Shown here: positions 1-45,377 of the stretch, piece after piece
How positions within the stretch are numbered: position 1 is the first letter of the stretch
Layout: the number at the start of each line of letters is the position of its first letter
Assembly (NCBI GenBank): GCA_965371715.1
Contig: CBDUZN010000002.1
Span: forward strand, 1-45,377
DNA from: an uncultured bacterium
GTDB lineage: Bacteria; Hydrothermota; 32-111
DNA length: 45,377 nt
Direction of reading: 5' to 3'
Position numbers and translations under genes: made by a program
The notes under the pieces: generated by a model
Seen by the model: the letters and a program-made list of their open reading frames with translations, nothing else
The model's database searches: none
Told to the model about the DNA's origin: nothing

Positions 1-477
1 ACTGTAGGCTGTTATAATTCTGCGTTTAGTTCTTGGGATATTCGGCTCTGCATAGGGATCGTATAAGGAATATGTCATATATAAATAATCCGTATCTGGA
101 TCTCTTATAATATTGTTACCATTATTTGGTCCTGTTGCATTCTCCGAATATGACCACATATAGGGTTCTATATTGCTATAATTTGTTAAACATCCACCTT
201 TATAATATGTTAATGATAATATTTTTGTATTATCAATATTTTCATTCTCAAATATTACTTTACCATCTATATCTGTTATTCCTCTGTTTATACTGCCATC
301 GGCATATTCCATATCCACTGTACATCCAGGCATAGGGACTCTATACGAATCAATAGGAGATATTTGCGGTTCTGTTTTTACTGTGATCTCAATATTTGTA
401 TTCTTTAATACAGGTATTTCACTTATATGATCTATATATAATGGATCCCCTATAACAGGTATTTCAAATATCCTCAT
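1..477 (-). CDS. hypothetical protein, N-terminal part only (ORF runs off the left window edge)
   Basis: Absent from the supplied track because no stop is reached. Reverse-strand ATG at 477..475 opens a frame (MRIFEIPVIGDPLYIDH...GITDIDGKVIFENENID...) that stays open for 159 codons to position 1. It begins 17 nt after the stop of the upstream gene. Confidence 0.45.
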   Translation of the reverse strand, partial: MRIFEIPVIGDPLYIDHISEIPVLKNTNIEITVKTEPQISPIDSYRVPMPGCTVDMEYADGSINRGITDIDGKVIFENENIDNTKILSLTYYKGGCLTNYSNIEPYMWSYSENATGPNNGNNIIRDPDTDYLYMTYSLYDPYAEPNIPRTKRRIITAYS

Positions 478-496
478 GGGTCCCAATATACTATCA

Positions 497-2203
497 TTAT
501 CGGAATAATATTTCACTTTGATAGGGTCCTGTATATTTAGTGTTGAAATTGGCTAACCTTAAACTAGCATTCCATATTGTGTCTGTTGCCTTTGTCTGCT
601 GCATTGTTCCTCTATAATAAACAGTATCATTCTGTGATACTTCCACTACAAGATCACCCAATATTTTTATATTATTAAATCTGATCTCAAGATCCTCTGT
701 GTGATTACACAATACATTTTCTGGGCTTGAACTAACTATGCACGGTTTATACATATCATAATAGTATAGTAGGTTTTTTATCCCTGCATAATTGTATTCA
801 TGACATATATTGTATGCTATCTCATAGATCCTTGCATCATATTCACACATTGGTATCCAGAACACCACTTTTTGTCTTCCATAATTGGTATAATATTTAT
901 AGTAAATAGCTTGGCTTGAACTTGAATCATACGATTCCCCTGATATTTGACCACTAATATCATAAATACTATCTTTCTCTTTTAAAACCCACTGATGAAT
1001 AGTATCGACAATCTCCCATTCATAATGCTCAATATCTCCCAAAAACATTCTTCGTGTAAAAGTATTTGCTAATCTTTCCATATCTTCTAAATCAAATATA
1101 GGATAATTTTCTGATATTGATGATTTAAAATAATCATAAATAAATTTATGACTTATTCTTGAATGAGATACATCTTCCGGTCCATAAGCCTCTGATTCAG
1201 GTTCACAATATCTATATTTCCAAAACAATGAATTGGTTTCATCATCTACAAAAATTGTACTATGAAATATTTTTGCTAGTTCATATGCTTTACGCCTATA
1301 TTCATCATCCTGATCTACCTCGTACATTCTTAATAATGCTGAACCCATTGATGCAAAATAATTAATGGATATAGGATTATTTATCTCAATTCTTTCATTA
1401 CACTGATTTCTCCAAAATATTAGATCAATTGATTCGTGAGTTAACCATACATACACCTTATATTCACCATAATTAAGCCATTCATCATTATGAGCATTAA
1501 TGCTTAATGCTATTTCAGATAAATAATTATCTCTTGAAAGAGGATATTCATCCCACAATAAGTCACTATCCAACATTTTTGCAAAGTGAATCATTGGCTG
1601 TATAATATGTGCAGTATGTACTACATAGGGTGCTGCAAAACATTTATCCGGGTATTCCAAATTTATCTTTTCATCCGATAAATTATCAATTGTTCTGCTA
1701 TATCTTCTAATAAAAAATGAATCCAAATCCCATAAATGTTCTCCTTCAGGTAGATCTCCTTTGTAATACCTAGGATTCCTTAAATTACGCCAAAGTGGTA
1801 ATACAATTGAGTCAGTATCGGAATATGATATATCGCTATGATCCAAATATGTTATTACACCTCTATTGTCATCTCTAACCTGAAGTGTTAGATCTATATA
1901 TTTATATGCACTATCCAAATATGCTTTATTTTTTGTTGCTTCATACATCTCAATAAAACAAAGCATGCTCACTCCCAATCCATAACCCATCTTTGATTTG
2001 TCATTCCCAATACCTTCATCAAAGACATTGTTTGCTCCTTCATAAATAGAAGTGCTATTAAATTTATTTATTAAATCACTTTTTCTTAATGTCCCAGCTC
2101 CTCCCTCAAAGGCATTTACATTTATAAGTAAAATCAAAATCCCAATCATTAAAAATAAACTCTTCCTGAAATATACTTTAAATATAATTGAACTATTTAC
2201 CAT
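497..2203 (-). CDS. hypothetical exported protein (568 aa)
   Basis: Long ORF with an N-terminal hydrophobic signal/anchor (LFLMIGILILLINVNA), GGAGG RBS and a consensus promoter upstream. No family recognised by eye. Confidence 0.7.
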   Translation of the reverse strand: MVNSSIIFKVYFRKSLFLMIGILILLINVNAFEGGAGTLRKSDLINKFNSTSIYEGANNVFDEGIGNDKSKMGYGLGVSMLCFIEMYEATKNKAYLDSAYKYIDLTLQVRDDNRGVITYLDHSDISYSDTDSIVLPLWRNLRNPRYYKGDLPEGEHLWDLDSFFIRRYSRTIDNLSDEKINLEYPDKCFAAPYVVHTAHIIQPMIHFAKMLDSDLLWDEYPLSRDNYLSEIALSINAHNDEWLNYGEYKVYVWLTHESIDLIFWRNQCNERIEINNPISINYFASMGSALLRMYEVDQDDEYRRKAYELAKIFHSTIFVDDETNSLFWKYRYCEPESEAYGPEDVSHSRISHKFIYDYFKSSISENYPIFDLEDMERLANTFTRRMFLGDIEHYEWEIVDTIHQWVLKEKDSIYDISGQISGESYDSSSSQAIYYKYYTNYGRQKVVFWIPMCEYDARIYEIAYNICHEYNYAGIKNLLYYYDMYKPCIVSSSPENVLCNHTEDLEIRFNNIKILGDLVVEVSQNDTVYYRGTMQQTKATDTIWNASLRLANFNTKYTGPYQSEILFR

Positions 2204-2250
2204 TCTTCGCCTCCATGATTAAATTTATTAATTTACAATATAATATCTCT

Positions 2251-2279
2251 ATTATATTAATTCTTTTTTTCTTTGTCAA
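2251..2279 (-). promoter_or_regulatory. sigma70-type promoter, TTGACA-17 nt-TATAAT
   Basis: On the minus strand, -35 TTGACA is at 2279..2274 and -10 TATAAT at 2256..2251. This lies about 45 nt upstream of the ATG at 2203, which is preceded by GGAGG. Confidence 0.55.
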
Positions 2280-2432
2280 TATGAAATCATAAATATACAG
2301 TTCTCATAAAAAACAAATATCAGATATGCGGAAAAAGACAAACAATAAAAGAGCTTCTGTTAATTCCACTTTTTTAAAATATATTTTATTTTGGAAAAAG
2401 ACGGGATTGTTAGCGGTAATTAATAATCATCC

Positions 2433-3899
2433 CTAAATCCTGATTGGTGAAACAAATATAACTTTTTCATTCATCATATATACTTCACCGGGCTTACTCT
2501 TTCTTTTTTTTGTAACATATCTTATCTCAGTGTATGACACTGCAACAAGTGATGAATGTTTGCCTGCTGAATAGTATGCTGCAATGCTTGCTGCATATTC
2601 AATATCCTTCTTTTCAGGTTGTCTGCCTCCAGTAACCAAAATAATATGTGAACCATGCTTTTCTCTTGCATGAAAAAATATATCTTTTTTTGAAGCAATT
2701 TTTGTTGTAATCATATCATTCTCAGTTGCACTTCGTCCGGCAATAATCTTAAATCCCCCTGGTGATAGAAATGTTCTGCCAATTCTCTTTTTTTCTTTCT
2801 GCTTTTTTACCTTTTCTTCAACAATCTCCATCTCGCCGTTCTCTACCTTTTCAATCTGTTTAATGATTGCTAATAATTCAGATTGTTTTGATTTTAATCT
2901 TATTCTATTGCTTTCAATCCGTTTATTCACCTTATCCATTTCTTTAAAATATTTTGTCATGTTCCTTTGAGCATTTAATGATCTATCCAATTCAATTATA
3001 AGTTCCTTTTCAGGATTTATTATTGACATAGCAATTAATTGATCTTTTCCTTTTAAATCATTTAAATGCATTTTTATTGTTTCTGCCTTTTCATACAATT
3101 CATCAACAAGTGACTGTTCTTTTTGTATATTCATCATTAATGCAATTTCTTTTTCCAGCTTTTCCTTTTTCCTTATTAGTTTTTCAAACACAATATTAGT
3201 GGATTTCTCAATTTCATTTTCATAATCCCTTTTTCTCAGTTTTTCAATCAATTCAGATATATTCTCTGATGAATCCAAATATGTTTCATTCTCAACAATA
3301 AAGGGAATTATATGATATGTGTTCTTTCTTATATAAGTGTTAAAAATCCGTTTTTTCAATAATTCTTCCGGCATAATATTAAATTTTTCTACATATTCCT
3401 TTTCTTCATTATTGAAATACATTATTATTTCTTTTTCTTCAGGAACAGTATATTTTTTACCCGGCTTTTCCAATACATTTCCTTCACGATTTTTCAAAAA
3501 TGAATATTGATTAATTATTGTATTCTGTTTATCTGTAATATATAGATTAAATTTCCCGGGAATAAATTGAACAAATACTTTAATATCCGCATCTGTAATA
3601 AATTCAATGATCCTATCCAATCCAAACTGCTTTATTTCCAAAACAGTTCTACCCTTTAAAAGAGTAGAGAGTACATCATTAAAACCATGTTTAATCTTTT
3701 TTAATGTTCTTTCAGATATATACATATAGGGACTATTTCTTTTTGTGTGTATAATTATGTGTTGCTCTTTATCTGTTACAATATTCAAGTACTTTTTTTT
3801 ACTTATATAGAAATTCTCTATTCTAAATGGCAATATTTGCTTTAACTCATATTCCTTTAAGTGAAATAAATTTAATGAAGAAAATCTAATTGTCTGCAT
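2433..3899 (-). CDS. rqcH: RqcH / Rqc2-NFACT family ribosome quality-control protein (FbpA-like, DUF814)
   Basis: Central long coiled coil. C-terminal NFACT-R/DUF814-like block reads FKIIAGRSATENDMITTKIASKKDIFFHAREKHGSHIILV. Start placed at ATG 3899 (MQTIRF...) because the track start at 3965 would overlap the upstream gene by 80 nt. Confidence 0.7.
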   Translation of the reverse strand: MQTIRFSSLNLFHLKEYELKQILPFRIENFYISKKKYLNIVTDKEQHIIIHTKRNSPYMYISERTLKKIKHGFNDVLSTLLKGRTVLEIKQFGLDRIIEFITDADIKVFVQFIPGKFNLYITDKQNTIINQYSFLKNREGNVLEKPGKKYTVPEEKEIIMYFNNEEKEYVEKFNIMPEELLKKRIFNTYIRKNTYHIIPFIVENETYLDSSENISELIEKLRKRDYENEIEKSTNIVFEKLIRKKEKLEKEIALMMNIQKEQSLVDELYEKAETIKMHLNDLKGKDQLIAMSIINPEKELIIELDRSLNAQRNMTKYFKEMDKVNKRIESNRIRLKSKQSELLAIIKQIEKVENGEMEIVEEKVKKQKEKKRIGRTFLSPGGFKIIAGRSATENDMITTKIASKKDIFFHAREKHGSHIILVTGGRQPEKKDIEYAASIAAYYSAGKHSSLVAVSYTEIRYVTKKRKSKPGEVYMMNEKVIFVSPIRI

Positions 3900-4941
3900 A
3901 TTTTCTGATAAATTGAATGCATTTAATACCCATATAGCTTGATTTGATTTCCCATGTTGGATCATTTACTATAAGAGTAATAATTGCATAATTTGTTTTC
4001 TTACCTTCATAAATACCCATAAACCAATTATAGAATCCTCCGGGATTTTTCCCATAAAGAGATCCAGTTTTTGCATATGTTTTTTCTGTAATTTGGGGGA
4101 ATTTTATAAACATTTTTTTTGATGTACCTTTCTTAGTTGTTTCAGAAAGTGCTTTCATTACAAAATTATTTGTTGTTTTGCTTATAATCTTCTTTTGTAT
4201 TTTTCTATCTGTCTTATTTATAAATGGAACAATCAAATTTCCATCATTGCCAATTGTCATTGCAATCATAAGTGCGTGAAAAGGTGTTGTATAGGAATAA
4301 TCAAGTCCGGATGTTAATTTTATTAATTCATTATTTCCTTTGATCGAATCAATATATCCCAATTGCATTCCGCTAATTGTTGAATTATTAAATAGGAATT
4401 TTTCAGCATATTCTACAACTGATTCTTTCCCAAGCACCATTCCAATCTCTGCAAAAACAGGATTATTTGACTTTGCCGCTCCCTGAGTAATTGTTGAATA
4501 TATTGCTTTCTGTTTTTTTCTGATACTTAAATAATCCTTTAATTCCGAATACATTGAACCATAGTATTTTATTCTTGAATCAGGTTTATATATGCCTTTT
4601 CCAATTGCGGCAGATAATGGTATGATCTTAAAAAGAGAGGAACATACAAGATTTGAATTAATATATTCTCCTTTAAAATATCCCCTCTTTGAATATTCGG
4701 CAATACCAATAATTTGTCCCGATCTGCAATCAGCAATAATTGCCACTCCATAGGGAACCTTGTGGTTTTTTAGAACAAGTTCCATATCTTCACACATTTC
4801 CTTAATTAGTCCCGTATTCTCATAATTCCCTGTTCTTATTACATAAGCATATTCAGCAGGGGTATCATTTTGAGGTAACATTTCGCTGCATCCGGTTAAT
4901 AATAATATTAATAATATAAATGCAAAAATACTTGTTTTCAT
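3886..4941 (-). CDS. penicillin-binding-protein transpeptidase-like lipoprotein
   Basis: Lipobox LLLTGC. Ordered serine-acyltransferase motifs SxxK (SLFK), SxN (SNN) and KTG (KTGS) occur at typical spacing. Confidence 0.65.
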   Translation of the reverse strand: MKTSIFAFILLILLLTGCSEMLPQNDTPAEYAYVIRTGNYENTGLIKEMCEDMELVLKNHKVPYGVAIIADCRSGQIIGIAEYSKRGYFKGEYINSNLVCSSLFKIIPLSAAIGKGIYKPDSRIKYYGSMYSELKDYLSIRKKQKAIYSTITQGAAKSNNPVFAEIGMVLGKESVVEYAEKFLFNNSTISGMQLGYIDSIKGNNELIKLTSGLDYSYTTPFHALMIAMTIGNDGNLIVPFINKTDRKIQKKIISKTTNNFVMKALSETTKKGTSKKMFIKFPQITEKTYAKTGSLYGKNPGGFYNWFMGIYEGKKTNYAIITLIVNDPTWEIKSSYMGIKCIQFIRKYADN

Positions 4942-4950
4942 AATAAATTC

Positions 4951-4978
4951 ATTATACGACTTTTAATTATCCATACAA
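4951..4978 (-). promoter_or_regulatory. sigma70-type promoter, TTGTAT-16-TATAAT
   Basis: -10 TATAAT at 4956..4951 lies only 9 nt upstream of the ATG at 4941, giving a very short or absent leader. -35 is at 4978..4973. Confidence 0.4.
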
Positions 4979-5015
4979 TATCTTTGTATTTTATTAAAGG
5001 TATAAATCATTCCTA

Positions 5016-5044
5016 TTGACATCATAGCATTTCTTTTTTAGTAT
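5016..5044 (+). promoter_or_regulatory. sigma70-type promoter, TTGACA-17-TAGTAT
   Basis: -35 TTGACA at 5016..5021 and -10 TAGTAT at 5039..5044. AGGAG RBS and the ATG at 5069 follow. It is divergent from the 4941 gene. Confidence 0.45.
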
Positions 5045-5068
5045 TATAATAGTTAAATAGGAGTTATT

Positions 5069-5464
5069 ATGAAATATATTCTAATTGTATTTTTAATGGT
5101 AATATTAATGTTGTCATTAAGTGCTGATCCAGACATTGGCTTATTAAAAGAAACAAATCGCATTTCTTCTTTGATCCCAAAACTGAGTGATAGAACAGAT
5201 TTTTCATTTCAGTCCGGTGTTTTTAGTACAATAAATGAAAATTATACATACTCTGTTTTTCGTGCAGGTTTTCTTAAGGATATTAATCCTAATTGGTCAC
5301 TTAATTATGATGTTAGTTATGCCAATTTCAATTTTAATGAGAATAAGGCATTTGCCGGCATTGGAGTAAATTATCATAATGATAAATTTATGTTCAGTAT
5401 ATATATGAACAAATCATTTGATGCTGATAATTCATTATTTACTAAATTTAATCAAAATTATTAA
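5069..5464 (+). CDS. hypothetical small exported protein
   Basis: Signal peptide (ILIVFLMVILMLSLSA) and AGGAG RBS. Aromatic-rich and beta-strand-like, with a terminal Y. Confidence 0.55.
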   Translation: MKYILIVFLMVILMLSLSADPDIGLLKETNRISSLIPKLSDRTDFSFQSGVFSTINENYTYSVFRAGFLKDINPNWSLNYDVSYANFNFNENKAFAGIGVNYHNDKFMFSIYMNKSFDADNSLFTKFNQNY

Positions 5465-5503
5465 TTAATAAATAGTCAAAATAAATTTAAAAGGAGGATG
5501 GCT

Positions 5504-8500
5504 ATGAAACAAATAATAATACTACTTTTTCTTATAATTTCCATAACAATTTTATCTGCAGCAGATATCAATGTTAATGGATATGTACTTCATCAAAATG
5601 GTTCAACGCAACAGGTTACATTGCCTGATGTTACTATCCCTACGGGTTGGTATCTTGTTGTCGGACGAAGTGCAGATCAAACTACATTTGAATCAGAGTG
5701 GGGTGCATTGCCGGGAAATGCTATTTATTTTAATAGCGGTGGTTCATGCCCTCAAATAAATGGTGCAGAAAATTATTATCTTAGAAATGCATCTGCTGTT
5801 ACTATTGATTCAACCCTGCAGATTCTTGCAGGCGCAAGTACTGCCGAAAGAGATAGTACTAATGTAAATACTTGGACACAATCCGTAAGAACTGATGGCA
5901 CACCTGGAAGTGGGGCTATTGGTGGATTTGATGTAGGGCTTGTTATTAATGAATATTCAGACGCTGTTACATTTAGCAATGAATTTGTTGAGATCTATAA
6001 TGATGGAACAGGTTCTGCTCCTAATGTTGCTCCTGCAGTATCTACTTCACATAATCCCGACCCATTACGGGATAGTGATAATTTATCTATTGTTGCAATA
6101 ATTACAGATGATAGTGGAATAGCAGCAGATACATTATTCGGCAGATTAAATAGTGGAGCATGGAATTCATGGCAACATGATTCAATTGCAGGAAATAATT
6201 ATTATTATACAAATATCGGCACTTTTAGTGAAGGTGATGTTGTTGATTATTTTGTTAGAGCAATTGATGATAGCTCGGCATCTACATATTCCGATACAAC
6301 AAGTATTAATGTTCTTGCTATTCAAACAGGAGATTCCCTTAATATTAATAATTATCAGATAAAACAGTATAGTGCTTCATATACTTATACATTTGGGGAT
6401 ATTACTCTATTTGATGGAGAATATATTGTTATTGGAAGAAATGCTGATAAGGCTGCTTTTGAAACATTTTGGAATGTATCATTGGCTGCTAATGTTATTT
6501 ATATAAATGGAGCAAATTCTGCTCTTTCAATAAATGGAGCAGAAACATTTTCTCTTCATGATGCTACTCCATCTCTTATTGATTCATCAACATCAGCATT
6601 GGTTGGCGGAAACACTGTTGTTAGAGATGCTACAAACCTAAATACATGGACACAATTTGATGATACTACCGGAACTCCCGGAAGCGGGGTTACCGGCGGC
6701 AATGATGCCGGCTTTGTTATTACAGAATATTCCGATGCATCAGGCACTGGTAATTATATTTATGAATTTGTAGAAGTATTCTTTGATGGAAGCGGAACAT
6801 CATCAAATACACCTCCTGTAATGGATTCCACAGCAGCATTGCCAAACTTCTTTGAACCAGGAGATACTGTAACCTTTATACAGTATATGCATGATGATAG
6901 TGAAATTGCTCAAGACACATTCTTTCTTAGAGTCGGAATTGCAGGTTCATGGACAAATATCCAGAAAGATTCTGTTTCAAATCAGGGATACTATTATCCC
7001 ATTGGCACTTTCAATCAATATGATACAATCTACGGTTACACTAAAGCAGTTGATGATAGTAATGCTGTCACCTTATCAGATACGCAATCAACTGTAGTTG
7101 ATTATTATACTCCTATATTTTCAAATAATGAAATAGATCCTGTTATACCTGATGCAGGAACAACAATATATTCTTCAATTGATATTTATGATCTTAATGG
7201 AAATATTGTAGCAGATACACTTCATTTCACTGTAAATGGCGGCTCTGAAAGTACTGTTATAGCCGATGATACAACAGGAACCACTTTCAATTATACTTTC
7301 GGAACATTCGCAGCTGGTGATACTGTTGATTACTATTACAATGCTATTGATAATGATGCCCATTCATCACAATCAGACCCCTATAGTTTTATTGTTATTG
7401 AAACAATAAATAAAGATATAAAAATTAATGAATTTTGCTCAAATGGTCCATCTCTTGGAGATGTAACTACTGAATGGATTGAATTATTCAATGCTGGCTC
7501 ATCAACAGTAGATATTTCAAATTATATAATTTCTGATGAAGAAGGTTCATTCAATATCCCATCCGGAACAACAATTGATGCTAATGACTTTTTCGTTCTT
7601 ATGAATAATACTGATTCATTCAATGTTTATTATACCTTGCCTGGAGGAATTGGCAGTTTTGAATATAAGGATTCATTAACAGGTTCATTTGCTCTTTCCA
7701 ATTCAGGTGACCAGATAATTTTATATAATGCTGATACTATTCAAGTTGATTATGTTAATTATGGCACAGGAACAAACCCCGCACCAAATCCAGGAGATTC
7801 GCTTTCTGCAACAAGAATTCCCGATGGAACAGATACAGATAATTGTACAAATGACTTTTCTATTTCTTCTGAACCATCTCCTGGTTCCGGGACAGTATCA
7901 GGTCCATCTATTTCAGGAATATCAAGAAATCCCATTCTACCCTTAAGCACAGAGGTAGATACAGTAAGAGCAACAGTAACAGATACTGACGGTGTTTTTT
8001 CAGTTGAACTTTTTGTTACATCAAGTAATCCCCCTTCTGTTGATACACTTACTATGAATCCTATTGGTTCAGATATATATGAATGTATAGTCCCTGTACA
8101 TCTTGATGGATGCAAAATAGAATATAACATTTATGCTGTTGATAGTGTTTCAGATAATTCATTTGCCCATGATGTTGGAAGATTCTTCTGGGGTTATACT
8201 TCCATTCCAACAATCAAAGCAATTGATACCAATGGATTCCCTCTCTACTATGATTATCAGATTCGCTCAACCGGTATTGTAACAACTCCATCTAATGTAT
8301 ATTCAACATTTGCTGATATTCTCAATTTCCAGGAGAATTACAGATTAGGTGCCGTTTTGAAAACAGATACAAGTGCAGTTGATGTTGTTCCCGGAGATAG
8401 TATTACTGCAACAGGAACAATAGGTATGTGGAATGGACAAACAAGAATTGAAGATCCCTATTCTGGTTTAATACTACATTCAAGCGGACATGTAATTGAC

Positions 8501-9391
8501 ACAATTTATATTACTGCTGATCAATTAATGGATACAATAGGTGAAGATTATGAAGGCTTACTTGCTCAGATATATTCAGATGGTATATATTCAGGTACAT
8601 GGCCCACGGCAGGAAATAGTGGGGGGTTATGGATGAATAATCATGATCCTGCAGATATTTCAAAAGGTAATATTAGCGATACATTTTATATGTGGATTGA
8701 TGAAGATACGGATATTGACAATAATATAGAACCAACATGGAATGCAAGAGTTATTGGTATTGTTAGTCAATATGATGTTTCATCACCCTACTTTGGCGGA
8801 TATCAAATTATGCCTAGAGCTTATACCGATGTAACTACATCCATAACAGCTATTAAAGATTTCTTTTTAACACTTTCTATTGAACAGAATGGATTAATGT
8901 TAAAATGGAACATTAAAGGCGTAGATAATATCTCAGGATTTAGAGTGGAAAGAAGAGAATCGGGAGAAACAACATATAAAGTATTATCTTCACTCTCACC
9001 AAATACATATTCATTTACAGATAAAAATGTTTCATTTGATAAAATGTATGAATATAGAATCCTTGTAATAACAACAGATGGTAATACCTTAACATATAAG
9101 GAAATTCGCACATCCCTATCAATGCTTATAAAGCAATCATCTGTAAGAATTGATAATAATCCGGTAACAATGGGCACATGGATGCGATTTGTTTCTCCAA
9201 AAGAAACAAATTTAAGAGCATCCCTGTATGATATATCAGGAAGAAATGTTTTAGAAGTAGCAGATGGTATAGTAGGTGCAGGATTTACTAATATATTTGT
9301 TAATACTTCTTCACTTTCATCGGGTATTTATTTTCTAAAAATTGCTTCAATGGATTTTAATAAAACAATTAAGATTAATATTATTAAATAA
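5504..9391 (+). CDS. giant secreted surface protein with lamin-tail-like (LTD) modules, Ig/Fn3-like repeats and a T9SS C-terminal sorting domain
   Basis: Signal peptide present. LTD-like motifs include INEYSDA..FVEIYN, ITEYSDAS..FVEVFF and KINEFCSNG...WIELFNAG...LSNSGDQIILYN. C-terminus reads ...LYDISGRNV...LSSGIYFLKI...KINIIK, typical of T9SS type A sorting domains. GGAGG is spaced correctly for the second ATG (5504). Confidence 0.85.
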   Translation: MKQIIILLFLIISITILSAADINVNGYVLHQNGSTQQVTLPDVTIPTGWYLVVGRSADQTTFESEWGALPGNAIYFNSGGSCPQINGAENYYLRNASAVTIDSTLQILAGASTAERDSTNVNTWTQSVRTDGTPGSGAIGGFDVGLVINEYSDAVTFSNEFVEIYNDGTGSAPNVAPAVSTSHNPDPLRDSDNLSIVAIITDDSGIAADTLFGRLNSGAWNSWQHDSIAGNNYYYTNIGTFSEGDVVDYFVRAIDDSSASTYSDTTSINVLAIQTGDSLNINNYQIKQYSASYTYTFGDITLFDGEYIVIGRNADKAAFETFWNVSLAANVIYINGANSALSINGAETFSLHDATPSLIDSSTSALVGGNTVVRDATNLNTWTQFDDTTGTPGSGVTGGNDAGFVITEYSDASGTGNYIYEFVEVFFDGSGTSSNTPPVMDSTAALPNFFEPGDTVTFIQYMHDDSEIAQDTFFLRVGIAGSWTNIQKDSVSNQGYYYPIGTFNQYDTIYGYTKAVDDSNAVTLSDTQSTVVDYYTPIFSNNEIDPVIPDAGTTIYSSIDIYDLNGNIVADTLHFTVNGGSESTVIADDTTGTTFNYTFGTFAAGDTVDYYYNAIDNDAHSSQSDPYSFIVIETINKDIKINEFCSNGPSLGDVTTEWIELFNAGSSTVDISNYIISDEEGSFNIPSGTTIDANDFFVLMNNTDSFNVYYTLPGGIGSFEYKDSLTGSFALSNSGDQIILYNADTIQVDYVNYGTGTNPAPNPGDSLSATRIPDGTDTDNCTNDFSISSEPSPGSGTVSGPSISGISRNPILPLSTEVDTVRATVTDTDGVFSVELFVTSSNPPSVDTLTMNPIGSDIYECIVPVHLDGCKIEYNIYAVDSVSDNSFAHDVGRFFWGYTSIPTIKAIDTNGFPLYYDYQIRSTGIVTTPSNVYSTFADILNFQENYRLGAVLKTDTSAVDVVPGDSITATGTIGMWNGQTRIEDPYSGLILHSSGHVIDTIYITADQLMDTIGEDYEGLLAQIYSDGIYSGTWPTAGNSGGLWMNNHDPADISKGNISDTFYMWIDEDTDIDNNIEPTWNARVIGIVSQYDVSSPYFGGYQIMPRAYTDVTTSITAIKDFFLTLSIEQNGLMLKWNIKGVDNISGFRVERRESGETTYKVLSSLSPNTYSFTDKNVSFDKMYEYRILVITTDGNTLTYKEIRTSLSMLIKQSSVRIDNNPVTMGTWMRFVSPKETNLRASLYDISGRNVLEVADGIVGAGFTNIFVNTSSLSSGIYFLKIASMDFNKTIKINIIK

Positions 9392-9394
9392 GAT

Positions 9395-9425
9395 AAGGGA
9401 AAGCATGTCTTTCCCTTCCTTTTTT
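9395..9425 (+). terminator. intrinsic terminator
   Basis: AAGGGAAAG-catgt-CTTTCCCTT forms a 9-bp stem followed by CCTTTTTT, 4 nt after the stop at 9391. Confidence 0.7.
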
Positions 9426-9436
9426 AGGAATACAAT

Positions 9437-10156
9437 ATGAAAAAAATTGTTATACTTATTATTATTTTGTTTGCTTTCATAGTTAATGCCTATGATTTAT
9501 CCTTTATTCTCACAGACAATCCGCGTAAAGAGGTTTTTTTCTCTGGTGAATTGGATATGACAAGTTTGGGATTATCTCCTATTTCATCGGGGTTGGATTC
9601 CACAATTTATTCTGGTGTGAATACATATATTGATTATAGGGCATTATTGCCATTTGGTATTGAGTTTAAGATTTTTTATGATACAAATAATAAAAAAATC
9701 GGACTTGGTTCAGCATTTAATTATATGATTCCTCTAATGCCTATTTCCTCAAGAACATATGTTGAATACAGAAATACAAGAAATACAAATATTGCTCAAC
9801 ATTCATTTTCAGCAGGTCAGATCATTATGATTGATCTTATTAGCATTATTAAGGCATATTATGAAATTGCTTATGAATCAAACCTTAAAGATGGTTTTAT
9901 GAAAGCAGGGGCAATGATTGCTGTTCCATTTGAAATAATGTATTTTGAAAAATTGGCTATTATTTTTGAAGACGAATTCTTTACTTTCACAAATGGAATG
10001 CAGAACAAATTTCTTACAGGTATCTGTATGACAACATGGGGACATCAATTTTCCTTTACATTATCTCGTTTTAATACATATTTTCCCTACGAATATTCAG
10101 GTTTAGATAATGAGTTTTATTTTGGATTTAATATAAAAAGGAATTTTGATTTTTAG
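9437..10156 (+). CDS. hypothetical exported protein (possible outer-membrane beta-barrel)
   Basis: Signal peptide (ILIIILFAFIVNA), alternating aromatic/hydrophilic strands and a C-terminal F. Confidence 0.55.
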   Translation: MKKIVILIIILFAFIVNAYDLSFILTDNPRKEVFFSGELDMTSLGLSPISSGLDSTIYSGVNTYIDYRALLPFGIEFKIFYDTNNKKIGLGSAFNYMIPLMPISSRTYVEYRNTRNTNIAQHSFSAGQIIMIDLISIIKAYYEIAYESNLKDGFMKAGAMIAVPFEIMYFEKLAIIFEDEFFTFTNGMQNKFLTGICMTTWGHQFSFTLSRFNTYFPYEYSGLDNEFYFGFNIKRNFDF

Positions 10157-10172
10157 AATAGTATTATTTATT

Positions 10173-10823
10173 TCATCTGAATAATGCATAAAAAATAATA
10201 TTTGTACCCATTTTTAATGCTTGCTCCCTTTTCTCCCACGGGTCCTTATGCGTTTCATAAATAGCCCATCCATCAGAAATATTTGTATTAAATGTATATA
10301 GAACAGACATTTTACCATTAATAAAGATACAGTAGGAAATAGGATTTCCTGTATAGTGTTCATGTATTTTTGGCATATCATTAAATTTGTAAATATTTGA
10401 GTAAATTTCATTATTAACAGGTAATTTTATTACATCTCTATCATCAAATAATTCATTCAGAAAACCTGTAATATCCCGATTGAATCCATAATCATCATCT
10501 ATATATAAAAACCCTCCATTTAACAGGTATTCTTTTATATTATCAAGTTCATTTTTCGAATATTTAAAACCTCCATGCCCCGTAATAAAAAGAAAGGGAT
10601 AATTCATAATTCGCTTATCTGATATCCTGAGAATTATTTGCAATGTATCCATTTTCAAATCGGTATTTTCATTAATATATTTTGCAAGTATTTTAAGACA
10701 ATGCTCATCATTGTACCAATCACCACCATTATATTTAATACGCACAGGAGTGAAATCAAATGCAGATAAGAAAAGTGATATGAACAGAATAACGATTAAT
10801 ATCATTATTCTGCGAAATACCAT
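10173..10823 (-). CDS. DUF4159 domain protein
   Basis: Signal/anchor, then VRIKYNGGDWYNDEHCLKILAKYINENT...YPFLFITGHGGFKYSKNELDNIKEYLLNGGFLYIDDDYG. This matches my recollection of the DUF4159 signature. Confidence 0.65.
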   Translation of the reverse strand: MVFRRIMILIVILFISLFLSAFDFTPVRIKYNGGDWYNDEHCLKILAKYINENTDLKMDTLQIILRISDKRIMNYPFLFITGHGGFKYSKNELDNIKEYLLNGGFLYIDDDYGFNRDITGFLNELFDDRDVIKLPVNNEIYSNIYKFNDMPKIHEHYTGNPISYCIFINGKMSVLYTFNTNISDGWAIYETHKDPWEKREQALKMGTNIIFYALFR

Positions 10824-11971
10824 GTTAAACCACCCTTTATAAGATATTCATTATTGTTAAAATTCAAATTGATTCCTGCATATAGATCTACATCTATTAT
10901 TTTTGTTATTATTGCAGAATATAATTCATTATTATCATTATAGGATATAAATAATCCAGGTATCAAATTTCTATTAAAAAATGCTTTTTCAATAAAACTA
11001 TTAATACTAAATTCCATTTCATTTTTATATGAACATATTCCATTAAACATAATATAATTATATTTTATTCCTGTTGATGCCTTTAATGTGTATTGCATTG
11101 AATCCATCTCTCCCATTACAGCAATATCTGAAAATATATTTGCATTGGCAAACCTTAAACCACATTCTACTATGTTCTCATTATAACCGGAATAATTTAT
11201 AAATGATGAAAGTGAAGGAATTATTCTATATAATAGTCCTGCTGCAATTTTAATTTCATTATTATATAAAAACATTGGTACAAAAGTAAATTTATTAAAT
11301 CTTATCGGATATATCAGAGTAATATCTTTTTTATAATCCTTATTATTAATGTCATATTCAAAAGTACCTGATAAATGAACACCCTTAACTGATAGAGATA
11401 CCCTTACAGGTAATATTTTTCCATTATCATAACCACCGAGAATATAACCATATTCCGATGAGTAACCCATCAGAACATTGTATTTATCTCTATCTATATC
11501 AGACATTAATAAAATGCTTTTATATTGTAAGTGCAATCTGTTTTTATAATCATAAGGATTCTCATTTATCATTGAAACCAATGTATGACTTCTTAAATAG
11601 TAATCATTATCCTTATAGTATAGTGAAGCATATATGCGATTTCTCAAATTACTGTTAATAAACCCAATTCCATAATTAAGATCATTTGAATATTCCTCAA
11701 TCATATATGCTTTTTCCGTTCGTCTATCTCTGAACATAATATTATAATCATAATCATAATAAATTGTTTTTAGAAGCATTCTATCATTAAGAATAAATTC
11801 ATTATCGGAAATAATCATTTCATCAAATACACATAATTTCTGTAAATACATTGTTTCAAGAAAAAATGGATATGTTTCAAATGAAATACTTAGATCAGGA
11901 ATTTCTCTATCAGGAAAAAATGCGGAAATTAATACTGGTATAAAGCAAAGTAATAAAATTAGTTTTCTCAT
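10805..11971 (-). CDS. hypothetical exported / outer-membrane protein
   Basis: Signal peptide (LILLLCFIPVLISA) and a Y/N/F-rich beta-strand pattern. Operonic with the flanking genes through overlapping stops and starts. Confidence 0.6.
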   Translation of the reverse strand: MRKLILLLCFIPVLISAFFPDREIPDLSISFETYPFFLETMYLQKLCVFDEMIISDNEFILNDRMLLKTIYYDYDYNIMFRDRRTEKAYMIEEYSNDLNYGIGFINSNLRNRIYASLYYKDNDYYLRSHTLVSMINENPYDYKNRLHLQYKSILLMSDIDRDKYNVLMGYSSEYGYILGGYDNGKILPVRVSLSVKGVHLSGTFEYDINNKDYKKDITLIYPIRFNKFTFVPMFLYNNEIKIAAGLLYRIIPSLSSFINYSGYNENIVECGLRFANANIFSDIAVMGEMDSMQYTLKASTGIKYNYIMFNGICSYKNEMEFSINSFIEKAFFNRNLIPGLFISYNDNNELYSAIITKIIDVDLYAGINLNFNNNEYLIKGGLTWYFAE

Positions 11972-12387
11972 TGACCAATAACCTTTATTGATACAACTCT
12001 GTCTCGTGGTTTGTTATCAAAATCAATAAGTATTATTTGCTGCCATGTTCCTAAAAGTAGATTTCCCTTTTCTATTTGAAATGTTTGAGATGTTTTTAAT
12101 AATGAAGAGCGGATATGTGAATAACCATTTCCATCATGCCATTTGTTATTATGTTCATATTCAATGTCTTGCGGTATATTTCTATTAAAATATTTTTCAA
12201 TATCATCTACTAACCCATCTTCATATTCCATTGTAGTAATACCAGCAGTTGAGCCAATAACAGCAACATTTACAAATCCTTCAATAATTTTTGAATTATT
12301 AACAATTAAAATTACTTTATCTGTTATATCAATTATATTTGTTTTACTATTAGTACTATAATTGATTCTCTTTGTATATGAATTCAT
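11968..12387 (-). CDS. YjbQ/UPF0047 family (secondary thiamine-phosphate synthase-like) protein
   Basis: Family motifs seen: IDITDKV..., GSTAGITTMEYEDGLVDD, HIRSSLL and GNLLLGTWQQIILIDFDNKPRDRVV. Confidence 0.8.
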   Translation of the reverse strand: MNSYTKRINYSTNSKTNIIDITDKVILIVNNSKIIEGFVNVAVIGSTAGITTMEYEDGLVDDIEKYFNRNIPQDIEYEHNNKWHDGNGYSHIRSSLLKTSQTFQIEKGNLLLGTWQQIILIDFDNKPRDRVVSIKVIGQ

Positions 12388-12952
12388 AGTATTTCCTTTT
12401 TGTCACATTATAAAACATATCCCTGAACCGTGTCAAAGGAAAACCAACAATATTAAAATAATCACCTTTTATACTTTTTATAAATACTGATGCTTGTTCC
12501 TGAATTGCATAGGCACCTGCTTTATCCAAATAGCTTGCCTTTTCCAAATAAACCCTTATTTCTTCATCTTCCAATTTATAAAATTCAACACTTGTTTTTA
12601 CACTTTCTACATGACTACTTCCATTATACAGCATAGAAATACCAGAATAAACATAATGCATTTTTCCGGAAAGTATTTTTATAATTCTATATGCATCATT
12701 ATAATCAATGGGTTTTCCAATGATTTTATTATCACAATAAACAATTGTATCACATCCAATTACTAAATCATTCCTATGTTTTTCTACTATACTAATAGCT
12801 TTTTTCAAAGCACATTCCTTTACAAACTTCTCCGGATTACTAAAAGAAATATTACTCTCATCAAATTCATGATTTACCGCAGTAAATTTTATACCCGATG
12901 AATTCAGTATATCTTTTCTTCTTGGTGAATCAGAGGCAAGTATTATTTTCAT
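12356..12952 (-). CDS. maf: Maf-like nucleoside triphosphate pyrophosphatase
   Basis: N-terminus KIILASDSPRRKDIL, plus GCDTIV, GKP and KAGAYAIQ motifs. Confidence 0.9.
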   Translation of the reverse strand: MKIILASDSPRRKDILNSSGIKFTAVNHEFDESNISFSNPEKFVKECALKKAISIVEKHRNDLVIGCDTIVYCDNKIIGKPIDYNDAYRIIKILSGKMHYVYSGISMLYNGSSHVESVKTSVEFYKLEDEEIRVYLEKASYLDKAGAYAIQEQASVFIKSIKGDYFNIVGFPLTRFRDMFYNVTKRKYYEFIYKENQL

Positions 12953-12958
12953 AATAAT

Positions 12959-12985
12959 AAAAAAAGGGGGAACAAGTTCCCCCCT
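12959..12985 (-). terminator. intrinsic terminator downstream of hup
   Basis: On the minus strand, GGGGGAA-cttg-TTCCCCC forms a 7-bp GC-rich stem followed by T7. The U-tract ends 6 nt before the maf ATG. Confidence 0.7.
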
Positions 12986-13009
12986 TAAAAATTCTTTTTT
13001 CTTTTCCTC

Positions 13010-13282
13010 TTAGTTCACTGATTGTTTAAACTTTGCGCCTGGTTTGAAATGAGGAACTTTTGATGCTTTAATTTTGATTGCTTCACCAGTCTGAGGATTG
13101 ATTCCCTTTCTTGCTTTTCTTTTCTTCACTGAGAATGTTCCAAAGCCAACAAGTGTTACTTTCTTTTTCTTCTTCAGTTCTTTTTCAATACCCTGAAAAA
13201 TTGAATCAACTGCCTGGTTTGCCTGTTTCTTTGTAAGTCCTACATCCTTTGCAACCATTTCGATCATTTCTTTTTTGTTCAC
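13010..13282 (-). CDS. hup: HU family DNA-binding protein
   Basis: 90 aa with GFGTFSVKKRKARKGINPQTGEAIKIKASKVPHFKPGAKFK. GTG start with AGGAGG 5 nt upstream. Confidence 0.95.
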   Translation of the reverse strand: MNKKEMIEMVAKDVGLTKKQANQAVDSIFQGIEKELKKKKKVTLVGFGTFSVKKRKARKGINPQTGEAIKIKASKVPHFKPGAKFKQSVN

Positions 13283-13321
13283 TAAAACCTCCTAGGTTTA
13301 TTTGTCCTTCTTTTAATCTAT

Positions 13322-13349
13322 ATATTAATCATTTTTCGCTTTTTGTCAA
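13322..13349 (-). promoter_or_regulatory. sigma70-type promoter, TTGACA-16-TAATAT (hup)
   Basis: -35 at 13349..13344 and -10 at 13327..13322 on the minus strand, about 40 nt upstream of the hup start. Confidence 0.5.
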
Positions 13350-13365
13350 GTGGGATTATGCAGTA

Positions 13366-15402
13366 TCACTGCATCTGAAGAAACAAGGGGGCGAGAAGGT
13401 CTTTATCAATAGCAATTTCAGGCATTTCTTTCAATGATAAACTGAAATCATATTTGAATATTTCTCCATAGGTTGAAACGCTGAAAGACGCTTTCCAACA
13501 GTGCAAATCACGGTTCAGTGATACTTGTGATGATACAGTTTCTTTGCTGACTAAATCATAAAGTAATGACATTCGTATATTAAGATGCCCACCGATTTGA
13601 ATTGTAGCACTTCCGGATAATTGATTCTTAATTATTGAATCTTCTCTGATATCCATAGAAGAATTTACTGATATGTTAATTTTCTTATCAGAGAGAGGAT
13701 TAAATATTTGTTCGCGAAAATATGAATTAATTGAATAAGTAATATCTTTAGTATAAATATTATACCTAATACTGGCAGTTGAAGTAACAGGGTATGATGG
13801 TAATATTGTAATGTTTGATGATAATGGATTTAGTGAGTCCGTATTAAAATTGTATGAAATAGAGTTGCTGTTTTTTAGAAGCATTCTTATTTTATCATTT
13901 CTTTTCCCCTCAAAATTATTACTTATTGAAAAACTTGCCGTTTTTACATCAGTTGTTGAGTCCTGATTTATTGAAGTATAATCTATAAACATATTTCTTG
14001 ATATTTTGAAAGATACTGCTGGAAGAAAAGTATGCCTAAATTTTGAGAAACCCAAAAAACCAAATGCCGATGTTCCATAAATTTGTGTATTAAAATTTGT
14101 TCCTGCTGACAAAATTCCCTTTGATGTCATCAAATTACTATTTCTATAATATGATAATGAAGTATTGGGCTTTAAATTAAAAAACTTGAATAATTTATAA
14201 TATGTATTGAATGAGTTATTCACCGATACCATATAATACTTCATTGTATCAGACACAGAGTATCTATAATTGTTTGAAAACTCATGTGAATGATTATAAT
14301 TTAATCCATTGGGAAGAATTGCCTTTATTGAAAAGTGTCTTATTTGTGAAACATAACCTCTGTATTTTGGTAAAGTCATTGTCAGTGAATTGTCAGAAAA
14401 ATTTTCATTATGATCTACTGCAATATATGGAGAGTATTTACCAATTCTTTTTGAGAGAGATAAAAATGTTTGAGTTGTTCTTTTTAGTTCAACAATACTT
14501 GTATCTGTATAATCACTAAAAAGAGAAATATCTGAAATGATATCCCATTTACTTTTAAGATCTATTTCATAAGGCAATTTATGTGAATAATCTCCACTTA
14601 TGGACCATCTTTTATTAAGATTTTCAAAAGCAACTGAACTGTAAAGATTAAATACAACATACGGTTTGACAAGCACTCTTAATTCATAATTTACTAAAAC
14701 ACCACGATTCTGTACCAAATCACTTGCAAAAGTCATATCAGAAAAATCATTTAATGCCCAGAAATATGTAAGGTTTCTTATATAGAATCCATTTAATGCA
14801 TCATATCCGGCATCTGGCATTAGAAACCCGGACTTCCTTGTTGATGCAGCCGGGATCAATGCAAATGGTAAAGCAAATACAGGAACATTTCTTAAGTAAA
14901 GAATTGCAGGAATTAATTGAATCCTATCATTCTCATAATATGTAATTTTTGAACCAAATATTTTATAATGTGGGTTTCTTACACTATCACATGTTGTAAA
15001 ATGTCCATTATCAATTTTTAATAAATTCTTATTAATAGATGTTATCTTTTCTCCGTAAAAATATCCTTTATCAATATGTGAATCACCACCAAAAACAATA
15101 CCCTTTTCTTCTTCATAATAAAAATATACTGAATCACCATTTATTGTATTGTTTCCTCTTTTCAGTATAACACTATTTAATGCCTTGAACACTTTTAATT
15201 CAGTATCTATTTCAGCATTTGAAGAAGTGATATTAAAATCATTTGATTTGAATACAACATTATTCTTGAGAATAACTATATTCCCATTTTCAAGCATTAT
15301 TATCTCATCTGCATCATAATTAATTGTTTTTTCACCTGAAACAATTATGCCTAAAAAAAAGACAAGAAAAAACAAACAGGATTTATAAATTCTTTTTTTC
15401 AT
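13366..15402 (-). CDS. lptD: LptD/OstA-like LPS-assembly outer-membrane protein
   Basis: Signal peptide. N-terminal OstA-like beta-jellyroll segment (YDADEIIMLENGNIVILKNNVVFKS...INGDSVYFY), followed by about 500 aa of beta-barrel-like sequence. Confidence 0.6.
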   Translation of the reverse strand: MKKRIYKSCLFFLVFFLGIIVSGEKTINYDADEIIMLENGNIVILKNNVVFKSNDFNITSSNAEIDTELKVFKALNSVILKRGNNTINGDSVYFYYEEEKGIVFGGDSHIDKGYFYGEKITSINKNLLKIDNGHFTTCDSVRNPHYKIFGSKITYYENDRIQLIPAILYLRNVPVFALPFALIPAASTRKSGFLMPDAGYDALNGFYIRNLTYFWALNDFSDMTFASDLVQNRGVLVNYELRVLVKPYVVFNLYSSVAFENLNKRWSISGDYSHKLPYEIDLKSKWDIISDISLFSDYTDTSIVELKRTTQTFLSLSKRIGKYSPYIAVDHNENFSDNSLTMTLPKYRGYVSQIRHFSIKAILPNGLNYNHSHEFSNNYRYSVSDTMKYYMVSVNNSFNTYYKLFKFFNLKPNTSLSYYRNSNLMTSKGILSAGTNFNTQIYGTSAFGFLGFSKFRHTFLPAVSFKISRNMFIDYTSINQDSTTDVKTASFSISNNFEGKRNDKIRMLLKNSNSISYNFNTDSLNPLSSNITILPSYPVTSTASIRYNIYTKDITYSINSYFREQIFNPLSDKKINISVNSSMDIREDSIIKNQLSGSATIQIGGHLNIRMSLLYDLVSKETVSSQVSLNRDLHCWKASFSVSTYGEIFKYDFSLSLKEMPEIAIDKDLLAPLFLQMQ

Positions 15403-15850
15403 TTATTACTGTGAAAATAATAAGTAATGAAACTCCAATCACAACAGAAGAATCAGAAATATTAAATGTTGCAAATCTCCATCTATTTATTCCAAAATCC
15501 AAAAAATCTATAACTTCTCTATATACAAATCTGTCATAGAAATTTCCAAAGGCACCCCCAATAATCATTGATAAAGCCGTTATCTTAAAAGGAGTATAAG
15601 ATGTTTTAACAAAATAAAACATTATAAATATTATTGCAATCACTGTAAGTACCATCATTGTATAATAATTCCCGAATCTCAAACTAAAAGCAGCATAAGG
15701 ATTTGTTACATAAGTGATACGGAAGAAATTTCCTATTACAGATGTTGATTCATATAAATGCATATTTGATGAAACTAATAATTTGGTTAACCTATCAATG
15801 AACAATACCAAAATAATAATTGGCATTGCAAGTATTAGTTTCCTTTTCAT
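15383..15850 (-). CDS. lspA: lipoprotein signal peptidase II
   Basis: Four TM segments, GGAFGNFYDR and the FNISDSSVVIG motif. Sits in the classic ileS-lspA neighbourhood. Confidence 0.9.
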   Translation of the reverse strand: MKRKLILAMPIIILVLFIDRLTKLLVSSNMHLYESTSVIGNFFRITYVTNPYAAFSLRFGNYYTMMVLTVIAIIFIMFYFVKTSYTPFKITALSMIIGGAFGNFYDRFVYREVIDFLDFGINRWRFATFNISDSSVVIGVSLLIIFTVINEKKNL

Positions 15851-15853
15851 ATT

Positions 15854-16210
15854 TTACCTTTGAATTTTATCTTTACAATCAAGACATAATTTTGCAAATG
15901 GAACTGCATTTAAACGCTTTTTGGGGATTTTGCCTCCACACATTTCACATATACCATAGGTATTATTAGTTATATTATTCAATGCTTCATCTATAAGTCT
16001 AATTTCATCCATTATACTATTAATATTAACGGATAATTTTTCCATCATTGCGGCATCTGAACCTAAATCAGCACTATGAAAAGGATAGCTTGAATTTTCT
16101 GATCCATGATTTTCATTCATTTTTGCTTCATAATCCTTCAAAAGAGATTCTTTTTCACTCTTCATTTTAGCAAGAAGATTTATAAAATGCTTTTTATTTT
16201 TCTTATCCAC
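15854..16210 (-). CDS. DksA/TraR family C4-type zinc-finger protein
   Basis: Coiled-coil N-terminus and CEMCGGKIPKKRL...CLDCK. Confidence 0.8.
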   Translation of the reverse strand: MDKKNKKHFINLLAKMKSEKESLLKDYEAKMNENHGSENSSYPFHSADLGSDAAMMEKLSVNINSIMDEIRLIDEALNNITNNTYGICEMCGGKIPKKRLNAVPFAKLCLDCKDKIQR

Positions 16211-16219
16211 TTATACCTC

Positions 16220-18970
16220 CTATTTGACCATACCAATGCACCTATCACATAAATCAGGATACTGTTCATTTTCTCCAACTGTTGTAGATATAATCCAGCA
16301 TCTTGAACACTTGTTTCCCTCTGCCTTTTCCGCATATATCAAACAATCAGGATTTTCCATTTTTATTGGATCCTTTCCTGATGGATTCTCAAGTAAAACA
16401 ACCTTTGACACAATAAATAATTCTTTCAAGAACTTATCATATTTTCTAAAAAGGTCTTTTAGTTCCTTGTTATCTGTAAAGAGCAAAACCTTTGCTTCTA
16501 ATGATTTGCCTATTGTATTGGAATTTCTCAAATTTTCAAGAGCAATATTAACCTTATCTTTTAATTTAATAAGGATTTTCCAATCATGCTCAAGCCGTTC
16601 ATTTCTAAATCTATTAATATTGGAATCAATCACTTCAAGATGCACCGATTCTTCCTTTTTTTCCATATTAAAATATGAATATGTTTCTTCAGTAGTAAAG
16701 GGTAATATTGGTTCAATTAATTTAAGCAAGTCCTTCATTATAGTGAAAATAGCTGTTTGTCCACTTCTTCTATCCTGAGATGTTTTTCCATAAGTATAAA
16801 GGCGATCTTTTAATATATCAAAATAAAAAGAAGATAATTCATTAGAGCAGAAATTGTGAAAATCCCTGAAGACCTTATGGAATTGATATTCATCATAATA
16901 ATTGAAAAGGTTTTCTTTCAAAACATCAAGTCGTGCTAATATATATTTATCAATATTCATCATATCTTCAAATTTCACTGCATCTTTTGAGTATTCAAAA
17001 TCATTTAGATTTCCAAGAATATATTTAAAGGAATTCCTTATTCTAAAATATACATCTTTTGGGGTTTTTAAACTTTCTTCTGCAAATCTCTGGTCCGATG
17101 TATAATCAATAGAAGAAATCCATAGTCGAATTATTTCTGCGCCGGTTTTTTTCGCAATTTCTTTCGGATTAAGAGCATTACCAAGACTCTTAGACATTTT
17201 CTTCATGTTTTTATCCAAAATTAAACCATGAGTAAGAACTTCTCTATATGGTGCTTTCCCTTCTGTTGCAGTTGAAACAATTAAGGCAACCTGAAACCAT
17301 CCTCTATGCTGATCAACCGCTTCAAGATATAAATCAGATGGCCAGCGCAATTCCTTTCTTTTCTGTACAACCGCTGCATGTGAAAGTGCTGAATCAAACC
17401 ATACATCAAATATATCCTCTTCCTTTTCAAATGATGCATTCCCGCATTTACTGCATTTCATTCCTTTTGTAAGTTCGCTTACATCCTTTTCAAACCAGAT
17501 GTCAGCTCCATGCTCAAATACCAAATCTCTTATTTTAAAAATGAAATCCTTATCCAATACTTCTTCACCGCATTCTTTGCAATAAACAACAGGTATAGGG
17601 ACTCCCCATGATCGTTGTCTTGAAAGACACCAATCCGGTCTTTCCGTTACCATATTAAAAATTCTGCTTTTTGACCAACCTGGAATCCATTTAACTTTAT
17701 CAATTTCATCCAATAATTTTTTTCTTAAATCATTATGATTCACATCTAAAAACCATTGCTCTGTTGCTCTGAAAATAAGCTCACTCTTACATCTCCAGCA
17801 AACCGGATATGAATGGATTATTTCTTCATTAAATACCAAGGATCCCTTTTCCTGTAGATCTTCTAATATATTTTTATTTGCATCAAAAACAAATTGCCCT
17901 TCATACTGTTTTACATAATCCGTGAATTTCCCCTCTTCATCAACAGGACTGACAACTTCAAGATTATGCTTTATTCCTGCCTGATAGTCCTCATATCCAT
18001 GTCCCGGTGCAGAATGAACAATTCCACTTCCGGTTTCCATTGTTACAAAATCAGCAAGAATTACTTTACACTTTTTATTGTGGAAAATCGGATGTTCGTA
18101 TTCCTTTCCATTATATTCTTCTGCTTCTTTAATTGATAAAACATCTGCTTTTTTAGTTTTAATACTGTCAATTACAAATTTTTTAAGTTTTCCTGCAACA
18201 ACAATAATACCAAAATCTGTATCAAGTTCTACATACTTTTCTTTTGGATGAAAAGCAGCTGCAACATTAGCTGGCAATGTCCAGGGTGTTGTTGTCCAGA
18301 TAAGAAGTGATTTATCTTCATTTACTAATTTTAATTTTACAAATATTGATGGTGCCTTTTTATCTTCATACTCAACTTCATTTCCAGCAAGTGCTGTTTG
18401 ACATTTTGAACACCAATGAACAGGTCTTTTTCCTCTATGAATATACCCCTTATCCACAAGTTTCCCAAAATGTTCAATAACTGTCCCTTCATATTCATTG
18501 GACATTGTAATATATGGATTTTCCCAATATCCGAAAATTCCCAATTCTTTAAATTCTTCTCTCTGAATATTTACAAATTTTTCTGCATAATATCTGCATT
18601 TTTCCCTTAGAATTAATTTATTAATTGTTTTTGCTTTTTCACCAAGATTTTTTGTTACATTATGTTCAATAGGCATACCATGACAATCCCAACCGGGAAC
18701 ATATGGAGCATTGTACCCTCTAATATTTTTATATTTAACAATAAAATCCTTCAAAATTTTATTAAAGGTTGTTCCAAGATGTATATGTCCATTTGCATAT
18801 GGCGGTCCATCATGTAGAATAAAGAAATCTTTACCCTTGCGCTTTTTCATGATTTTTTCATTAATATTCATTTGTTCCCATTCTTTCAGTAAACGGGGTT
18901 CCAATTCAGTTAAATTCGCCTTCATAGGGAATTCTGTTTTAGGTAGATTCAGCGAATCTTTATAACTCAT
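16220..18970 (-). CDS. ileS: isoleucine--tRNA ligase
   Basis: HIGH motif (PYANGHIHLGT), KMSKS motif (KMSKSLGN), CP1 editing region and a C-terminal Cys4 zinc finger (CSRCW...CDRC). Confidence 0.98.
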   Translation of the reverse strand: MSYKDSLNLPKTEFPMKANLTELEPRLLKEWEQMNINEKIMKKRKGKDFFILHDGPPYANGHIHLGTTFNKILKDFIVKYKNIRGYNAPYVPGWDCHGMPIEHNVTKNLGEKAKTINKLILREKCRYYAEKFVNIQREEFKELGIFGYWENPYITMSNEYEGTVIEHFGKLVDKGYIHRGKRPVHWCSKCQTALAGNEVEYEDKKAPSIFVKLKLVNEDKSLLIWTTTPWTLPANVAAAFHPKEKYVELDTDFGIIVVAGKLKKFVIDSIKTKKADVLSIKEAEEYNGKEYEHPIFHNKKCKVILADFVTMETGSGIVHSAPGHGYEDYQAGIKHNLEVVSPVDEEGKFTDYVKQYEGQFVFDANKNILEDLQEKGSLVFNEEIIHSYPVCWRCKSELIFRATEQWFLDVNHNDLRKKLLDEIDKVKWIPGWSKSRIFNMVTERPDWCLSRQRSWGVPIPVVYCKECGEEVLDKDFIFKIRDLVFEHGADIWFEKDVSELTKGMKCSKCGNASFEKEEDIFDVWFDSALSHAAVVQKRKELRWPSDLYLEAVDQHRGWFQVALIVSTATEGKAPYREVLTHGLILDKNMKKMSKSLGNALNPKEIAKKTGAEIIRLWISSIDYTSDQRFAEESLKTPKDVYFRIRNSFKYILGNLNDFEYSKDAVKFEDMMNIDKYILARLDVLKENLFNYYDEYQFHKVFRDFHNFCSNELSSFYFDILKDRLYTYGKTSQDRRSGQTAIFTIMKDLLKLIEPILPFTTEETYSYFNMEKKEESVHLEVIDSNINRFRNERLEHDWKILIKLKDKVNIALENLRNSNTIGKSLEAKVLLFTDNKELKDLFRKYDKFLKELFIVSKVVLLENPSGKDPIKMENPDCLIYAEKAEGNKCSRCWIISTTVGENEQYPDLCDRCIGMVK

Positions 18971-18972
18971 CC

Positions 18973-19599
18973 TTACTCCTCTGTTCCGAATAATCTATCT
19001 CCGGCATCTCCTAATCCGGGAACAATGTATCCATTCTTATCCAATTTTTCATCAATAGAACATGTATAAATATCAATATTGGGATATTTGCTTTGCACCG
19101 CTTCAATCCCTTCCGGTGAAACGATAATACTAATAATATTTCTTGCACATATATTATATCCGTCAAGAATTTCAAGTGTCTTAATTATAGAGCCACCTGT
19201 TGCAAGCATTGGATCAAGAACAAATATTTCCGAATCATCCGTGTTTTTGGGTAAATTAATATAATATGTTATTGGCTTTAATGTCTGTTCATCTCTTTTT
19301 AATCCAATAAACCCCACAGCAGTATCTCTGTACAATTCTCTGATAAGACGGGTCATTCCTATTCCAGCTCTAAGAATTGTAATTAGAATAACTCTATTCT
19401 TAATCATTTCTGCATCCATTGTTTTAAGTGGAGTTTCAATAGTTTCTTTTTTCATTGGAAGATTTTTAGATGCTTCGTAAAAAACCATAAATGATAATTC
19501 CTCCAAATATCTTTTAAATTGATCCGGATGTGTATTTTTATTTCTTAAAAGATTCAACTTTTCCTTTGCAAGAGGATGATTTACTTCAATAACAGCCAT
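18973..19599 (-). CDS. upp: uracil phosphoribosyltransferase
   Basis: 208 aa with ILRAGIGM, the PRPP loop VLDPMLATGGS, and YIVPGLGDAGDRLFGT. Confidence 0.95.
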   Translation of the reverse strand: MAVIEVNHPLAKEKLNLLRNKNTHPDQFKRYLEELSFMVFYEASKNLPMKKETIETPLKTMDAEMIKNRVILITILRAGIGMTRLIRELYRDTAVGFIGLKRDEQTLKPITYYINLPKNTDDSEIFVLDPMLATGGSIIKTLEILDGYNICARNIISIIVSPEGIEAVQSKYPNIDIYTCSIDEKLDKNGYIVPGLGDAGDRLFGTEE

Positions 19600-20309
19600 T
19601 ATGACTCCTTTCCATTTTTTTTATTTATAAGATTCATATATTGTTTTGCTTTGTGTTTGTATTTTGTATTTTCATTAATCAATAATTCCCAATCCTTTCT
19701 TGCTTTATCATACTTGTTTTTCTTGTAATACGCAAAACCCCTTTGAAGGAATAATTCTTTCAAATTCGGATTAAGTCTTATTGCTCTATTAAAATATATT
19801 ATTGCTCCTGACATTTTATTCATCTTCATATATGTTTTTCCAATAAGTAGTTTAATATCAGGGAAATCGCTTGATATTTTATCTGCATTCTTGTATTCAT
19901 TTAAAGCATTCTCATAATTACCTATTTCATAGTATAGATTGCCCAAATCAACATGGAGTTTAATTAATTTTTGTTTTATTCCAAACCCTGACCTGCCTAA
20001 TTGTTTTTCAAGTTCGGCTGCAATATTAAATTCATCACTTGCTTTTTCAAGAAGCCCCATTTCATTATAGGTTAAAGCAAGATTTAAATGTGCTTCCACA
20101 TATTCATTGTTAAGTTCAATTGCTTTTTTAAAATGTTTCACTGATTCTTCTAACTCTGACAGCATATTGTATGTTAAACCAAGATAGTTTCTCACATCAG
20201 GCCAATCAGAATGTTCTTTCAATGCATTCATAAAATTTATAAGAGCTTTTTTGTATTCACCTTTATTAAACAATGTCTTGCCCTTTTCAAAGTAACTTGT
20301 CTTTTTCAT
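19599..20309 (-). CDS. TPR repeat protein
   Basis: Several 34-aa TPR units (A..Y.kAlelnP pattern). Start moved to ATG 20309 because the track start at 20345 lies inside the predicted -10 box. Confidence 0.8.
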   Translation of the reverse strand: MKKTSYFEKGKTLFNKGEYKKALINFMNALKEHSDWPDVRNYLGLTYNMLSELEESVKHFKKAIELNNEYVEAHLNLALTYNEMGLLEKASDEFNIAAELEKQLGRSGFGIKQKLIKLHVDLGNLYYEIGNYENALNEYKNADKISSDFPDIKLLIGKTYMKMNKMSGAIIYFNRAIRLNPNLKELFLQRGFAYYKKNKYDKARKDWELLINENTKYKHKAKQYMNLINKKNGKES

Positions 20310-20335
20310 AATTACCTCTTTATTTTTAACAGTAA

Positions 20336-20363
20336 ATATTATCATTAAATAAATTTAAGTCAA
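20336..20363 (-). promoter_or_regulatory. sigma70-type promoter, TTGACT-16-TAATAT
   Basis: -35 at 20363..20358 and -10 at 20341..20336 on the minus strand. Heads the TPR-upp-ileS-dksA-lspA-lptD gene string. Confidence 0.5.
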
Positions 20364-20557
20364 TAGAATCGTTATTCGCCAGAAATAAACTATTTAAAAG
20401 AGGTATGTTTCACCAAAATAAATATGTAATATAAATAATAATATTGTTTAACTTATATTAAAATAAGCGGACAAAGACAATCAATATAATCAATACATTC
20501 TTCGAATTACTCAGAATGTACATCTGCGTACAATAATTTTATCAATGTATTATCTTT

Positions 20558-20583
20558 GTAGGGGCGGTTCGCGAACCGCCCAT
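20558..20583. repeat. GC-rich hairpin module GTAGGGGC...GCCCAT
   Basis: Perfect 20-bp palindrome GGGCGGTTCGCGAACCGCCC (20562..20581) in an otherwise AT-rich spacer. The same flanks occur at 30980, 31058 and (variant) 21551. Confidence 0.8.
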
Positions 20584-20772
20584 CAATCTTATTGATTGTG
20601 TGAGGGAGCTATTTAAATTTAAAAAAATAGATTTATAATATTTCATTTCAACAAGATTCTATTTTGGCGAAAGATGTAGAATAAGGGAAAATTGTGTGTT
20701 TATTAAATGAATTAGCATTGATGCACTAAATTTGCCTTATAAATAAATCTAATGATTTACTATATTTCCTTG

Positions 20773-21447
20773 CTAAAATCCTTCAATTGAAATTATACTG
20801 TATTCAATCTTATAAATTGATGTAGTCACAGCATTAAGAGTCTCTCCATATACAACTTCTTTATATGATATTTTCTTTTTAATAATGCCTCTATCGGGAT
20901 TCAACCAGAAATGTTCGTATGAATCATTCACTGTATTTCCCTCAATATATACTGTTGCTGGATACCATTTGTTATTCACTTCTATGTTTTCATTGGCATC
21001 AATAATACTATATGTTTTTCCTCGGGAAACCCATTCATTGTCATCCACAATAGGAATATAGAGCAGTATTATATCGCTAAGTACAGAAAAAACAGTATCT
21101 TCACTAATAATTATTCTATGATTGTCTTTATCGCAAATTATATGATATGTTGCTGTTGAATCATTTTCATCAGTATAATTAATACATACAATTGTATTTT
21201 CTTGATTATATGATACAGAAACAATTGTTTCCATTGCCTGATAACTTTTTCTACTATAATTATCCACTTCTATAGTATCATTTTCAAAAGTTCTATGTAA
21301 GGAATCAATAACAGAATAGGTAATTACTGCGCCTTCTTCATATTTTGGAAACCAGTCGGCAATATTATTTGTACTTTTTCCGCTATCAAAAAAAGTACAT
21401 GATATAAATATTGTGAAAATTAATAGTATGAAAATTGACTTTTTCAT
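20773..21447 (-). CDS. hypothetical lipoprotein
   Basis: MKKSIFILLIFTIFISC lipobox-like signal with GGAGG RBS. The longer track start (TTG at 21495) is the TTG of the -35 TTGACA. Confidence 0.65.
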   Translation of the reverse strand: MKKSIFILLIFTIFISCTFFDSGKSTNNIADWFPKYEEGAVITYSVIDSLHRTFENDTIEVDNYSRKSYQAMETIVSVSYNQENTIVCINYTDENDSTATYHIICDKDNHRIIISEDTVFSVLSDIILLYIPIVDDNEWVSRGKTYSIIDANENIEVNNKWYPATVYIEGNTVNDSYEHFWLNPDRGIIKKKISYKEVVYGETLNAVTTSIYKIEYSIISIEGF

Positions 21448-21466
21448 TTTACCTCCATTTGTTTTT

Positions 21467-21495
21467 ATAATAATCCTATAAAAACATAATGTCAA
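21467..21495 (-). promoter_or_regulatory. sigma70-type promoter, TTGACA-17-TATTAT
   Basis: -35 at 21495..21490 and -10 at 21472..21467 on the minus strand, about 20 nt upstream of the GGAGG-ATG at 21447. Confidence 0.5.
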
Positions 21496-21548
21496 TCATT
21501 AAAAGGTAAAAAATCATAATTTTATGGAATAATTTTACTCGCAAAAGT

Positions 21549-21737
21549 TGTAAGGGGCATCGGCGTGGCATGCCCTCTTTCTGCCTTATTCTTTCTTCTC
21601 TGTCTTTGCGAGCGAAGCGCGACAATCTCTGTGGTAGGATATACACTCTTAATATTTCTTTGTATTCTTCTTTCTTTTTCTTTCCTCTCTTTCCTTTCTT
21701 TTCTAGCGTACCAGAAACCAGCGTACAAGCGTACTTC
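21549..21737. repeat. mosaic GC-rich intergenic repeat (hairpin + GTCTTTGCGAGCGAAG..GACAATCTC + polypyrimidine tract + AGCGTAC heptamers)
   Basis: Modules are shared with 30916-31255, 36014-36197 and 42312-42610. The three ORFs on the track here (21522..21728, 21565..21855, 21570..21755) are low-complexity read-throughs of the repeat. Confidence 0.75.
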
Positions 21738-22208
21738 TTATTCTTCCGATGTTAATGCCTTTTCAATTTTCTGTTGTATTGCTGTATTTTTCTTATCAAT
21801 TAATGAGGCAGCAACCCAATCAAATTCATCCGAACTCATACCTATTTTTATATAAATATTGCTTTCTGTCTTTTCCCATTCTTTTATAATATTATCCCAT
21901 TCTTCCATTGCTTTTTTATTTGTTTCTAATTTAACAATTTCTTCTTTTCCGGAAATATCATACTTACTATAAAATTTCTGCATAATATCTACCTGTTCCC
22001 AAATTGCCTCATTAAGTGCTTTTGCAACTAATATATATTTGTCTGCTTGCTGTTCTGCAATAAGCCCATTTACCGGAGGATTAAACTTATTTTCAGTAAT
22101 TTCAACAACTGATTCACCTAATTGGGTTCTTTCTGCATTACCACTGGGTTGACATCCTGCTACAAAGACAATTAACACAATAATTAATAATGGAATATAT
22201 TTTTTCAT
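21738..22208 (-). CDS. hypothetical lipoprotein
   Basis: Signal with lipobox (VFVAGC) and AGGAGG RBS. Immediately downstream of atpD. Confidence 0.65.
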   Translation of the reverse strand: MKKYIPLLIIVLIVFVAGCQPSGNAERTQLGESVVEITENKFNPPVNGLIAEQQADKYILVAKALNEAIWEQVDIMQKFYSKYDISGKEEIVKLETNKKAMEEWDNIIKEWEKTESNIYIKIGMSSDEFDWVAASLIDKKNTAIQQKIEKALTSEE

Positions 22209-22260
22209 TATTCCTCCTGGTTCTTGTTTAGTAAATTATTAAATAAAAAAAGGAGCATTA

Positions 22261-22881
22261 TCAATGATCCCTTATAATATCTTTTACTTTCATTAATCGA
22301 GTAAGATTGGAGCGTTCCATTTCAGCAAGTTTCATAACTATAAATTTAATAGTTTCTTCCAAATTAGGAATGAGCTTGTATTCCAATGCATTCACTCTTC
22401 TTCTTGTTTTATCAATTTCATCAGCTAACAATTGAACTGTTTTTTCTTTTTCTGCTAATATTAATAATGACTCAAAAAATTTATCAAATTTCATTAATGC
22501 AACATCCATTTCGCCTGAAGTATTTAAATATCCATAACAAATAATACTACCCTCTACTTCTCTCTTGAAAATTGGAACCTTTACTGACATTAGGTTTTTT
22601 TCTTCCACACTAACAGATACCTTTTTTTGTGGCAAAGAAAGTGCTTCATCCATTTCAAGAGGTTCCATTTCCGCTTTTGCCAAAGTGAATCCTCTTAGTA
22701 TTGATTGGAATTCTGATTCAATGGAAATACGCAAATCCTTCACTTCATTTATAAGCAGCATCATTTGTCTCATTAATTCATCTTGTTTGTCCCTTAATAG
22801 CTTATGTCCGCGTTTTGCTATTTTGATACGCTTCTTTAAACGAAGTAATTCCATTCTTGTTGCATTAACATTGAGTATCAT
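22261..22881 (-). CDS. atpD: V-type ATPase subunit D
   Basis: N-terminus NATRMELLRLKKRIKIAKRGHKLLRDKQDEL and a coiled-coil central stalk. Last gene of the ntp-like operon. Confidence 0.9.
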   Translation of the reverse strand: MILNVNATRMELLRLKKRIKIAKRGHKLLRDKQDELMRQMMLLINEVKDLRISIESEFQSILRGFTLAKAEMEPLEMDEALSLPQKKVSVSVEEKNLMSVKVPIFKREVEGSIICYGYLNTSGEMDVALMKFDKFFESLLILAEKEKTVQLLADEIDKTRRRVNALEYKLIPNLEETIKFIVMKLAEMERSNLTRLMKVKDIIRDH

Positions 22882-24287
22882 TATTTATCCTCTTTTTCAA
22901 CCTTTTCATTTTCTTTAATTTTTTCTAAATATTTATCAAGATACTCATCTCTTATTCTCTTTAATTCCTCTCTTGGAAAAACCGATAGTAATTTCCAGCT
23001 TAAATCAAGCGTCTGCTCAATTGTTCTGTTTTCATATTCTCCCTGAGAAATATATTCCTCTTCAAATGCACTTGCGAATTGCAAATATATCTTATCCATA
23101 TCCGATAATGCCGCTTCACCAAGAATCACTGCTAATTCCTCAACCTCTTTGCCCCTTGCATAAGAAGCATAAAGTTGATTAAATATATCAGCATGATCTT
23201 CTCTTGTTTTTCCCTTTCCAATACCCTTATCTTTTAATCTTGATAATGATGGAAGTACATCTGTTGGAGGCGATATTTTCTTTTTATGAAGGGACCTTGA
23301 AAGAATAATTTGTCCTTCGGTAATATAGCCCGTCAAATCAGGGATAGGATGCGTTTTGTCATCTTCCGGCATTGTAAGGATAGGGATCATTGTTATTGAT
23401 CCACTTTTCCCTTTTATTTTTCCTGCTCTTTCATAAATTGTTGATAAATCAGTATAAAGATATCCGGGATATCCTCTTCTTCCCGGTATCTCTTTTCTTG
23501 CTGCCGAGACCTCTCTTAATGCCTCACAATAATTTGTAATATCTGTTAAAATCACAAGAACATGCATATCTTTTTCAAAAGCAAGATATTCTGCACAGGT
23601 TAAGGCAACCCTTGGTGTAGCAATTCTTTCAATTGCAGGATCATTAGCAAGATTTAAGAATAATACAGCTCTGTTAATTGCTCCTGTTTTCGTAAAATCA
23701 TTTATAAAATATTCTGATTCTTCAAATGTAATGCCCATTGCTCCAAAAACAACAGCAAATGATTCTTCCGATTTCCGTACAACTGCCTGTCTGGCAATCT
23801 GCGCAGCCATTTTATTATGCGGAAGACCTGAGCCGGAAAATATAGGTAGTTTTTGTCCTCTTACAAGCGTATTTAATCCATCAATTGATGAAATTCCTGT
23901 TTGTATAAATTCATCGGGATAATTCCTTGCATAAGGATTTATAGGAGCGCCATTTATATCCTTACTCTTTTCAGCAATGATTCTATCCTTATCGGTTTTG
24001 GGTTTGCCAAGTCCGGTAAAAACCTTTCCAAGTATATCTTTGGATAACTCCAGTTCAATTCCTCGTCCCAGAAATCTCACTTTTGTTTTCTCAACATCAA
24101 TACCTGTTGTTCCCTCAAAAACCTGCACCAATGCCTTATCATTATTAACTTCAAGCACCTTTCCTGTTCTTTTTGTATTATCTGCAAGGCGAATCTCAAC
24201 CAGTTCTTCATACTTTACACCTTCAACACCTTCAACTAACATAAGGGGTCCCGAAATGTTTATAATGCTGTTATATTCTTTAAGCAT
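22881..24287 (-). CDS. atpB: V-type ATPase subunit B
   Basis: Non-catalytic B-subunit blocks seen: [43 protein letters not shown]. Confidence 0.95.
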
Positions 24288-24289
24288 AA

Positions 24290-26059
24290 TTACTCCTGAT
24301 TTGATTCTTGTGTCAATTTTTTGAATTCTTCATCAATATCCTTAATTACATTATCAATAAGTTCAATGTTTTTATTATCAGTATATTTCATTCTTGCTAT
24401 TTTATCTCTCACCTTCATCTTTTCTATATCATCAATTTTTACATTTTTCTGCAAATGTTCCTTTGCAGTAGTAAATAGATAGTCAATAACACACATCATT
24501 TTATACTGCTTTTCAATTGGAGAATATGTGTCAACTTCATGAAATGCATTCTGATGGAGAAAATCCTCTCTATACATTTTTGCAGTTAATAGAATCAATC
24601 TATCTGTTCCTGAAAGAGAGTCCACTCCAACAAGACGAACAATTTCTTCAAGTTCGGATTCTTCTTCTAATATTCTCATTGCCTTTGATTGTAAATCAAA
24701 GAAATCCTCAGCAACCAACTTTTTAACACCTTCTCTTATATTGTCAATATATAATGAATATGAATTCAACCAGGATATTGCAGGGAAATGTCTTCTATAG
24801 GCAAGACTTGCTTCAAGAGACCAAAATACCTTAACAACCCTAAGTGTTGCCTGAACAACCGGATCGGAGAAATCACCGCCCGGAGGAGATACTGCTCCTA
24901 TTACAGATAATGCTCCCTCTTTTTCTTTATCAGAAGAAAGTGTTATCACTCTACCTGCTCTTTCATAAAAAGAAGCTATTCTTGCACCAAGATAGGCAGG
25001 ATAACCCTCTTCTCCCGGCATTTCTTCAAGTCGTCCAGATATTTCTCTCATTGCTTCTGCCCATCTTGATGTACTGTCAGCCATAAGAGCAACCGAATAA
25101 CCCATATCTCTAAAATATTCAGCAATGGTTATACCCGTATAAACAGATGCTTCCCTTGCTGCAACAGGCATATTAGATGTATTTGCAATAAGTACTGTTT
25201 TTTTCATAAGTGGTTCGCCCGACTTTGGGTCAATAAGTTCAGGAAACTCCAATAACACATCTGTCATTTCGTTTCCTCTTTCACCGCAACCAATATAAAC
25301 AACTATTTCTGCATCAGCCCATTTTGCTAATTGATGCTGAATAACTGTTTTTCCTGAACCAAATGGTCCTGGTACACAGGCAGTTCCACCTTTTGCAATT
25401 GGGAAAAACATATCAATTACTCGTTGACCTGTAATTAACGGCATTTCAGGTGGTAATTTTTTTGCATATGGTCTTGGCTTTCTTACAGGCCATTTCTGCA
25501 TCATCTGTATTTTATAGTCCTTCTTTTCTGATTTTACTATTGCAATGGTTTCTTCAATTGTAAATTTACCTTTTTCAATGGATTTGATCTTCCCTGATAT
25601 TCCGGGAGGTATCATTATATAATGCTTAACAAGCTTTGTTTCCTGTACAAAACCTATTGTATCTCCTTCCTGTATATTGTCGCCTTTTTTAACACTTGGA
25701 TTGAAGTTCCATTTCTTTTCCATATTTAATGGAGAAACACTTACACCTCTTGGAATAAAATCGCCAGCCTTTTCATATATCAAATCAAGGGGTCTTTGAA
25801 CTCCATCATAAATGGATTCAATAAGTCCGGGACCCAAGATTACCGAAAGGGGCTCTCCTGATAGATACACAGGTTCTCCCACTCCTATACCGGCTGTTTC
25901 TTCATATACCTGAATATATGCTCTATCTCCATCCAATTCTATTATTTCACCCATTAATTTATGTTTTGAAACATAAACAACATCGTACATTTTAGCGCCG
26001 GTCATATTGTCTGCAATTACGAGTGGTCCTGCAACCTTTGTGATTTTTCCCGTTTTCAT
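24290..26059 (-). CDS. atpA: V-type ATPase catalytic subunit A
   Basis: Walker [30 protein letters not shown] and the non-homologous-region insert typical of A subunits. Confidence 0.97.
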
Positions 26060-26076
26060 CGCTTCTCCTATTTTTT

Positions 26077-26394
26077 TTAAGATATTATATCTGCGCCAAC
26101 AGCTTTAATGATTGCCTGCCTTAATCTATTGATTGCATAATCATTTTTTTCCCCAATACCGGGAATAACCATTATTGACGGTAACATTTTTTCAGAATAT
26201 TCTCTTATTGTTGAATCAATTTTTGATGCAAAATTATCAGTAATAAAAATAATTCCATAATTCTTTTTAGCAATTTTTTTCAATGTATCTCTTGCCTGTT
26301 CTGCATTTATTACAGGGAAAATATCTGCTCCTACTGCCTTAAAGATTAACATTACATCATTTTCGCCAATTGCACCGATTTTTACATTTTTCAT
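26077..26394 (-). CDS. atpF: V-type ATPase subunit F
   Basis: 105 aa with [22 protein letters not shown]...IIFITDNFA. Positioned between C and A. Confidence 0.85.
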
Positions 26395-27407
26395 AAAGCA
26401 AGTATCCTATTTCTTATTCTTTCTTTATCAATTGAATATGTGGCTCCTATTAATGCAATATTAAGGTTTTTCATTTCAATGCGTTTTCTCAAAACAAAAT
26501 AAACCACTTTTTCAAGATTAGCAACAGAGTATTTTACATGTTCAAAGAAATTCAGAACAAACTCGTCCTCATTTCTTTCAAATGCCGAGAATGTATCTTT
26601 CTGCTGGAACAAATGTGTTCCCTGAAAGATCATTTTCGAATACGGTGTTTTTTCAATACTTTGAATAAAATAATCCGTTGATTCCTTTTCATATTTTATT
26701 AATTCCTTTTTTTCAAGGAATCCATTTTCATAAAGAAATACGGTATATGGAATTTTGTCTTTAAGTAATTTCACTCTATATATATTTTTTATATTATACA
26801 TATCTATTGTATGTTTTAAAAGATCAACAAGCATTTCGCTGCCCATTGAAGAAAAATGTTCATAGATTTTATTAAGATAAAATCTTTCAAGTAATAGTTC
26901 CCTTGTTCTCTGATTTTTCTCAATACCTATTGTATATTTTGCATAATTAAGAATTTCTTGTGTCTCCTTATCAATCTTATCATATTTCCCGCTTTCATAT
27001 GCCTCTTTAAGATCCTGATAGGAATATGAAAAAGCATGAAAAATATTTGAAAAATCCTTTTCTGTTATGGATGCCTTCATTATAATTTTAATATTCTGCA
27101 TATCCAGTCTAAGCAAGTAGAATTCGGTAAGCGGTTCATGTTTCTTTTTTAAAAAACTTCTCAGTAGATTCATAATGTTTGAATGCTCTTCTGTCATTGC
27201 ACTTTCTAAATTACCTGTTTTTTCAATTATTGGAATATATTTGGAATAATGTGTTTCCTGTAAAATCTTCAAAAAATCCTTCGCTGAATCTGCATTTATT
27301 AATCGTTCCCATCTCTGCTTATCAATAAATTCTTTTTCCCTTTCTGTTAAAAGGGCACATATATAAAGATAATATGAATCATCATTTATATCATAATCCT
27401 TGAACAA
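26391..27407 (-). CDS. atpC: V-type ATPase subunit C (d)
   Basis: 338-aa all-helical protein in the canonical slot between E and F. Confidence 0.8.
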   Translation of the reverse strand: MFKDYDINDDSYYLYICALLTEREKEFIDKQRWERLINADSAKDFLKILQETHYSKYIPIIEKTGNLESAMTEEHSNIMNLLRSFLKKKHEPLTEFYLLRLDMQNIKIIMKASITEKDFSNIFHAFSYSYQDLKEAYESGKYDKIDKETQEILNYAKYTIGIEKNQRTRELLLERFYLNKIYEHFSSMGSEMLVDLLKHTIDMYNIKNIYRVKLLKDKIPYTVFLYENGFLEKKELIKYEKESTDYFIQSIEKTPYSKMIFQGTHLFQQKDTFSAFERNEDEFVLNFFEHVKYSVANLEKVVYFVLRKRIEMKNLNIALIGATYSIDKERIRNRILAL

Positions 27408-27995
27408 TCATTCCTCCTTCGGGAATAGAATAGATGCCAATTCAATTCTGAATTCATCAACTGATGATGTAAAATAATCATAGGGAGATAAATTATAACT
27501 TGCCTTGCCGGATACTATTTTAACACCAAACTCAAAGTCCGCCTTTTCTTTGCTTTCTTTAATAGCAGTTTTCATTTTTTTTGCTATAGATACAATATTT
27601 TTTGCATTTATATTTTTATCCCTTTTTCCTATTAGTACTTCACCCTTTTTTATTTCACTCTTTTTAAGCATTTTTTCAATAAATGATTTATACTTTTTTG
27701 CTTCCGGCTTAAGAAGTTGCCCTGATGCCTTTTCAATTATTGAATCAATAATATTGATTTTGTATTCAAGGATTTTTTGATTCATTTCTGAATACACTTT
27801 AAGTAGTTCTGTTTCATAAATATCTTTTTTTCTTATAATTGCAATCTTTTTTGTATCTTTTATGCTGTCATCTTTTTCTTTTTTTGCCTCATTTATTAAT
27901 ATATCTGCCTTTTCTTTTGCTGCATTAATGATGTTTTCTTTTTCAATGTCAGCATCATTTAATATCTTATTAGCTACATTGCTGATATGGGACAT
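27408..27995 (-). CDS. atpE: V-type ATPase subunit E
   Basis: 195 aa with a long charged N-terminal helix and a globular C-terminus, in the canonical position. Confidence 0.8.
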   Translation of the reverse strand: MSHISNVANKILNDADIEKENIINAAKEKADILINEAKKEKDDSIKDTKKIAIIRKKDIYETELLKVYSEMNQKILEYKINIIDSIIEKASGQLLKPEAKKYKSFIEKMLKKSEIKKGEVLIGKRDKNINAKNIVSIAKKMKTAIKESKEKADFEFGVKIVSGKASYNLSPYDYFTSSVDEFRIELASILFPKEE

Positions 27996-28005
27996 ACTGC
28001 TTTCC

Positions 28006-30532
<2,527 letters not shown>

Positions 30533-30533
<1 letters not shown>

Positions 30534-30859
30534 TATTCATAAACCTTTTTTATAATATAATTCAATGCTTCCTTTTCTTTTTTAGCAGAAAATTCTTTTA
30601 CTTTCTTTATTTTACTATCATATTCTTTCTCTATTTTCCCTCTTTTCTTTTCTGCATCTGCTATTGCACTATTTTCTGCTTTGCTTAAAATTACCTTTGT
30701 TTCATTCTCTATTGATTTTCTAATCTCTTTTGCCTTCACATTGGCATTATCAATTATTTTATCAGAGTCCTTCCTGGCTGATGCTATTATTCCTTTTGCT
30801 TTTTCTTCTGCTTCCTTTATCTCATTAATAATATTTTTTACCACAGCCATCTCCTTCAT
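30533..30859 (-). CDS. V-type ATPase small peripheral-stalk subunit (G/H-like, NtpF-like position)
   Basis: 108-aa single charged helix (A/E/K-rich). First gene of the operon, overlapping atpI by 1 nt. Confidence 0.7.
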
Positions 30860-30874
30860 TTATTTTAAAAAATA

Positions 30875-30902
30875 ATTATAAACAATATACTAATTATGTC
30901 AA
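30875..30902 (-). promoter_or_regulatory. sigma70-type promoter, TTGACA-16-TATAAT (V-ATPase operon)
   Basis: -35 at 30902..30897 and -10 at 30880..30875 on the minus strand, 15 nt upstream of the first ATG at 30859. Confidence 0.5.
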
Positions 30903-30915
30903 TATAAGATTTATT

Positions 30916-31255
30916 GTGTCCTTGCGAATCCGTCTTTCGCGGATGCGGAAATCTCCTTATTGACCCCCATTTCTTTTCGTAGGGGCAGACCTGTGTGTCT
31001 GCCCATATTATACCGTAGGGTTTATTCCGTGTAATCTGAGGAATAAATTACGCATTGGTAGGGGCAATGCCCCCGTGCTTGCCCATCTTTATTATTCTGA
31101 ATAATTCAAAGAATCTATTAATCTTTGGAATCCAGTATTTTTCTTCTTTTCCGGGTCATCCCGTACTTGATACGGGATCCAGTATTCTCGTTCTTTCTTT
31201 TCTTTGCTAGCGTACCAGCAACAAGCGTACTAGACACTTCTTCTTGTACCCCCCC
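30916..31255. repeat. mosaic GC-rich intergenic repeat block (several hairpin modules)
   Basis: Hairpins at 30983..31004 (GGGCAGAC/GTCTGCCC), 31021..31047 (TTTATTCC/GGAATAAA), 31058..31086 (GTAGGGGC..GCCCAT) and 31158..31178 (ATCCCGTA-cttga-TACGGGAT). A polypyrimidine tract and AGCGTAC heptamers follow at 31190..31250. Confidence 0.8.
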
Positions 31256-32029
31256 CTATCCAATTGTTCTTACAAAATCAGGAAACATTTCAATCATTTT
31301 TGAATCTTTTGGTTTTATAAGAAATATTTCTATTTCTTTTTGAAGTTTCTTTAAATCAATGCTTTTACATTTTTCTAATAATATTGATTTCAAGGCATTA
31401 TTATTTTCAATTCCATTTGTAAGTTTAAGATATCCATATTCAGGTTGTGTAAATGAAAACATATAAATAATATCATAAATATCTCTTGCTTTTGTGCGTT
31501 TTCTATTTAGAAAAGCAGAAATCTTTTGTGAAAGCAGTATATTTTGAGGAACTACATATATTCTTGTTAAAATGGAAAATCTATTTAAAAGATAATCAGT
31601 GGCAATATATGTATATGGCTGCCGTTCAGCATCAAGCTGTATCAATATTTTTTCCTTATCATAGCCAGACAAATTGTAATCAAACAAGAGTTTCGGGAAT
31701 CTTATATAACATCTAAAAGCATTTTTTGATACAACTTTTATTTCAATAACAAATCCTTCCAATTCAAGTTCATCTCGAATTATTTCTGTTAATTGTTCAA
31801 ATTCATTAAAGGAAATATCTCTACTATCAAAATCAATATCTTCGGAAAATCTTTGAGAATTATGAATTACTCGGATTGCTGTTCCACCCATAAAAACAAT
31901 CCTGTTTGAAAATTTACTATTAAATATTATATCAAGAATCTTGTATTGAAGATATTCTCTGAGAAGTTGCTTTTTATAAACATGCATATTTTCCGGATAA
32001 AACTTTTCTATTTCCTTAATACTAAGCAT
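31256..32029 (-). CDS. abiEii: AbiEii/AbiGii-family nucleotidyltransferase toxin (type IV TA)
   Basis: MGGTAIRVIHNSQRFSEDIDFD nucleotidyltransferase motif. Overlaps the upstream antitoxin gene by 8 nt. Confidence 0.85.
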   Translation of the reverse strand: MLSIKEIEKFYPENMHVYKKQLLREYLQYKILDIIFNSKFSNRIVFMGGTAIRVIHNSQRFSEDIDFDSRDISFNEFEQLTEIIRDELELEGFVIEIKVVSKNAFRCYIRFPKLLFDYNLSGYDKEKILIQLDAERQPYTYIATDYLLNRFSILTRIYVVPQNILLSQKISAFLNRKRTKARDIYDIIYMFSFTQPEYGYLKLTNGIENNNALKSILLEKCKSIDLKKLQKEIEIFLIKPKDSKMIEMFPDFVRTIG

Positions 32030-32639
32030 TATTCATCACCTCCATTAAAGAATGAACACATCTACTTACTCTTTTGTTATTAATCATATTTATAAAACTA
32101 TTTAATGTATCCATTTTTATGAGTTCATAAAATACTTCAGGATTTATCCGTATTCCAACAATATCTTGCTTTGTCTTAATATCAGAATTAAAATAAAAAT
32201 AATCCACCAATGCCTTTTCAGCAGAAGCAATTTTCCAGCAAATTCCTTCAGTATGCTCTATATTATACCCAAAAAAGTATTTCTTTAAAATCCTTCTATA
32301 ATTAAAATTACCTATTGGCGTATTAAATGTTGCTGTTTTTCTCGTTGATACAGATAAAATCATATAAGGTTGTTCAGGAATAAGACCATAATAACTTAAA
32401 GCACTTTCAAGCGAAACATATGAATGTCTATATATTTTATTAGCAATTTCATAAAGCATATTTTCATTTAATTCGGACTCGGTAAAAATATAATGCCCAT
32501 TAATGATTTTTGTTATATAACCCTTTTCTTGCCATTCATAAAGTCGCCTTGCATCAAAATTCGGTTCAATCTTACGAATTTCAATAAGATTAAATACTGC
32601 TATTCTTTTCAATGCTTTTCTAAACTCAATATACTTCAT
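32022..32639 (-). CDS. abiEi: AbiEi-family antitoxin / transcriptional regulator (type IV TA)
   Basis: N-terminal wHTH (LYEWQEKGYITKIINGHYIF) and C-terminal SLESALSYYGLIPEQP block, paired with abiEii. Confidence 0.8.
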   Translation of the reverse strand: MKYIEFRKALKRIAVFNLIEIRKIEPNFDARRLYEWQEKGYITKIINGHYIFTESELNENMLYEIANKIYRHSYVSLESALSYYGLIPEQPYMILSVSTRKTATFNTPIGNFNYRRILKKYFFGYNIEHTEGICWKIASAEKALVDYFYFNSDIKTKQDIVGIRINPEVFYELIKMDTLNSFINMINNKRVSRCVHSLMEVMNNA

Positions 32640-32658
32640 ATATTTCCTTTTTTAGTTA

Positions 32659-32687
32659 TTTATAACATAATTTAGAAATATTTTCAA
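32659..32687 (-). promoter_or_regulatory. sigma70-type promoter, TTGAAA-17-TATAAA (abiE operon)
   Basis: -35 at 32687..32682 and -10 at 32664..32659 on the minus strand, 20 nt upstream of the ATG at 32639. Confidence 0.45.
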
Positions 32688-32698
32688 GTGTTTTGTGT

Positions 32699-32787
32699 CC
32701 CCACCCTGAGCATAGCCGAAGGGTCAGCGTACCAATTGCCAGTTACTTCTCCAAATTTTTCTACTTTTTCAAGCACCGTCCCCTGAA
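32699..32787. repeat. mosaic GC-rich repeat (CCCTGAGC..GCCGAAGGGT + AGCGTACC..CCAGTTACTTCT + TTCTCCAAATTTTTCTACTTTTTCAAGCACCGTCCC)
   Basis: The last module is near-identical to 42551..42586 and supplies the final codons and stop of the 32769 gene. Confidence 0.8.
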
Positions 32788-34250
32788 ATTTTATTAGTTT
32801 TTATTATATTTTTCATTTTCTCTGTTAGGTAATAACCACCTACTTGTGCCGCTTCATTACTGAAGTATATTAATTTTACTTCTTTTAATTGCTTTATATA
32901 TCTCTCTACGCTGCTAATAGGTGTTTTAGTTATTGCAACATAATCAGGAACTCTTTTACCTTCATTATTAGCAATAGCATTTAAAAGAGCAGTCAGTTTT
33001 TCTTTTCTTTCCTTAGTCGCTCCCTCAATTGCTCCCTCAATTGCTCCCTCAATTGCTCCCTCAATTGAAATACCATGTTTTCCTATAATAGTTATTTTGG
33101 GGAAACTTAGTATAATAGTACCAAAAGTACCATTCCATTTTGGTTCAGGATACCCTTTATCTATGCAATCATCAATCATCTTAATTGTACCACGACCAAT
33201 CTTTTCAATCCATGCTCTGAGAAAACAAATATGAGCAATATCTGGGTTTCTTGGAAAAGAAAGATGATTTCTCTTTAAATCAAAGAATTTTATTTCAGAT
33301 GGTAATTTTCCATAATTTACAATTTCCAAATAGTCAGGATGAAAAGAAAGAACAATACTCCCAGAAGCATTGGAGTAGTCGCTATGTATCAGTGCGTTTA
33401 AAAGACCTTCACGCAAGGCAATTCTGGGAAATCCTTTATCAATTCTTTTCCAGCTGGAATCTTTGAACTGACTGCTTACACCAATATTTACATCAAAAAA
33501 CTGCGTGATATTATCAATGTTTTTAAATATATTATCATCAAATATTTTATCATAAACATATTCATCTCCACCTTTACTGTCTTTAAAAACAATCAATCTA
33601 ACTCGTGCTTGAGGTAAAAATCTAGTGGGTTCTTTTGCAAAAAGAATAACTGCAGCATTTGTAAAATTTCCATTTTGATAAAGACCATAATGGGTTAGAA
33701 ATTCACTAATCTCATTTTTTGAGAAAATTTTTCCTCTACCCGCTTTTTCAATATCTTTCAATGTATCTAATATAACCGATTCGTCTAAATCTTTAAGTTC
33801 TACACCTATTGCATCTTGCCGTTCCCAAAGGGTTTCAGTTTTTTGTCGTTTTTCAATGAGTTCTGATATTTGATTAGGAGTTGCTTTGGTTGTATTGGTA
33901 ATATTTCGATAGTAAATACTACTATTAAATGTATAAGGGAACCTTGATCCTCTCCATACTTTTATGAGAAAAACCTTCATCTCTTTATAGGTTTCTATTG
34001 AAATTGATATCGGTGCATTAGGAGAAATTAGTTTAACAAGGAAGTCCTCTAATTCTGATTTATGCTTTTCAGTATTTGAAATCCCAACTATTTTATTTTT
34101 CTTTACTCCAATTAAAATTTGACCACCATTGGTGTTCAAAAAGCCGCAAATGGTTTTTCCAATATCTTCTTTACTAACGATTCCCTTAAATTCAAGTTGT
34201 TCACTCTCACCCTTTTTTAAAATGTTTTCTATGAGTTGTTTATTTTTCAT
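32769..34250 (-). CDS. AlbA_2 (Schlafen-like) + HATPase_c_4 (RecG-C-like) + C-terminal wHTH protein, paralogue 1
   Basis: N-terminus ESEQLEFKG...ICGFLNTNGGQILIGV (AlbA_2), ALREGLLNALIHSDYS (HATPase_c_4-like), a (GAIE)4 linker and a C-terminal wHTH-like tail. Overlaps the upstream DUF4062 gene by 11 nt. Confidence 0.8.
   Translation of the reverse strand: MKNKQLIENILKKGESEQLEFKGIVSKEDIGKTICGFLNTNGGQILIGVKKNKIVGISNTEKHKSELEDFLVKLISPNAPISISIETYKEMKVFLIKVWRGSRFPYTFNSSIYYRNITNTTKATPNQISELIEKRQKTETLWERQDAIGVELKDLDESVILDTLKDIEKAGRGKIFSKNEISEFLTHYGLYQNGNFTNAAVILFAKEPTRFLPQARVRLIVFKDSKGGDEYVYDKIFDDNIFKNIDNITQFFDVNIGVSSQFKDSSWKRIDKGFPRIALREGLLNALIHSDYSNASGSIVLSFHPDYLEIVNYGKLPSEIKFFDLKRNHLSFPRNPDIAHICFLRAWIEKIGRGTIKMIDDCIDKGYPEPKWNGTFGTIILSFPKITIIGKHGISIEGAIEGAIEGAIEGATKERKEKLTALLNAIANNEGKRVPDYVAITKTPISSVERYIKQLKEVKLIYFSNEAAQVGGYYLTEKMKNIIKTNKISGDGA
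33019..33066. repeat. perfect 12-bp x4 tandem repeat (GCTCCCTCAATT) inside a CDS
   Basis: Encodes (GAIE)4 in the linker between the HATPase_c_4-like region and the wHTH of paralogue 1. Confidence 0.95.
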
Positions 34251-34794
34251 TTTTTTTCCTTTGAATTTCTTCTAATTCTTTTTCTCTCTGTTTAATATTC
34301 TTGTACTGAGTGTTTATAAAAGTGTAGATTTCATCTGTTTTAAAAAATGATTGAGCCCAATTCGATTTTATGTCATTATACATATCAATTACCTTTACGC
34401 TATCTAATACACTTGTTGGTTTTATCTTAAAACTCAATTTTCGTTTGCCATTTTTATCAAACATAAATTGGTTGAGAAGTTCTCTGGCAAAGGGAACATA
34501 GCGATGTGCAATAAAACACCGTGGTTTATCTAATTCCTCCGCTTTCAAGAACTCTTTATGTGTTATACCTGAACCATATCTTGGGAATAATATACCAAGA
34601 AATAGATCACAATCTTCCACCGCTTTTAAGCAGGCTTCTTCAGATGTATATCCTATAGGTACATACACACTCCCTTTCTTAGACATAATAACTTCGTAAC
34701 CAAACCCATCAAGTATGTTGTAAATGGCATCTAAATCACTTTCTGAACCATAAACTGTTGAGGATACCATTATTTTGAGTTTTTTCTTATTCAT
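34240..34794 (-). CDS. DUF4062 domain protein (nucleoside 2-deoxyribosyltransferase/TIR-like fold family)
   Basis: KIMVSSTVYGSESDLDAIYNIL...CLKAVEDCDLFLGILFPRYGSG..ITHKEFLKAEELDKPRCFI fits the DUF4062 pattern as I recall it. ATG 34794 is preferred because the TTG at 34821 abuts the -10 box. Confidence 0.65.
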   Translation of the reverse strand: MNKKKLKIMVSSTVYGSESDLDAIYNILDGFGYEVIMSKKGSVYVPIGYTSEEACLKAVEDCDLFLGILFPRYGSGITHKEFLKAEELDKPRCFIAHRYVPFARELLNQFMFDKNGKRKLSFKIKPTSVLDSVKVIDMYNDIKSNWAQSFFKTDEIYTFINTQYKNIKQREKELEEIQRKKNEK

Positions 34795-34829
34795 TTTTAT
34801 CCATTTTGATTGTTTTAACAATTAAGAAT

Positions 34830-34857
34830 ATAATATCATTAATGTTGATTTTGTCAA
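34830..34857 (-). promoter_or_regulatory. sigma70-type promoter, TTGACA-16-TATTAT (DUF4062-AlbA_2 operon)
   Basis: -35 at 34857..34852 and -10 at 34835..34830 on the minus strand. Confidence 0.5.
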
Positions 34858-34910
34858 TAAATACATTGGTACCCGCAATTAAATCATCCCATTATAATTT
34901 GCATATTTGC

Positions 34911-35040
34911 ATCCTCCGTCCCCTCCAGATTTCCCAATATTTTCCCATTCTCCTGAGGCAGATTTTTCCACTTTTCCAACCAGCGTACCAGATACCAGTT
35001 ACTTCTGCAAAGCCGAAGGGTCATCCACGCATTTCCAAAT
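34911..35040. repeat. mosaic GC-rich repeat
   Basis: CATTCTCCTGAGGCAGATTTTTCCACTTTTCCAACCA (34946-) is near-identical to 38591-. It is followed by CAGCGTACCAGATACCAGTTACTTCT (compare 36164-) and GCCGAAGGGT. Confidence 0.8.
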
Positions 35041-35042
35041 TC

Positions 35043-35201
35043 CTATAAATTTAAAATATCTACTGATAATCGTGGTAAATTCCTAACAAAAAAATTGATT
35101 GCTGTTCCACCTTTTATTGCCCAATCATCTATTTCTTCAATATATGGCAACAATTTTAGAAGTAATCTCACTTGATTAGAATATTTATCATTATATATCA
35201 T
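35043..35201 (-). pseudogene. truncated AbiEii-type nucleotidyltransferase toxin (52-codon N-terminal stub)
   Basis: ATG at 35201 overlaps the antitoxin stop (ATGA). It encodes MIYNDKYSNQVRLLLKLLPYIEEIDDWAIKGGTAINFFVRNLPRLSVDILNL*. The frame stops inside the catalytic S-V-D-I-D motif and repeat DNA follows. Confidence 0.7.
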
Positions 35202-35938
35202 ATTACAATATTATATTTTTTTATGTATCTTCCATTTTTCACTATTTGCCTTTTCCCATATCCCAGAGTTATTTTTTGTCGGTTTATTTTATTATTCCAT
35301 TTGTAATTAAATTTATCTGCAAAATATAAAAAAACTCTTTTTGTTTTCACTGACCTACAATTTTCCAATAAATCCTGGATAATTTTAGGACGAAGCATTG
35401 TTAAATTTTCAAAAACTTGTTCTATTTCTTTGGAAGTATATTTAATAATAATATCATTTATCATCTCCATTATCGCTTGTTCAGGAACTGCAACTTGTAT
35501 ATCATAATTTTTATAATTTATAATCTTCAGATAATTTTTACTAAAAATATTTTTATATGATATTTGAATATCAATTTTCCATTTATATTTTAAAAACCAT
35601 TTTGGAACTGTATCATTCTTCACATACATAACAACCGTACTTATATCTTTTTCAACAAAATGAGTTATCCCAAACATATTTAATGCTGTTTTAGATCCAA
35701 GATGTAAATTCTTATTTAATTGAAAATGTATAGCATTAATAGCTGAATACCAATATACTCTATCATTATACAATTTATAAGCACCTTTTCCTATACTACT
35801 AATGATATGACTTTTCTTGTATTTATTTAATAATACGGCACTGTAATTATTATTATTCAAATAACTTGCTGTTTTTATTTCTCCCTTTTGCCATTCTAAC
35901 AAAAGTGTGTTTATTTTTTTCCTTACATGTTTACTCAT
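35198..35938 (-). CDS. AbiEi-like (AbiEi_3-type) antitoxin / regulator, orphan
   Basis: LLEWQKGEIKTASYL...SSIGKGAYKLY wHTH-like N-terminus and a GSKTALNMFGITHFV block. Start at ATG 35938, 7 nt after the TAGAAT -10. Confidence 0.65.
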   Translation of the reverse strand: MSKHVRKKINTLLLEWQKGEIKTASYLNNNNYSAVLLNKYKKSHIISSIGKGAYKLYNDRVYWYSAINAIHFQLNKNLHLGSKTALNMFGITHFVEKDISTVVMYVKNDTVPKWFLKYKWKIDIQISYKNIFSKNYLKIINYKNYDIQVAVPEQAIMEMINDIIIKYTSKEIEQVFENLTMLRPKIIQDLLENCRSVKTKRVFLYFADKFNYKWNNKINRQKITLGYGKRQIVKNGRYIKKYNIVI

Positions 35939-35945
35939 GGTTAAC

Positions 35946-35973
35946 ATTCTATCAATAATGTAAACCATGTCAA
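35946..35973 (-). promoter_or_regulatory. sigma70-type promoter, TTGACA-16-TAGAAT, leaderless geometry
   Basis: -35 at 35973..35968 and -10 at 35951..35946. The ATG at 35938 starts exactly 7 nt after the -10. Confidence 0.45.
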
Positions 35974-36013
35974 GAGCTCATTGTTGTTGATATAAAAAGA
36001 AATTCCATAAATT

Positions 36014-36197
36014 TGTCTTTGCGAGCGAAGCTATAGGGTTGAAAATTCGCCCCACCTAGGCGGGTCTAAGGACGTGGCGAACAATCTCCTTATCGGCTAT
36101 TCATTCTTTTCTTCCCCGCCCTGAGCAAGCATTGCGAGCCGAAGGGTCTCCACTATCGTACTCAGCATACCAGATACCAGTTACCTCTTCGGATTCC
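36014..36197. repeat. mosaic GC-rich repeat
   Basis: GTCTTTGCGAGCGAAG...GCGAACAATCTCC (compare 21601), CCGCCCTGAGCAAGCATTGCGAGCCGAAGGGT (compare 42424) and CAGCATACCAGATACCAGTTACCTCTTCGG (compare 34981). Confidence 0.8.
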
Positions 36198-36201
36198 ATT
36201 C

Positions 36202-36819
36202 TTAAAAAACTGTTAAATAACAAGTAATCTTATTTCTATAATATTCTTCATCTACACTACTTATCATTATCCCTTGCGATGAGGATGAATGTATAAAATT
36301 ACCATCATTTAAATAAATCCCAATATGTTCATACCCATTTATTACTATTAGATCTCCCCTTTGCGGATTATTTGTTTTATTTATTGAATTAGCCATTTCT
36401 GTAACCGTTCTTGGTGTTTTCACCCCATTTTTTCCATAAACATATTGCACAAATCCTGAGCAGTCAAATCCTGACTTATTTGTTCCTCCATATTTATATC
36501 CTATTCCAAGACATCCAATTGCATTATTAGCAACATTTTTACGAAATACATCTTTCTCTAAATTTGTTTGCTTTATTATTTCATTAAGATTTATTGAAGG
36601 AAGTTTTTTCTTATTCTTTGTAATCTTTTGTGAATAACTCCCACCATATTTATCAACTGAACTACTCACCTCATTAATTATGTGTTTTGCTTTTCTTGTA
36701 TAGTATGAGGTGCTTTTACCAATCAATTTAAATGTATCTGCTAAAATATTGGATTCATCATATACAACATCTGAAACCAAAATCAAACATAAAAGAAAGC
36801 CAAACATAAATTTCTTCAA
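36202..36819 (-). CDS. NlpC/P60 (C40) family cell-wall peptidase, exported
   Basis: Signal peptide, catalytic GFDCSGFVQYVY, and ...GDLIVINGYEHIGIYLNDGNFIHSS containing the His. Confidence 0.85.
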   Translation of the reverse strand: MKKFMFGFLLCLILVSDVVYDESNILADTFKLIGKSTSYYTRKAKHIINEVSSSVDKYGGSYSQKITKNKKKLPSINLNEIIKQTNLEKDVFRKNVANNAIGCLGIGYKYGGTNKSGFDCSGFVQYVYGKNGVKTPRTVTEMANSINKTNNPQRGDLIVINGYEHIGIYLNDGNFIHSSSSQGIMISSVDEEYYRNKITCYLTVF

Positions 36820-36850
36820 AAAACCCCCATGTTCTTACTTACATTAAAGA

Positions 36851-36899
36851 CACTTCTCCAACTTTTTCTATCCTCCTTAGGCGGATTGAGAACTTTTTC
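36851..36899. repeat. mosaic repeat module (variant of TTCTCCAA.TTTTTCTA..CCTNAGGCGGATT)
   Basis: CACTTCTCCAACTTTTTCTATCCTCCTTAGGCGGATTGAGAACTTTTTC combines motifs seen at 32748, 38591 and 42549. Confidence 0.6.
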
Positions 36900-36941
36900 A
36901 TTCATTGTTCCAAGAACCCATTCTTCTTTTCTTTCTATTGA

Positions 36942-38300
36942 CTATTGACCATCAACTATTGACTTCTTCTTGCCCCGTCCCCTTATGTACCAAACATTAT
37001 TCCCTCCACCCATTTTGATAATTTTATCTTGCCTAATTAATTTATTTAAATCATCAATTGCGGTATCTCTATGAACAGAAAATTGTTTCTCTATATCTTT
37101 TGATTTAATTCTACCATTTTCCTTAAGTTTACTTATTATCCACTTTATTCTTTTCTCCACAGATTTATTTCGGATTTGTTTCGGATTTGTTTCGGATTTG
37201 TTTCGGATTTGTCTATAAAAAATTACATTAAAAAAGGATTCAACTTCAAATTCAATTTTCAAATTATTATCTTTCATTAATTTTTTTATTCTTTTTATGC
37301 CAGATCCTGCTTTTTCAACTAATCCAAGTCTATGAACAAGATCTACAAGTATTGGATTCCTTTGTACACTTCTTTTGCCTAATTCATTTTTAGGAAATAA
37401 TAATTTCCCGGGGTTTATAATTTCTACTCTTTTGGGATCTATATTTATTTGAATGTTTGCAGGGGAAAAATAATCTCTATGTATCATCGCATTTATTATT
37501 GCTTCTCTTAATGCACTCTTTGGCAATTCTAATTTAGTTTTATGTTTTAATTCATCTTTTATTATTATTGCAGTGTTCAATTTTGAAATAAGATATTTAT
37601 AAACATTGTTTAAATTTGATATGAAATCTTCTTCAAATTCCTTTGAATCAATTATTTCCGTCTGTTCTTTATCACTATATAGAAAACATGAGATTATTGC
37701 ATTAGGCAAATAATGTTTTATATTTCTTGTAAAAAACAAGATACCCGAATTGTTTAATTTATTGTTTGTTAGTAAGTTTAGATTATTTAAGATATGCTTC
37801 TTTGATAGATTCTTATCCAACCCTGTTTCTTTTTTAAAATTCTCAAATACATCTATTGAAAAATCCATTTCTTTAAAAACTTTTGTTTGTTTTTCAAAGG
37901 ATATTAAATTTTCTCTTTGAAATAAATTCCTTATTTCATCTCTGTTTAATTGTTGAGAATTTGCTCCATATCTTAAATAAAAATGCCCGTTTATCATATA
38001 AGGTTTACTTTTACCTTCTGGAACATATATAATTACTAAATTATTTATTTGCTCTATTTGAATATTAAAAGAAGGATTCATATTTCTCGCAATATCCTGG
38101 ATTTTTGATCGCACAGAATTTGTTAATTTAAATCCTTTTACTCTATTTGTTTTATCATTTACGCCAATAACTATTTTCCCACCAGAAGAGTTTGCAAAAG
38201 CACAAATTCCTTTACCAATAGAACTATTGATAGACTCTTTTAATTCAATAGTATAACCTTCACCTGTTTTTATTATATCCAATAACTCATTATATTTCAT
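36942..38300 (-). CDS. AlbA_2 (Schlafen-like) + HATPase_c_4 + wHTH protein, paralogue 2
   Basis: TIELKES...ICAFANSSGGKIVIGV, ALREAIINAMIHRDYF and a C-terminal wHTH. Start set at ATG 38300 (MKYNELL, aligning with paralogue 1), which forms an ATGA overlap with the upstream 87-aa ORF. Confidence 0.8.
   Translation of the reverse strand: MKYNELLDIIKTGEGYTIELKESINSSIGKGICAFANSSGGKIVIGVNDKTNRVKGFKLTNSVRSKIQDIARNMNPSFNIQIEQINNLVIIYVPEGKSKPYMINGHFYLRYGANSQQLNRDEIRNLFQRENLISFEKQTKVFKEMDFSIDVFENFKKETGLDKNLSKKHILNNLNLLTNNKLNNSGILFFTRNIKHYLPNAIISCFLYSDKEQTEIIDSKEFEEDFISNLNNVYKYLISKLNTAIIIKDELKHKTKLELPKSALREAIINAMIHRDYFSPANIQINIDPKRVEIINPGKLLFPKNELGKRSVQRNPILVDLVHRLGLVEKAGSGIKRIKKLMKDNNLKIEFEVESFFNVIFYRQIRNKSETNPKQIRNKSVEKRIKWIISKLKENGRIKSKDIEKQFSVHRDTAIDDLNKLIRQDKIIKMGGGNNVWYIRGRGKKKSIVDGQ
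37163..37214. repeat. 11-bp x about 4.7 tandem repeat (ATTTGTTTCGG) inside a CDS
   Basis: One imperfect unit, three perfect units and one partial unit. It encodes IRNKSETNPKQIRNKS, with the protein period equal to 3 DNA units. Confidence 0.95.
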
Positions 38301-38536
38301 TGTATTTTGCTTTTCCATGCATTAATCCTACCATTGCCAGCTTGGTAAAATAATGAGGTTGTTTCATTTACTTTTATTAGATCAAAAAGTTGTTCAGTTT
38401 GTTTTTCTTTTAGTCCAGAATGTTTACTGAAATCAGCAATTCCATAATGATTTATGTATTCCTCAATTTCATTTATGAGGTTTTCATTAATATTTTTACT
38501 ATAATGATAATTCTCAAATTTCTTAATTTTATTCAT
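38297..38536 (-). CDS. hypothetical small protein (79 aa from ATG; 87 aa from TTG at 38560)
   Basis: The ORF ends in an ATGA overlap with paralogue 2. No recognisable domain. Confidence 0.45.
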   Translation of the reverse strand: MNKIKKFENYHYSKNINENLINEIEEYINHYGIADFSKHSGLKEKQTEQLFDLIKVNETTSLFYQAGNGRINAWKSKIQ

Positions 38537-38589
38537 ATAATATATTTTATATGAATTCAATAAATAATCAATATAAAAGATTAATTATT

Positions 38590-38636
38590 CCATTCTCCTG
38601 AGGCGGATTTTTCCACTTTTTCAACCATCGTCCCCG
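38590..38636. repeat. mosaic repeat module
   Basis: CCATTCTCCTGAGGCGGATTTTTCCACTTTTTCAACCATCGTCCCCG is near-identical to 34945-34990. It supplies the last codons and stop of the 38621 gene. Confidence 0.8.
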
Positions 38637-40039
38637 ATTCTTTCTCTTTTTATTTGTTTTCCTTTTTCAGTAATAATGTATTTTTGCTTACTGCTTCGTG
38701 GTTTTTCAGGAATAGTCATTTTTAAAATTCCATTTTCAATAAGTGGATAAATTTTTCTCTTATAATTTAAGTAAACATCTGATAAATTTAAATGTTTTAA
38801 TATTTCACTTTTGGAACGAGGAATATAACAAAATTTTAAAATAGAAATAACTTGCTCACTAACTTGCTCACTAACTTGCTCACTAACTTGCTCACTAACT
38901 CCGACTTTTTTTCTTTTGAAAATTACAACAAAATTGCCTGCTATTTCTTTATATGTTGGAATAGGAAGTTTGAATGTTTGCATTAATTGATTCATCTTTT
39001 CTATTCCACTCCCCCATCTTTCAATATATCCGCTTAAAAATAGAATCTCAGCAATAGTAGGATTTCTTAGTACTGAAATATGTTTTTTTAAAAGATCACT
39101 GATTTTAATATTTAACGGTAATCCTCCTGGAGACCATATTTCTACTCTATCATCAAATATCATTATATCAATATGACTTGGGGTTCTATAATCCCTATGA
39201 GCTACTGCATTTGCCACTGCTTCTCTAATAGCAAGAATAGGTAATTCATATTGTTCTTCTCTTCTACCAGTTTGAGAATTAATCTGGGCAAATTTACGAA
39301 TATTTCTTACTATAAATTTTAGAGATAAGTCAATCTGATTAAAAACATTATCCTTGATTTCAATATGATCAATTATTTTACCTGTTTTATCTACACCCTC
39401 AAAAAAAGCACATTTAATAATAGTATCTGTAAAGTATTTTTGAATTTCTTTACCAAAAGTCATTACCCCAGCAAAATTTAATTTACTTTGTGATAGCAAT
39501 CCAAGTTTACTTAAAATTACTCTATTATTTTCTTTGGTATCAATAGGTAAATTCCTTTCTTCCTTTGCTTTTTCAAGAAACCATTTCACTGTTTTTGCAT
39601 CTATTGCATTATTGTATTCATTATTTATTGTTTTATCAAATCTATATGCAGGATTTTCTCTCTCATAAAGGTATTTTTCTATCTCATATCGGGAAAGATA
39701 TGCATTACTGGTACCTAATCGTTTATATGCTTTTCCTTTATAAAAATATGGCTTTTCAGGACTGTTTTTTATTTCTACAATTAATATATCTTTGTTCTTG
39801 ATTGAATCTATATAAACATTTGGATAAATTCTGGGTTCAATTAAAGATAATATAGTTGTTGAAACTCTTTTAATTGTATTATCACTAAATTTTTGACCAA
39901 GAATATCCCCATTATCGGATATTCCAAAATAGATGGTTCCTATACCACAATTTGCAAATGCACAAAGATCTATTAATGCTTGTTTTAATTCTGCTGTTGA
40001 TCTTTTAAATTCTACTTTTTCCGATTCCTTGAATTTCAT
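38621..40039 (-). CDS. AlbA_2 (Schlafen-like) + HATPase_c_4 + wHTH protein, paralogue 3
   Basis: ESEKVEFKRS...LCAFANCGIGTIYFGI, AIREAVANAVAHRDYR, a (SEQV)4 linker and a C-terminal wHTH-like tail. Confidence 0.8.
   Translation of the reverse strand: MKFKESEKVEFKRSTAELKQALIDLCAFANCGIGTIYFGISDNGDILGQKFSDNTIKRVSTTILSLIEPRIYPNVYIDSIKNKDILIVEIKNSPEKPYFYKGKAYKRLGTSNAYLSRYEIEKYLYERENPAYRFDKTINNEYNNAIDAKTVKWFLEKAKEERNLPIDTKENNRVILSKLGLLSQSKLNFAGVMTFGKEIQKYFTDTIIKCAFFEGVDKTGKIIDHIEIKDNVFNQIDLSLKFIVRNIRKFAQINSQTGRREEQYELPILAIREAVANAVAHRDYRTPSHIDIMIFDDRVEIWSPGGLPLNIKISDLLKKHISVLRNPTIAEILFLSGYIERWGSGIEKMNQLMQTFKLPIPTYKEIAGNFVVIFKRKKVGVSEQVSEQVSEQVSEQVISILKFCYIPRSKSEILKHLNLSDVYLNYKRKIYPLIENGILKMTIPEKPRSSKQKYIITEKGKQIKRERIGDDG
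38851..38898. repeat. perfect 12-bp x4 tandem repeat (CTTGCTCACTAA) inside a CDS
   Basis: Encodes (SEQV)4 at the same linker position as the repeats in paralogues 1 and 2. Confidence 0.95.
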
Positions 40040-40046
40040 TTATTTT

Positions 40047-40075
40047 ATTATACCATTTTTCATCATCAAAATCAA
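40047..40075 (-). promoter_or_regulatory. sigma70-type promoter, TTGATT-17-TGgTATAAT (extended -10), leaderless geometry
   Basis: -10 at 40052..40047 preceded by TGG, and -35 at 40075..40070. The ATG at 40039 starts 7 nt after the -10. Confidence 0.5.
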
Positions 40076-40204
40076 ATTAGTTGTGAAAATTTCTCTGAAT
40101 CCCATAGGAACATTCGGCTATAAACATTCTTTATTAGTAGGTTTAGAATGTATTTAAAATTGACTTTTTTATTGTTTTAAAGCTTCTTTAATTATTTTTT
40201 TATT

Positions 40205-40290
40205 CCCAAACACCCTCCTATCCCTTGTTATTTCCCAATTTAATCAAAATAAAAGGTTACCGAAATTGACCATCGTCCCTGCAATCTTTT
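40205..40290. repeat. mosaic repeat module (variant)
   Basis: CCCTCCTATCCCTTGTTATTTCCCAATTT (compare 34912-34945) and TTGACCATCGTCCCTG (compare 38621-38636). Confidence 0.55.
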
Positions 40291-40295
40291 CTTAA

Positions 40296-41516
40296 TTAAA
40301 ATGGAATTCTTATACCATCATTGAACCATTTTCTCACAATCTGCCTTGTTTCCTTGCTCACCTTTTCATTGTTTGGACCATATATTTGTGAAATATACCA
40401 CTCATGTTCTGAATTTTGCTCTATTAAGATCATTGCCTTTTTTCCTTTGTATTCCCATGTATAAATATATGATCTGCCTCTAACTATTTTTTTTGCATAA
40501 CCCAATGCACAATTATTGAAACTACTTGCCTGATCCTGCAATTTTGAGTATGTTCTTACTGGAATAATATATCTATTCCTTTCAAGTGGTGGCTCTGGGA
40601 ATTTTTCCAATCCTGCTCTAATTCTCTTTTCAATTTTTTTTGTTTCATAGATCAATCTTATATGTTCATTTGAAAGATGTAAAACAGATTTATATGTAAT
40701 AAGATTCTCATTCATTAAATCCCTCATCTGTTCTGTTTCTCGCAATTCAAAATTTATTCTCTTCTGTTCCTTTTCATTACAATTCTCATATTCATTTATA
40801 AATGATGGTGAAATCATTTCAAAGTAATATCTTAATAGATATATATAGGATTTTGTTAAATTATTTGCATGTAACATTCGTTTTTTTAAATATTTATTAT
40901 CCATATTGATTATATATCTTAAGTGCATTAATACTTTAGCATTAATATTTCCCTTTTCGATTTTGTTTAACTGCCTTATTGTACTTTTACTTGCAGGAAA
41001 CCCTAACTCTCCTGCAATACCTCTTACTCCCTTTTTAAGAAGGGATCTCATTTTCCTGCACCTATTACCTTTTTTACCTGTAAATAGATTATTGTTTGCA
41101 ACAGCAAAGGCAAGTGCAGGACAAATCTTTATTAATTCAATTGCCTTATCTACATCTGTTCTTGCTGCAAAAGTTAATAATGACCATTGGCTTTCTTTGT
41201 ACCCGCTAATTGCCCCTCTCACCTTTTTAGGAATCTTATCAGTATAGTCCCGTGTTAATAATGAATATTCATATATTTTTGGAACATAAACACACAAATA
41301 CAATCTTTTATCACTTGAATCATGGGTTTCCAATTTTGTTTTTCTTCCAACTGCTCTCCATTTTTTAATATTAAAATAACTATTAGATGGAAAGTAATTG
41401 GATGCATTTCCTGTTTTTCTATCAATATGATATGCCCTTAAATCAGGCCAATATGTAAATTTTATAATTATGCCTTCTTCTGCATAACATAATTTATCAT
41501 CTTTTTTATAATACAA
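40296..41516 (-). CDS. PcfJ-like protein
   Basis: C-terminal block ...IIPVRTYSKLQDQASSFNNCALGYAKKIVRGRSYIYTWEYKGKKAMILIEQNSEHEWYISQIYGPNNEKV fits my recollection of the PcfJ domain pattern (..L..EG..M.HCV..Y...i..G...iy....). TTG start 4 nt after GGAGG. Confidence 0.5.
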   Translation of the reverse strand: MYYKKDDKLCYAEEGIIIKFTYWPDLRAYHIDRKTGNASNYFPSNSYFNIKKWRAVGRKTKLETHDSSDKRLYLCVYVPKIYEYSLLTRDYTDKIPKKVRGAISGYKESQWSLLTFAARTDVDKAIELIKICPALAFAVANNNLFTGKKGNRCRKMRSLLKKGVRGIAGELGFPASKSTIRQLNKIEKGNINAKVLMHLRYIINMDNKYLKKRMLHANNLTKSYIYLLRYYFEMISPSFINEYENCNEKEQKRINFELRETEQMRDLMNENLITYKSVLHLSNEHIRLIYETKKIEKRIRAGLEKFPEPPLERNRYIIPVRTYSKLQDQASSFNNCALGYAKKIVRGRSYIYTWEYKGKKAMILIEQNSEHEWYISQIYGPNNEKVSKETRQIVRKWFNDGIRIPF

Positions 41517-41601
41517 AAATCCTCCATCTCAATAATATATCAATCAATTTCAAAATCAAGCCGCCAAAGAATACCTATCAAACTGTTTACATTTAATATT
41601 T

Positions 41602-42039
41602 TTAAACTCTTTTAGATATCTTTTTATTTAGTTTTTTATTCCTATTCTTTACCATTCTCAATTTGCTCATTATGCTATTAACTGCATAAGCATCATCAGT
41701 TGCTTTCAATATATAACTATATAAACCAGGCATTACTCCTGATTCCATAAGCTCCATCTCCAAAATATGCATTATAATGATTCCAAATATCTTTTTATAT
41801 TCTTTGGAATATTCAAATACACAATTCCCTTTATCATCATTAATTAACAATTTGTGTTCATACACTTTCACAATATAATCACATTCCGCAAATGCTTTTA
41901 ATGCTTTTTGCTTATCATTTTTCAAATAAACATCTCTTCTTGGTATATCAAGATTAGGCATATCAATTGCATAGGTGTTTCCCATTACAGGTCCATGGAC
42001 AAAGATTTTCAAATCTTTTTTCCTGAGAATTTCACTCAT
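41602..42039 (-). CDS. hypothetical protein (145 aa)
   Basis: AGGAG RBS 5 nt upstream of the ATG. Basic C-terminal tail. No recognised domain. Confidence 0.6.
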   Translation of the reverse strand: MSEILRKKDLKIFVHGPVMGNTYAIDMPNLDIPRRDVYLKNDKQKALKAFAECDYIVKVYEHKLLINDDKGNCVFEYSKEYKKIFGIIIMHILEMELMESGVMPGLYSYILKATDDAYAVNSIMSKLRMVKNRNKKLNKKISKRV

Positions 42040-42098
42040 TCAATCTCCTTTTTAGGTTCACTATATATAAAGACATCTTTTTTGTGGATTTTCAATTC

Positions 42099-42257
42099 TT
42101 ATTGTGTTTTATTTATCAAAACAATCACTATAATAATAAGAATTACCATACCAACCCATCCGCCTGATGCAAGAAATCCAATACAGCGGAAAAATAATCC
42201 CAAAACAATGATAAATAGTATTATCCCCCCAATTATCTTAAAAAAATTCTTTATCAA
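42099..42257 (-). CDS. possible small membrane protein (52 aa, two hydrophobic segments)
   Basis: Too short for the track. TTG start 9 nt after AGGAG. Encodes LIKNFFKIIGGIILFIIVLGLFFRCIGFLASGGWVGMVILIIIVIVLINKTQ*. The 122-aa plus-strand ORF 41908..42276 is its antisense shadow. Confidence 0.35.
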   Translation of the reverse strand: MIKNFFKIIGGIILFIIVLGLFFRCIGFLASGGWVGMVILIIIVIVLINKTQ

Positions 42258-42311
42258 CTTTATACTCTCCTATTAATTTACTTCTAATCATGTATAATCC
42301 CATCATACCTT

Positions 42312-42610
42312 GAAAATCCGAAGGTCATTCTGAATACTCTCCCCGCTCCACACATGACGAATCTCATATTTCTTACTGATCCTCATCTCTTTTCTGTCAT
42401 TCCCAACTTGATTGGGAATCCAGTCCGCCCTGAGCGAGCATAGTGAGCCGAAGGGTATTTTCTTTCTTTCCTTTCTTTTCTCCACTAGCGTACTAGAAAC
42501 AAGCACACTAGATACCTCTTCGGTAACAAGCGTACCTGAAACCTGACACTTCTCCAAATTTTTCTACTTTTTCAACCACCGTCCCTTGAATTTTTACCTT
42601 GAATTTTTAT
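42312..42610. repeat. most complete copy of the mosaic GC-rich repeat (all modules in series)
   Basis: In order: hairpin ATTCCCAA-cttga-TTGGGAAT (42399..42419), CCGCCCTGAGCGAGCATAGTGAGCCGAAGGGT, a polypyrimidine tract, the AGCGTAC array, TTCTCCAAATTTTTCTACTTTTTCAACCACCGTCCC, and a 13-bp tandem duplication. Confidence 0.85.
42584..42609. repeat. perfect 13-bp x2 tandem duplication (CCTTGAATTTTTA)
   Basis: Lies between the stop of the 222-aa gene (42617) and the conserved ..CACCGTCCC module. Confidence 0.9.
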
Positions 42611-42616
42611 ATTATC

Positions 42617-43285
42617 CTATGTTTCATTTGTTAAATCAATCCCTGATTTGTAGTTTCTTATAATAGTTTTTTCATAATTATTACTTTGCACAAATTCTGA
42701 AACGATTCTCTTCAACTTTGTTTTATTTGCTTCCATTTCCATATTCAAAATATCACTAGTAGTCATCTTTTCAATCATTTCCAATGGTATATCCCTAAAT
42801 CTATCTTTGTTTTTCATTATAGTATTTATAACATGCTTTCTGTATTGCTTATTTGTGATTTTATCATTTTTATTGTTTTGTATAAAATCAAAAATTCTAT
42901 CTCTATCTTTATTGTAATAATTAATAATCTCCGTTAATTGTTCTACATATAAATCATTATAATTCCCATACAATAATTTATCAATTTTTTTGAATAATAC
43001 TTTTTTTCTATATTCAAAATCTATAAATATGTTAAATTCTTTTACTAATTCTTTATCTTCTATAATCTCATCAATTCTCATGATGTGTTTTGATATCATT
43101 CTCAGTAAAGTAGTTATTTCTTCCTTTATTTCTATACTGTCTTCGTCTTCAACTGGATAGTTTATTATATTAAGCATATTAATTAAACCAGTTTTTTTTA
43201 ACTTTTTTTGTTTTTCAATATTGTTGTTTTTTGTATTTCTACTCTTCCTTTGAATGAATTGTAATATTCTTGTTATAATATTCAA
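42617..43285 (-). CDS. hypothetical protein (222 aa), third gene of the MotAB-like module
   Basis: Starts 2 nt after the stop of the MotB-like gene. Basic N-terminus (RKSRNTKNNNIEKQKKLKK), predicted helical and K/E/N/I-rich. No TM segment and no nuclease, helicase or other motif recognised. Confidence 0.65.
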   Translation of the reverse strand: MNIITRILQFIQRKSRNTKNNNIEKQKKLKKTGLINMLNIINYPVEDEDSIEIKEEITTLLRMISKHIMRIDEIIEDKELVKEFNIFIDFEYRKKVLFKKIDKLLYGNYNDLYVEQLTEIINYYNKDRDRIFDFIQNNKNDKITNKQYRKHVINTIMKNKDRFRDIPLEMIEKMTTSDILNMEMEANKTKLKRIVSEFVQSNNYEKTIIRNYKSGIDLTNET

Positions 43286-43287
43286 AT

Positions 43288-43977
43288 TTACAGATCCAAT
43301 CTTATTTCGATTCTTCTATTCTTCATTTTGTATTCCTCATTACTATTGCAGTAACTAATTAATTTCATGATTTTCTCAATAGAATAATTATCATACACAT
43401 AATTTAATAATTCTATAGCATTTTCCTCAACTTTTTGGTTAGTTCTGTTTTTCTCATATTCTAAATAATATTTTTTAACCAATTCATAATTAGGCTGATA
43501 ATATGCTTTACCACAGGGAAGAAGTTGCACTTCACTGAATTCTTCAAATTCGTCAAGGATTCCTTTTCTCTTTATAAATTGTACTATTGTATTAGCTCTA
43601 TCCAAAGATAGATTCCAATTTGAGTAATTTATGTCATTGTATTTTATTTTAAGGTCGGATGATATTGAATCAGTATCTGTGTGACCTATTATTAAAATAT
43701 TTTTGATTTTGCTTGCTACACCTTTTTCTCTGTATTTATTAACAATCTCGTGTATTTTGTTAAATGCTTCATGAAATTCCTTCTCTGCCTGAATAGTATC
43801 TACAATGGAATATTTTCCTGATTCAAAAAGTAATTTCTCATTAATATGTTGCGAGGGTACATTTTTGAATTCATTCTCCAAATTCTTTTTCATAAAATAT
43901 GCACTTATCAATATAAATACCAGCAACAATGCAAAAGCTAAATCCAAAATACTTTTTATTGGTTCAGACTTTTTCAA
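43288..43977 (-). CDS. MotB/ZorB-like protein: N-terminal TM with conserved Asp + OmpA-like peptidoglycan-binding domain
   Basis: ILDLAFALLLVFILISAYF is a single TM with Asp at its cytoplasmic end, as in MotB/ExbD/ZorB. OmpA-like motifs IIGHTDTD, NLSLDRANTIV and NRRIEIRL are present. 4-nt overlap with the upstream gene. Confidence 0.8.
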   Translation of the reverse strand: MKKSEPIKSILDLAFALLLVFILISAYFMKKNLENEFKNVPSQHINEKLLFESGKYSIVDTIQAEKEFHEAFNKIHEIVNKYREKGVASKIKNILIIGHTDTDSISSDLKIKYNDINYSNWNLSLDRANTIVQFIKRKGILDEFEEFSEVQLLPCGKAYYQPNYELVKKYYLEYEKNRTNQKVEENAIELLNYVYDNYSIEKIMKLISYCNSNEEYKMKNRRIEIRLDL

Positions 43978-45377
43978 TTTTTCTCCTGCTTTTTGAAAAT
44001 ATTCAATTTATTCCATACACTATGTTTTTTATTTTCATCCATCACAATTTCCCTTATTGAATCCTCATCAATTTTTATTCCATCAAGCAATTTGGTTGTT
44101 TTACCAATATTTTGAATTAGCTGTTCTATCATTTTTTCAATTGAAAGAAATATTGCACCAATATTTCTTTCTTGTGATTGCTGTATCCATTCTCTTTGTA
44201 TTTGATTTACATGATCTATAATTTTTTTCATTACTTCCTGGTTTTCCGTCTTCTCGCTTACAATAACACCATCAAATTTTATTTTCATGTTTTTAGCTGA
44301 GTTGTCAAATGATTTAGTTATATGATTTGTAATGTCTTCCATATTTTGATTTGTGTTTTTTGTAAATTTTGATACTTGGTTTTCTTGTTCTTCTATTTGC
44401 TTCAATATTGCATTTCTCGTTTTTTGATTGTCTTCTAAATTATTTTTTATATTCTCTATAATCTCACCATTTTTTCTATTAGAAATACTTATCGTTTCAT
44501 CCATTTTTATTGATATTGTCTCTAATTTATTCACAATTTTCTTATCATTCAATGCAATAGCAGAAAAACTCTCTGACATCTTTTTGGATGATGAAATTAA
44601 ATTGTAAATATTTTCCTTTTCAATAAGATACTTGTTAAGAAATTCACTCATTAGTTGATTAAAATGGCTGATTGATTTTTTCAATTCATTTGTTGATTCA
44701 ATATTTGCTGATTTTATCTCATCAAATTTTATTACTGAAGTATTGAAACTTTCAGAAGCATCCTTCATATTTTCAATAAGTGGATGGATTGTGTTGGTCA
44801 TATTATGAAGATCTTTTGTTATTTTATTGATACTAAACTGAGTTTCTTTAATTATCATTTCTACATCTTTCGCATTGTTCATTAAATATTCTATTGTTCT
44901 ATTCTGTGCTATATCAAATTCTTTTTCATTGTTTACATTCAATTTGTTTGACCATGCATTAAAGATAAGCCCGAAAATGCTTGTAAAGAGAGCAATCGCT
45001 GCAGCAGAAACAATTCTTGACACTATTTGTGCATCATCCAATCCACCCTTTCCTATCCACCAAACGTAACAAAAACTTATAATTAATCCAAGAAATGTTC
45101 CACCAATACCAGACAAAATGAATCTCCCAGGATCATTATTATATGAAAATTCCGGTTTTATCATATTTAAAATTCTATCAAAATCAGTCATATTTCTAAC
45201 CCACCCCGATTGTGAATATTGTTTTATTCTCATTGCAAGAGTTTCTGGAGTATCTTTATCAAATTCATTCTCATTTCCGTCAAGCATTTCTAATTCTATT
45301 TTAAATATCCTTATTTTATCATTTGATTTTTTAATGTTTTTTTTATAATTGTTAAAAAAATAAGCCATAGAAATAAT
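43974..45377 (-). CDS. MotA/ExbB/ZorA-like proton-channel protein with a long C-terminal helical tail (probably 5'-truncated by the window edge)
   Basis: TM pair with MotA_ExbB signatures (FILSGIGGTFLGLIISF and IVSAAAIALFTSIFGLIFNAWSN), followed by about 310 aa of K/E/N/I-rich helical sequence. First ATG is at 45368, but the frame is still open to 45377 (..IIS-MAYFF then NNYKKNIKK) and the expected N-terminal TM1 is missing. Confidence 0.75.
   Translation of the reverse strand: MISMAYFFNNYKKNIKKSNDKIRIFKIELEMLDGNENEFDKDTPETLAMRIKQYSQSGWVRNMTDFDRILNMIKPEFSYNNDPGRFILSGIGGTFLGLIISFCYVWWIGKGGLDDAQIVSRIVSAAAIALFTSIFGLIFNAWSNKLNVNNEKEFDIAQNRTIEYLMNNAKDVEMIIKETQFSINKITKDLHNMTNTIHPLIENMKDASESFNTSVIKFDEIKSANIESTNELKKSISHFNQLMSEFLNKYLIEKENIYNLISSSKKMSESFSAIALNDKKIVNKLETISIKMDETISISNRKNGEIIENIKNNLEDNQKTRNAILKQIEEQENQVSKFTKNTNQNMEDITNHITKSFDNSAKNMKIKFDGVIVSEKTENQEVMKKIIDHVNQIQREWIQQSQERNIGAIFLSIEKMIEQLIQNIGKTTKLLDGIKIDEDSIREIVMDENKKHSVWNKLNIFKKQEKN

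Follow-up and report, generated by a model that had tools for sequence, protein, structure and literature searches.

A translationally coupled DUF4062/NIR and Schlafen-GHKL gene pair that is very probably an unnamed anti-phage system

What is the function of two overlapping genes that join a small DUF4062 protein to a Schlafen-like ATPase? The question is raised by a locus in a 45,377-nt stretch of DNA that was analysed as a whole (the window), for which an earlier note had described a two-gene operon encoding proteins of 184-193 aa (gene A) and 493 aa (gene B) with an 11-nt overlap. Both genes are intact, lie on the minus strand, and overlap at positions 34240-34250. The gene A ORF, 34240..34821(-), yields 193 aa when read from a TTG at 34821 and 184 aa when read from an ATG at 34794, the ATG being the start used by gene A homologues. 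The features of the locus are collected in Table 1.

Table 1. Features of the gene pair and its surroundings (positions in the window).
Feature	Position	Strand	Basis
Gene A: 184-aa stand-alone DUF4062/NIR TIR-like domain with C-terminal helix	34240..34794	-	Pfam, AF2, Foldseek
Codon of Glu81, candidate catalytic Glu of gene A (ITHKE81F, start of the helix after strand 3)	34552..34554	-	Conservation and fold position
Candidate sigma-70-type promoter (TTGACA, 16-nt spacer, TG, TATTAT)	34830..34857	-	11/12 consensus matches, extended -10 TG
Gene B: 493-aa Schlafen(AlbA_2)-GHKL ATPase ("Schlatpase") with C-terminal winged helix	32769..34250	-	Pfam, AF2, Foldseek
Schlafen/AlbA_2 domain of gene B, aa 15-123, with E15-x4-E20-x-K22 nuclease motif	33882..34208	-	Pfam, PDB profile search
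GHKL (HATPase_c_4) ATPase domain of gene B, aa 276-385; E281/N285 N-box, N312-x-G314, G352-R-G354	33096..33425	-	Pfam, alignment
Perfect 12-nt tandem repeat, 4.1 copies, encoding (IEGA)n in the linker from GHKL to winged helix of gene B	33019..33067	-	TRF
C-terminal winged helix-turn-helix of gene B, about aa 413-475, most variable part	32826..33014	-	Foldseek MarR/SlyA-type matches
Intact AbiE module beside the pair	AbiEi 32022-32639; AbiEii 31256-32029
Truncated AbiE module on the other side	AbiEi_3 35198-35968; 52-aa AbiEii stump 35043-35201
Downstream flanking repeat: 16-nt module GACCCTTCGGCTATGC and 26-nt module AGAAGTAACTGG..TGGTACGCTG	32710..32750	-	Repeat search
Upstream flanking repeat: both modules in reverse order, abutting the truncated AbiEii	34981..35022	-	Repeat search

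The near-consensus promoter that had been proposed for the operon occupies intergenic DNA 36-63 nt before the gene A ATG. Judged by consensus, this candidate has only one equal in 4.2 kb, and the closest relative, locus L001, partly retains the -10 box and leader. Promoter-like hexamers are abundant in the AT-rich local DNA (31, versus 23.5 +/- 4.5 in shuffles), and the site is therefore a good candidate, short of proof.

The assignment of gene A to DUF4062, which the earlier note had made without database searches, was upheld by an HMM search against Pfam, in which PF13271 was retrieved over the full model (positions 1-82 of 82, residues 7-85 of gene A) with an E-value of 2.6e-13 and a score of 50.4 bits, well clear of the gathering threshold of 24.7. 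The AF2 model of gene A (pLDDT 89.9, pTM 0.86) is a five-strand alpha/beta fold with a terminal helix at residues 167-183, i.e., one TIR-like domain and one helix with no sensor region. When this model was used as a Foldseek query, nucleoside 2-deoxyribosyltransferases were the best matches (E about 1e-4), followed by the TIR domains of SPARTA (TIR-APAZ), RUN1, RPP1, and SARM1, all at low TM-scores of 0.4-0.5; a deoxyribosyltransferase/TIR-like fold had been anticipated. Among the best 150 matches to the gene A subfamily, nearly all proteins are 64-270 aa long, the rest being a few tandem NIR-NIR proteins, which are consistent with a requirement for pairing, and one A-B fusion.

NAD-type chemistry had also been suggested for gene A, and work from 2026 points the same way. 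DUF4062, now also called NIR, was shown in three 2026 preprints to be a TIR-like NADase defence effector, and it acts in Swarozyc, Evangelion, Vulcan, Vesta, and Avs2. KpSwz, PsAvs2, Vulcan, VstA, and TEP1 deplete NAD+ by means of an equivalent Glu, and for Eva01 depletion has been deduced. In 81 gene A homologues, the motif CDLF.GI..PRYGSGITHKEF is conserved at 95% or above, as is Glu81, which is invariant in alignment A1 and in the AF2 model sits on the helix at residues 77-87 that follows the strand at residues 64-69. By position and motif, Glu81 probably falls in the "acidic-SYT / E-Y" catalytic region that contains E87-Y88 of Eva01 (Evangelion), E97 of KpSwz, and E108 of PsAvs2. A PDB sequence search with the gene A profile returned only TEP1, as a marginal match (E 0.19); the link to the characterised NIR enzymes is drawn from Pfam, fold, and motif position. 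Taken with the invariant Glu81 and the characterised DUF4062 relatives, the Pfam match and the fold make gene A a candidate NADase.

For gene B, an architecture of AlbA_2, HATPase_c_4, and a winged helix had been read from the sequence, and all three parts were recovered. Pfam assigns SLFN_AlbA_2 to residues 15-123 (E 2e-18) and HATPase_c_4 to residues 299-374 (E 1e-10), and a Foldseek search with the AF2 model (pLDDT 80) matched 3LMM over the full length (E 9e-20), SLFN14/13/11 at the N-terminus, histidine kinase GHKL domains, and a MarR-type winged helix at the C-terminus. By content, PF04326 followed by PF13749 with an E-x3-N ATP/Mg2+ site, gene B is a Schlatpase supradomain. The earlier description of gene B as a Schlafen-like nucleic-acid binder stands as regards Schlafen, but this class is now regarded as a tRNase effector, beyond a mere binder: 2026 papers treat the Schlafen and GHKL "Schlatpase" module as an ATP-oligomerised tRNase, with ATP-dependent oligomerisation and tRNA cleavage shown only for RzAgo. 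Several sources label gene B homologues as "ATP-dependent DNA helicase RecG"; we rejected this label, as gene B has no helicase domain and consists only of AlbA_2, GHKL, and winged helix.

In a PDB profile search, ESEQLEFK of gene B was aligned to ESASIEFK of SLFN13 (5yd0), which is the Ex4(E/D)xK motif. Of 69 family members, 62 have E15 and 62 have E20. At the site of the third acidic residue (GV-D/E, position 51), 54 of the 69 carry D or E, whereas the gene B of the window has K51, reading GVKKNK where its nearest relatives read GVKENE, with an alignment uncertainty of about one residue. It also carries Ser290 at a position that is Arg in at least 95% of the family. The window's copy of gene B may be partly degenerate. 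In the GHKL domain, E281, N285, H289, N312, G314, G352, and G354 are invariant (69/69 sequences), and E281/N285 correspond to E314/N318 of RzAgo, which coordinate the ATP gamma-phosphate and Mg2+. From motifs, fold, and the biochemistry of the homologous RzAgo Schlatpase, we infer that gene B would be an ATP-driven oligomeriser and nuclease. The tandem repeat in its linker was scored at 98 by TRF with 100% matches, and residues 390-397 have AF2 pLDDT values below 50. Mean pairwise identity is 0.51 in the GHKL domain, the highest within gene B, and 0.50 in gene A, versus 0.40 for gene B overall and 0.25 for the winged-helix end, the other parts of gene B lying at 0.39-0.51. The effector-like parts are the most conserved and the winged-helix end the least, as expected of a specificity or sensor element.

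That a stand-alone gene A is translationally linked to gene B had been claimed for this one locus, and a neighbourhood census of DUF4062 with AlbA_2 showed the arrangement to be nearly without exception. In 79 of 80 genome loci found via gene A, a gene B homologue lies directly downstream on the same strand, with an overlap of 4 nt in 58 loci and 8 nt in 13. Conversely, 76 of 80 metagenome loci found via gene B motifs have gene A directly upstream; three of the others have no room for it, and one truly lacks it. The pairwise distances of gene A and gene B are correlated (r = 0.73), and the partner resembles gene B more closely than the unlinked paralogues of the window in 78 of 79 loci. Two such B-type paralogues without a gene A partner, on which the earlier note is silent, lie within 6 kb of the pair in the same island; gene B is 25-28% identical to them and represents a distinct subfamily that is almost always preceded by gene A. 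One natural protein, P0332, joins DUF4062, AlbA_2, and HATPase_c_4 in a single chain and is the only A-B fusion found. Coupled pairs occur at about 155 further loci in hosts from at least 14 phyla, archaea included, with the cultured mesophiles Flavobacterium, Algoriphagus, Sphingomonas, and Flavisolibacter among them. The pair is an almost obligately linked, translationally coupled unit that has spread horizontally through bacteria and archaea. No sign of a phage-borne pair was seen in IMG/VR, where a pattern scan with gene A motifs found no relative, or in PHROGs, which has no entry for gene A; B-type proteins do have one (phrog_12156, mislabelled "DNA helicase").

The surroundings of the pair are those of a defence island. 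In unrelated genomes it recurrently adjoins known defence genes, and in 29 of 68 loci (a raw count) it is embedded in or adjacent to genes of type I R-M, BREX, type ISP R-M, or OLD/UvrD; other flanking genes are AbiE, pAgo, Zorya (ZacA/ZacB), AriA, GmrSD, AbiL, and dGTPase. In the window it sits, as had been stated, between an intact AbiE module with AbiEi and AbiEii and a decayed one reduced to AbiEi_3 and an AbiEii stump.

The earlier note knew of no named system of this composition, and the later comparisons agree. The pair is uncatalogued in PADLOC 2.0.0, as gene A had no match there and gene B matched only Schlafen-bearing pAgo and SIR2-associated models. In the 2026 papers on NIR/DUF4062 and Schlatpase whose text was searched, the pair is not described, though it might be depicted in figures such as the "selected operons" of Osinski Fig. 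S1G or the tree in Fig. 2 of Le Mouellic. What is new here is the fixed A-B operon joining NIR and Schlatpase, each module being already known from defence systems.

Several known systems share features with the pair. Vesta, which consists of the small NIR/DUF4062 protein VstA and the alkaline phosphatase VstB, the latter dispensable for defence (Le Mouellic et al. 2026, bioRxiv 10.64898/2026.09.04.749371), is likewise a two-gene operon in which a small DUF4062/NIR protein with a catalytic Glu comes first and the genes are strongly associated across genomes, and it gives abortive-type NAD+ depletion. In contrast to Vesta, the partner in our pair is a Schlafen-GHKL-wHTH protein; AlbA_2 with HATPase_c_4 was found in the 79/80 and 76/80 loci above, with no phosphatase, and VstA has an extra C-terminal putative ligand-binding domain that gene A lacks. 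Swarozyc and Evangelion use the same effector family, and the helix after the TIR-like core of gene A resembles the KpSwz "stalk". Their activation depends on higher-order assembly (bioRxiv 10.64898/2026.05.01.722283, 10.64898/2026.06.25.731849), but each is a single protein with a fused C-terminal AUX sensor. Gene A has no AUX; here sensing is presumed to fall to the translationally coupled partner, which is a protein of its own except in the rare fusion P0332.

On the gene B side, Schlatpase or pSlfn-HisKinase-HTH proteins and SLFN-pAgo (Kuzmenko et al. 2026, bioRxiv 10.64898/2026.05.29.728809; Perez Taboada et al. 2026, PMC13056530; NAR 2026, PMC12839542) share with it AlbA_2 and the PF13749 GHKL domain, the Ex4ExK motif, the E/N ATP site, the association with type I R-M and BREX, and a C-terminal HTH; none of the three papers mentions a DUF4062 partner. 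In SLFN-pAgo an Argonaute MID/PIWI core is fused to the Schlatpase, whereas gene B, at 493 aa, has no Argonaute core and ends in a winged helix, and the PADLOC pAgo model matched it only over the N-terminal 54-423 of 1121 positions. SPARTA/SPARSA short pAgo systems and Thoeris also pair a TIR-type NAD+-consuming enzyme with a separate nucleic-acid-related partner, and in them the NADase is activated by oligomerisation. Unlike these systems, the pair has no Argonaute, APAZ, SIR2, SLOG, or Macro domain in or beside it, and thus not the Thoeris combination of TIR with a SIR2/SLOG or Macro effector.

We conclude that the pair very probably combines two known defence modules into an anti-phage system that has no name so far. 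As to how it works, we would give even chances to a two-gene abortive-infection module of an NIR/DUF4062 NADase and a Schlatpase-wHTH protein in which gene B senses, oligomerises, and activates gene A. Gene B would be the sensor and scaffold, with its variable winged helix, possibly together with the Schlafen surface, detecting a phage-derived cue (nucleic acid or protein). Upon sensing infection, gene B would oligomerise, and its assembly would bring the bound gene A subunits together, making their TIR-like active sites competent. [quoted passage not shown] In most family members, the assembly of gene B would also switch on the Schlafen tRNase, giving a dual-effector system. The copy in the window may rely mainly on the NADase, since the nuclease triad of its gene B is missing the third acid.

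Several points count against this reading. B-type proteins function widely without gene A, two of them in the window; gene A is therefore an add-on, which gene B need not activate. The higher conservation of gene A does not settle which of the two proteins senses, and stand-alone TIR proteins (ThsB) can be sensors. The proposed role of Glu81 depends on fold position and motif similarity, with the marginal TEP1 match as the only direct sequence link. Finally, when Schlafen-HisKinase proteins were assayed in E. coli, no protection from the phages of the panel was seen. The pair itself may explain this null phenotype, as some subfamilies may need a partner that was absent when they were tested alone.

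Of the alternatives, a guardian or backup of restriction survives best, and we regard it as unlikely. PrrC and RloC, whose protein families are unrelated to those of the pair, are anticodon nucleases within type I R-M operons, abortive tRNA-targeting modules between hsd genes, with PrrC embedded in the EcoprrI hsd operon. In a PrrC-like arrangement, a type I R-M or BREX complex would hold the pair inactive, and a phage anti-restriction protein disabling that complex would be the trigger, not direct recognition of the phage. Many homologues of the pair are indeed inserted among hsd genes (HsdS-[A B]-HsdM), typically as HsdR-HsdS-[A B]-HsdM, and in BREX loci the order is PglX-[A B]-PglZ-BrxL. 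When the four nearest flanking genes are considered, a same-strand HsdS occurs in 23 loci, HsdM in 18, and HsdR in 16, and in three loci the pair lies between PglX and PglZ. The gaps are short: in the 22 loci with a same-strand Hsd/BREX gene as immediate neighbour on a side, the medians are -4 (upstream) and 19 nt. Schlafen-HisK-wHTH genes have also been described as "backup suicidal effectors" in the BREX loci of at least 1017 taxa, and a Schlatpase-HsdS fusion has been reported. However, no R-M or BREX gene adjoins the pair in the window or in more than half of the loci, and the window copy has its own candidate promoter, so the module is evidently able to exist alone. Insertion into R-M operons may also be mere hitch-hiking in defence islands.

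Signalling in the manner of Thoeris appears rather improbable. Here gene A would sense infection and convert NAD+ to a nucleotide signal, which would bind gene B, e.g., in its GHKL adenine-nucleotide pocket, and license the Schlafen tRNase, leaving gene B as the sole effector. Gene A is a bare TIR-like domain, as is ThsB; about 80-90% of gene A partners keep the Schlafen catalytic motif; in the homologous RzAgo, occupancy of the GHKL pocket controls oligomerisation and nuclease assembly; and Osinski et al. point out that more than simple NADase activity may be at work in DUF4062 operons. Yet the RzAgo pocket is highly specific for ATP, all DUF4062 enzymes characterised to date produce ADP-ribose and nicotinamide with no signalling product reported, and gene A is more conserved than gene B, the opposite of the fast-evolving ThsB sensors. 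With the third nuclease acid missing, gene B could hardly be the sole effector in the window copy. A specific version, in which the NIR protein makes an NAD-derived nucleotide that fills the Schlatpase GHKL pocket and licenses the tRNase instead of destroying NAD+ in bulk, possibly also as an R-M/BREX guardian, seems slightly less probable still; if true, it would amount to a Thoeris-like second-messenger pathway with a GHKL receptor.

It is very unlikely that the pair is no immune effector at all, with gene B a winged-helix regulator (e.g., of nearby R-M genes) or nucleoid protein and gene A a deoxyribosyltransferase-type salvage enzyme, or with the two forming a toxin-antitoxin-like addiction module: the MarR-like end of gene B, the true nucleoside 2-deoxyribosyltransferases at the top of the gene A Foldseek matches, the toxin-antitoxin-like layout of a small upstream gene overlapping a larger downstream one, and the roughly 30% of prokaryotic Schlafen genes outside known defence neighbourhoods speak for it, but the distribution is patchy, horizontally transferred, and strongly embedded in defence islands, gene A matches the DUF4062 model and not NDT families, both domain families have experimentally shown anti-phage roles, and the catalytic motifs of both proteins are strongly constrained, a constraint that one would not expect of a simple antitoxin or repressor.

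Both halves of the pair were recognised as immune modules only in 2026, and both have human counterparts, the DUF4062/NIR NADase in TEP1 and the Schlafen tRNase family in SLFN11, 13, and 14. The pair would suit two questions, namely how a sensorless TIR-like NADase is switched in trans and whether NAD+ depletion and tRNA cleavage are used jointly. The hypothesis of gene B activating gene A is directly testable, given the homologous loci in cultured mesophiles.

Lastly, the pair is bracketed by mosaic repeats, as had been noted, with the order of the 26-nt and 16-nt modules swapped across it. These repeats are absent from all 160 related loci and are therefore a local feature of this genome's island, outside the module, and Rfam, searched over 30.5-41 kb, assigned them to no known RNA and returned nothing else. 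The 16-nt module occurs twice (32710-32725 and 35007-35022) and the 26-nt module three times (32725-32750, 34981-35006, and 36163-36188), where chance would yield none.

The earlier note had described a two-gene unit in which the genes for a 184-193-aa protein (hereafter A) and a 493-aa protein (B) overlap, and the observation held in all its details: both ORFs are on the minus strand and overlap by 11 nt. The domain calls made there were likewise borne out by database searches and structure prediction: A matches DUF4062 (Pfam PF13271, E 2.6e-13, full model coverage), B contains the Pfam domains SLFN_AlbA_2 (residues 15-123) and HATPase_c_4 (residues 299-374), and the C-terminal fold of the B model resembles MarR-type winged helices. 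An upstream TTG at 34821 is an alternative start for A that would add nine residues; the homologues of A begin at the position matching the ATG. The near-consensus promoter that had been proposed upstream of A is present as an 11/12 match, one of two such matches in 4.2 kb of this 30% G+C DNA, in which weaker promoter-like matches are frequent. Upstream of the closest homologue (locus L001), the -10 box and the leader are retained in part.

Coordinates of the A-B pair and of the features around it in the window
Feature	Coordinates	Strand	Remarks
IleRS gene	16220-18970	(-)	borders island
V-type ATPase operon	22261-30859	(-)	borders island
G+C-rich repeat modules	32710-32750, 34981-35022, 36163-36188, 38584-38638		gaps between island genes
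Gene B	32769-34250	(-)	ORF, 493 aa
Tandem repeat in B linker	33019-33067		12 nt x 4.1, encodes IEGA
Gene A	34240-34794	(-)	ORF from ATG at 34794, 184 aa
Sigma-70-like site TTGACA-16-TG-TATTAT	34857-34830	(-)	candidate, 11/12 consensus match
AlbA_2+HATPase_c_4+HTH gene	36942-38318	(-)	28% identical to B
Tandem repeat in paralogue linker	37162-37212		11 nt x 4.6
AlbA_2+HATPase_c_4+HTH gene	38621-40039	(-)	25% identical to B
Tandem repeat in paralogue linker	38848-38900		12 nt x 4.4, encodes VSEQ

A neighbourhood census of A beside B, as suggested in the earlier note, found the two genes linked from both directions. When an alignment of A homologues was used to scan genomes, one for each species, 80 loci were obtained, in hosts that include Bacteroidota, Thermotogota, Aegiribacteria, Neomarinimicrobiota, Delongbacteria, Spirochaetota, Desulfobacterota, Myxococcota, Clostridia, Alphaproteobacteria, Verrucomicrobiota, Planctomycetota, Latescibacterota, Sericytochromatia and methanogenic archaea. 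A B homologue follows A on the same strand in 79 of the 80, the remaining locus ending at a contig end, and the stop and start codons overlap by 4 nt in 58 loci and by 8 nt in 13. Reciprocally, when 80 metagenome loci were retrieved by B motifs alone, A was directly upstream of B in 76; three had no upstream room, and only one (L082) was without A despite sufficient room. The pairwise divergences of A and B are correlated (r = 0.73), and in 78/79 loci B is a nearer match to the partner of A than are its unlinked paralogues in the window. The A subfamily is small, with 182 matches at E <= 1e-10 among the 1.84 billion cluster representatives of a sequence library, and its members are 64-270 aa long in nearly all of the best 150 of these 182 matches. 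In one protein of the same library (P0332, 640 aa), DUF4062, AlbA_2 and HATPase_c_4 are naturally fused into one polypeptide, and several tandem proteins there have two A-like domains (P0262, P0269, P0276 and P0289). Two loci depart from the usual arrangement: in L082 (3001-4494) the B-subfamily gene lies behind a 921-aa repeat protein, with A missing upstream, and in L046 (6001-7838) a shortened A (88 aa matched) is followed, after a 110-nt gap, by a protein nearer to one of the unlinked paralogues.

The flanking ORFs of the related loci were clustered. Three recurrent families were assigned by Pfam to HsdS, HsdM and HsdR, and the clustering also yielded PglX/PglZ/BrxL, type ISP R-M enzymes, and pairs of an OLD-like ATPase with UvrD. 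The A-B pair lies within or beside such systems in 29 of the 68 loci with usable flanks, typically as HsdR-HsdS-[A B]-HsdM or PglX-[A B]-PglZ-BrxL, and where the gene closest to the pair on a side is a same-strand Hsd or BREX gene, the median gap is -4 nt on the upstream side and 19 nt on the downstream side. Among the genes in the remaining flanks are AbiEi/AbiEii, pAgo, ZacA/ZacB, AriA, GmrSD, AbiL, dGTPase and PADLOC candidate systems, and also housekeeping genes. The pair of an AAA_15 OLD-like ATPase and a UvrD-like helicase, which is like Gabija, recurs beside A-B in L069, L076 and L072 (Sphingomonas); in the archaeal L069 and L076 (Methanoculleus / Methanomicrobiales) it stands together with HsdM and HsdS. 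No relatives of A were found in IMG/VR or PHROGs. A-B is a horizontally mobile, translationally coupled two-gene unit whose copies lie in defence islands and within operons for R-M and BREX.

Protein A is a bare TIR-like domain with a Glu at the catalytic position. In its AlphaFold2 model (pLDDT 89.9), an alpha/beta domain with five strands leads into a long helix at the C-terminus (167-183). Nucleoside 2-deoxyribosyltransferases rank first among the PDB matches, and the TIR domains of SPARTA, RUN1, RPP1 and SARM1 follow at modest TM-scores. Conservation across 81 A homologues is at least 95% in the block C62-D-L-F-x-G ... Y73-G-S-G-I-T-H-K-E81, save at S75 (85-95%) and K80 (conserved yet below 85%), and S12, H97, W146 and Q163 also reach this level. 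In the model, E81 opens the helix that comes after strand 3, the location of Eva01 E87-Y88, KpSwz E97 and the catalytic Glu of TIR NADases. The ITHKEF motif of A also resembles WVHKEI around SARM1 E642. DUF4062 domains hydrolyse NAD+, as does human TEP1, and are effectors in Swarozyc, Evangelion, Avs2, Vulcan and Vesta (2026 preprints, including bioRxiv 10.64898/2026.05.01.722283, 10.64898/2026.06.25.731849 and 10.64898/2026.09.04.749371). In contrast to the Swarozyc and Evangelion proteins, which bear a sensor (AUX) region, A is without any such region.

Protein B belongs to the Schlatpases, and its winged helix is variable. The term Schlatpase, which our literature search found in one paper, names the AlbA_2+GHKL supradomain, counted there in 60,692 proteins (Kuzmenko et al., bioRxiv 10.64898/2026.05.29.728809). 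Schlatpases rank with the most frequent layouts of prokaryotic Schlafens (HisKinase 34%, HisKinase-HTH 19.2%), and the BREX loci of at least 1017 taxa carry this architecture, termed a backup suicidal effector (NAR 2026, PMC12839542). The full-length match of the B model (pLDDT 80) is 3LMM, an uncharacterised C. diphtheriae protein, while the N-terminus resembles SLFN14, SLFN13 and SLFN11 and the centre resembles histidine-kinase GHKL domains. A profile search aligned ‘ESEQLEFK’ of B to the catalytic ‘ESASIEFK’ of SLFN13, the Ex4(E/D)xK nuclease motif. E281 and N285, invariant in 69 family sequences, are the counterparts of E314 and N318 in Runella zeae SLFN-pAgo, residues that coordinate Mg2+ and the gamma-phosphate of ATP; in that protein, ATP binding leads to tetramerisation, restores a bilobed Schlafen nuclease and allows tRNA cleavage. 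Within the A-linked B subfamily, conservation, measured as mean pairwise identity, falls from the GHKL domain (0.51) through the Schlafen domain (0.42) and the middle region (0.39) to the linker and winged helix (0.25). The B protein of the window itself has a Lys at the third acid of the nuclease triad, a site that is D or E in 54/69 relatives and reads GVKENE in its nearest relatives, and Ser290 in place of a nearly invariant Arg, a change seen in two relatives as well.

Taking both proteins together, we infer, with about as much doubt as confidence, that A-B is a dual-effector abortive-infection system. Infection would be detected by B, which when bound to ATP would oligomerise, and the oligomer would cluster A and thereby trigger NAD+ hydrolysis; in most members it would also assemble an active tRNase. 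A PrrC-like role, with A-B as guardian of the R-M and BREX systems, seems unlikely to us, and, as a reading that concerns the trigger, it is compatible with the dual-effector model. Somewhat less likely again is a Thoeris-like scheme in which A would make a signal for B, and a non-immune role, be it regulatory, in salvage or as a toxin-antitoxin pair, is improbable. The most fitting description of A-B is a new architectural combination of two known defence modules, and not a new kind of system. Schlafen, AlbA and HATPase are not mentioned in the searchable text of the DUF4062 preprints and one supplement, nor is DUF4062 mentioned in the text of the bacterial Schlafen defence papers or the BREX survey, although a published tree or operon figure may still show the pair unlabelled. 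PADLOC 2.0.0 has no model matching A.

The island around the pair spans about 31.2 to 40 kb of the window. An NlpC/P60 gene is part of it too, as are the two further AlbA_2+HATPase_c_4+HTH genes, all of them upstream of the V-type ATPase operon. Clustering at 90% identity places the IleRS with a protein whose name gives a candidate division WOR-3 bacterium as its source, which points to a host of that division. As had been proposed, the pair sits between an intact and a decayed AbiE module, with AbiEi/AbiEii downstream and, upstream, AbiEi_3 with a 52-aa remnant of AbiEii after it, and it is bracketed by mosaic repeats, in which a 26-nt module occurs three times and a 16-nt module twice, their order being swapped between the two sides. 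This G+C-rich repeat family is confined to intergenic gaps of the island, matched no Rfam family and was found in none of the 160 related loci; the repeats may be cassette boundary marks or recombination sites. In the region 35007-35201, the AbiEii gene beside AbiEi_3 ends after 52 codons, almost exactly at the onset of a repeat block, and the remainder of this toxin gene may have been replaced by the A-B cassette or the repeats. The second 11/12 promoter-like site (TTGACA-16-TG-TAGAAT, 35946-35973, minus strand) covers the annotated AbiEi_3 ATG at 35968, and translation of that gene probably begins at a Met farther downstream.

Together with B, two paralogues that have no DUF4062 partner make three neighbouring members of one defence-type family in a single 9-kb island. 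An 87-aa ORF (38297-38560, minus strand) without a Pfam match shares 22 nt with the start of the second Schlatpase gene; it could be either a small partner gene or an artefact. In all three Schlatpase genes, the linker ahead of the winged helix contains a short tandem repeat that is nearly perfect. As 11 is not divisible by three, gaining or losing copies of the 11-nt unit would put the C-terminal HTH out of frame, and this repeat could be a phase-variation switch. The linker of the L082 B homologue is likewise repetitive.

Follow-up and report, generated by a model that had tools for sequence, protein, structure and literature searches.

Three closely packed genes at the terminus of a 45,377-bp contig, which was analysed in its entirety and is referred to here as the window, probably encode part of a Zorya-type system. 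According to this explanation, genes 1 and 2 would specify an inner-membrane rotary motor, gene 3 an adaptor, and the effectors would be encoded upstream. We regard the trio as a Zorya-like variant that is incomplete in the window, and we infer its function in defence from the genomic context.

The trio consists of three minus-strand open reading frames (ORFs) within positions 42617-45377 (Table 1). An earlier, sequence-only reading had described tight packing with a 4-nt overlap and a 2-nt gap, and all of this was borne out. A shared TTGA (43974-43977) forms the stop of gene 1 and the start of gene 2, AGGAG is located 8 nt upstream of the TTG start of gene 2, and 2 nt (43286-43287) separate the TAA of gene 2 from the TTG of gene 3. 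Both TTG starts match the N-termini of homologues. The overlap and the short gap suggest translational coupling across the trio. The motifs listed in the earlier reading (GIGGTFLGL, AIALFTSIFGL, ILDLAFALLL, GHTD, LSLDRA and NRRIEI) were also all located. Gene 1 is, however, not complete: the frame, listed as an ORF at 43974-45368, is open to base 45377 with 467 codons present, and its start lies beyond the contig end. A protein of 481 aa (P0001) that is 99% identical to gene 1 starts 14 codons further upstream, and the full length of gene 1 was taken from it. The reading frames of all three genes are intact and retain the functional residues. A second sample contains the same genes with ~99% protein identity and full-length products; the single near-identical source is an 8.2-kb Logan contig. 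Exact-sequence look-up returned no record for gene 2, gene 3, P0001 or P0003, and a scan of the genome collection with P0001 gave no match.

Table 1. Features of the three-gene locus and of the repeat behind it (positions in the window)
Feature	Position	Strand	Basis
Gene 1, ZorA-like motor subunit	43974..45377	-	ORF, family profile vs PDB ZorA, PADLOC, fold search
TM1 remnant of gene 1 (P0001 residues 15-24)	45348..45377	-	P0001 comparison, hydropathy
TM2 of gene 1, GxxGTFxGL motif	45051..45125	-	alignment, hydropathy
TM3 of gene 1, A-x3-SI-x-G motif	44949..45032	-	alignment, hydropathy
Cytoplasmic helical tail of gene 1, 316 aa	43977..44924	-	AF2 DSSP, periodicity, composition, PADLOC ZorA tail matches
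Gene 2, ZorB/MotB-like subunit, 229 aa	43288..43977	-	PADLOC ZorB1, Pfam OmpA, profile, alignments
Single TM helix of gene 2	43879-43968	-	
Asp12 codon of gene 2, invariant membrane Asp	43942..43944	-	alignment A5 and all 8 loci
OmpA-type peptidoglycan-binding domain of gene 2	43291-43845	-	
Peptidoglycan-binding motif of gene 2, N120-W-N-L123-S-L-D-R127	43597..43620	-	invariant NWNLSLDRA
Gene 3 (X), predicted soluble orphan, 222 aa	42617..43285	-	ORF, null searches
Mosaic intergenic repeat directly 3' of gene 3	42366..42596	.	repeat comparison

Two MotA/ExbB-type channel helices had been recognised in gene 1 from GIGGTFLGL (45084-45110) and AIALFTSIFGL (44967-44999). The motifs stand, but the helix count does not: the upstream codons of P0001 supply TM1, which is otherwise lost from gene 1 by truncation at the contig end, so that the protein has three transmembrane (TM) helices, in agreement with the three segments predicted in P0001 by hydropathy. 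In the family-profile alignment, Thr108 (codon 45096-45098) and Ser147 (codon 44979-44981) align with Thr147 and Ser184 of EcZorA, and both are invariant throughout the gene 1 family. In EcZorA, these residues of TM2 and TM3, respectively, contact Asp26 of ZorB (PMC11946911). The helical tail, previously put at roughly 310 aa, holds up at 316 aa. It contains 1 Pro and 5 Gly, is all-helical by DSSP of an AF2 model of low confidence (pLDDT 52, and <50 over most of the tail), and shows a hydrophobic periodicity of 3.55 residues (z=10 vs shuffles) that is present in 9/9 family members. Pro213 and Phe225, near the base of the tail, are invariant.

Searches of the PDB, Pfam and 5.8 billion proteins with gene 1 as a single sequence gave nothing useful, and an exhaustive HMMER search was needed. 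Over 1.84 billion representatives, this search identified only 5 relatives. The window's own gene 1 has no match to Pfam MotA_ExbB, and it matches the PADLOC ZorA models at E=0.016-0.024 (best ZorA2, 0.016) in the tail only, where composition may mislead. Because gene 1 alone reaches only E=0.016 with these models, the ZorA assignment rests on a family profile, which was built from nine members and compared with the PDB. This profile matched 8qyd_A (E=2.2e-10; i-E 1.9e-4 for the TM1-TM3 stretch alone), ZorA 8vvn_C (E=5.5e-10, over TM2-TM3) and ZorA 8vvi_F (E=3.5e-8). Among its best 60 matches, ZorA chains were the sole subunits of 5:2 motors, and none was ExbB, TolQ or MotA. Two relatives match the PADLOC ZorA models themselves, i.e., the L008 protein (1.9e-14 for ZorA2, and 4.3e-14; residues 79-349 on profile positions 32-265) and P0012 (1.7e-7 over TM2-TM3). 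Gene 1 is joined to the PADLOC-matching relatives at 4e-13 (the L008 protein), 2.9e-20 and 3.7e-15. Pfam MotA_ExbB scored 21.9 bits on TM2-TM3 of one relative, just under the cutoff of 22.9, and a second family member also fell just under the threshold.

Foldseek ranks 1-44 of the gene 1 model are all ExbB, TolQ, ZorA, PomA or MotA chains, with ExbB outscoring ZorA; the best match of the first ~215 residues is 5sv0 (E=2.8e-3, TM-score 0.50 on target). As to whether gene 1 groups with ordinary ExbB/TolQ, the sequence profile thus favours ZorA, whereas the fold search places ExbB above it. The profile comparison, in which ZorA structures match best, supports the assignment of gene 1 as a very divergent relative of ZorA within the MotA/ExbB/TolQ family, and agrees with the ZorA-like character first proposed for it.

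Gene 2 had been described as a protein with a single TM helix bearing an Asp, followed by an OmpA-type domain. This is correct: it matches PADLOC ZorB1 at 4.4e-11 and Pfam OmpA at 1.2e-5, and both NWNLSLDRA and Asp12, which lies in ILDLAFALLL, are invariant. For the peptidoglycan-binding motif, the pattern known from the OmpA family was used. The pattern was also drawn from the peptidoglycan-binding residues of ZorB (PMC11946911), and the same study provides the role of the membrane Asp, with Asp12 being the equivalent of ZorB Asp26 and MotB Asp32. The TM helix and the peptidoglycan-binding domain are only ~12 residues apart, and gene 2 therefore lacks a MotB-type plug or linker. Its family profile found MotB (6ysl, 1e-3) in the PDB and no ZorB among solved structures; as far as sequence goes, gene 2 fits MotB as closely as ZorB and does not discriminate between them. 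Gene 2 has no match in plasmids, nor its family on viral contigs; this absence weighs neither for nor against the immune reading.

The product of gene 3 has a basic amphipathic N-terminus, is predicted to be all-helical, and lacks Cys, a conserved His and any recognisable catalytic motif; its AF2 single-sequence model has a pLDDT of 41. No match was found in Pfam, PADLOC, PDB sequences, 5.8 billion proteins, plasmids or phages (the last two searched by tblastn), in keeping with the initial remark that the protein has no assignable motif. Nor does it appear to be an already described Zorya component, since PADLOC, including its ZorC-G models, gave no match at E<=1. X proteins of 222-258 aa hold the same position in eight lineages, and no sequence similarity is detectable across the groups. 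Neither BLASTP nor hhalign gave a significant match when gene 3 was compared with each group of its counterparts at this position, and with a profile of the seven other X proteins it scored no better than 37 of 300 shuffles. Thus, the position of gene 3 is conserved and its sequence is not. The idea that such a protein always accompanies a MotAB-like pair holds for its place in the eight lineages, but not for a shared sequence, and the L008 locus has no X gene.

A "repeat block" had been noted directly after gene 3. A repeat is indeed present and is more accurately a copy of a mosaic intergenic repeat; related copies come after the other cassettes of the island, which suggests that it marks a cassette boundary. 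The region after gene 3 has no Rfam match, tRNA or tmRNA, and its folding z-score is only modest.

The defence-type character of the island, first proposed from AbiE, Schlafen-like and DUF4062 genes, was confirmed by Pfam, which detected AbiEii, AbiEi, three AlbA_2/Schlafen-like proteins, DUF4062, NlpC/P60 and a PcfJ-like protein. Likewise, no ZorC/ZorD, ZorE or ZorF/G-like gene had been seen, and PADLOC and Pfam found none in the window. The X and upstream proteins of relatives gave no Zor match, and neither gene 3 nor the relatives' flanking proteins matched DUF3348, DUF2894 or HNH in Pfam. [quoted passage not shown] A role in conjugation, raised by the PcfJ-like and NlpC/P60 neighbours, was rejected as the window has no T4SS genes. 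GldLM was also rejected, because GldL has two TM helices and pairs with a protein that carries no OmpA-type domain, and because it is absent from the fold matches.

The order A-B-X (genes 1, 2 and 3) was found again in 8 other lineages and is therefore not a product of chance, and the carriers of the trio family are uncultivated FCB-group bacteria; alignment A3 was too divergent for scans of DNA patterns. Upstream DNA was available for six relatives, and in each of them the A-B pair is preceded, at a distance of 0-14 nt, by the end of a gene on the same strand. In the closest lineages, this upstream region encodes an 839-aa helicase-like protein of the P-loop type (Hel839) together with a coiled-coil protein; solved structures yielded no match to the family profile of Hel839. 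Two genomes share the Hel839-coiled coil-A-B-X unit, with the helicase-like proteins matching at 1e-75. Upstream genes in TA06 include an Hsp70-like protein (an Hsp70/actin-fold ATPase), a metallo-beta-lactamase-fold protein and several coiled-coil proteins. The A gene of L007 is seemingly interrupted, a 24-repeat CRISPR array adjoins L049, and cas6 and cas10 adjoin L004. Overall, the subfamily is very rare, its distribution is patchy and its upstream modules are interchangeable. The sequence-only reading had offered two options, a compact system or the 3' end of a larger one. We favour the latter, i.e., the 3' end of larger, undescribed operons, because gene 1 runs off the contig and a same-strand gene lies upstream in 6/6 relatives.

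References for Zorya types I and II were EcZorAB (8qyd) and the Shewanella (8vvn) and Sulfuricurvum (8vvi) proteins (PMC11946911, PMC11890865). The present family shares with them an A subunit of three TM helices and ExbB-like topology, with the Thr of GTF and the Ser of TM3 at the positions that contact the B-subunit Asp and with a long C-terminal helical tail; a B subunit whose single TM helix carries an invariant Asp and leads almost directly into an OmpA-type peptidoglycan-binding domain; the order A then B with an overlap; and a defence-island location. The family's strongest PADLOC matches are the ZorA1/ZorA2 and ZorB1/ZorB2 models. It differs in its extreme sequence divergence, by which the window's gene 1 alone goes unrecognised, in the length of the tail (316 aa vs ~507 aa in EcZorA), in a shorter TM-to-domain segment and a ~60-aa insertion before the last strand of B, in the absence of ZorC/ZorD or ZorE, and in having its presumed partners upstream and an unrelated small protein after B. 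This gene order, with the presumed effectors upstream, speaks against our main explanation, as do the absence of ZorC, D, E, F and G, the weak tail-only matches of gene 1 itself, the low confidence of its AF2 model, the higher rank of ExbB by fold and the match of the gene 2 profile to MotB. Zorya type III is organised as zorG-zorA-zorB-zorF (PMC8565338; gene order PMC11946911) and likewise has partner genes on both sides of AB, not a helicase/nuclease after it, but no ZorF (DUF3348) or ZorG (DUF2894) match was found here, and the ZorA3/ZorB3 models match less well than those of types I and II.

ExbB-ExbD and TolQ-TolR resemble the pair in three-TM topology and provide the best structural matches of gene 1's first ~215 residues. 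However, ExbB and TolQ have no 300-aa tail and are absent from the best 60 profile matches, and ExbD and TolR have no OmpA-type domain, whereas gene 2 has one. MotA-MotB and PomA-PomB are similar in that the peptidoglycan-binding domain and membrane Asp of gene 2 are MotB-like, and both are presumed 5:2 rotary motors. Flagellar MotA, in contrast, spans the membrane with four TM helices, forms a large loop in the cytoplasm and does not continue into a long tail; in MotB, a plug and a long linker stand where gene 2 has only a short segment. Finally, SiiA-SiiB of the Salmonella SPI4 type 1 secretion system (bioRxiv 10.1101/641415) also combines a peptidoglycan-binding MotB-like protein with an ExbB/MotA-like protein outside flagella, serving another machine; here, no locus has T1SS genes or a giant adhesin, and, at E<=0.01, SiiA was not among the solved structures matched by the gene 2 family profile.

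By homology, five ZorA-like copies would surround two ZorB-like copies, whose OmpA-type domain would grip peptidoglycan and whose Asp12, facing Thr108 and Ser147 of A, would carry protons, and the A tails may form a coiled-coil bundle of ~45 nm that extends into the cytoplasm. If the motor works as in E. coli Zorya, an infecting phage that perturbs the envelope would cause it to be anchored and set in motion, and the rotating tail would relay the signal to cytosolic partners. The small, helical product of gene 3 does not look like an enzyme; it is most probably an adaptor, or a subunit that confers specificity, and would act at the motor or on its tail. Genes for the effectors most likely lie past the contig end, on the upstream side of gene 1.

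The same pair could instead act as a stator driven by protons, like ExbB/TolQ or SiiAB, and energise another process of these FCB-group bacteria, such as secretion, surface-protein handling or envelope upkeep, with the upstream coiled-coil, Hsp70-like and helicase-like proteins as cargo or cytoskeletal partners. We consider this non-immune function unlikely. It would account for ExbB and TolQ being the best fold matches, for the equal closeness of gene 2 to MotB and ZorB, and for the Hsp70/actin-fold ATPase and coiled-coil proteins of the TA06 operon, which could be cytoskeletal. It is at odds with the lack of TonB, TolA, Pal, flagellar, T1SS and gliding genes at any locus, with the architectures of ExbD/TolR and MotA described above, and with profile matches to ZorA rather than to ExbB, TolQ or MotA. 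In addition, the patchiness and rarity of the family, its interchangeable upstream modules and its CRISPR, cas and Abi neighbours are typical of defence systems.

Within an immune reading, the three genes might form a complete Zorya-like system, with ZorAB as the envelope sensor and gene 3 as its only cytosolic partner or effector. Type II Zorya also has three genes (zorABE), and the tight coupling of the trio and an X gene after B in eight lineages would fit such a system. We nevertheless find it very unlikely: the start of gene 1 is missing at the contig end, the pair is closely preceded by a same-strand gene in all six informative relatives, the unit with Hel839 is kept in two genomes, gene 3 lacks the Cys, conserved His or catalytic motif of a recognisable enzyme, X proteins are unconserved in sequence, and L008 does without one. 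That the trio is a decaying or inactive remnant in a cassette array, kept by linkage alone, is scarcely credible; it sits at the contig end beside repeat elements, gene 3 is an orphan and the A gene of L007 looks broken, but the three frames are intact, their functional residues are conserved, and full-length products recur in the second sample.

The Zorya-type motor with upstream effectors is therefore our preferred explanation, and since the system is incomplete in the window it cannot be cloned from this contig alone. To our knowledge, no immune system other than Zorya is based on a rotary motor of the flagellar-stator kind, and we know of only three described partner sets, ZorCD, ZorE and ZorFG. 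The subfamily keeps the channel residues and the tail and pairs them with quite different partners. It is possible, although somewhat doubtful, that A-B-X serves as a portable rotary sensor of the envelope, to which interchangeable sets of cytosolic effectors can be coupled, one with the coiled-coil protein and the 839-aa helicase-like protein, and another with the Hsp70-like ATPase, the metallo-beta-lactamase-fold hydrolase and several coiled-coil proteins. If so, there would be at least two undescribed Zorya types in uncultivated FCB-group bacteria, and the fast-diverging X would set the motor's partner or the phage cue that is answered. If active, the subfamily would widen the range of outputs that a ZorAB motor can drive, and would offer a shorter-tailed minimal motor for mechanistic work.

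The sequence-only reading described three tightly packed minus-strand genes with a 4-nt overlap and a 2-nt gap, a layout confirmed by the ORF list and the sequence. TTGA at 43974-43977 is common to the stop of gene 1 and the start of gene 2 and is preceded by AGGAG, and the TAA of gene 2 is followed, after 2 nt, by the TTG start of gene 3. Each motif cited for genes 1 and 2 was found at its site. One point is corrected: gene 1 is incomplete, its reading frame being open to the last base of the window, which is the entire contig. P0001, a 481-aa counterpart from another sample that is 99% identical to gene 1, starts 14 codons farther upstream and adds a first hydrophobic helix; the full gene 1 protein is therefore predicted to have three transmembrane (TM) helices (residues 1-24, 99-123 and 130-157) and, after them, a tail of 316 aa. 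One TM helix was predicted in gene 2 and none in gene 3.

By sequence, gene 1 alone is almost unrecognisable. It had no match to Pfam MotA_ExbB, its best matches to PADLOC ZorA models (E = 0.016-0.05) were confined to the tail, and nothing was found in PDB sequences with gene 1 as a single query. A word-indexed search of 5.8 billion proteins returned a near-identical twin as the sole match, and an exhaustive HMMER search of 1.84 billion representatives gave only five relatives: P0011 (2.9e-20), P0012 (3.7e-15), P0013 (5.5e-9), P0014 (2.9e-7) and P0015 (5.5e-5). Three further relatives came from the neighbours of gene 2 homologues; gene 1 matched the 538-aa protein of the related locus L008 at 4e-13 and a 527-aa protein of candidate division TA06 at 1e-8. 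All nine family members have one architecture, and D79, G104, G107, T108, F109, G111, L112, F116, A143, S147, I148, G150, P213 and F225 are invariant.

When a profile of these nine sequences was searched against all PDB sequences, it matched ZorA from E. coli (8qyd_A, 2.2e-10), Shewanella (8vvn_C, 5.5e-10, covering TM2-TM3) and Sulfuricurvum (8vvi_F, 3.5e-8). The TM1-TM3 part of the 8qyd_A match (profile 7-154 on ZorA 27-197) was significant by itself (i-E 1.9e-4). The remaining strong matches were coiled coils and chemoreceptor signalling domains, and no ExbB, TolQ, MotA or PomA was among the best 60, which agrees with the proposed ZorA-type identity. Counted along the profile alignment, Thr108 and Ser147 of the family align with Thr147 and Ser184 of EcZorA, which engage ZorB Asp26 in the cryo-EM structure (PMC11946911). 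PADLOC ZorA models matched the L008 protein (1.9e-14 and 4.3e-14, the latter running from TM2 into the tail), P0012 (1.7e-7, TM2-TM3) and P0013 (2.8e-6), and Pfam MotA_ExbB narrowly missed its threshold on TM2-TM3 in P0011 and in the L008 protein (for the latter, 21.9 against 22.9 bits). The L008 protein is the family member best recognised by current ZorA models; in this locus the order is reversed, a 227-aa ZorB-like gene preceding the ZorA-like gene, with no third gene after them.

An AF2 model from six family sequences was all-helical and of low confidence (pLDDT 52), and Foldseek with this model placed exclusively ExbB, TolQ, ZorA, PomA and MotA chains in ranks 1-44, with ExbB in first place (E = 2.8e-3, TM-score 0.50 on target). 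The long helical tail noticed earlier is borne out by a single Pro in 316 residues and a hydrophobic periodicity of 3.55 residues (z = 10 versus shuffles), likewise present in 9/9 family members.

Gene 2, read as a protein with one Asp-bearing TM helix and an OmpA-type domain, matched PADLOC ZorB1 (4.4e-11) and other ZorB models, and Pfam OmpA just below threshold (1.2e-5). Its counterparts in eight loci are 33-41% identical to it, with Asp12 in the TM helix, GHTD, NWNLSLDRA and NRRI invariant. A seven-member family profile also matched B. subtilis MotB (6ysl, 1e-3), and taken singly gene 2 would not separate ZorB from MotB; the assignment rests on its gene 1 partner. About a dozen residues lie between the TM helix and the first domain strand, too short a stretch to accommodate the plug and linker of MotB, whose lack is a ZorB-like trait (PMC11946911). 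An insertion of ~60 aa precedes the last strand.

Gene 3, in which no motif had been assignable, had no match in Pfam, PADLOC, PDB sequences, 5.8 billion proteins, plasmids or phages; the PADLOC models included ZorC-G. Its single-sequence AF2 model (pLDDT 41) is unusable beyond indicating helical character. Eight lineages have a gene for 222-258 aa directly 3' of the ZorB-like gene: the window, three TA06-type loci, L046, L042/L050, L043 and L044. By sequence, these third proteins form distinct groups (L042 and L043, 1e-12; L043 and L044, 4e-3; TA06 and L007, 1e-22), L046 shows marginal similarity (about 0.01), and gene 3 joins none of them. They agree in position, size and helical character and have no conserved Cys or His; each N-terminus is basic and amphipathic, the first 30 residues carrying a net charge of +2 to +9. 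In L044, a 299-aa ORF 190 nt downstream of the third gene carries D...ELD...FEAKTG, by eye resembling a PD-(D/E)xK nuclease motif, with no Pfam match.

Wherever DNA upstream of the pair is available in a relative, it holds a same-strand gene whose end lies 0-14 nt from the pair, and two upstream architectures recur. Among the lineages closest to gene 1, L049, L042 and L050 encode an 839-aa protein, a 447-aa coiled-coil protein and then the ZorA-like, ZorB-like and third proteins; L043 (GCA_039804185.1) has two paralogous coiled-coil proteins in place of one. The 839-aa proteins of L049 and L043 match over their full length (1e-75). They contain a P-loop (GxPGTGKS; Pfam AAA_19, 3.7e-6; ResIII and PIF1 weak) and a KGLEFD motif of the kind seen in UvrD-like helicases, and had no PDB sequence match. 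By eye, without a tool match, the N-terminal ~90 residues recall the fold of RelE/ParE toxins (FRxRxGDxRIxF). A CRISPR array (36-nt repeat GTAGCAAACTAACTCCCGTAACATCGGGTTTGCAAC, 24 copies) lies ~200 nt from the L049 operon, which holds the closest gene 1 relative.

In TA06 and in the P0015 lineage, the pair stands at the end of an 11-gene operon (L002/L009, candidate division TA06 bacterium 32_111; also L001 and L003-L006). Its genes encode, in order, a 357-aa coiled coil, a 422-aa metallo-beta-lactamase-fold protein, 157 aa, a 259-aa coiled coil, 48 aa, 258 aa, a 540-aa Hsp70-like ATPase (1e-25), 404 aa, and the ZorA-like, ZorB-like and 234-aa proteins. The Hsp70-like protein weakly matched the PADLOC candidate PDC-M61B (1e-4). 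Type III CRISPR-Cas genes (cas6, cas10) lie just downstream of the operon in L004.

At the family level, the testable core features of ZorA and ZorB are present, while the type-defining ZorCD, ZorE and ZorFG are absent from the window locus, where the region upstream of gene 1 is off the contig; the locus is therefore classed as a Zorya-like variant outside types I-III. With type III, whose gene order is zorG-A-B-F (PMC8565338; PMC11946911), the locus shares solely the presence of genes on both sides of the pair. PADLOC rules would leave it uncalled as Zorya, and none of the papers searched describes a further Zorya type or a ZorAB-Hsp70 association.

The host is a low-GC diderm with peptidoglycan. 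Besides a PBP transpeptidase, the window encodes LptD, a complete V/A-type ATPase and a T9SS-sorted 1297-aa protein (lamin-tail domains, C-terminal sorting signal); together with the TA06 relatives, the last three point to an FCB-group diderm. The proposed defence-type island is present on the minus strand from about 31 kb on (AbiEii, AbiEi, three AlbA_2/Schlafen-like, DUF4062, NlpC/P60 and PcfJ-like genes). A mosaic intergenic repeat (minus-strand core GGGGACGGTGGTTGAAAAAGTAGAAAAATTTGGAGAAGT; submotif GACCCTTCGGCT..CTCAGGGCGG) lies 3' of nearly every gene or cassette there, gene 3 included. Its copies at 42529-42596 and 32726-32793 are 84% identical. The repeat has the look of an element that marks cassette boundaries or takes part in recombination; the window has no integrase, and Rfam had no match to the repeat. 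Inside the three AlbA_2/Schlafen-like genes are tandem repeats, perfect ones of 12 nt in about 4 copies and one of 11 nt; an example encodes SEQVSEQVSEQV. Variable linkers and slippage sites are possible roles for them. Beyond the repeat element, two small ORFs may form a separate cassette preceding the PcfJ-like gene.

Coordinates of features in the window and in related loci
Feature	Location	Coordinates	Strand	Remark
Gene 1	window	43974-45377	minus	ORF open to last window base
Gene 2	window	43288-43977	minus	ORF
Gene 3	window	42617-43285	minus	ORF
Mosaic repeat copies	window	42366-42596, 38578-38651, 36849-36870, 36083-36188, 34910-35044, 32710-32793, 31193-31257		
Tandem repeats	window	33019-33067, 38848-38900, 37162-37212		in AlbA_2/Schlafen-like genes
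52-aa ORF	window	42099-42257		very hydrophobic, two predicted membrane helices, good AGGAG site
145-aa ORF	window	41602-42039		orphan
V/A-type ATPase operon	window	22261-30859		
1297-aa protein	window	5498-9391		
839-aa protein	L049	3422-5941		
839-aa protein	L043	4327-6846		
CRISPR array	L049	86-1913		
11-gene operon	L009	1087 to about 11430		
299-aa ORF	L044	3789-4688		
ZorB-like and ZorA-like genes	L008	194-2506		

The finding is real, and of the two alternatives first offered, a compact system or the 3' end of a larger one, the larger system is favoured, with gene 1 open at the contig end and a same-strand gene directly before the pair in relatives. Homology with EcZorAB suggests that the products of genes 1 and 2 form a peptidoglycan-anchored, proton-driven 5:2 motor. 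The gene 1 tail, about 45 nm when scaled from the 70 nm of roughly 507 residues in EcZorA (PMC11946911), may pass a signal from the envelope on to partners in the cytosol; gene 3 may serve as an adaptor or specificity subunit, and effectors would be encoded upstream of gene 1, off the contig. The module is rare and is only partly contained in the window; the partner sets of its relatives would be new for a ZorAB motor.
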